Shown here one piece after another: positions 1-64,000 of a DNA stretch of 64,000 bases. The translations under genes and the position numbers were made by a program. Source of the DNA: the human T2T-CHM13v2.0 reference genome, Homo sapiens; contig CP068257.2 of assembly GCA_009914755.4 (NCBI GenBank), positions 9,376,001-9,440,000 of the forward strand, given 5' to 3'. The stretch's first letter is position 1. The number at the start of each line of letters is the position of its first letter. Under the pieces are notes generated by a model that saw nothing but the letters and a program-made list of their open reading frames with translations, was not told the origin of the DNA and did no database searches.

Positions 1-776
<776 letters not shown>

Positions 777-826
777 CTAAGACAACCGTGGGAACCACTG
801 TGACGGGAGAAACCGCTCGCGCCTAG

Positions 827-2232
<1,406 letters not shown>

Positions 2233-3639
2233 CGCATGCGCATTGGCTGAGCCGACTCACGCTCCACTCCTGACAGATAGGCTGCGTCCCCTTTAAATAT
2301 CGCCACCGCCGCGCGGCGGCCGCGATGCTCCTGCTGCCGCCCCGGCGTCGGCTGTGTCCTGGGTCCTGTTTGGGGCGGCGTGGGAGCGGGGGCCGCGGGG
2401 GTCTCGTCGTGTCACAGGCCCAAACCCCCAGGGCTCCTGTCCTCAGGACCTGCTTGAGCCGATTTCCAGCGAGGGAGGGGGAGCTTCAGGACGCCTGCTG
2501 TGTGCTCCGGACTCCCGTTGAGATCCCATTCTGGCCCCCTCCGAGTGACATAGGATGGGCTCACCACATGTGGTCAGGCCGGCAGGGCCTCGCTGCAGCA
2601 CACAATGACCCCATAGGTCTCAAGGCCTAGTGTCAGAGCAAATTCACCGATCCATCACCCCTCTGCCTCCTTCCTCCTTTGAAAGAGCAGTGGCCTGCCC
2701 CGCTTGTAAAAGCCCAGGGGTTCCGGAAAGCCGAACGCGCTTTACAGGACAACTGCAAAGAGGAACAGAGGCGAAACCCAGGGGGAGACCATGTGACCAC
2801 GCGTGGCACTGGCCAATCCCACAGCAGTTGGTGTTAATGTATGTCACCGGAGGCATACGGGGCGACGGCGAAACGAAGGGTGGGGTCCAGGCATATGCCG
2901 GTGGAAGGGGCAAACGGGTGACATTTCCGTCAATGCCAAGGAAAATCAAACAACACCTGGGAACCGTGGGGTAGGGGGGCTTCCTGTGCCTGACCTAAGC
3001 CACGTTTTCAAATGCCTACCAGAGGAGCAAAGAGGTTTCTGCCAATTTCGCAACACCCCCAATCCTCCACCGACCTGGTAGCCCTGACGCAACTTCGGCT
3101 GGTACAAACCCACAGAGAGTGGGAAAGAAACACACAGAGAGTGAGAGACAGAGAGAGAAGAGAGAATGGGAGACACACACAGACACACACGCACACACAC
3201 GCAGAGTCATACAGCAGAGGCATTGAAACACACACTCCCAGGCAACCCCTGAGGATCCGGGGTTCTGCTCTGGAGGAGAACGACCCTCGGGTGAGAGAGC
3301 GGCCCAGGAGCACGCAGGCCGACCAGTCCTCGAGATCACTGACCGCGGCGCGACTTTTGGCGAGACTCACCCCAACAAACACCGTCCGTGCAGGCCTGAG
3401 GCTGGGATCCCGTGCTGCTTCCCCGGTCTCCACCTGGGGTTTCATCTTCATAGTCGGCCCTTTGCGACTGCTGGCATCAGGAGAGTTTCCCTTCGAGCCC
3501 GTGGAGAGGTGAGACCGGAGCCTCAGAGCCTCGATATCCAAGCACTGCCACGGAGGGCTCCTGCTCTGCAAAGCCTCGGGGACTGGTTTCTAAGACAACC
3601 GTGGGAACCACTGTGACCGGAGAAACCGCTGGGGCCTCG
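2233..3639. repeat. Satellite monomer m2 (1407 bp; variant a)
   Basis: Anchor-to-anchor spacing; variant signature 'caaattcaccgatccatcacccctctgcctccttcc'. Confidence 0.9.
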
Positions 3640-3706
3640 CGCATGCGCATTGGCTGAGCCGACTCACGCTCCACTCCTGACAGATAGGCTGCGTCCCCTT
3701 TAAATA
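3639..3706 (+). promoter_or_regulatory. Promoter-like motif cluster (representative, monomer m3): NRF-1-like palindrome GCGCATGCGC (3639-3648), inverted CCAAT/NF-Y-type ATTGG (3649-3653), TATA-like TTTAAATA (3699-3706). It recurs in every monomer at anchor-1 to anchor+66.
   Basis: The motifs are read directly from the sequence. The spacing (CCAAT about 50 bp upstream of TATA) fits a + strand Pol II core promoter. Function is inferred, not shown. Confidence 0.35.
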
Positions 3707-4203
3707 TTGCCACCGCCACGCGGCGGCCGCGATACTCCTGCTGCCGCCGCGGCAGCGGCTGTGTCCTGGGTCCTGTTTGGGGTGGCATGGGAGAGGGGAC
3801 CGCGGGTGTCTCGTCCTGTCCCAGGCCCAAACCCCCAGGGCTCCTGTCCTCAGGACCTGCTTGAGCCGACTTCCACCAAGGGAGGGGGAGCTTCAGGACG
3901 CCTGCTGTGTTCTCTGGACTCCCGTTGAGATCCCATTCTGGCCCCCTCCGAGTGACATAGGATGGGCTCACCACATGTGATCAGGCCGGCAGGGCCTCGC
4001 TGCAGCACACAATGACCCCATAGGTCTCAAGGCCTAGTGTCAGAGCAAACTCACTCATCCATCAGCCCTCTGCCTCCCTCCTCCTTTGAAAGTGCAGTGG
4101 CCTGCCCCGCTTGTAAAAGCCCAGGGGTTCGGGAAAGCCGAACGCGCTTTACAGGACAACTGCAAAGAGGAACAGAGGCGAAACCCAGGGGGAGACCATG
4201 TGA

Positions 4204-4224
4204 CCACGCGTGGCACTGGCCAAT
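4204..4224. promoter_or_regulatory. 10-bp perfect palindrome CCACGCGTGG (4204-4213, contains CACGCGTG and an MluI site) next to a forward CCAAT box (GGCCAATCC, 4218-4226); representative, recurs every monomer
   Basis: Read from the sequence. Variant-e monomers (m7, m21) carry a 1-bp deletion (GGCAATCC) that destroys the CCAAT box. Confidence 0.3.
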
Positions 4225-4520
4225 CCCACAGCAGTTGGTGTTAATGTGTGTCACCGGAGGCATACGGGGCGACGGCGAAATGAAGGGTGGGGTCCAGGGA
4301 TATGCCGGTGGAAGGGGGAAACGGGTGACATTTCCGTCAACGCCAAGGAAAAACAAACAACACCTGGGAACCGTGGGGTAGGGGGGCCTCCTGTGCCTGA
4401 CCCAAGCCACGTTTTCAAATGCCTACCAGAGGAGCAAAGAGGTTTCGGCCAATTTCGCAACACCCCCAATCCTCCACCGACCTGGTAGCCCTGACGCAAC
4501 TTCGGCTGGTACAAACCCAC

Positions 4521-4642
4521 AGAGAGTGGGAAAGAAACACACAGAGAGTGAGAGACAGAGAGAGAAGAGAGAATGGGAGACACACACAGACACACACGCA
4601 CACACACGCAGAGTCATACAGCAGAGGCATTGAAACACACAC
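4521..4642. repeat. Compound imperfect microsatellite inside the monomer (representative, m3): purine tract (GAGAGTGAGAGACAGAGAGAGAAGAGAGAA) followed by (CA)n-rich tract; recurs every monomer with length polymorphism
   Basis: Read from the sequence. The CA tract length differs between variants (e.g. pure (AC)12 in m9 and m23). Confidence 0.9.
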
Positions 4643-5046
4643 TCCCAGGCAACCCCTGAGGATCCGGGGTTCTGCTCTGGAGGAGAACGACCCTCGGGTG
4701 AGAGAGCGGCCCAGGAGCACGCAGGCCGACCAGTCCTCGAGATCACTGACCGCGGCGCGACTTTTGGCGAGACTCACCCCAACAAACACCGTCCGTGCAG
4801 GCCTGAGGCTGGGATCCCGTGCTGCTTCCCCGGTCTCCACCTGGGGTTTCATCTTCATAGTCGGCCCTTTGCGACTGCTGGCATCAGGAGAGTTTCCCTT
4901 CGAGCCCGTGGAGAGGTGAGACCGGAGCCTCAGAGCCTCGATATCCAAGCACTGCCACGGAGGGCTCCTGCTCTGCAAAGCCTCGGGGACTGGTTTCTAA
5001 GACAACCGTGGGAACCACTGTGACCGGAGAAACCGCTGGGGCCTCG

Positions 5047-6455
<1,409 letters not shown>

Positions 6456-7869
6456 CGCATGCGCATTGGCTGAGCCGACTCACGCTCCACTCCTGACAGA
6501 TAGGCTGCGTCCCCTTTAAATATCGCCACCGCCGCGCGGCGGCAGCGATGCTCCTGCTGCCACCCCGGCAGCGCCTGTGTCCTGGGTCCTGTTTCAGGCG
6601 GCGTGGGAGAGGGGGCCACGGGTGTCTGTTCCTGTCCCAGGCCCAAACCCCCAGGGCTCCTGTCCTCAAGACCTGCTTGAGCCGACTTCCACCAAGGGAG
6701 GGGGAGCTTCAGGACGCCTGCTGTGTTCTCTGGACTCCCGTTGAGATCCCATTCTGCCCCCTCCGAGTGACATAGGATGGGCTCACCACACGTGATCAGG
6801 CCGGCAGGGCCTCGCTGCAGCACAAAATGATCCCATAGGTCTCAAGGCCTAGTGTCAGAGCAAATTCACTCATCCATCAGCCCTCTGCCTCCCTCCTCCT
6901 TTGAAAGAGCAGTGGCCTACCCCGCTTGTAAAAGCCCAGGGGTTCCGGAAAGCCGACTGTGCTTAACAGGACAACTGCAAAGAGGAAGAGTGGCGAAATC
7001 CAGGGGGAGACCATGTGACCACGCGTGGCACTGGCCAATCCCACAGCAGTTGGTGTTAACGTGTGACACCGGAGGCAAACGGGGCGACGGCGAAACGAAG
7101 GGTGGGGTCCATGCACGTGCCGGTGGAAGGGGGAAACGGCTGACCTTTCCGTCAATGCCAAGGAAAATCAAACAACACCTGGGACCCGGAGGGTGTGGGG
7201 GACGTCTGTGCCTGACCCAAGCCACGTTTTCAAATGCCTACCAGAGGAACAAAGATGTTTCTGCCAATTTTGCAACACCCCCAATCCTCCACCGACCTCG
7301 TAGCCCTGAAGCAACTTCGGCTGGCATAAACCCACAAAGAGTGGGAAAGAAACACACAGAGACTGAGAGACAGAGGGAGAAGAGAGAATGGGAGACAAAC
7401 ACACAGACACACACACACACACGCAGAGTCATACAGCAGAGGCATTGAAACACACACACCCAGGCAACCCCTGAGGCTCCGAGGCTCCGGGGTTCTGCTC
7501 TGGAGGAGAACGACCCTCGGGTGAGAGAGCAGCCCAGGGGCACGCAGGCCGACCCGTCCTCGAGATCACGGACAGCGGCGCGACTTTTGGCGAGACTCAC
7601 CCCAACAAACACCGTCCGTGCAGGCCTGAGGCTGGGATCCCGTGCTGCTTCCCCGGTCTCCACCTGGGGTTTCATCTTCATAGTCGGCCCTTTGCGACTG
7701 CTGGCATCAGGAGAGTTTCCCTTCGAGCCAGTGGAGAGGTGAGACCGGAGCCTCAGAGCCTCGATACCCAAGCACTGCCACGGAGGGCTCCTGCTCTGCA
7801 AAGCCTCGGGGACTGGTTTCTAAGACAACCGTGGGAACCACTGTGACCCGAGAAACCGCTGGGGCCTCG
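6456..7869. repeat. Satellite monomer m5 (1414 bp; variant c; carries 8-bp tandem duplication)
   Basis: Anchor-to-anchor spacing; extra 'gaggctcc' copy at 7481-7488. Confidence 0.9.
7473..7488. repeat. 8-bp tandem duplication GAGGCTCC x2 in m5 (its duplicate is in m19 at 27194-27209); this accounts for the 1414-bp monomer length
   Basis: Other monomers have a single GAGGCTCC at this position. Confidence 0.85.
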
Positions 7870-7936
7870 CGCATGCGCATTGGCTGAGCCGACTCACGCT
7901 CCACTCCTGACAGATAGGCTGCGTCCCCTTTAAATA
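7869..7936 (+). promoter_or_regulatory. Same promoter-like cluster in monomer m6: GCGCATGCGC 7869-7878, ATTGG 7879-7883, TTTAAATA 7929-7936. A CpG-dense segment follows, with a CTCF-like CCGCGCGGCGGCCG at 7946-7959.
   Basis: Read from the sequence; the motif consensi are established knowledge. Confidence 0.35.
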
Positions 7937-9276
7937 TCGCCACCGCCGCGCGGCGGCCGCGGTGCTCCTGCTGCCGCCCCGGCGTCGGCTGTGTCCTGGG
8001 TCCTGTTTGGGGCGGCGTGGGAGCGGGGGCCACGGGTATCTGGTCTTGTCCCAGGCCCAAACCCCCAGGGCTCCTGTCCTCAGGACCTGCTTGAGCCGAC
8101 TTCCACCAAGGGAGGGGGAGCTTCAGGACGCCTGCTGTGTTCTCTGGACTCCCGTTGAGATCCCATTCTGGCCCCCTCCGAGTGACATAGGATGGGCTCA
8201 CCACACGTGGTCAGGCCGGCAGGGCCTCGCTGCAGCACAAAATGATCCCATACGTCTCAAGGCCTAGTGTCAGAGCAAATTCACTCATACATCAGCCATC
8301 TGCCTCCCTCCTCCTTTGAAAGAGCAGTGGCCTACCCCGCTTGTAAAAGCCCAGGGGTTAAGGAAAGCCGACCGTGCTTAAAAGGACAACTGCAAAGAGG
8401 AAGAGAGGCGAAATCCAGGGGGAGACCATGTGACCACGCGTGGCACTGGCCAATCCCACAGCAGTTGGTGTTAACGTGTGACACCGGAGGCAAACGGGGC
8501 GACGGCGAAACGAAGGGTGGGGTCCATGCACGTGCCGGTGGAAGGGGGAAACGGGTGACCTTTCCATCAATGCCAAGGAAAATCAAACAACACCTGGGAC
8601 CCGGAGGGTGTGGGGGACGTCTGTGCCTGACCCAAGCCACGTTTTCAAATGCCTACCAGAGGAACAAAGATGTTTCTGCCAATTTCGCAACACCCCCAAT
8701 CCTCCACCGACCTCGTAGCCCTGAAGCAACTTCGGCTGGCACAAACCCACAAAGAGTGGGAAAGAAACACACAGAGACTGAGAGACAGAGGGAGAAGAGA
8801 GAATGGGAGACAAACACACAGACACACACACACACACGCAGAGTCATACAGCACAGTCATTGAAACACACACCCCCAGGCAACCCCTGAGGCTCGGGGGT
8901 TCTGCTCTGGAGGAGAACGACCCTCGGGTGAGAGAGCAGCCCAGGGGCACGCAGGCCGACCCGTCCTCGAGATCACGGACAGCGGCGCGACTTTTGGCGA
9001 GACTCACCCCAACAAACACCGTCCGTGCAGGCCTGAGGCTGGGATCCCGTGCTGCTTCCCCGGTCTCCACCTGGGGTTTCATCTTCATAGTCGGCCCTTT
9101 GCGACTGCTGGCATCAGGAGAGTTTCCCTTCGAGCCAGTGGAGAGGTGAGACCGGAGCCTCAGAGCCTCGATACCCAAGCACTGCCACGGAGGGCTCCTG
9201 CTCTGCAAAGCCTCGGGGACTGGTTTCTAAGACAACCGTGGGAACCACTGTGACCCGAGAAACCGCTGGGGCCTCG
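7870..9276. repeat. Satellite monomer m6 (1407 bp; variant d)
   Basis: Anchor-to-anchor spacing. Confidence 0.9.
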
Positions 9277-10687
<1,411 letters not shown>

Positions 10688-12096
10688 CGCATGCGCATTG
10701 GCTGAGCCGACTCACGCTCCACTCCTGACAGATAGGCTGCGTCCCCTTTAAATATCGCCATCGCCGCGCGGCGGCCGCGATGCTCCTGCTGCCGCCCCGG
10801 CGTCGGCTGTGTCCTGGGTCCTGTTTGGGGTGGCGTGGGAGCGGGGGCCGCGGGTGTCTCGTCGTGTCACAGGCCCAAACCCCCAGGGCTCCTGTCCTCA
10901 GGACCTACTTGAGCCGATTTCCAGCGAGGGAGGGGGAGCTTCAGGACGCCTGCTGTGTGCTCCGGACTCCCGTTGAAATCCCATTCTGGCCCCCTCCGAG
11001 TGACATAGGATGGGCTCACCACATCTGGTCAGGCCGGCAGGGCCTCGCTGCAGCACAGAATGACCCCATAGGTCTCAAGGCCTAGTGTCAGAGCAAATTC
11101 ACTCATCCATCAGCCCTCTGCCTCCCTCCTCCTTTGAAAGAGCAGTGGCCTGCCCCGCTTGTAAAAGCCCAGGGGTTCCGGAAAGCCGAACGCGCTTTAC
11201 AGGACAACTGCAAAGAGGAACAGAGGCGAAATCCAGGGGGAGACCATGTGACCACGCGTGGCACTGGCCAATCCCACAGCAGTTGGTGTTAATGTGTGTC
11301 ACCGGAGGCATACGGGGCGACGGCGAAACGAAGGGTGGGGTCCATGCACGTGCCGGTGGAAGGGGGAAACGGGTGACCTTTCCGTCAATGCCAAGGAAAA
11401 TCAAACAACACCTGGGACCCGGAGGGTGTGGGGGACGTCTGTGCCTGACCCAAGCCACGTTTCCAAATGCCTACCAGAGGAAGAAAGATGTTTCTGCCAA
11501 TTTCGCAACACCCCCAATCCTCCACCGACCTCGTAGCCCTGAAGCAACTTCGGCTGGCACAAACCCACAAAGAGTGGGAAAGAAACACACAGAGACTGAG
11601 AGACAGAGGGAGAAGAGAGAATGGGAGACACACACACAGAGACACACGCACACACACGCAGAGTCATACAGCAGAGGCATTGAAACACACACGCCCAGGC
11701 AACCCCTGAGGCTCCGGGGTTCTGCTCTGGAGGAGAACGACCCTCGGGTGAGAGAGCAGCCCAGGGGCACGCAGGCCGACCCGTCCTCGAGATCACAGAC
11801 AGCGGAAAGGCTTTTGGCGAGACTCACCCCAACCAACACCGTCCGTGCAGGCCTGAGGCTGGGATCCCGTGCTGCTTCCCCCGTCTCCACCTGGGGTTTC
11901 ATCTTCATAGTCGGCCCTTTGCGACTGCTGGCATCAGGAGAGTTTCCCTTCGAGCCCATGGAGAGGTGAGACCGGAGCCTCAGAGCCTCGATACCCAAGC
12001 ACTGCCACGGAGGGATCCTGCTCTGCAAAGCCTCGGGGACTGGTTTCTAAGACAACCGTGGGAACCACTGTGACCGGAGAAACCGCTGGGGCCTCG
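10688..12096. repeat. Satellite monomer m8 (1409 bp; variant f)
   Basis: Anchor-to-anchor spacing. Confidence 0.9.
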
Positions 12097-13510
<1,414 letters not shown>

Positions 13511-14917
13511 CGCATGCGCATTGGCTGAGCCGACTCACGCTCCACTCCTGACAGATAGGCTGCGTCCCCTTTAAATATCGCCACCGCCGCGCGGCGGCCG
13601 CGATGCTCCTGCTGCCGCCCCGGCGTCGGCTGTGTCCTGGGTCCTGCTTGGGGCGGCGTGGGAGCAGGGGCCGCGGGTGTCTCGTCGTGTCACAGGCCCA
13701 AACCCCCAGGGCTCCTGTCCTCAGGACCTGCTTGAGCCGATTTCCAGCGAGGGAGGGGGAGCTTCAGGACGCCTGCTGTGTGCTCCGGACTCCCGTTGAG
13801 ATCCCATTCTGGCCCCCTCCGAGTGACATAGGATGGGCTCACCACATCTGCTCAGGCCGGCAGGGCCTCGCTGCAGCACACAATGACCCCATAGGTCTCA
13901 AGGCCTAGTGTCAGAGCAAATTCACCGATCCATCACCCCTCTGCCTCCTTCCTCCTTTGAAAGAGCAGTGGCCTGCCCCGCTTGTAAAAGCCCAGGGGTT
14001 CCGGAAAGCCGAACGCGCTTTACAGGACAACTGCAAAGAGGAACAGAGGCGAAACCCAGGGGGAGACCATGTGACCACGCGTGGCACTGGCCAATCCCAC
14101 AGCAGTTGGTGTTAATGTATGTCACCGGAGGCATACGGGGCGACGGCGAAACGAAGGGTGGGGTCCAGGCATATGCCGGTGGAAGGGGCAAACGGGTGAC
14201 ATTTCCGTCAATGCCAAGGAAAATCAAACAACACCTGGGAACCGTGGGGTAGGGGGGCTTCCTGTGCCTGACCTAAGCCACGTTTTCAAATGCCTACCAG
14301 AGGAGCAAAGAGGTTTCTGCCAATTTCGCAACACCCCCAATCCTCCACCGACCTGGTAGCCCTGACGCAACTTCGGCTGGTACAAACCCACAGAGAGTGG
14401 GAAAGAAACACACAGAGAGTGAGAGACAGAGAGAGAAGAGAGAATGGGAGACACACACAGACACACACGCACACACACGCAGAGTCATACAGCAGAGGCA
14501 TTGAAACACACACTCCCAGGCAACCCCTGAGGATCCGGGGTTCTGCTCTGGAGGAGAACGACCCTCGGGTGAGAGAGCGGCCCAGGAGCACGCAGGCCGA
14601 CCAGTCCTCGAGATCACTGACCGCGGCGCGACTTTTGGCGAGACTCACCCCAACAAACACCGTCCGTGCAGGCCTGAGGCTGGGATCCCGTGCTGCTTCC
14701 CCGGTCTCCACCTGGGGTTTCATCTTCATAGTCGGCCCTTTGCGACTGCTGGCATCAGGAGAGTTTCCCTTCGAGCCCGTGGAGAGGTGAGACCGGAGCC
14801 TCAGAGCCTCGATATCCAAGCACTGCCACGGAGGGCTCCTGCTCTGCAAAGCCTCGGGGACTGGTTTCTAAGACAACGGTGGGAACCACTGTGACCGGAG
14901 AAACCGCTGGGGCCTCG
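13511..14917. repeat. Satellite monomer m10 (1407 bp; variant a)
   Basis: Anchor-to-anchor spacing. Confidence 0.9.
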
Positions 14918-16325
<1,408 letters not shown>

Positions 16326-17732
16326 CGCATGCGCATTGGCTGAGCCGACTCACGCTCCACTCCTGACAGATAGGCTGCGTCCCCTTTAAATATCGCCACC
16401 GCCGCGCGGCGGCCGCGATGCTCCTGCTGCCGCCCCGGCAGCGCCTGTGTCCTGGGTCCTGTTTCAGGCGGCGTGGGAGAGGGGGCCACGGGTGTCTGTT
16501 CCTGTCCCAGGCCCAAACCCCCAGGGCTCCTGTCCTCAAGACCTGCTTGAGCCGACTTCCACCAAGGGAGGGGGAGCTTCAGGACGCCTGCTGTGTTCTC
16601 TGGACTCCCGTTGAGATCCCATTCTGGCCCCCTCCGAGTGACATAGGATGGGCTCACCACACGTGATCAGGCCGGCAGGGCCTCGCTGCAGCACAAAATG
16701 ATCCCATAGGTCTCAAGGCCTAGTGTCAGAGCAAATTCACTCATCCATCAGCCCTCTGCCTCCCTCCTCCTTTGAAAGAGCAGTGGCCTACCCCGCTTGT
16801 AAAAACCCAGGGGTTCCGGAAAGCCGACTGTGCTTAACAGGACAACTGCAAAGAGGAAGAGTGGCGAAATCCAGGGGGAGACCATGTGACCACGCGTGGC
16901 ACTGGCCAATCCCACAGCAGTTGGTGTTAACGTGTGACACCGGAGGCAAACGGGGCGACGGCGAAACGAAGGGTGGGGTCCATGCACGTGCCGGTGGAAG
17001 GGGGAAACGGCTGACCTTTCCGTCAATGCCAAGGAAAATCAAACAACACCTGGGACCCGGAGGGTGTGGGGGACGTCTGTGCCTGACCCAAGCCACGTTT
17101 TCAAATGCCTACCAGAGGAACAAAGATGTTTCTGCCAATTTTGCAACACCCCCAATCCTCCACCGACCTCGTAGCCCTGAAGCAACTTCGGCTGGCACAA
17201 ACCCACAAAGAGTGGGAAAGAAACACACAGAGACTGAGAGACAGAGGGAGAAGAGAGAATGGGAGACAAACACACAGACACACACACACACACGCAGAGT
17301 CATACAGCAGAGGCATTGAAACACACACACCCAGGCAACCCCTGAGGCTCGGGGGTTCTGCTCTGGAGGAGAACGACCCTCGGGTGAGAGAGCAGCCCAG
17401 GGGCACGCAGGCCGACCCGTCCTCGACATCACGGACAGCGGCGCGACTTTTGGCGAGACTCACCCCAACAAACACCGTCCGTGCAGGCCTGAGGCTGGGA
17501 TCCCGTGCTGCTTCCCCGGTCTCCACCTGGGGTTTCATCTTCATAGTCGGCCCTTTGCGACTGCTGGCATCAGGAGAGTTTCCCTTCGAGCCCGTGGAGA
17601 GGTGAGACCGGAGCCTCAGAGCCTCGATACCCAAGCACTGCCACGGAGGGCTCCTGCTCTGCAAAGCCTCGGGGACTGGTTTCTAAGACAACCGTGGGAA
17701 CCACCGTGACCCGAGAAACCGCTGGGGCCTCG
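16326..17732. repeat. Satellite monomer m12 (1407 bp; variant c)
   Basis: Anchor-to-anchor spacing. Confidence 0.9.
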
Positions 17733-19139
17733 CGCATGCGCATTGGCTGAGCCGACTCACGCTCCACTCCTGACAGATAGGCTGCGTCCCCTTTAAATAT
17801 CGCCACCGCCGCGCGGCGGCCGCGGTGCTCCTGCTGCCGCCCCGGCGTCGGCTGTGTCCTGGGTCCTGTTTGGGGCGGCGTGGGAGCGGGGGCCACGGGT
17901 ATCTGGTCCTGTCCCAGGCCCAAACCCCCAGGGCTCCTGTCCTCAGGACCTGCTTGAGCCGACTTCCACCAAGGGAGGGGGAGCTTCAGGACGCCTGCTG
18001 TGTTCTCTGGACTCCCGTTGAGATCCCATTCTGGCCCCCTCCGAGTGACATAGGATGGGCTCACCACACGTGGTCAGGCCGGCAGGGCCTCGCTGCAGCA
18101 CAAAATGATCCCATACGTCTCAAGGCCTAGTGTCAGAGCAAATTCACTCATACATCAGCCATCTGCCTCCCTCCTCCTTTGAAAGAGCAGTGGCCTACCC
18201 CGCTTGTAAAAGCCCAGGGGTTCCGGAAAGCCGACCGTGCTTAAAAGGACAACTGCAAAGAGGAAGAGAGGCGAAATCCAGGGGGAGACCATGTGACCAC
18301 GCGTGGCACTGGCCAATCCCACAGCAGTTGGTGTTAACGTGTGACACCGGAGGCAAACGGGGCGACGGCGAAACGAAGGGTGGGGTCCATGCACGTGCCG
18401 GTGGAAGGGGGAAACGGGTGACCTTTCCATCAATGCCAAGGAAAATCAAACAACACCTGGGACCCGGAGGGTGTGGGGGACGTCTGTGCCTGACCCAAGC
18501 CACGTTTTCAAATGCCTACCAGAGGAACAAAGATGTTTCTGCCAATTTCGCAACACCCCCAATCCTCCACCGACCTCGTAGCCCTGAAGCAACTTCGGCT
18601 GGCACAAACCCACAAAGAGTGGGAAAGAAACACACAGAGACTGAGAGACAGAGGGAGAAGAGAGAATGGGAGACAAACACACAGACACACACACACACAC
18701 GCAGAGTCATACAGCACAGTCATTGAAACACACACCCCCAGGCAACCCCTGAGGCTCGGGGGTTCTGCTCTGGAGGAGAACGACCCTCGGGTGAGAGAGC
18801 AGCCCAGGGGCACGCAGGCCGACCCGTCCTCGAGATCACGGACAGCGGCGCGACTTTTGGCGAGACTCACCCCAACAAACACCGTCCGTGCAGGCCTGAG
18901 GCTGGGATCCCGTGCTGCTTCCCCGGTCTCCACCTGGGGTTTCATCTTCATAGTCGGCCCTTTGCGACTGCTGGCATCAGGAGAGTTTCCCTTCGAGCCC
19001 GTGGAGAGGTGAGACCGGAGCCTCAGAGCCTCGATACCCAAGCACTGCCACGGAGGGCTCCTGCTCTGCAAAGCCTCGGGGACTGGTTTCTAAGACAACC
19101 GTGGGAACCACCGTGACCCGAGAAACCGCTGGGGCCTCG
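17733..19139. repeat. Satellite monomer m13 (1407 bp; variant d)
   Basis: Anchor-to-anchor spacing; essentially identical to m14. Confidence 0.9.
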
Positions 19140-20546
19140 CGCATGCGCATTGGCTGAGCCGACTCACGCTCCACTCCTGACAGATAGGCTGCGTCCCCTT
19201 TAAATATCGCCACCGCCGCGCGGCGGCCGCGGTGCTCCTGCTGCCGCCCCGGCGTCGGCTGTGTCCTGGGTCCTGTTTGGGGCGGCGTGGGAGCGGGGGC
19301 CACGGGTATCTGGTCCTGTCCCAGGCCCAAACCCCCAGGGCTCCTGTCCTCAGGACCTGCTTGAGCCGACTTCCACCAAGGGAGGGGGAGCTTCAGGACG
19401 CCTGCTGTGTTCTCTGGACTCCCGTTGAGATCCCATTCTGGCCCCCTCCGAGTGACATAGGATGGGCTCACCACACGTGGTCAGGCCGGCAGGGCCTCGC
19501 TGCAGCACAAAATGATCCCATACGTCTCAAGGCCTAGTGTCAGAGCAAATTCACTCATACATCAGCCATCTGCCTCCCTCCTCCTTTGAAAGAGCAGTGG
19601 CCTACCCCGCTTGTAAAAGCCCAGGGGTTCCGGAAAGCCGACCGTGCTTAAAAGGACAACTGCAAAGAGGAAGAGAGGCGAAATCCAGGGGGAGACCATG
19701 TGACCACGCGTGGCACTGGCCAATCCCACAGCAGTTGGTGTTAACGTGTGACACCGGAGGCAAACGGGGCGACGGCGAAACGAAGGGTGGGGTCCATGCA
19801 CGTGCCGGTGGAAGGGGGAAACGGGTGACCTTTCCATCAATGCCAAGGAAAATCAAACAACACCTGGGACCCGGAGGGTGTGGGGGACGTCTGTGCCTGA
19901 CCCAAGCCACGTTTTCAAATGCCTACCAGAGGAACAAAGATGTTTCTGCCAATTTCGCAACACCCCCAATCCTCCACCGACCTCGTAGCCCTGAAGCAAC
20001 TTCGGCTGGCACAAACCCACAAAGAGTGGGAAAGAAACACACAGAGACTGAGAGACAGAGGGAGAAGAGAGAATGGGAGACAAACACACAGACACACACA
20101 CACACACGCAGAGTCATACAGCACAGTCATTGAAACACACACCCCCAGGCAACCCCTGAGGCTCGGGGGTTCTGCTCTGGAGGAGAACGACCCTCGGGTG
20201 AGAGAGCAGCCCAGGGGCACGCAGGCCGACCCGTCCTCGAGATCACGGACAGCGGCGCGACTTTTGGCGAGACTCACCCCAACAAACACCGTCCGTGCAG
20301 GCCTGAGGCTGGGATCCCGTGCTGCTTCCCCGGTCTCCACCTGGGGTTTCATCTTCATAGTCGGCCCTTTGCGACTGCTGGCATCAGGAGAGTTTCCCTT
20401 CGAGCCAGTGGAGAGGTGAGACCGGAGCCTCAGAGCCTCGATACCCAAGCACTGCCACGGAGGGCTCCTGCTCTGCAAAGCCTCGGGGACTGGTTTCTAA
20501 GACAACCGTGGGAACCACTGTGACCCGAGAAACCGCTGGGGCCTCG
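19140..20546. repeat. Satellite monomer m14 (1407 bp; variant d)
   Basis: Anchor-to-anchor spacing; all translated ORFs identical to m13 at a +1407 offset. Confidence 0.9.
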
Positions 20547-21953
<1,407 letters not shown>

Positions 21954-23360
21954 CGCATGCGCATTGGCTGAGCCGACTCACGCTCCACTCCTGACAGATA
22001 GGCTGCGTCCCCTTTAAATATCGCCACCGCCGCGCGGCGGCCGCGATGCTCCTGCTGCCGCCCCGGCGTCGGCTGTGTCCTGGGTCCTGTTTGGGGCGGC
22101 GTGGGAGCGGGGGCCGCGGGTGTCTCGTCGTGTCACAGGCCCAAACCCCCAGGGCTCCTGTCCTCAGGACCTGCTTGAGCCGATTTCCAGCGAGGGAGGG
22201 GGAGCTTCAGGACGCCTGCTGTGTGCTCCGGACTCCCGTTGAGATCCCATTCTGGCCCCCTCCGAGTGACATAGGATGGGCTCACCACATGTGGTCAGGC
22301 CGGCAGGGCCTCGCTGCAGCACACAATGACCCCATAGGTCTCAAGGCCTAGTGTCAGAGCAAATTCACCGATCCATCACCCCTCTGCCTCCTTCCTCCTT
22401 TGAAAGAGCAGTGGCCTGCCCCGCTTGTAAAAGCCCAGGGGTTCCGGAAAGCCGAACGCGCTTTACAGGACAACTGCAAAGAGGAACAGAGGCGAAACCC
22501 AGGGGGAGACCATGTGACCACGCGTGGCACTGGCCAATCCCACAGCAGTTGGTGTTAATGTATGTCACCGGAGGCATACGGGGCGACGGCGAAACGAAGG
22601 GTGGGGTCCAGGCATATGCCGGTGGAAGGGGCAAACGGGTGACATTTCCGTCAATGCCAAGGAAAATCAAACAACACCTGGGAATCGTGGGGTAGGGGGG
22701 CTTCCTGTGCCTGACCTAAGCCACGTTTTCAAATGCCTACCAGAGGAGCAAAGAGGTTTCTGCCAATTTCGCAACACCCCCAATCCTCCACCGACCTGGT
22801 AGCCCTGACGCAACTTCGGCTGGTACAAACCCACAGAGAGTGGGAAAGAAACACACAGAGAGTGAGAGACAGAGAGAGAAGAGAGAATGGGAGACACACA
22901 CAGACACACACGCACACACACGCAGAGTCATACAGCAGAGGCATTGAAACACACACTCCCAGGCAACCCCTGAGGATCCGGGGTTCTGCTCTGGAGGAGA
23001 ACGACCCTCGGGTGAGAGAGCGGCCCAGGAGCACGCAGGCCGACCAGTCCTCGAGATCACTGACCGCGGCGCGACTTTTGGCGAGACTCACCCCAACAAA
23101 CACCGTCCGTGCAGGCCTGAGGCTGGGATCCCGTGCTGCTTCCCCGGTCTCCACCTGGGGTTTCATCTTCATAGTCGGCCCTTTGCGACTGCTGGCATCA
23201 GGAGAGTTTCCCTTCGAGCCCGTGGAGAGGTGAGACCGGAGCCTCAGAGCCTCGATATCCAAGCACTGCCACGGAGGGCTCCTGCTCTGCAAAGCCTCGG
23301 GGACTGGTTTCTAAGACAACCGTGGGAACCACTGTGACCGGAGAAACCGCTGGGGCCTCG
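21954..23360. repeat. Satellite monomer m16 (1407 bp; variant a; duplicate of m2)
   Basis: Anchor-to-anchor spacing; offset of +19721 from m2. Confidence 0.9.
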
Positions 23361-24767
23361 CGCATGCGCATTGGCTGAGCCGACTCACGCTCCACTCCTG
23401 ACAGATAGGCTGCGTCCCCTTTAAATATTGCCACCGCCACGCGGCGGACGCGATACTCCTGCTGCCGCCGCGGCAGCGGCTGTGTCCTGGGTCCTGTTTG
23501 GGGTGGCATGGGAGAGGGGACCGCGGGTGTCTCGTCCTGTCCCAGGCCCAAACCCCCAGGGCTCCTGTCCTCAGGACCTGCTTGAGCCGACTTCCACCAA
23601 GGGAGGGGGAGCTTCAGGACGCCTGCTGTGTTCTCTGGACTCCCGTTGAGATCCCATTCTGGCCCCCTCCGAGTGACATAGGATGGGCTCACCACATGTG
23701 ATCAGGCCGGCAGGGCCTCGCTGCAGCACACAATGACCCCATAGGTCTCAAGGCCTAGTGTCAGAGCAAACTCACTCATCCATCAGCCCTCTGCCTCCCT
23801 CCTCCTTTGAAAGTGCAGTGGCCTGCCCCGCTTGTAAAAGCCCAGGGGTTCGGGAAAGCCGAACGCGCTTTACAGGACAACTGCAAAGAGGAACAGAGGC
23901 GAAACCCAGGGGGAGACCATGTGACCACGCGTGGCACTGGCCAATCCCACAGCAGTTGGTGTTAATGTGTGTCACCGGAGGCATACGGGGCGACGGCGAA
24001 ATGAAGGGTGGGGTCCAGGGATATGCCGGTGGAAGGGGGAAACGGGTGACATTTCCGTCAACGCCAAGGAAAAACAAACAACACCTGGGAACCGTGGGGT
24101 AGGGGGGCCTCCTGTGCCTGACCCAAGCCACGTTTTCAAATGCCTACCAGAGGAGCAAAGAGGTTTCGGCCAATTTCGCAACACCCCCAATCCTCCACCG
24201 ACCTGGTAGCCCTGACGCAACTTCGGCTGGTACAAACCCACAGAGAGTGGGAAAGAAACACACAGAGAGTGAGAGACAGAGAGAGAAGAGAGAATGGGAG
24301 ACACACACAGACACACACGCACACACACGCAGAGTCATACAGCAGAGGCATTGAAACACACACTCCCAGGCAACCCCTGAGGATCCGGGGTTCTGCTCTG
24401 GAGGAGAACGACCCTCGGGTGAGAGAGCGGCCCAGGAGCACGCAGGCCGACCAGTCCTCGAGATCACTGACCGCGGCGCGACTTTTGGCGAGACTCACCC
24501 CAACAAACACCGTCCGTGCAGGCCTGAGGCTGGGATCCCGTGCTGCTTCCCCGGTCTCCACCTGGGGTTTCATCTTCATAGTCGGCCCTTTGCGACTGCT
24601 GGCATCAGGAGAGTTTCCCTTCGAGCCCGTGGAGAGGTGAGACCGGAGCCTCAGAGCCTCGATATCCAAGCACTGCCACGGAGGGCTCCTGCTCTGCAAA
24701 GCCTCGGGGACTGGTTTCTAAGACAACCGTGGGAACCACTGTGACCGGAGAAACCGCTGGGGCCTCG
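23361..24767. repeat. Satellite monomer m17 (1407 bp; variant b; duplicate of m3)
   Basis: Anchor-to-anchor spacing; offset of +19721 from m3. Confidence 0.9.
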
Positions 24768-26176
<1,409 letters not shown>

Positions 26177-27590
26177 CGCATGCGCATTGGCTGAGCCGAC
26201 TCACGCTCCACTCCTGACAGATAGGCTGCGTCCCCTTTAAATATCGCCACCGCCGCGCGGCGGCAGCGATGCTCCTGCTGCCACCCCGGCAGCGCCTGTG
26301 TCCTGGGTCCTGTTTCAGGCGGCGTGGGAGAGGGGGCCACGGGTGTCTGTTCCTGTCCCAGGCCCAAACCCCCAGGGCTCCTGTCCTCAAGACCTGCTTG
26401 AGTCGACTTCCACCAAGGGAGGGGGAGCTTCAGGACGCCTGCTGTGTTCTCTGGACTCCCGTTGAGATCCCATTCTGCCCCCTCCGAGTGACATAGGATG
26501 GGCTCACCACACGTGATCAGGCCGGCAGGGCCTCGCTGCAGCACAAAATGATCCCATAGGTCTCAAGGCCTAGTGTCAGAGCAAATTCACTCATCCATCA
26601 GCCCTCTGCCTCCCTCCTCCTTTGAAAGAGCAGTGGCCTACCCCGCTTGTAAAAGCCCAGGGGTTCCGGAAAGCCGACTGTGCTTAACAGGACAACTGCA
26701 AAGAGGAAGAGTGGCGAAATCCAGGGGGAGACCATGTGACCACGCGTGGCACTGGCCAATCCCACAGCAGTTGGTGTTAACGTGTGACACCGGAGGCAAA
26801 CGGGGCGACGGCGAAACGAAGGGTGGGGTCCATGCACGTGCCGGTGGAAGGGGGAAACGGCTGACCTTTCCGTCAATGCCAAGGAAAATCAAACAACACC
26901 TGGGACCCGGAGGGTGTGGGGGACGTCTGTGCCTGACCCAAGCCACGTTTTCAAATGCCTACCAGAGGAACAAAGATGTTTCTGCCAATTTTGCAACACC
27001 CCCAATCCTCCACCGACCTCGTAGCCCTGAAGCAACTTCGGCTGGCACAAACCCACAAAGAGTGGGAAAGAAACACACAGAGACTGAGAGACAGAGGGAG
27101 AAGAGAGAATGGGAGACAAACACACAGACACACACACACACACGCAGAGTCATACAGCAGAGGCATTGAAACACACACACCCAGGCAACCCCTGAGGCTC
27201 CGAGGCTCCGGGGTTCTGCTCTGGAGGAGAACGACCCTCGGGTGAGAGAGCAGCCCAGGGGCACGCAGGCCGACCCGTCCTCGAGATCACGGACAGCGGC
27301 GCGACTTTTGGCGAGACTCACCCCAACAAACACCGTCCGTGCAGGCCTGAGGCTGGGATCCCGTGCTGCTTCCCCGGTCTCCACCTGGGGTTTCATCTTC
27401 ATAGTCGGCCCTTTGCGACTGCTGGCATCAGGAGAGTTTCCCTTCGAGCCAGTGGAGAGGTGAGACCGGAGCCTCAGAGCCTCGATACCCAAGCACTGCC
27501 ACGGAGGGCTCCTGCTCTGCAAAGCCTCGGGGACTGGTTTCTAAGACAACCGTGGGAACCACTGTGACCCGAGAAACCGCTGGGGCCTCG
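26177..27590. repeat. Satellite monomer m19 (1414 bp; variant c; duplicate of m5 including the 8-bp duplication)
   Basis: Anchor-to-anchor spacing; 'gaggctccgaggctcc' at 27194-27209. Confidence 0.9.
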
Positions 27591-28997
27591 CGCATGCGCA
27601 TTGGCTGAGCCGACTCACGCTCCACTCCTGACAGATAGGCTGCGTCCCCTTTAAATATCGCCACCGCCGCGCGGCGGCCGCGGTGCTCCTGCTGCCGCCC
27701 CGGCGTCGGCTGTGTCCTGGGTCCTGTTTGGGGCGGCGTGGGAGCGGGGGCCACGGGTATCTGGTCTTGTCCCAGGCCCAAACCCCCAGGGCTCCTGTCC
27801 TCAGGACCTGCTTGAGCCGACTTCCACCAAGGGAGGGGGAGCTTCAGGACGCCTGCTGTGTTCTCTGGACTCCCGTTGAGATCCCATTCTGGCCCCCTCC
27901 GAGTGACATAGGATGGGCTCACCACACGTGGTCAGGCCGGCAGGGCCTCGCTGCAGCACAAAATGATCCCATACGTCTCAAGGCCTAGTGTCAGAGCAAA
28001 TTCACTCATACATCAGCCATCTGCCTCCCTCCTCCTTTGAAAGAGCAGTGGCCTACCCCGCTTGTAAAAGCCCAGGGGTTAAGGAAAGCCGACCGTGCTT
28101 AAAAGGACAACTGCAAAGAGGAAGAGAGGCGAAATCCAGGGGGAGACCATGTGACCACGCGTGGCACTGGCCAATCCCACAGCAGTTGGTGTTAACGTGT
28201 GACACCGGAGGCAAACGGGGCGACGGCGAAACGAAGGGTGGGGTCCATGCACGTGCCGGTGGAAGGGGGAAACGGGTGACCTTTCCATCAATGCCAAGGA
28301 AAATCAAACAACACCTGGGACCCGGAGGGTGTGGGGGACGTCTGTGCCTGACCCAAGCCACGTTTTCAAATGCCTACCAGAGGAACAAAGATGTTTCTGC
28401 CAATTTCGCAACACCCCCAATCCTCCACCGACCTCGTAGCCCTGAAGCAACTTCGGCTGGCACAAACCCACAAAGAGTGGGAAAGAAACACACAGAGACT
28501 GAGAGACAGAGGGAGAAGAGAGAATGGGAGACAAACACACAGACACACACACACACACGCAGAGTCATACAGCACAGTCATTGAAACACACACCCCCAGG
28601 CAACCCCTGAGGCTCGGGGGTTCTGCTCTGGAGGAGAACGACCCTCGGGTGAGAGAGCAGCCCAGGGGCACGCAGGCCGACCCGTCCTCGAGATCACGGA
28701 CAGCGGCGCGACTTTTGGCGAGACTCACCCCAACAAACACCGTCCGTGCAGGCCTGAGGCTGGGATCCCGTGCTGCTTCCCCGGTCTCCACCTGGGGTTT
28801 CATCTTCATAGTCGGCCCTTTGCGACTGCTGGCATCAGGAGAGTTTCCCTTCGAGCCAGTGGAGAGGTGAGACCGGAGCCTCAGAGCCTCGATACCCAAG
28901 CACTGCCACGGAGGGCTCCTGCTCTGCAAAGCCTCGGGGACTGGTTTCTAAGACAACCGTGGGAACCACTGTGACCCGAGAAACCGCTGGGGCCTCG
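27591..28997. repeat. Satellite monomer m20 (1407 bp; variant d; duplicate of m6)
   Basis: Anchor-to-anchor spacing. Confidence 0.9.
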
Positions 28998-30408
<1,411 letters not shown>

Positions 30409-31817
30409 CGCATGCGCATTGGCTGAGCCGACTCACGCTCCACTCCTGACAGATAGGCTGCGTCCCCTTTAAATATCGCCATCGCCGCGCGGCGGCCGCG
30501 ATGCTCCTGCTGCCGCCCCGGCGTCGGCTGTGTCCTGGGTCCTGTTTGGGGTGGCGTGGGAGCGGGGGCCGCGGGTGTCTCGTCGTGTCACAGGCCCAAA
30601 CCCCCAGGGCTCCTGTCCTCAGGACCTACTTGAGCCGATTTCCAGCGAGGGAGGGGGAGCTTCAGGACGCCTGCTGTGTGCTCCGGACTCCCGTTGAAAT
30701 CCCATTCTGGCCCCCTCCGAGTGACATAGGATGGGCTCACCACATCTGGTCAGGCCGGCAGGGCCTCGCTGCAGCACAGAATGACCCCATAGGTCTCAAG
30801 GCCTAGTGTCAGAGCAAATTCACTCATCCATCAGCCCTCTGCCTCCCTCCTCCTTTGAAAGAGCAGTGGCCTGCCCCGCTTGTAAAAGCCCAGGGGTTCC
30901 GGAAAGCCGAACGCGCTTTACAGGACAACTGCAAAGAGGAACAGAGGCGAAATCCAGGGGGAGACCATGTGACCACGCGTGGCACTGGCCAATCCCACAG
31001 CAGTTGGTGTTAATGTGTGTCACCGGAGGCATACGGGGCGACGGCGAAACGAAGGGTGGGGTCCATGCACGTGCCGGTGGAAGGGGGAAACGGGTGACCT
31101 TTCCGTCAATGCCAAGGAAAATCAAACAACACCTGGGACCCGGAGGGTGTGGGGGACGTCTGTGCCTGACCCAAGCCACGTTTCCAAATGCCTACCAGAG
31201 GAAGAAAGATGTTTCTGCCAATTTCGCAACACCCCCAATCCTCCACCGACCTCGTAGCCCTGAAGCAACTTCGGCTGGCACAAACCCACAAAGAGTGGGA
31301 AAGAAACACACAGAGACTGAGAGACAGAGGGAGAAGAGAGAATGGGAGACACACACACAGAGACACACGCACACACACGCAGAGTCATACAGCAGAGGCA
31401 TTGAAACACACACCCCCAGGCAACCCCTGAGGCTCCGGGGTTCTGCTCTGGAGGAGAACGACCCTCGGGTGAGAGAGCAGCCCAGGGGCACGCAGGCCGA
31501 CCCGTCCTCGAGATCACAGACAGCGGAAAGGCTTTTGGCGAGACTCACCCCAACCAACACCGTCCGTGCAGGCCTGAGGCTGGGATCCCGTGCTGCTTCC
31601 CCCGTCTCCACCTGGGGTTTCATCTTCATAGTCGGCCCTTTGCGACTGCTGGCATCAGGAGAGTTTCCCTTCGAGCCCATGGAGAGGTGAGACCGGAGCC
31701 TCAGAGCCTCGATACCCAAGCACTGCCACGGAGGGATCCTGCTCTGCAAAGCCTCGGGGACTGGTTTCTAAGACAACCGTGGGAACCACTGTGACCGGAG
31801 AAACCGCTGGGGCCTCG
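30409..31817. repeat. Satellite monomer m22 (1409 bp; variant f; duplicate of m8)
   Basis: Anchor-to-anchor spacing. Confidence 0.9.
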
Positions 31818-33231
<1,414 letters not shown>

Positions 33232-34640
33232 CGCATGCGCATTGGCTGAGCCGACTCACGCTCCACTCCTGACAGATAGGCTGCGTCCCCTTTAAATATC
33301 GCCACCGCCGCGCGGCGGCCGCGATGCTCCTGCTGCCGCCCCGGCGTCGGCTGTGTCCTGGGTCCTGCTTGGGGCGGCGTGGGAGCAGGGGCCGCGGGTG
33401 TCTCGTCGTGTCACAGGCCCAAACCCCCAGGGCTCCTGTTCTCAGGACCTGCTTGAGCCGATTTCCAGCGAGGGAGGGGGAGCTTCAGGACGCCTGCTGT
33501 GTGCTCCGGACTCCCGTTGAGATCCCATTCTGGCCCCCTCCGAGTGACATAGGATGGGCTCACCACATCTGCTCAGGCCGGCAGGGCCTCGCTGCAGCAC
33601 ACAATGACCCCATAGGTCTCAAGGCCTAGTGTCAGAGCAAATTCACTCATCCATCAGCCCTCTGCCTCCCTCCTCCTTTGAAACTGCAGTGGCCTGCCCC
33701 GCTTGTAAAAGCCCAGGGGTTCCGGAAAGCCGAACGCGCTTTACAGGACAACTGCAAAGAGGAACAGAGGCGAAACCCAGGGGGAGACCATGTGACCACG
33801 CGTGGCACTGGCCAATCCCACAGCAGTTGGTGTTAATGTATGTCACCGGAGGCATACGGGGCGACGGCGAAACGAAGGGTGGGGTCCAGGCATATGCCGG
33901 TGGAAGGGGCAAACGGGTGACATTTCCGTCAATGCCAAGGAAAATCAAACAACACCTGGGAACCGTGGGGTAGGGGGGCTTCCTGTGCCTGACCTAAGCC
34001 ACGTTTTCAAATGCCTACCAGAGGAGCAAAGAGGTTTCTGCCAATTTCGCAACACCCCCAATCCTCCACCGACCCGGTAGCCCTGACGCAACTTCGGCTG
34101 GCACAAACCCACAGAGAGTGGGAAAGAAACACACAGAGAGTGAGAGACAGAGAGAGAAGAGAGAATGGGAGACACACACACAGACACACACGCACACACA
34201 CGCAGAGTCATACAGCAGAGGCATTGAAACACACACTCCCAGGCAACCCCTGAGGATCCGGGGTTCTGCTCTGGAGGAGAACGACCCTCGGGTGAGAGAG
34301 CGGCCCAGGAGCACGCAGGCCGACCAGTCCTCGAGATCACTGACCGCGGCGCGACTTTTGGCGAGACTCACCCCAACAAACACCGTCCGTGCAGGCCTGA
34401 GGCTGGGATCCCGTGCTGCTTCCCCGGTCTCCACCTGGGGTTTCATCTTCATAGTCGGCCCTTTGCGACTGCTGGCATCAGAAGAGTTTCCCTTCGAGCC
34501 CGTGGAGAGGTGAGACCGGAGCCTCAGAGCCTCGATACCCAAGCACTGCCACGGAGGGCTCCTGCTCTGCAAAGCCTCGGGGACTGGTTTCTAAGACAAC
34601 GGTGGGAACCACTGTGACCGGAGAAACCGCTGGGGCCTCA
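33232..34640. repeat. Satellite monomer m24 (1409 bp; variant a')
   Basis: Anchor-to-anchor spacing. Confidence 0.9.
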
Positions 34641-36048
<1,408 letters not shown>

Positions 36049-37456
36049 GCGCATGCGCATTGGCTGAGCCGACTCACGCTCCACTCCTGACAGATAGGCT
36101 GCGTCCCCTTTAAATATCGCCACCGCCGCGCGGCGGCCGCGATGCTCCTGCTGCCGCCCCGGCAGCGCCTGTGTCTTGGGTCCTGTTTCAGGCGGCGTGG
36201 GAGAGGGGGCCACGGGTGTCTGGTCCTGTCCCAGGCCCAAACCCCCAGGGCTCCTGTCCTCAGGACCTGCTTGAGCCGACTTCCACCAAGGGAGGGGGAG
36301 CTTCAGGACGCCTGCTGTGTTCTCTGGACTCCCGTTGAGATCCCATTCTGGCCCCCTCCGAATGACATAGGATGGGCTCACCACACGTGGTCAGGCCGGC
36401 AGGGCCTCGCTGCAGCACAAAATGATCCCATAGGTCTCAAGGCCTAGTGTCAGAGCAAATTCACTCATCCATCAGCCCTCTGCCTCCCTCCTCCTTTGAA
36501 AGAGCAGTGGACTACCCCGCTTGTAAAAGCCCAGGGGTTCCGGAAAGCCGACCGTGCTTAAAAGGACAACTGCAAAGAGGAAGAGAGGCGAAATCCAGGG
36601 GGAGACCATGTGACCACGCGTGGCACTGGCCAATCCCACAGCAGTTGGTGTTAACGTGTGACACCGGAGGCAAACGGGGCGACGGCAAAACGAAGGGTGG
36701 CGTCCATGCACGTGCCGGTGGAAGGGGGAAACGGGTGACATTTCCATCAATGCCAAGGAAAATCAAACAACACCTGGGACCCGGAGGGTGTGGGGGACCT
36801 CTGTGCCTGACCCAAGCCACGTTTTCAAATGCCTACCAGAGGAACAAAGATGTTTCTGCCAATTTCCCAACACCCCCAATCCTCCACCGACCTCGTAGCC
36901 CTGAAGCAACTTCGGCTGGCACAAACCCACAAAGAGTGGGAAAGAAACACACAGAGACTGAGAGACAGAGGGAGAAGAGAGAATGGGAGACAAACACACA
37001 GACACACACACACACACGCAGAGTCATACAGCACAGTCATTGAAACACACACCCCCAGGCAACCCCTGAGGCTCCGGGGTTCTGCTCTGGAGGAGAACGA
37101 CCCTCGGGTGAGAGAGCAGCCCAGGGGCACGCAGGCCGACCCGTCCTCGACATCACGGACAGCGGCGCGACTTTTGGCGAGACTCACCCCAACAAACACC
37201 GTCCGTGCAGGCCTGAGGCTAGGATCCCGGGCTGCTTCCCCGGTCTCCACCTGGGGTTTCATCTTCATAGTCGGCCCTTTGCGACTGCTGGCATCAGGAG
37301 AGTTTCCCTTCGAGCCCGTGGAGAGGTGAGACCGGAGCCTCAGAGCCTCGATACCCAAGCTCTGCCACGGAGAGCTCCTGCTCTGCAAAGCCTCGGGGAC
37401 TGGTTTCTAAGACAACCGTGGGAACCACTGTGACCGGAGAAACCGCTGGGGCCTCG
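36049..37456. repeat. Satellite monomer m26 (1408 bp; variant d')
   Basis: Anchor-to-anchor spacing. Confidence 0.9.
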
Positions 37457-39839
37457 CGCATGCGCATTGGCTGAGCCGACTCATGCTCCTCCCCTCCTGA
37501 CAGATAGGCTGCGTCCCCTTTAAATATCGCCACCGCCGCGCGGCGGCCGCGATGCTCCTGCTGCCGCCGCGGCGGCGACTGTGTCCTGGGTCCTGTTTGG
37601 GGCGGCATGGGAGAGGGGACCGCGGGTGTCTCGTCCTGTCCCAGGCCCAAACCCCCAGGGCTCCTGTCCTCAGGACCTGCTTGAGCCGACTTCCACCAAG
37701 GGAGGGGGAGCTTCAGGACGCCTGCTGTGTTCTCTGGACTCCCGTTGAGATCCCATTCTGGCCCCCTCGGAGTGACATAGGATGGGCTCACCACATGTGG
37801 TCAGGCCGGCAGGGCCTCGCTGCACCACACAATGACCCCAGAGGTCTCAAGGCCTAGTGTCAGAGCAAATTCACTCATCCATCAGCCCTCTGCCTCCCTC
37901 CTCCTTTGAAAGTGCAGTGGCCTGCCGCGCTTGTAAAAGCCCAGTCGTTCCGGAAAGCCGAACACGCTTTACAGGACAACTGCAAAGAGGAAAAGAGGCG
38001 AAACCCAGGGGGAGACCATGTGACCACGCGTGGCACTGGGTAATCCCACAGCAGTTGGTGTTAATGTGTGTCACCGGAGGCATACGGGGCGACGGCGAAA
38101 CGAAGGGTGGGGTCCAGGCATGTGCCGGTGGAAGGGGGAAACGGGTGACATTTCCGTCAGTGCCAAGGAAAATCAAACCACACCTGGGAACCGGGAGGTG
38201 GGGGTGCCGACTGTGCCTGACGCAAGCCACGTTTTCAAATGCCTACCAGAGGAGCAAAGAGGTTTCTGCCAATTTCGCAACACCCCCAATCCTCCACCGA
38301 CCTCGTAGCCCTGAAGCAACTTCGGCTGGCACAAACCCACAAAGAGTTGGAAAGAAACACACAGAGACTGAGAAACAGAGGGAGAAGAGAGAATGGGAGA
38401 CAAACACACAGACACACACACACACACGCAGAGTCATACAGCAGAGGCATTGAAACACACACCCCCAGGCAACCCCTGAGGATCCGGGGTTCTGCTCTGG
38501 AGGAGAACGACCCTCGGGTGAGAGAGCGGCCCAGGAGCACGCAGGCCGACCAGTCCTCGAGATCACTGACCGCGGCGCGACTTTTGGCGAGACTCACCCC
38601 AACCAACACCGTCCGTGCAGGCCTGAGGCTGGGATCCCGTGCTGCTTCCCCCGTCTCCACCTGGGGTTTCATCTTCATAGTCGGCCCTTTGCGACTGCTG
38701 GCATCAGGAGAGTTTCCCTTCGAGCCCGTGGAGAGGTGAGACCGGAGCCTCAGAGCCTCGATATCCAAGCACTGCCACGGAGGGCTCCTGCTCTGCAAAG
38801 CCTCGGGGACTGGTTTCTAAGACAAACGTGGGAACCACTGTGACCGGAGAAACCGCTGGGGCCTCACGCATGCGCATTGGCTGAGCCGACTCACGCTCCA
38901 CTCCTGACAGATAGGCTGCGTCCCCTTTAAATATCGCCACCGCCGCGCGGCGGCCGCGGTGCTCCTGCTGCCGCCCCGGCGTCGGCTGTGTCCTGGGTCC
39001 TGTTTGGGGCGGCGTGGGAGCGCGGGCCGCGGGTGTCTCGTCGTGTCACAGGCCCAAACCCCCAAGGCTCCTGTCCTCAGGACCTGCTTGAGCCGATTTC
39101 CAGCGAGGGAGGGGGAGCTTCAGGACGCCTGCTGTGTGCTCCGGACTCCCGTTGAGATCCCATTCTGGCCCCCTCCGAGTGACATAGGATGGGCTCACCA
39201 CATCTGTTCAGGCCGGCAGGGCCTCGCTGCAGCACACAATGACCCCATAGTTCTCAAGGCCTAGTGTCAGAGAAAATTCACCGATCCATCAGCCCTCTGC
39301 CTCCCTCCTCCTTTGAAAGAGCAGTGGCCTGCCCCGCTTGTAAAAGCCCACGGGTTCCGGAAAGCCAAACGCGCATTACAGGACAACTGCAAAGACGAAC
39401 AGAGGCGAAACCCAGGGGAAGACCATGTGACCACGCGTGGCACTGGTCAATCCCACAGCAGTTGGTGTTAATGTGTGTCACCGGAGGCATACGGGGCGAC
39501 GGCGAAACGAAGGGTGGGGTCCAGGCATATGCCGGTGGAAGGGGGAAACGGGTGACATTTCCGTCAACGCCAAGGAAAAACAAACAACACCTGGGAACCG
39601 TGGGGTAGGGGGGCCTCCTGTGCCTGACCCAAGCCACGTTTTCAAATGCCTACCAGAGGAGCAAAGAGGTTTCTGCCAATTTCGCAACACCCCCAATCCT
39701 CCACCGACCTGGTAGCCCTGACGCAACTTCGGCTGGTACAAACCCACAGAGAGTGGGAAAGAAACACACAGAGAGTGAGAGACAGAGAGAGAAGAGAGAA
39801 TGGGAGACACACACACAGACACACACACACACACACGCA
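37020..39839. repeat. Two-monomer higher-order unit, copy 1 (~2,819 bp); its boundaries sit in the (CA)n tracts of m26 and m28
   Basis: ORFs 37294..37794, 37552..37857, 37857..38453, 38235..38798, 38959..39264 and 39264..39608 recur identically at +2819. Identity starts just after the CA tract at about 37020 and ends at the CA tract at about 39840. Confidence 0.75.
37457..38866. repeat. Satellite monomer m27 (1410 bp; variant h)
   Basis: Anchor-to-anchor spacing. Confidence 0.9.
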
Positions 39840-43094
<3,255 letters not shown>

Positions 43095-44501
43095 CGCATG
43101 CGCATTGGCTGAGCCGACTCACGCTCCACTCCTGACAGATAGGCTGCGTCCCCTTTAAATATCGCCACCGCCGCGCGGCGGCCGCGATGCTCCTGCTGCC
43201 GCCCCGGCAGCGCCTGTGTCTTGGGTCCTGTTTCAGGCGGCGTGGGAGAGGGGGCCACGGGTGTCTGGTCCTGTCCCAGGCCCAAACCCCCAGGGCTCCT
43301 GTCCTCAGGACCTGCTTGAGCCGACTTCCACCAAGGGAGGGGGAGCTTCAGGACGCCTGCTGTGTTCTCTGGACTCCCGTTGAGATCCCATTCTGGCCCC
43401 CTCCGAATGACATAGGATGGGCTCACCACACGTGGTCAGGCCGGCAGGGCCTCGCTGCAGCACAAAATGATCCCATAGGTCTCAAGGCCTAGTGTCAGAG
43501 CAAATTCACTCATCCATCAGCCCTCTGCCTCCCTCCTCCTTTGAAAGAGCAGTGGACTACCCCGCTTGTAAAAGCCCAGGGGTTCCGGAAAGCCGACCGT
43601 GCTTAAAAGGACAACTGCAAAGAGGAAGAGAGGCGAAATCCAGGGGGAGACCATGTGACCACGCGTGGCACTGGCCAATCCCACAGCAGTTGGTGTTAAC
43701 GTGTGACACCGGAGGCAAACGGGGCGACGGCAAAACGAAGGGTGGCGTCCATGCACGTGCCGGTGGAAGGGGGAAACGGGTGACATTTCCATCAATGCCA
43801 AGGAAAATCAAACAACACCTGGGACCCGGAGGGTGTGGGGGACCTCTGTGCCTGACCCAAGCCACGTTTTCAAATGCCTACCAGAGGAACAAAGATGTTT
43901 CTGCCAATTTCCCAACACCCCCAATCCTCCACCGACCTCGTAGCCCTGAAGCAACTTCGGCTGGCACAAACCCACAAAGAGTGGGAAAGAAACACACAGA
44001 GACTGAGAGACAGAGGGAGAAGAGAGAATGGGAGACAAACACACAGACACACACACACACACGCAGAGTCATACAGCACAGTCATTGAAACACACACCCC
44101 CAGGCAACCCCTGAGGCTCCGGGGTTCTGCTCTGGAGGAGAACGACCCTCGGGTGAGAGAGCAGCCCAGGGGCACGCAGGCCGACCCGTCCTCGAGATCA
44201 CGGACAGCGGCGCGACTTTTGGCGAGACTCACCCCAACAAACACCGTCCGTGCAGGCCTGAGGCTAGGATCCCGGGCTGCTTCCCCGGTCTCCACCTGGG
44301 GTTTCATCTTCATAGTCGGCCCTTTGCGACTGCTGGCATCAGGAGAGTTTCCCTTCGAGCCCGTGGAGAGGTGAGACCGGAGCCTCAGAGCCTCGATACC
44401 CAAGCTCTGCCACGGAGAGCTCCTGCTCTGCAAAGCCTCGGGGACTGGTTTCTAAGACAACCGTGGGAACCACTGTGACCGGAGAAACCGCTGGGGCCTC
44501 G
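43095..44501. repeat. Satellite monomer m31 (1407 bp; variant d'; copy of m26)
   Basis: Anchor-to-anchor spacing; offset of +7045 from m26. Confidence 0.9.
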
Positions 44502-45911
44502 CGCATGCGCATTGGCTGAGCCGACTCATGCTCCTCCACTCCTGACAGATAGGCTGCGTCCCCTTTAAATATCGCCACCGCCGCGCGGCGGCCGCGATGC
44601 TCCTGCTGCCGCCGCGGCGGCGACTGTGTCCTGGGTCCTGTTTGGGGCGGCATGGGAGAGGGGACCGCGGGTGTCTCGTCCTGTCCCAGGCCCAAACCCC
44701 CAGGGCTCCTGTCCTCAGGACCTGCTTGAGCCGACTTCCACCAAGGGAGGGGGAGCTTCAGGACGCCTGCTGTGTTCTCTGGACTCCCGTTGAGATCCCA
44801 TTCTGGCCCCCTCGGAGTGACATAGGATGGGCTCACCACATGTGGTCAGGCCGGCAGGGCCTCGCTGCAGCACACAATGACCCCAGAGGTCTCAAGGCCT
44901 AGTGTCAGAGCAAATTCACTCATCCATCAGCCCTCTGCCTCCCTCCTCCTTTGAAAGTGCAGTGGCCTGCCGCGCTTGTAAAAGCCCAGTCGTTCCGGAA
45001 AGCCGAACACGCTTTACAGGACAACTGCAAAGAGGAAAAGAGGCGAAACCCAGGGGGAGACCATGTGACCACGCGTGGCACTGGGTAATCCCACAGCAGT
45101 TGGTGTTAATGTGTGTCACCGGAGGCATACGGGGCGACGGCGAAACGAAGGGTGGGGTCCAGGCATGTGCCGGTGGAAGGGGGAAACGGGTGACATTTCC
45201 GTCAGTGCCAAGGAAAATCAAACCACACCTGGGAACCGGGAGGTGGGGGTGCCGACTGTGCCTGACCCAAGCCACGTTTTCAAATGCCTACCAGAGGAGC
45301 AAAGAGGTTTCTGCCAATTTCGCAACACCCCCAATCCTCCACCGACCTCGTAGCCCTGAAGCAACTTCGGCTGGCACAAACCCACAAAGAGTTGGAAAGA
45401 AACACACAGAGACTGAGAGACAGAGGGAGAAGAGAGAATGGGAGACAAACACACAGACACACACACACACACGCAGAGTCATACAGCAGAGGCATTGAAA
45501 CACACACCCCCAGGCAACCCCTGAGGATCCGGGGTTCTGCTCTGGAGGAGAACGACCCTCGGGTGAGAGAGCGGCCCAGGAGCACGCAGGCCGACCAGTC
45601 CTCGAGATCACTGACCGCGGCGCGACTTTTGGCGAGACTCACCCCAACCAACACCGTCCGTGCAGGCCTGAGGCTGGGATCCCGTGCTGCTTCCCCCGTC
45701 TCCACCTGGGGTTTCATCTTCATAGTCGGCCCTTTGCGACTGCTGGCATCAGGAGAGTTTCCCTTCGAGCCCGTGGAGAGGTGAGACCGGAGCCTCAGAG
45801 CCTCGATATCCAAGCACTGCCACGGAGGGCTCCTGCTCTGCAAAGCCTCAGGGACTGGTTTCTAAGACAAACGTGGGAACCACTGTGACCGGAGAAACCG
45901 CTGGGGCCTCA
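44502..45911. repeat. Satellite monomer m32 (1410 bp; variant h)
   Basis: Anchor-to-anchor spacing; offset of +7045 from m27. Confidence 0.9.
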
Positions 45912-47320
<1,409 letters not shown>

Positions 47321-48726
47321 CGCATGCGCATTGGCTGAGCCGACTCACGCTCCACTCCTGACAGATAGGCTGCGTCCCCTTTAAATATCGCCACAGCCGC
47401 GCGGCGGCCGCGATGCTCCTGCTGCCGCCCCGGCAGCGCCTGGGTCTTGGGTCCTGTTTCAGGCGGTGTGGGAGAGGGGGCCACGGGTGTCTGGTCCTGT
47501 CCCAGGCCCAAACCCCCAGGGCTCCTGTCCTCAGCACCTGCTTGAACCGACTTCCACCAAGGGAGGGGGAGCTTCAGGACGCCTGCTGTGTTCTCTGGAC
47601 TCCCGTTGAGATCCCATTCTGGCCCCCTCCGAGTGACATAGGATGGGCTCACCACACGTGGTCAGGCCGGCAGGGCCTCGCTGCAGCACAAAATGATCCC
47701 ATACGTCTCAAGGCCTAGTGTCAGAGCAAATTCACTCATCCATCAGCCCTCTGCCTCCCTCCTCCTTTGAAAGAGCAGTGGCCTACCCGCTTGTAAAAGC
47801 CCAGGGGTTCCGGAAAGCCGACCGTGCTTAAAAGGACAACTGCAAAGAGGAAGAGAGGCGAAATCCAGGGGGAGACCATGTGACCACGCGTGGCACTGGC
47901 CAATCCCACAGCAGTTGGTGTTAACGTGTGACACCGGAGGCAAACGGGGCGACGGCGAAACGAAGGGTGGGGTCCATGCACGTGCCGGTGGAAGGGGGAA
48001 ACGGGTGACCTTTCCGTCAATGCCAAGGAAAATCAAACAACACCTGGGACCCGGAGGGTGTGGGGGACGTCTGTGCCTGACCCAAGCCACGTTTTCAAAT
48101 GCCTACCAGAGGAACAAAGATGTTTCGGCCAATTTCGCAACACCCCCAATCCTCCACCGACCTCGTAGCCCTGAAGCAACTTCGGCTGGCACAAACCCAC
48201 AAAGAGTGGGAAAGAAACACACAGAGACTGAGAGATAGAGGGAGAAGAGAGAATGGGAGACAAACACACAGACACACACACACAGACGCAGAGTCATACA
48301 GCAGAGGCATTGAAACACACACTCCCAGGCAACCCCTGAGGATCCGGGGTTCTGCTCTGGAGGAGAACGACCCTCGGGTGAGAGAGCAGCCCAGGAGCAC
48401 GCAGGCCGACCCGTCCTCGAGATCACTGACCGCGGCGCGACTTTTGGCGAGATTCACCCTAACCAACACCGTCCGTGCAGGCCTGAGGCTGGGATCCCGT
48501 GCTGCTTCCCCGGTCTCCACCTGGGGTTTCATCTTCATAGTCGGCCCTTTGTGACTGCTGGCATCAGGAGAGTTTCCCTTCGAGCCCGTGGAGAGGTGAG
48601 ACCGGAGCCTCAGAGCCTCGATACCCAAGCACTGCCACGGAGGGCTCCTGCTCTGCAAAGCCTCGGGGACCGGTTTCTAAGACTACCGTGGGAACCACTG
48701 TGACCGGAGAAACCGCTGGGGCCTCG
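47321..48726. repeat. Satellite monomer m34 (1406 bp; variant d'')
   Basis: Anchor-to-anchor spacing. Confidence 0.9.
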
Positions 48727-51547
<2,821 letters not shown>

Positions 51548-52953
51548 CGCATGCGCATTGGCTGAGCCGACTCACGCTCCACTCCTGACAGATAGGCTGC
51601 GTCCCCTTTAAATATCGCCACAGCCGCGCGGCGGCCGCGATGCTCCTGCTGCCACCCCGGCAGCGCCTGGGTCTTGGGTCCTGTTTCAGGCGGCGTGGGA
51701 GAGGGGGCCACGGGTGTCTGGTCCTGTCCCAGGCCCAAACCCCCAGGGCTCCTGTCCTCAGCACCTGCTTGAACCGACTTCCACCAAGGGAGGGGGAGCT
51801 TCAGGACGCCTGCTGTGTTCTCTGGACTCCCGTTGAGATCCCATTCTGGCCCCCTCCGAGTGACATAGGATGGGCTCACCACACGTGGTCAGGCCGGCAG
51901 GGCCTCGCTGCAGCACAAAATGATCCCATACGTCTCAAGGCCTAGTGTCAGAGCAAATTCACTCATCCATCAGCCCTCTGCCTCCCTCCTCCTTTGAAAG
52001 AGCAGTGGCCTACCCGCTTGTAAAAGCCCAGGGGTTCCGGAAAGCCGACCGTGCTTAAAAGGACAACTGCAAAGAGGAAGAGAGGCGAAATCCAGGGGGA
52101 GACCATGTGACCACGCGTGGCACTGGCCAATCCCACAGCAGTTGGTGTTAACGTGTGACACCGGAGGCAAACGGGGCGACGGCGAAACGAAGGGTGGGGT
52201 CCATGCACGTGCCGGTGGAAGGGGGAAACGGGTGACCTTTCCGTCAATGCCAAGGAAAATCAAACAACACCTGGGACCCGGAGGGTGTGGGGGACGTCTG
52301 TGCCTGACCCAAGCCACGTTTTCAAATGCCTACCAGAGGAACAAAGATGTTTCGGCCAATTTCGCAACACCCCCAATCCTCCACCGACCTCGTAGCCCTG
52401 AAGCAACTTCGGCTGGCACAAACCCACAAAGAGTGGGAAAGAAACACACAGAGACTGAGAGATAGAGGGAGAAGAGAGAATGGGAGACAAACACACAGAC
52501 ACACACACACAGACGCAGAGTCATACAGCAGAGGCATTGAAACACACACTCCCAGGCAACCCCTGAGGATCCGGGGTTCTGCTCTGGAGGAGAACGACCC
52601 TCGGGTGAGAGAGCAGCCCAGGAGCACGCAGGCCGACCCGTCCTCGAGATCACTGACCGCGGCGCGACTTTTGGCGAGATTCACCCTAACCAACACCGTC
52701 CGTGCAGGCCTGAGGCTGGGATCCCGTGCTGCTTCCCCGGTCTCCACCTGGGGTTTCATCTTCATAGTCGGCCCTTTGTGACTGCTGGCATCAGGAGAGT
52801 TTCCCTTCGAGCCCGTGGAGAGGTGAGACCGGAGCCTCAGAGCCTCGATACCCAAGCACTGCCACGGAGGGCTCCTGCTCTGCAAAGCCTCGGGGACCGG
52901 TTTCTAAGACTACCGTGGGAACCACTGTGACCGGAGAAACCGCTGGGGCCTCG
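51548..52953. repeat. Satellite monomer m37 (1406 bp; variant d''; copy of m34)
   Basis: Anchor-to-anchor spacing; offset of +4227. Confidence 0.9.
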
Positions 52954-55774
<2,821 letters not shown>

Positions 55775-57181
55775 CGCATGCGCATTGGCTGAGCCGACTC
55801 ACGCTCCACTCCTGACAGATAGGCTGCGTCCCCTTTAAATATCGCCACAGCCGCGCGGCGGCCGCGATGCTCCTGCTGCCACCCCGGCAGCGCCTGGGTC
55901 TTGGGTCCTGTTTCAGGCGGCGTGGGAGAGGGGGCCACGGGTGTCTGGTCCTGTCCCAGGCCCAAACCCCCAGGGCTCCTGTCCTCAGCACCTGCTTGAA
56001 CCGACTTCCACCAAGGGAGGGGGAGCTTCAGGACGCCTGCTGTGTTCTCTGGACTCCCGTTGAGATCCCATTCTGGCCCCCTCCGAGTGACATAGGATGG
56101 GCTCACCACACGTGGTCAGGCCGGCAGGGCCTCGCTGCAGCACAAAATGATCCCATACGTCTCAAGGCCTAGTGTCAGAGCAAATTCACTCATCCATCAG
56201 CCCTCTGCCTCCCTCCTCCTTTGAAAGAGCAGTGGCCTACCCCGCTTGTAAAAGCCCAGGGGTTCCGGAAAGCCGACCGTGCTTAAAAGGACAACTGCAA
56301 AGAGGAAGAGAGGCGAAATCCAGGGGGAGACCATGTGACCACGCGTGGCACTGGCCAATCCCACAGCAGTTGGTGTTAACGTGTGACACCGGAGGCAAAC
56401 GGGGCGACGGCGAAACGAAGGGTGGGGTCCATGCACGTGCCGGTGGAAGGGGGAAACGGGTGACCTTTCCGTCAATGCCAAGGAAAATCAAACAACACCT
56501 GGGACCCGGAGGGTGTGAGGGACGTCTGTGCCTGACCCAAGCGACGTTTTCAAATGCCTACCAGAGGAACAAAGATGTTTCGGCCAATTTCGCAACACCC
56601 CCAATCCTCCACCGACCTCGTAGCCCTGAAGCAACTTCGGCTGGCACAAACCCACAAAGAGTGGGAAAGAAACACACAGAGACTGAGAGATAGAGGGAGA
56701 AGAGAGAATGGGAGACAAACACACAGACACACACACACAGACGCAGAGTCATACAGCAGAGGCATTGAAACACACACTCCCAGGCAAACCCTGAGGATCC
56801 GGGGTTCTGCTCTGGTGGAGAACGACCCTCGGGTGAGAGAGCAGCCCAGGAGCACGCAGGCCGACCCGTCCTCGAGATCACGGACCGCGGCGCGACTTTT
56901 GGCGAGATTCACCCTAACCAACACCGTCCGTGCAGGCCTGAGGCTGGGATCCCGTGCTGCTTCCCCGGTCTCCACCTGGGGTTTCATCTTCATAGTCGGC
57001 CCTTTGTGACTGCTGGCATCAGGAGAGTTTCCCTTCGAGCCCGTGGAGAGGTGAGACCGGAGTCTCAGAGCCTCGATACCCAAGCACTGCCACGGAGGGC
57101 TCCTGCTCTGCAAAGCCTCGGGGACTGGTTTCTAAGACAACCGTGGGAACCACTGTGACCCGAGAAACCGCTGGGGCCTCG
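55775..57181. repeat. Satellite monomer m40 (1407 bp; variant d-like)
   Basis: Anchor-to-anchor spacing. Confidence 0.9.
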
Positions 57182-58587
57182 CACATGCGCATTGGCTGAG
57201 CCGACTCACGCTCCACTCCTGACAGATAGGCTGCGTCCCCTTTAAATATTGCCACCGCCGCGCGGCGGCCGCGATGTTCCTGCAGCAGCCGCGGCGGCGG
57301 CTGTGTCCTAGGTCCTGTTTGGGGTGGCATGGGAGAGGGGACCGCGGGTGTCTCGTCCTGTCCCAGGCCCAAACCCCCAGGGCTCCTGTCCTCAGGACCT
57401 GCTTGAGCCGACTTCCACCAAGGGAGGGGGAGCTTCAGGACGCCTGCTGTGTTCTCTGGACTCCCGTTGAGATCCCATTCTGGCCCCCTCCGAGTGACAT
57501 AGGATGGGCTCACCACACGTGGTCAGGCCGGCAGGGCCTCGCTGCAGCACAAAATGATCCCATAGGTCTCAAGCCCTAGTGTCAGAGCAAATTCACTCAT
57601 CCATCAGCCCTCTGCCTCCCTCCTCCTTTGAAAGAGCAGTGGCCTACCCCGCTTGTAAAAGCCCAGGGGTTCTGGAAAGCCGACCGTGCTTAACAGGACA
57701 ACTGCAAAGAGGAAGAGAGGCGAAATCCAGGGGGAGACCATGTGACCACGCGTGGCACTGGCCAATCCCACAGCAGTTGGTGTTAACGTGTGACACCGGA
57801 GGCAAACGGGGCGACAGCGAAACGAAGGGTGGGGTCCATGCACGTGCCGGTGGAAGGGGGAAACGGGTGACCTTTCCGTCAATGCAAAGGAAAATCAAAC
57901 AACACCTGGGACCCGGAGGATGTGGGGGACCTCTGTGCCTGACCCAAGCCACGTTTTCAAATGCCTACCAGACGAACAAAGATCTTTCTGTCAATTTCGC
58001 AACACCCCCAATCCTCCACCGACCTCGTAGCCCTGAAGCAACTTCGGCTGGCACAAACCCACAAAGAGTGGGAAAGAAACACACAGAGACTGAGAGACAG
58101 AGGGAGAAGAGAGAATGGGAGACAAACACACAGACACACACACACACACGCAGAGTCATACAGCAGAGGCATTGAAACACACACCCCCAGGCAACCCCTG
58201 AGGCTCCGGGGTTCTGCTCTGGAGGAGAACGACCCTCGGGTGAGAGAGCAGCCCAGGGGCACGCAGGCCGACCCGTCCTCGAGATCACGGACAGCGGCGC
58301 GACTTTTGGTGAGACTCACCCCAACAAACACAGTCCGTGCAGGCCTGAGGCTGGGATCCCGTGCTGCTTCCCCGGTCTCCACCTGGGGTTTCATCTTCAT
58401 AGTCGGCCCTTTGCGACTGCTGGCATCAGGAGAGTTTCCCTTCGAGCCCGTGGAGAGGTGAGACCGGAGCCTCAGAGCCTCGATACCCAAGCAATGCCAC
58501 GGAGGGCTCCTGCTCTGCAAAGCCTCGGGGACTGGTTTCTAAGACAACCGTGGGAACCACTGTGACCCGAGAAACCGCTGGGGCCTC
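57182..58587. repeat. Satellite monomer m41 (1406 bp; variant c/d-like)
   Basis: Anchor-to-anchor spacing. Confidence 0.9.
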
Positions 58588-59997
58588 GCGCATGCGCATT
58601 GGCTGAGCCGACTCACGCTCCACTCCTGACAGATAGGCTGCGTCCCCTTTAAATATTGCCACCGGCGCGCGGCGGCCGCGATGCTCCTGCTGCCACCGCG
58701 AAGGCGGCTGTGTCCTGGGTCCTGTTTGGGGTGGCATGGGAGAGGGGACCGCGGGTGTCTCGTCCTGTCCCAGGACCAAACCCCCAGGGCTCCTGTCCTC
58801 AGGACCTGCTTGAGCCGACTTCCACCAAGGGAGGGGGAGCTTCAGGACGCCTGCTGTGTTCTCTGGACTCCCGTTGAGATCCCATTCTGGCCCACTCGGA
58901 GTGACATAGGATGGGCTCACCACATCTCCTCAGGCCGGTAGGGCCTCGCTGCAGCACACAATGACCCCATAGGTCTCAAGGCCTAGTGTCAGAGCAAATT
59001 CACTCATCCATCAGCCGTCTGCCTCCCTCCTCCTTTGAAAGTGCAGTGGCCTGCCCCGCTTGTAAAAGCCCAGGGGTTCCGGAAAGCCGAACGCGCTTTA
59101 CAAGACAACTGCAAAGAGGAACAGAGGCGAAACCCAGGGGGAGACCATGTGACCACGCGTGGCACTGGCTAATCTCACAGCAGTTGGTGTTAATGTGTGT
59201 CACCGGAGGCATACGGGGCGACGGCGAAACGAAGGGTGGGGTCCAGGCATGTGCCGCTGGAAGGGGGAAACGGGTGACATTTCCGTCAGTGCCAAGGAAA
59301 ATCAAACCACACCTGGGAACCGGGAGGTGGGGGTGCCGACTGTGCCTGACCCAAGCCACGTTTTCAAATGCCTACCAGAGGAGCAAAGAGGTTTCTGCCA
59401 ATTTCGCAACACCCCCAATCCTCCACCGACCTGGTAGCCCTGACGAAACTTCGACTGGTACAAACCCACAGAGAGTGGGAAAGAAACACACAGAGAGTGA
59501 GAGACAGAGAGAGAAGAGAGAATGGGAGACACACACACAGACACACACGCACACACACGCAGAGTCATACAGCAGAGGCATTGAAACACACACTCCCAGC
59601 CAACCCCTGAGGATCCGGGGTTCTGCTCTGGAGGAGAACGACCCTCAGGTGAGAGAGCAGCCCAGGGGCACGCACCCCGACACGTCCTCGTGATCACGGA
59701 CAGCGGTAAGGCTTTTGGCGAGACTCACCCCAACGAACACCGTCCGTGCAGGCCTGAGGCTGGGATCCCGTGCTGCTTCCCCCGTCTCCGCCTGGGGTTT
59801 CATCATCATGGTCGGCCCTTTGCGACTGCTGTCATCAGGAGAGGTTCCCTTCGACCCCGTGGAAAGGTGAGGCTGGAGTCTCAGAGCCTCGATACCCAAG
59901 CACTGCCACGGAGGGCTCCTGCTCTGCCAAGCCTCGGGGACTGGTGTCTAAGACAACCGTGGGAACCACTGTGACGGGAGAAACCGCTGGCGCCTCA
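58588..59997. repeat. Satellite monomer m42 (1410 bp; variant h-like)
   Basis: Anchor-to-anchor spacing. Confidence 0.9.
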
Positions 59998-61406
59998 CGC
60001 ATGCGCATTGGCTGAGCCGACTCACGCTCCACTCCTGACAGATAGGCTGCGTCCCCTTTAAATATCGCCACCGCCGCGCGGCGGCCGCGATGCTCCTGCT
60101 GCCGCCCCGGCGTCGGCTGTGTCCTGGGTCCTGTTTGGGGCGGCGTGGGAGCGGGGGCCGCGGGTGTCTCGTCGTGTCACAGGCCCAAACCCCCAGGGCT
60201 TCTGTCCTCAGGACCTGCTTGAGCCGATTCCCAGCGAGGGAGGGGGAGCTTCAGGACGCCTGCTGTGTGCTCCGGACTCCCGTTGAGATCCCATTCTGGC
60301 CCCCTCCGCGTGACATAGGATGGGCTCACCACATGTGGTCAGGCCGGCAGGGCCTCGCTGCAGCACACAATGACCCCATAGGTCTCAAGGCCTAGTGTCA
60401 GAGCAAATTCCCCGATCCATCAGCCCTCTGCCTCCCTCCTCCTTTGAAAGAGCAGTGGCCTGCCCGGCTTGTAAAAGCCCAGGGGTTCCGGAAAGCCGAA
60501 CGCGCTTTACAGGACAACTGCAAAGAGGAACAGAGGCGAAACCCAGGGGGAGACCATGTGACCACGCGTGGCACTGGTCAATCCCACAGCAGTTGGTGTT
60601 AATGTGTGTCACCGGAGGCATACGGGGCGACGGCGAAACGAAGGGTGGGGTCCAGGCATATGCCGGTGGAAGGGGGAAACGGGTGACATTTCCGTCAACG
60701 CCAAGGAAAATCAAACAACACCTGGGAACCGTGGGGTAGGTGGGCCTCCTGTGCCTGACCCAAGCCACGTTTTCAAATGCCTACCAGAGGAGCAAAGAGG
60801 TTTCTGCCAATTTCGCAACACCCCCAATCCTCCACCGACCTGGTAGCCCTGAAGCAACTTCGGCTGGTACAAACCCACAGAGAGTGGGAAAGAAACACAC
60901 AGAGAGTGAGAGACAGAGAGAGAAGAGAGAATGGGAGACACACACACAGACACACACGCACACACACGCAGAGTCATACAGCAGAGGCATTGAAACACAC
61001 ACTCCCAGGCAACCCCTGAGGATCCGGGGTTCTGCTCTGGAGGAGAACGACCCTCGGGTGAGAGAGCAGCCCAGGAGCACGCAGGCCGACCCGTCCTCGA
61101 GATCACTGACCGCGGCGCGACTTTTGGCGAGACTCACCCCAACCAACACCGTCCGTGCAGGCCTGAGGCTGGGATCCCGTGCTGCTTCCCCCGTCTCCGC
61201 CTGGGGTTTCATCTTCATAGTCGGCCCTTTGCGACTGCTGTCATCAGGAGAGTTTCCCTTCGAGCCCGTGGAGAGGTGAGGCCGGAGCCTCGGAGCCTCG
61301 ATACCCAAGCACTGCCACGGAGGGCTCCTGCTCTGCAAAGCCTCGGGGACTGGTTTCTAAGACAACCGTGGGAACCACTGTGACCGGAGAAACCGCTGGG
61401 GCCTCG
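59998..61406. repeat. Satellite monomer m43 (1409 bp; variant a/i-like)
   Basis: Anchor-to-anchor spacing. Confidence 0.9.
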
Positions 61407-62813
61407 CGCATGCGCATTGGCTGAGCCGACTCACGCTCCACTCCTGACAGATAGGCTGCGTCCCCTTTAAATATCGCCACCGCCGCAGGGCGGCCGCGAT
61501 GCTCCTGCTGCCGCCGCGGCGGCGGCTGTGTCCTCGGTCCTGTTTGGGGCGGCATGGGAGAGGGGACCGCGGGTGTCTCGTCCTGTCCCAGGCCCAAACC
61601 CCCAGGGCTCCTGTCCTCAGGACCTGCTTGAGCCGACTTCCACCAAGGGAGGGGGAGCTTCAGGACGCCTGCTGTGTTCTCTGGACTCCCGTTGAGATCC
61701 CATTCTGGCCCCCTCCGAGTGACATAGGATGGGCTCACCGCATGTGGTCAGGCCGGCAGGGCCTCGCTGCAGCACACAATGACCCCATAGGTCTCAAGGC
61801 CTAGTGTCAGAGCAAACTCACTCATCCATCAGCCCTCTGCCTCCCTCCTCCTTTGAAAGTGCATTGGCCTGCCCCGCTTGTAAAAGCCCAGGGGTTCCGG
61901 AAAGCCGAACGCGCTTTACAGGACAACTGCAAAGAGGAACAGAGGCGAAATCCAGGGTGTGACCATGTGACCACGCGTGGCACTGGCCAATCCCACAGCA
62001 GTTGGTGTTAATGTGTGTCACCGGAGGCATACGAGGCGACGGCGAAACGAAGGGTGGGGTCCAGGGATATGCCGGTGGAAGGGGGAAACGGGTGACATTT
62101 CCGTCAACGCCAAGGAAAAACAAACAACACCTGGGAACAGTGGGGTAGGGGGGCCTCCTGTGCCTGACCCAAGCCACGTTTTCAAATGCCTACCAGAGGA
62201 GCAAAGAGGTTTCTGCCAATTTCTCAACACCCCCAATCCACCACCGACCTGGTAGCCCTGACGCAACTTCGGCTGGTACAAACCCACAGAGAGTGGGAAG
62301 GAAACACACAGAGAGTGAGAGACAGAGAAGAGAGAATGGGAGACACACACACAGACACACACGCACACACACGCAGAGTCATACAGCAGAGGCATTGAAC
62401 CCTGAGAACCCTGAGTCAACCCCTGAGGATCCGGGGTTCTGCTCTGGAGGAGAACGACCCACTGGGGGAGAGAGCAGCCCAGGAGCACGCAGGCCGACCC
62501 GTCCTCGAGATCACGGACAGCGGTAAGGCTTTTGGCGAGACTCACCCCAACCAACACCATCCGTGCAGGCCTGAGGCTGGGATCCCGTGCTGCTTCCCCC
62601 GTCTCCGCCTGGGGTTTCATCTTCATAGTCGGCCCTTTGCGACTGCTGTCATCAGGAGAGGTTCCCTTCGAGCCCGTGGAGAGGTGAGGCCGGAGCCTCA
62701 GAGCCTCGATACCCAAGCACTGCCATGGAGGGCTCCTGCTCTGTAAAGCCTCGGGGACTGGTTTCTAAGACAACCGTGGGAACCACTGTGACCGGAGAAA
62801 CCGCTGGGGCCTC
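61407..62813. repeat. Satellite monomer m44 (1407 bp; divergent subtype, CA core replaced by an AACCCTGAG triplet)
   Basis: Anchor-to-anchor spacing; 62398-62427 'aaccctgagaaccctgagtcaacccctgag'; shortened GA tract. Confidence 0.9.
62398..62427. repeat. Mini-repeat AACCCTGAG-AACCCTGAG-tc-AACCCCTGAG replacing the usual 'acacacacccccaggc' segment (m44; the same occurs in m45 at 63809-63838)
   Basis: Read from the sequence; found only in the last two monomers of the window. Confidence 0.8.
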
Positions 62814-64000
62814 GCGCATGCGCATTGGCTGAGCCGACTCACGCTCCACTCCTGACAGATAGGCTGCGTCCCCTTTAAATATTGCCACCGCCGCGCGGCG
62901 GCCACGATGCTCCTGCTGCCGCCGGGGCGGCGGCTGTGTCCTGGGTCCTGTTTGGGGCGGCATGGGAGAGGGGACCGCCGGTGTCTCGTCCTGTCCCAGG
63001 CCCAAACCCCCAGGGCTCCTGTCCTTAGGACCTGCTTGAGCCGACTTCCACCAAGGGAGGGGGAGCTTCAGGACGCCTGCTGTGTTCTCTGGACTCCCGT
63101 TGAGATCCCATTCTGGCCCCCTCCGCGTGACATAGGATGGGCTCACCACATGTGGTCAGGCCGGCAGGGCCTCGCTGCAGCACACAATGACCCCATAGGT
63201 CTCAAGGCCTAGTGTCAGAGCAAACTCACTCATCCATCAGCCCTCTGCCTCCCTCCTCCTTTGAAAGTGCATTGGCCTGCCCCGCTTGTAAAAGCCCAGG
63301 GGTTCCGGAAAGCCGAACGCGCTTTACAGGACAACTGCAAAGAGGAACAGAGGCGAAATCCAGGGGGAGACCATGTGACCACGCGTGGCACTGGCCAATC
63401 CCACAGCAGTTGGTGTTAATGTGTGTCACCGGAGGCATACGTGGCGACGGCGAAACGAAGGGTGGGGTCCAGGCATATGCCGGTGGAAGGGGGAAACGGG
63501 TGACATTTCCGTCAATGCCAAGGAAAAACAAACAACACCTGGGAACCGTGGGGTAGGGGGCCTCCTGTGCCTGACCCAAGCCACGTTTTCAAATGCCTAC
63601 CAGAGGGGCAAAGAGGTTTCTGCCAATTTCGCAACACCCCCAATCCTCCACCGACCTGGTAGCCCTGACGCAACTTCGGCTGGCACAAACCCACAGAGAG
63701 TGGGAAAGAAACACACAGAGAGTGAGAGACAGAGAGAGAAGAGAGAATGGGAGACACACACACAGACACACACGCACACACACGCAGAGTCATACAGCAG
63801 AGCCATTGAACCCTGAGAACCCTGAGGCAACCCCTGAGGATCCGGGGTTCTGCTCTGGAGGAGAACGACCCTCGGGTGAGAGAGCAGCCCAGGAGCACGC
63901 AGGCCGACCCGTCCTCGAGATCACGGACAGCGGTAAGGCTTTTGGCGAGACTCACCCCAACCAACACCGTCCGTGCAGGCCTGAGGCTGGGATCCCGCGC
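62814..64000. repeat. Satellite monomer m45 (partial, 1187 bp; same divergent subtype as m44)
   Basis: Anchor at 62814; 63809-63838 'aaccctgagaaccctgaggcaacccctgag'; window ends inside the monomer. Confidence 0.9.

What the first reader, a model, noticed from the sequence alone, without database searches (positions are those of the whole stretch)
3639..3790. Each monomer carries a canonical-looking Pol II promoter module (NRF-1 palindrome + CCAAT + TATA) followed by a CpG-dense segment
A perfect GCGCATGCGC (NRF-1 consensus YGCGCAYGCGCR) abuts an inverted CCAAT (ATTGGCTGAG, NF-Y-type), and TTTAAATA lies about 50 bp downstream. The roughly 90 bp after it are extremely CpG-rich (CGCCACCGCCGCGCGGCGGCCGCG...). 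This is the architecture of promoter-bearing macrosatellites (DXZ4 and D4Z4 are known examples of transcribed macrosatellite units), so each repeat may initiate + strand transcription of a non-coding RNA. The 101-codon ORF that would start here is not conserved (ATG is ATA or GTG in many copies).
Basis: partly seen in the sequence, partly recalled or inferred. Interest (0 to 1): 0.6.

Follow-up and report, generated by a model that had tools for sequence, protein, structure and literature searches.

The report
SST1/NBL2 macrosatellite internal promoter core

Summary
The window is 45 tandem ~1408-bp units of the SST1/NBL2 (subfamily sf1) macrosatellite. Published human SST1 primers match the + strand and give the published 219- and 317-bp amplicons, and these amplicons enclose the finding. 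Every unit carries an NRF1 palindrome fused to an inverted CCAAT, TTTAAATA 46 bp further on, and then a NotI-containing CpG cluster. This stretch is the least variable part of the unit. GCGCATGCGCATTGG is nearly invariant in diverged SST1 copies and exact in a chimpanzee/bonobo sf1 sequence. The TATA-like element is weaker: it is TTTAAAGA or TTCAAAGA in the diverged copies.

NBL2 monomers were shown in 2018 to have promoter activity that is repressed by DNA methylation. Active SST1 copies show divergent PRO-seq peaks. The only characterised transcript, TNBL, is antisense, which I map to the window's minus strand. No plus-strand RNA was seen on Northern blots.

My reading is that this is the methylation-gated, probably bidirectional, NRF1/NF-Y CpG-island core of the SST1 unit. 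What remains unpublished in the library I searched is the assignment of the promoter to these motifs and a mapped TSS. Interest is low to moderate.

The parts
1..64000 (+). SST1/NBL2 (sf1) macrosatellite array: 45 head-to-tail units of about 1408 bp. The + strand is the 'sense' orientation used in the literature.
   Evidence: Motif spacing is 1406-1414 bp. The consensus is 1409 bp and units are 94.6-97.9% identical to it. Published SST1 primers match the + strand with the published amplicon sizes.
3578..3894 (+). The 317-bp region used in the literature for SST1/NBL2 bisulfite sequencing. It encloses the whole finding.
   Evidence: The C-to-T converted + strand matches primers GGGGATTGGTGTTTAAGATA and AAAACTCCCCCTCCCTTAATAA. 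The amplicon is 317 bp in 28 units.
3606..3824 (+). The 219-bp SST1 ChIP amplicon from the literature.
   Evidence: AACCACTGTGACGGGAGAAA is exact in 16 units and the reverse complement of CTGGGACAGGACGAGACAC is exact in 19. The amplicon is 219 bp.
3638..3649 (.). NRF1 palindrome CGCGCATGCGCA, the only NRF1 consensus match in the unit. It holds 3 CpGs, so binding is expected to be sensitive to methylation.
   Evidence: It is perfect in 27/45 units. Its CpGs are retained in 88-96% of diverged SST1 copies and the site is exact in the Pan sf1 probe.
3649..3653 (-). CCAAT box: ATTGG on the + strand, CAGCCAATGCG on the - strand. It overlaps the NRF1 12-mer by 1 nt.
   Evidence: ATTGGCTGAG is present in 44/45 units. 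The strict RRCCAATSR consensus is not met.
3654..3698 (.). 45-bp spacer. It is almost invariant within this array but diverged in other SST1 subfamilies.
   Evidence: Within-array divergence is 0.000-0.006. Identity in diverged copies is 0.82-0.88.
3699..3706 (.). TATA-like element: TTTAAATA on the + strand, TATTTAAA on the - strand. Each is a 7/8 match to TATAWAWR.
   Evidence: Present in 45/45 units. It is TTTAAAGA or TTCAAAGA in diverged copies. No strict TATA match exists anywhere in the unit.
3707..3796 (.). CpG cluster containing the NotI site (3723-3730) that is used as the methylation marker for NBL2 in cancer studies.
   Evidence: 10-16 CpG per 90 bp and consensus observed/expected 1.0. 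NotI is present in 40/45 units. Literature.
3612..3617 (-). Candidate minus-strand initiator GTCACA (BBCABW), with the A opposite position 3614, about 30 nt beyond the NRF1 centre on the - strand. This is an inference only.
   Evidence: It lies in a block that is 92-98% conserved in diverged copies.
3732..4037 (+). Position of the non-conserved 101-codon ORF (start codon is ATA in this copy). Judged non-coding.

Best explanation
The feature is the regulatory core of the SST1/NBL2 (sf1) macrosatellite unit. It is a CpG-island-type promoter/enhancer element built around a methylation-sensitive NRF1 palindrome fused to an NF-Y-type CCAAT box. In the sf1 subfamily a TATA-like element and the NotI-containing CpG cluster follow it.

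Shown: the window is SST1/NBL2; the module is present in every unit; the NRF1/CCAAT core is conserved across subfamilies and in Pan, with its CpGs retained.

From the literature: whole monomers have promoter activity; DNA methylation is the dominant repressor, with H3K9me3 and histone deacetylation also contributing; demethylation yields the multi-unit, non-polyadenylated antisense lncRNA TNBL; active SST1 copies show divergent polymerase peaks.

Inferred: this module is the site of that promoter activity. NRF1 can bind only when the site is unmethylated, which would explain why demethylation is required. Initiation is bidirectional or mainly on the minus strand in the arrays, for example near the conserved Inr at consensus position 276 or further on. 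It is not TATA-directed + strand initiation. Because neither strand has a polyadenylation signal, transcripts read through several units.
For: Identity: primers and amplicon sizes; NotI site in 40/45 units; the GA-then-CA start of each unit; 91% identity to the published Pan sf1 probe; a PRDM9 13-mer in the consensus, as reported for sf1.

Module is real and non-random.

Least variable 68-bp window of the unit: the 15 lowest-divergence windows start at consensus 301-315, and non-CpG divergence is 0.002 against a median of 0.028.

Conservation: 19 diverged copies (68-91% identity) keep GCGCATGCGCATTGG nearly invariant while the adjacent spacers drop to 0.82 identity. CpGs at consensus 300, 302, 308 and 322 are retained in 88-96% of copies, against many unit CpGs below 50%. 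The Pan sequence has the palindrome, ATTGG and TTTAAATA exact.

CpG-island criteria are met over roughly consensus 1-580.

Function (literature): monomer promoter activity, dependence on AZA/TSA/DKO treatment, and an H3K9ac gain at NBL2 loci on AZA/TSA treatment; divergent PRO-seq peaks in active SST1 copies; per-repeat periodic demethylation on the chr19 array.

Position rules: NRF1 and NF-Y activate from upstream of the core promoter and repress from downstream of the TSS.

No AATAAA or ATTAAA on either strand.
Against: No TSS has been mapped in NBL2; RACE failed. The reporter assays used whole 1.4-kb monomers, so the promoter could lie elsewhere in the unit.

A second block at consensus 860-940 also retains its CpGs and is conserved. 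It holds the palindrome CCACGCGTGG and a forward CCAAT.

The 301-320 bin is conserved (0.95) but not uniquely so; several other bins reach 0.95-0.98. My diverged copies were selected through an anchor 40 bp upstream, which may inflate conservation nearby.

18 of 45 units have an imperfect palindrome, so not every unit is under constraint.

The NRF1 and CCAAT sites overlap by 1 nt, so both factors probably cannot occupy one unit at the same time (inference).

The centromeric sf1 arrays were reported as transcriptionally inactive in CHM13.

The orientation assignment rests on published primers, a verbal description and a probe sequence, not on a deposited TNBL sequence.
Confidence: 0.6

Rival explanations
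1. One reading: a unidirectional, TATA-directed Pol II promoter in each unit. CCAAT sits at about -80 and TTTAAATA at about -30, and a + strand non-coding RNA starts near 3729-3732 inside the NotI/CpG cluster.
For: The geometry on the + strand is canonical: CCAAT lies 46 bp upstream of TTTAAATA, and NRF1 and CCAAT fall in the zone where they activate. In a family of dispersed, truncated SST1 fragments the homology ends about 10 bp after the TATA-like element, so the module points outward into the flank. Active SST1 copies have peaks in both orientations.
Against: Strand-specific RT and Northern blots detected only antisense (minus-strand) RNA; antisense probes gave no signal. TTTAAATA is a 7/8 match on both strands. 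There is no BBCABW Inr near the predicted + TSS. The TATA-like element is degenerate in diverged copies while NRF1/CCAAT is kept.
Confidence: 0.2
2. The motifs are an inert relic. They were inherited from the retroelement-derived ancestor of SST1 and persist through array homogenisation and germline hypomethylation, not through function. The known promoter activity resides elsewhere in the unit, for example in the consensus 860-940 block, or outside the array.
For: The within-array invariance also covers the spacer, which is not conserved between subfamilies, so homogenisation explains part of the low variability. NBL2 is strongly hypomethylated in sperm, which by itself preserves CpGs. 40% of units carry a decayed palindrome. 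The sf1 arrays are silent in CHM13 and in normal tissue. On chr19, array transcription starts at an upstream HERVH.
Against: Dispersed single fragments, which are not homogenised within an array, keep the NRF1/CCAAT core and its CpGs while neighbouring bases change. The same is seen in the Pan sequence at 91% overall identity. Flanking transposable elements had no promoter activity, whereas the monomers did.
Confidence: 0.15
3. The element acts mainly as a site of open chromatin or recombination, or as an architectural site, rather than as a promoter of a functional RNA. Any transcription is a by-product.
For: SST1-sf1 is the breakpoint of the common Robertsonian fusions and is proposed as a recombination hotspot. 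NBL2 loci sit at the perinucleolar region.
Against: The predicted PRDM9 13-mer lies about 220 bp upstream at consensus position 83, not in the module. No CTCF-like consensus was found in the unit. There is no direct evidence linking NRF1 or NF-Y to recombination here.
Confidence: 0.05

Closest known systems
SST1 / NBL2 / MER22 macrosatellite, subfamily sf1, and its lncRNA TNBL (Thoraval 1996; Nagai 1999; Samuelsson 2016; Dumbovic 2018; Hoyt 2022; de Lima 2025)
   Same: It is this element. It has the 1.4-kb unit, the GA/CA-rich unit start, the NotI site, the published primer sites and amplicon sizes, and the PRDM9 motif in the consensus. Internal promoter activity and methylation-dependent silencing have already been published.
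   Different: Nothing differs structurally. What the literature I could search lacks is a motif-level map of the promoter. No paper co-mentions NRF1 with NBL2 or the SST1 repeat, and no TSS is reported.
DXZ4 (Xq23 macrosatellite)
   Same: A GC-rich tandem unit with an internal promoter and transcription on both strands. Its chromatin state switches with methylation (review).
   Different: From background knowledge, DXZ4 function centres on CTCF binding on the inactive X. No CTCF-like consensus was found in this unit. The unit here is 1.4 kb against 3 kb.
D4Z4 (4q35/10q26 macrosatellite)
   Same: A CpG-rich unit repressed by DNA methylation and hypomethylated in ICF syndrome together with NBL2. 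It has bidirectional transcripts that run through several units.
   Different: Each D4Z4 unit encodes the conserved DUX4 ORF. The 101-codon ORF here is not conserved and has no family match.
NRF1/NF-Y CpG-island (often bidirectional) gene promoters
   Same: A full NRF1 consensus plus a CCAAT pentamer in a CpG-island context. Both factors activate initiation from upstream positions. This fits the divergent PRO-seq peaks seen in active SST1 copies.
   Different: Housekeeping CpG islands are constitutively unmethylated, whereas this one is heavily methylated in somatic cells and present in hundreds of tandem copies. The two sites overlap by 1 nt.

Membership tests
SST1/NBL2 macrosatellite (sf1) | Tandem unit of about 1.4 kb, GC about 62% | tested here: met
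   45 units spaced 1406-1414 bp; consensus 1409 bp, GC 61%.
SST1/NBL2 macrosatellite (sf1) | Published human SST1 primer pairs bind and give the published product sizes (219 bp ChIP, 317 bp bisulfite) | tested here: met
   Exact matches in 16 and 19 units. Amplicons are 219 and 317 bp, on the + strand only.
SST1/NBL2 macrosatellite (sf1) | NotI site inside a CpG-rich internal region; unit starts with a GA-rich tract then (CA)n | tested here: met
   NotI in 40/45 units. GA-rich tract then CA repeat at consensus 1195-1271. Literature description.
SST1/NBL2 macrosatellite (sf1) | Sequence similarity to a published sf1 monomer | tested here: met
   90.9% identity over 1251 aligned bases to the chimpanzee/bonobo SST1-sf1 probe printed in PMC12657243. 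One human-contaminant metagenome contig is 99.7% identical to a window unit.
TATA-dependent Pol II core promoter (+ strand) | TATA box matching TATAWAWR about 30 bp upstream of the TSS | tested here: not met
   No strict match anywhere in the unit. TTTAAATA is a 7/8 match and is equally good on the minus strand. It is not conserved in diverged copies.
TATA-dependent Pol II core promoter (+ strand) | Initiator (BBCABW) at the predicted +1 | tested here: not met
   The only + strand Inr matches in consensus 200-470 are at 311 and 335; there is none near 388-396.
TATA-dependent Pol II core promoter (+ strand) | Mapped + strand transcription start site | not testable with these tools
   No expression data are available here. 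The literature reports only antisense RNA and failed RACE.
NRF1/NF-Y CpG-island promoter | NRF1 consensus YGCGCAYGCGCR | tested here: met
   CGCGCATGCGCA at consensus 300-311, once per unit. Perfect 10-mer in 27/45 units.
NRF1/NF-Y CpG-island promoter | NF-Y site (CCAAT with the RRCCAATSR context) | tested here: inconclusive
   The pentamer is present and conserved, and its flanks (AGCCAATGC) match 8 of 9 positions. The strict pattern is not matched.
NRF1/NF-Y CpG-island promoter | CpG-island composition (at least 200 bp, GC at least 0.5, observed/expected at least 0.6) | tested here: met
   Passing 200-bp windows merge over about consensus 1-583. The maximum observed/expected of 1.03 is in the window starting at consensus 227.
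NRF1/NF-Y CpG-island promoter | Factor occupancy and divergent initiation at the element | not testable with these tools
   Only indirect literature evidence: divergent PRO-seq peaks in active SST1 copies and an H3K9ac gain at NBL2 loci on AZA/TSA treatment.
D4Z4-type coding macrosatellite | Conserved ORF in each unit | tested here: not met
   Start codon intact in 31/45 units and changed to GTG in Pan. No Pfam hit and no codon-position bias.

The most novel reading that the evidence does not exclude
The fused NRF1/CCAAT site is the methylation-gated switch of SST1. In the male germline NBL2 is strongly hypomethylated. There, hundreds of tandem NRF1/NF-Y sites on chromosomes 13, 14 and 21 would become occupied and would create promoter-like open chromatin in every unit. 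This open chromatin, together with or independently of the PRDM9 motif 220 bp upstream, would help make SST1-sf1 the recombination hotspot behind Robertsonian translocations. In cancer, the same switch would turn on TNBL.
Probability: 0.08. Interest if true: 0.65.

Novelty: already known. Interest (0 to 1): 0.25.

Why it matters
SST1/NBL2 is clinically relevant in two ways. Its NotI site is a classic marker of hypomethylation in cancer and in ICF syndrome, and its acrocentric arrays are the breakpoints of the common Robertsonian translocations. That its units hold a methylation-silenced promoter is already established. What has not been mapped is the cis-element and the TSS. An early study dismissed NBL2 RNA for 'lack of a detectable promoter', and RACE later failed. 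The present analysis nominates a specific, conserved 15-bp NRF1/CCAAT core as the candidate. It lies inside the amplicons the field already uses. NRF1's known sensitivity to CpG methylation would explain why demethylation is required for expression. This is a useful annotation and a testable hypothesis, not a discovery of a new kind of element.

Tried and rejected
- **Tandem Repeats Finder:** it reported only the internal (AC)n and GA microsatellites, because its longest period is 500 bp. I defined the units from the motif spacing instead.
- **GTDB genome contigs:** a scan with an SST1 anchor found nothing. The same anchor found 86 contigs in metagenomes, which I take to be host DNA contamination.
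- **Rfam:** no match across two units at E up to 1.
- **Pfam:** no match on the 101-aa ORF. I rejected the coding reading.
- **Supplementary files:** the supplement of Dumbovic 2018 (TNBL primers and probes) and that of the gibbon SST1 paper (RepeatMasker-based consensus) are not held. The orientation of TNBL therefore had to be inferred from the same laboratory's earlier primers, the verbal description of the unit, and the de Lima probe.
- **Literature:** searches for NRF1 or NF-Y together with NBL2/SST1, and for follow-up work on TNBL, found no motif-level or TSS mapping.
- **Self-BLAST of the window:** it returned no rows after my filter. I replaced it with a direct fixed-offset comparison.
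- **Minus-strand TATA model, considered and rejected:** a TSS near consensus 340 driven by TATTTAAA would place NRF1 and CCAAT downstream of the TSS, where they repress initiation.
- **Strand-asymmetry cues:** polyadenylation signals were uninformative, with none on either strand.
Full report
**What is in the window**

The window is a uniform, GC-rich (about 60%) array. The 20-mer GCGCATGCGCATTGGCTGAG (up to 3 mismatches) occurs 45 times. All copies are on the + strand and are spaced 1406-1414 bp apart, against 0.02 expected by chance. CCCTTTAAATATYGCC also occurs 45 times. Slicing at these motifs gives 44 complete units with a 1409-bp consensus. Units are 94.6-97.9% identical to the consensus, and the median pairwise identity is 94.4%. 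Tandem Repeats Finder saw only the internal (AC)n and GA microsatellites, because its longest period is 500 bp.

**Identity**

The array is the SST1/NBL2 macrosatellite, 1.4-kb subfamily sf1.
- The human SST1 ChIP primers of Samuelsson et al. (PMC6924650, Table S3) match the + strand exactly in 16 units (forward) and 19 units (reverse). They give the published 219-bp product.
- Their bisulfite primers match the C-to-T converted + strand and give the published 317-bp product.
- NotI sites, the historical marker of NBL2, are present in 40/45 units.
- Each unit has a GA-rich tract followed by (CA)n, as described for NBL2.
- The consensus is 90.9% identical to the chimpanzee/bonobo SST1-sf1 probe printed in de Lima et al..
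- One metagenome contig, presumably human contamination, is 99.7% identical to a window unit.

**The observation**

In the flagged unit the coordinates are as follows:

| Feature | Window position |
|---|---|
| GCGCATGCGC | 3639-3648 |
| Full 12-mer NRF1 consensus | 3638-3649 |
| ATTGG (inverted CCAAT) | 3649-3653 |
| TTTAAATA | 3699-3706 |
| NotI site | 3723-3730 |

- Across units, TTTAAATA is exact in 45/45 and ATTGGCTGAG in 44/45. The palindrome is perfect in 27/45 units. Most variants are CpG transitions, with ACGCATGCGC in 13 units.
- Random sequences with the unit's dinucleotide composition contain an NRF1 10-mer in 0.28% of cases, one with an adjacent CCAAT in 0.01%, and a TATA-like 8-mer in 0.4%.
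- The 90 bp after the TATA-like element hold 10-16 CpG. Observed/expected is about 0.9-1.0, against 0.62 for the whole unit, so the segment is CpG-island-like.
- The 101-codon ORF exists in the consensus. Its start codon is ATG in 31 units, GTG in 8 and ATA in 6, and it is GTG in Pan. It has no Pfam match and no codon-position bias.
- Rfam finds nothing.

**Conservation within the array**

The 68-bp module (consensus 301-368) is the least variable window of the whole unit. The 15 lowest-divergence windows all start at consensus 301-315. Non-CpG divergence is 0.002 against a median of 0.028. One of about 20 independent windows must be the minimum, and homogenisation contributes to low variability, so on its own this is only suggestive.

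**Conservation between copies and species**

I used an anchor 40 bp upstream of the module, the forward bisulfite-primer site, to scan the sequence collections. GTDB genomes gave nothing. Metagenomes gave 86 contigs carrying SST1 copies.
- Nineteen distinct diverged copies (68-91% identical to the sf1 consensus over 265 bp) keep GCGCATGCGCATTGG nearly invariant. The spacers on either side change.
- Projecting 28 diverged alignments onto the consensus gives identity of 0.95 in bin 301-320, against 0.82 in both neighbouring bins. The CpGs at consensus 300, 302, 308 and 322 are retained in 88-96% of copies, whereas many unit CpGs are retained in under 50%.
- The Pan probe was not selected through my anchor. 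It has the palindrome, ATTGG and TTTAAATA exact at 91% overall identity.
- The TATA-like element is weaker evidence. It reads TTTAAAGA or TTCAAAGA in the diverged family, and its bin is only average at 0.88.

There are three caveats. Several other bins are equally conserved. A second block at consensus 860-940 also retains its CpGs. The anchor may bias conservation in its neighbourhood.

**What is already known**

- Dumbovic et al. 2018 (PMC6009586) showed that NBL2 is silent when methylated. It is transcribed after AZA treatment, in DNMT1/3B double-knockout cells and in LS174T cells, and TSA acts synergistically with a gain of H3K9ac.
- Ten cloned 1.4-kb monomers drove luciferase, the best only 3-fold below CMV, while flanking transposable elements did not.
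- The RNA, TNBL, is non-polyadenylated and nuclear, about 4, 10 and 13 kb long, and spans several units.
- RACE failed, so no TSS is known. [quoted passage not shown]
- Hoyt et al. reported that highly transcribed SST1 copies have two closely spaced PRO-seq peaks in opposite orientations, a promoter/enhancer signature, and that the centromeric arrays are inactive in CHM13.
- A placental methylome study saw per-repeat periodic demethylation on the chr19 array.
- NBL2 is strongly hypomethylated in sperm.
- No paper in the searchable library co-mentions NRF1 with NBL2 or the SST1 repeat, and no follow-up on TNBL maps its promoter.

**Direction of transcription**

TNBL is antisense. It was reverse-transcribed from the forward but not the reverse NBL2 oligo, and only sense probes hybridised. 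Three independent items place the literature's sense strand on the window's + strand:
- the same laboratory's forward primers;
- the de Lima sf1 probe.

I put this assignment at about 85%.

Sequence cues do not rescue the + strand model.
- No strict TATAWAWR match exists in the unit. TTTAAATA on the + strand and TATTTAAA on the - strand are both 7/8 matches.
- No Inr lies near the predicted + TSS.
- BBCABW matches on the minus strand lie at consensus 276, 229 and 208.
- A minus-strand TSS set by the TATA-like element, at about consensus 340, would place NRF1 and CCAAT downstream of it. There these factors repress initiation (Duttke et al. 2024).
- Initiation on either side of the NRF1/CCAAT core fits their upstream-activating preference.
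- Neither strand has a polyadenylation signal, which is consistent with multi-unit read-through.

**Most likely mechanism**

The fused NRF1/CCAAT site is the core of a CpG-island-type, probably bidirectional, promoter/enhancer carried by each SST1 unit. From background knowledge (Domcke et al. 2015), CpG methylation of the palindrome blocks NRF1. Arrays are therefore silent in somatic cells and fire when methylation is lost. This matches the published finding that DNA methylation is the dominant repressor. These last steps are inference, because no occupancy data or TSS data exist. The overlap of the two sites by 1 nt suggests that they compete rather than bind together.

**Verdict**

The window is a promoter-bearing macrosatellite. 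The proposed strand is wrong or at least unsupported, and the reliance on TATA is not justified.
- The phenomenon is already known.
- The residual value is a specific, testable nomination of the cis-element for a promoter whose position has never been mapped.

Noticed in passing
window 1339-13963 versus 21060-33684; also 47026-52022 versus 51253-56249: The array contains large internal duplications. A 12.6-kb block is at least 99% identical to a copy 19,721 bp (14 units) downstream, and a 5-kb block repeats at +4227 bp (3 units). Mean identity between units at lag 14 is 0.967, against 0.946 at lag 1, so there is higher-order structure within the array.
   Followed up: partly
consensus position 83; window 608, 2014, 6237, 10469 and others (25 sites, all on the + strand): The 13-mer PRDM9 motif CCNCCNTNNCCNC (CCCCCGTCTCCAC) sits about 220 bp upstream of the NRF1 site in 25 of 45 units and never on the minus strand. 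This agrees with the published claim that sf1 monomers carry a predicted PRDM9 site. The flagged unit itself lacks it.
   Followed up: partly
window 4199-4280 (consensus 860-940), repeated in each unit: There is a second conserved block that retains its CpGs. It holds the 10-bp palindrome CCACGCGTGG (43 copies in the window, containing an MluI site) 4 bp upstream of a forward CCAAT box, GGCCAATCC (35 copies). It is conserved in diverged copies (identity 0.92-0.93, CpG retention up to 0.93) and in the Pan probe. It is an alternative candidate for the unit's promoter or enhancer.
   Followed up: partly
L019, L021, L032, L041, L050, L053, L054, L073, L074, L086 (metagenome contigs): These contigs hold a family of paralogous dispersed SST1 fragments. 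Most are about 615 bp (consensus 1173 to 378); L054 extends further upstream. All end about 10 bp after the TATA-like element and continue into the same unrelated flank (TGAGAACTGACCCTCACATC...). The NRF1/CCAAT module therefore sits at the edge of the fragment and points into the flank. These may be the hypomethylated, highly transcribed 'monomeric' SST1 copies of Hoyt et al., but I could not test this.
   Followed up: partly
L001-L086: 86 contigs in public metagenome assemblies carry SST1 sequence, presumably host (human) DNA contamination. Many are about 1.4-1.5 kb and look like collapsed assemblies of the tandem unit. The same anchor found none in the GTDB species-representative genomes.
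   Followed up: no
window 5985-6019, 10216-10249, 13037-13072 and others (consensus 1195-1271): The GA-rich tract and the (AC)n microsatellite at the start of each unit vary in length between units, with AC runs of 15-18 repeats in some. This accounts for much of the 1406-1414 bp variation in unit length. The Pan sf1 probe lacks this region entirely, with deletions of consensus 1193-1274 and 1291-1365.
   Followed up: partly
window 3624-3629 region, minus strand (consensus 324-329), in each unit: On the minus strand a GTGAGT 5'-splice-site core (GCGTGAGTCGG) lies between the TATA-like element and the CCAAT box. A stronger GGTGAGT lies at consensus 27-33 on the minus strand; that pattern class is found 43 times on the minus strand of the window against 11 on the plus strand. 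Its relevance to TNBL processing is unknown.
   Followed up: no
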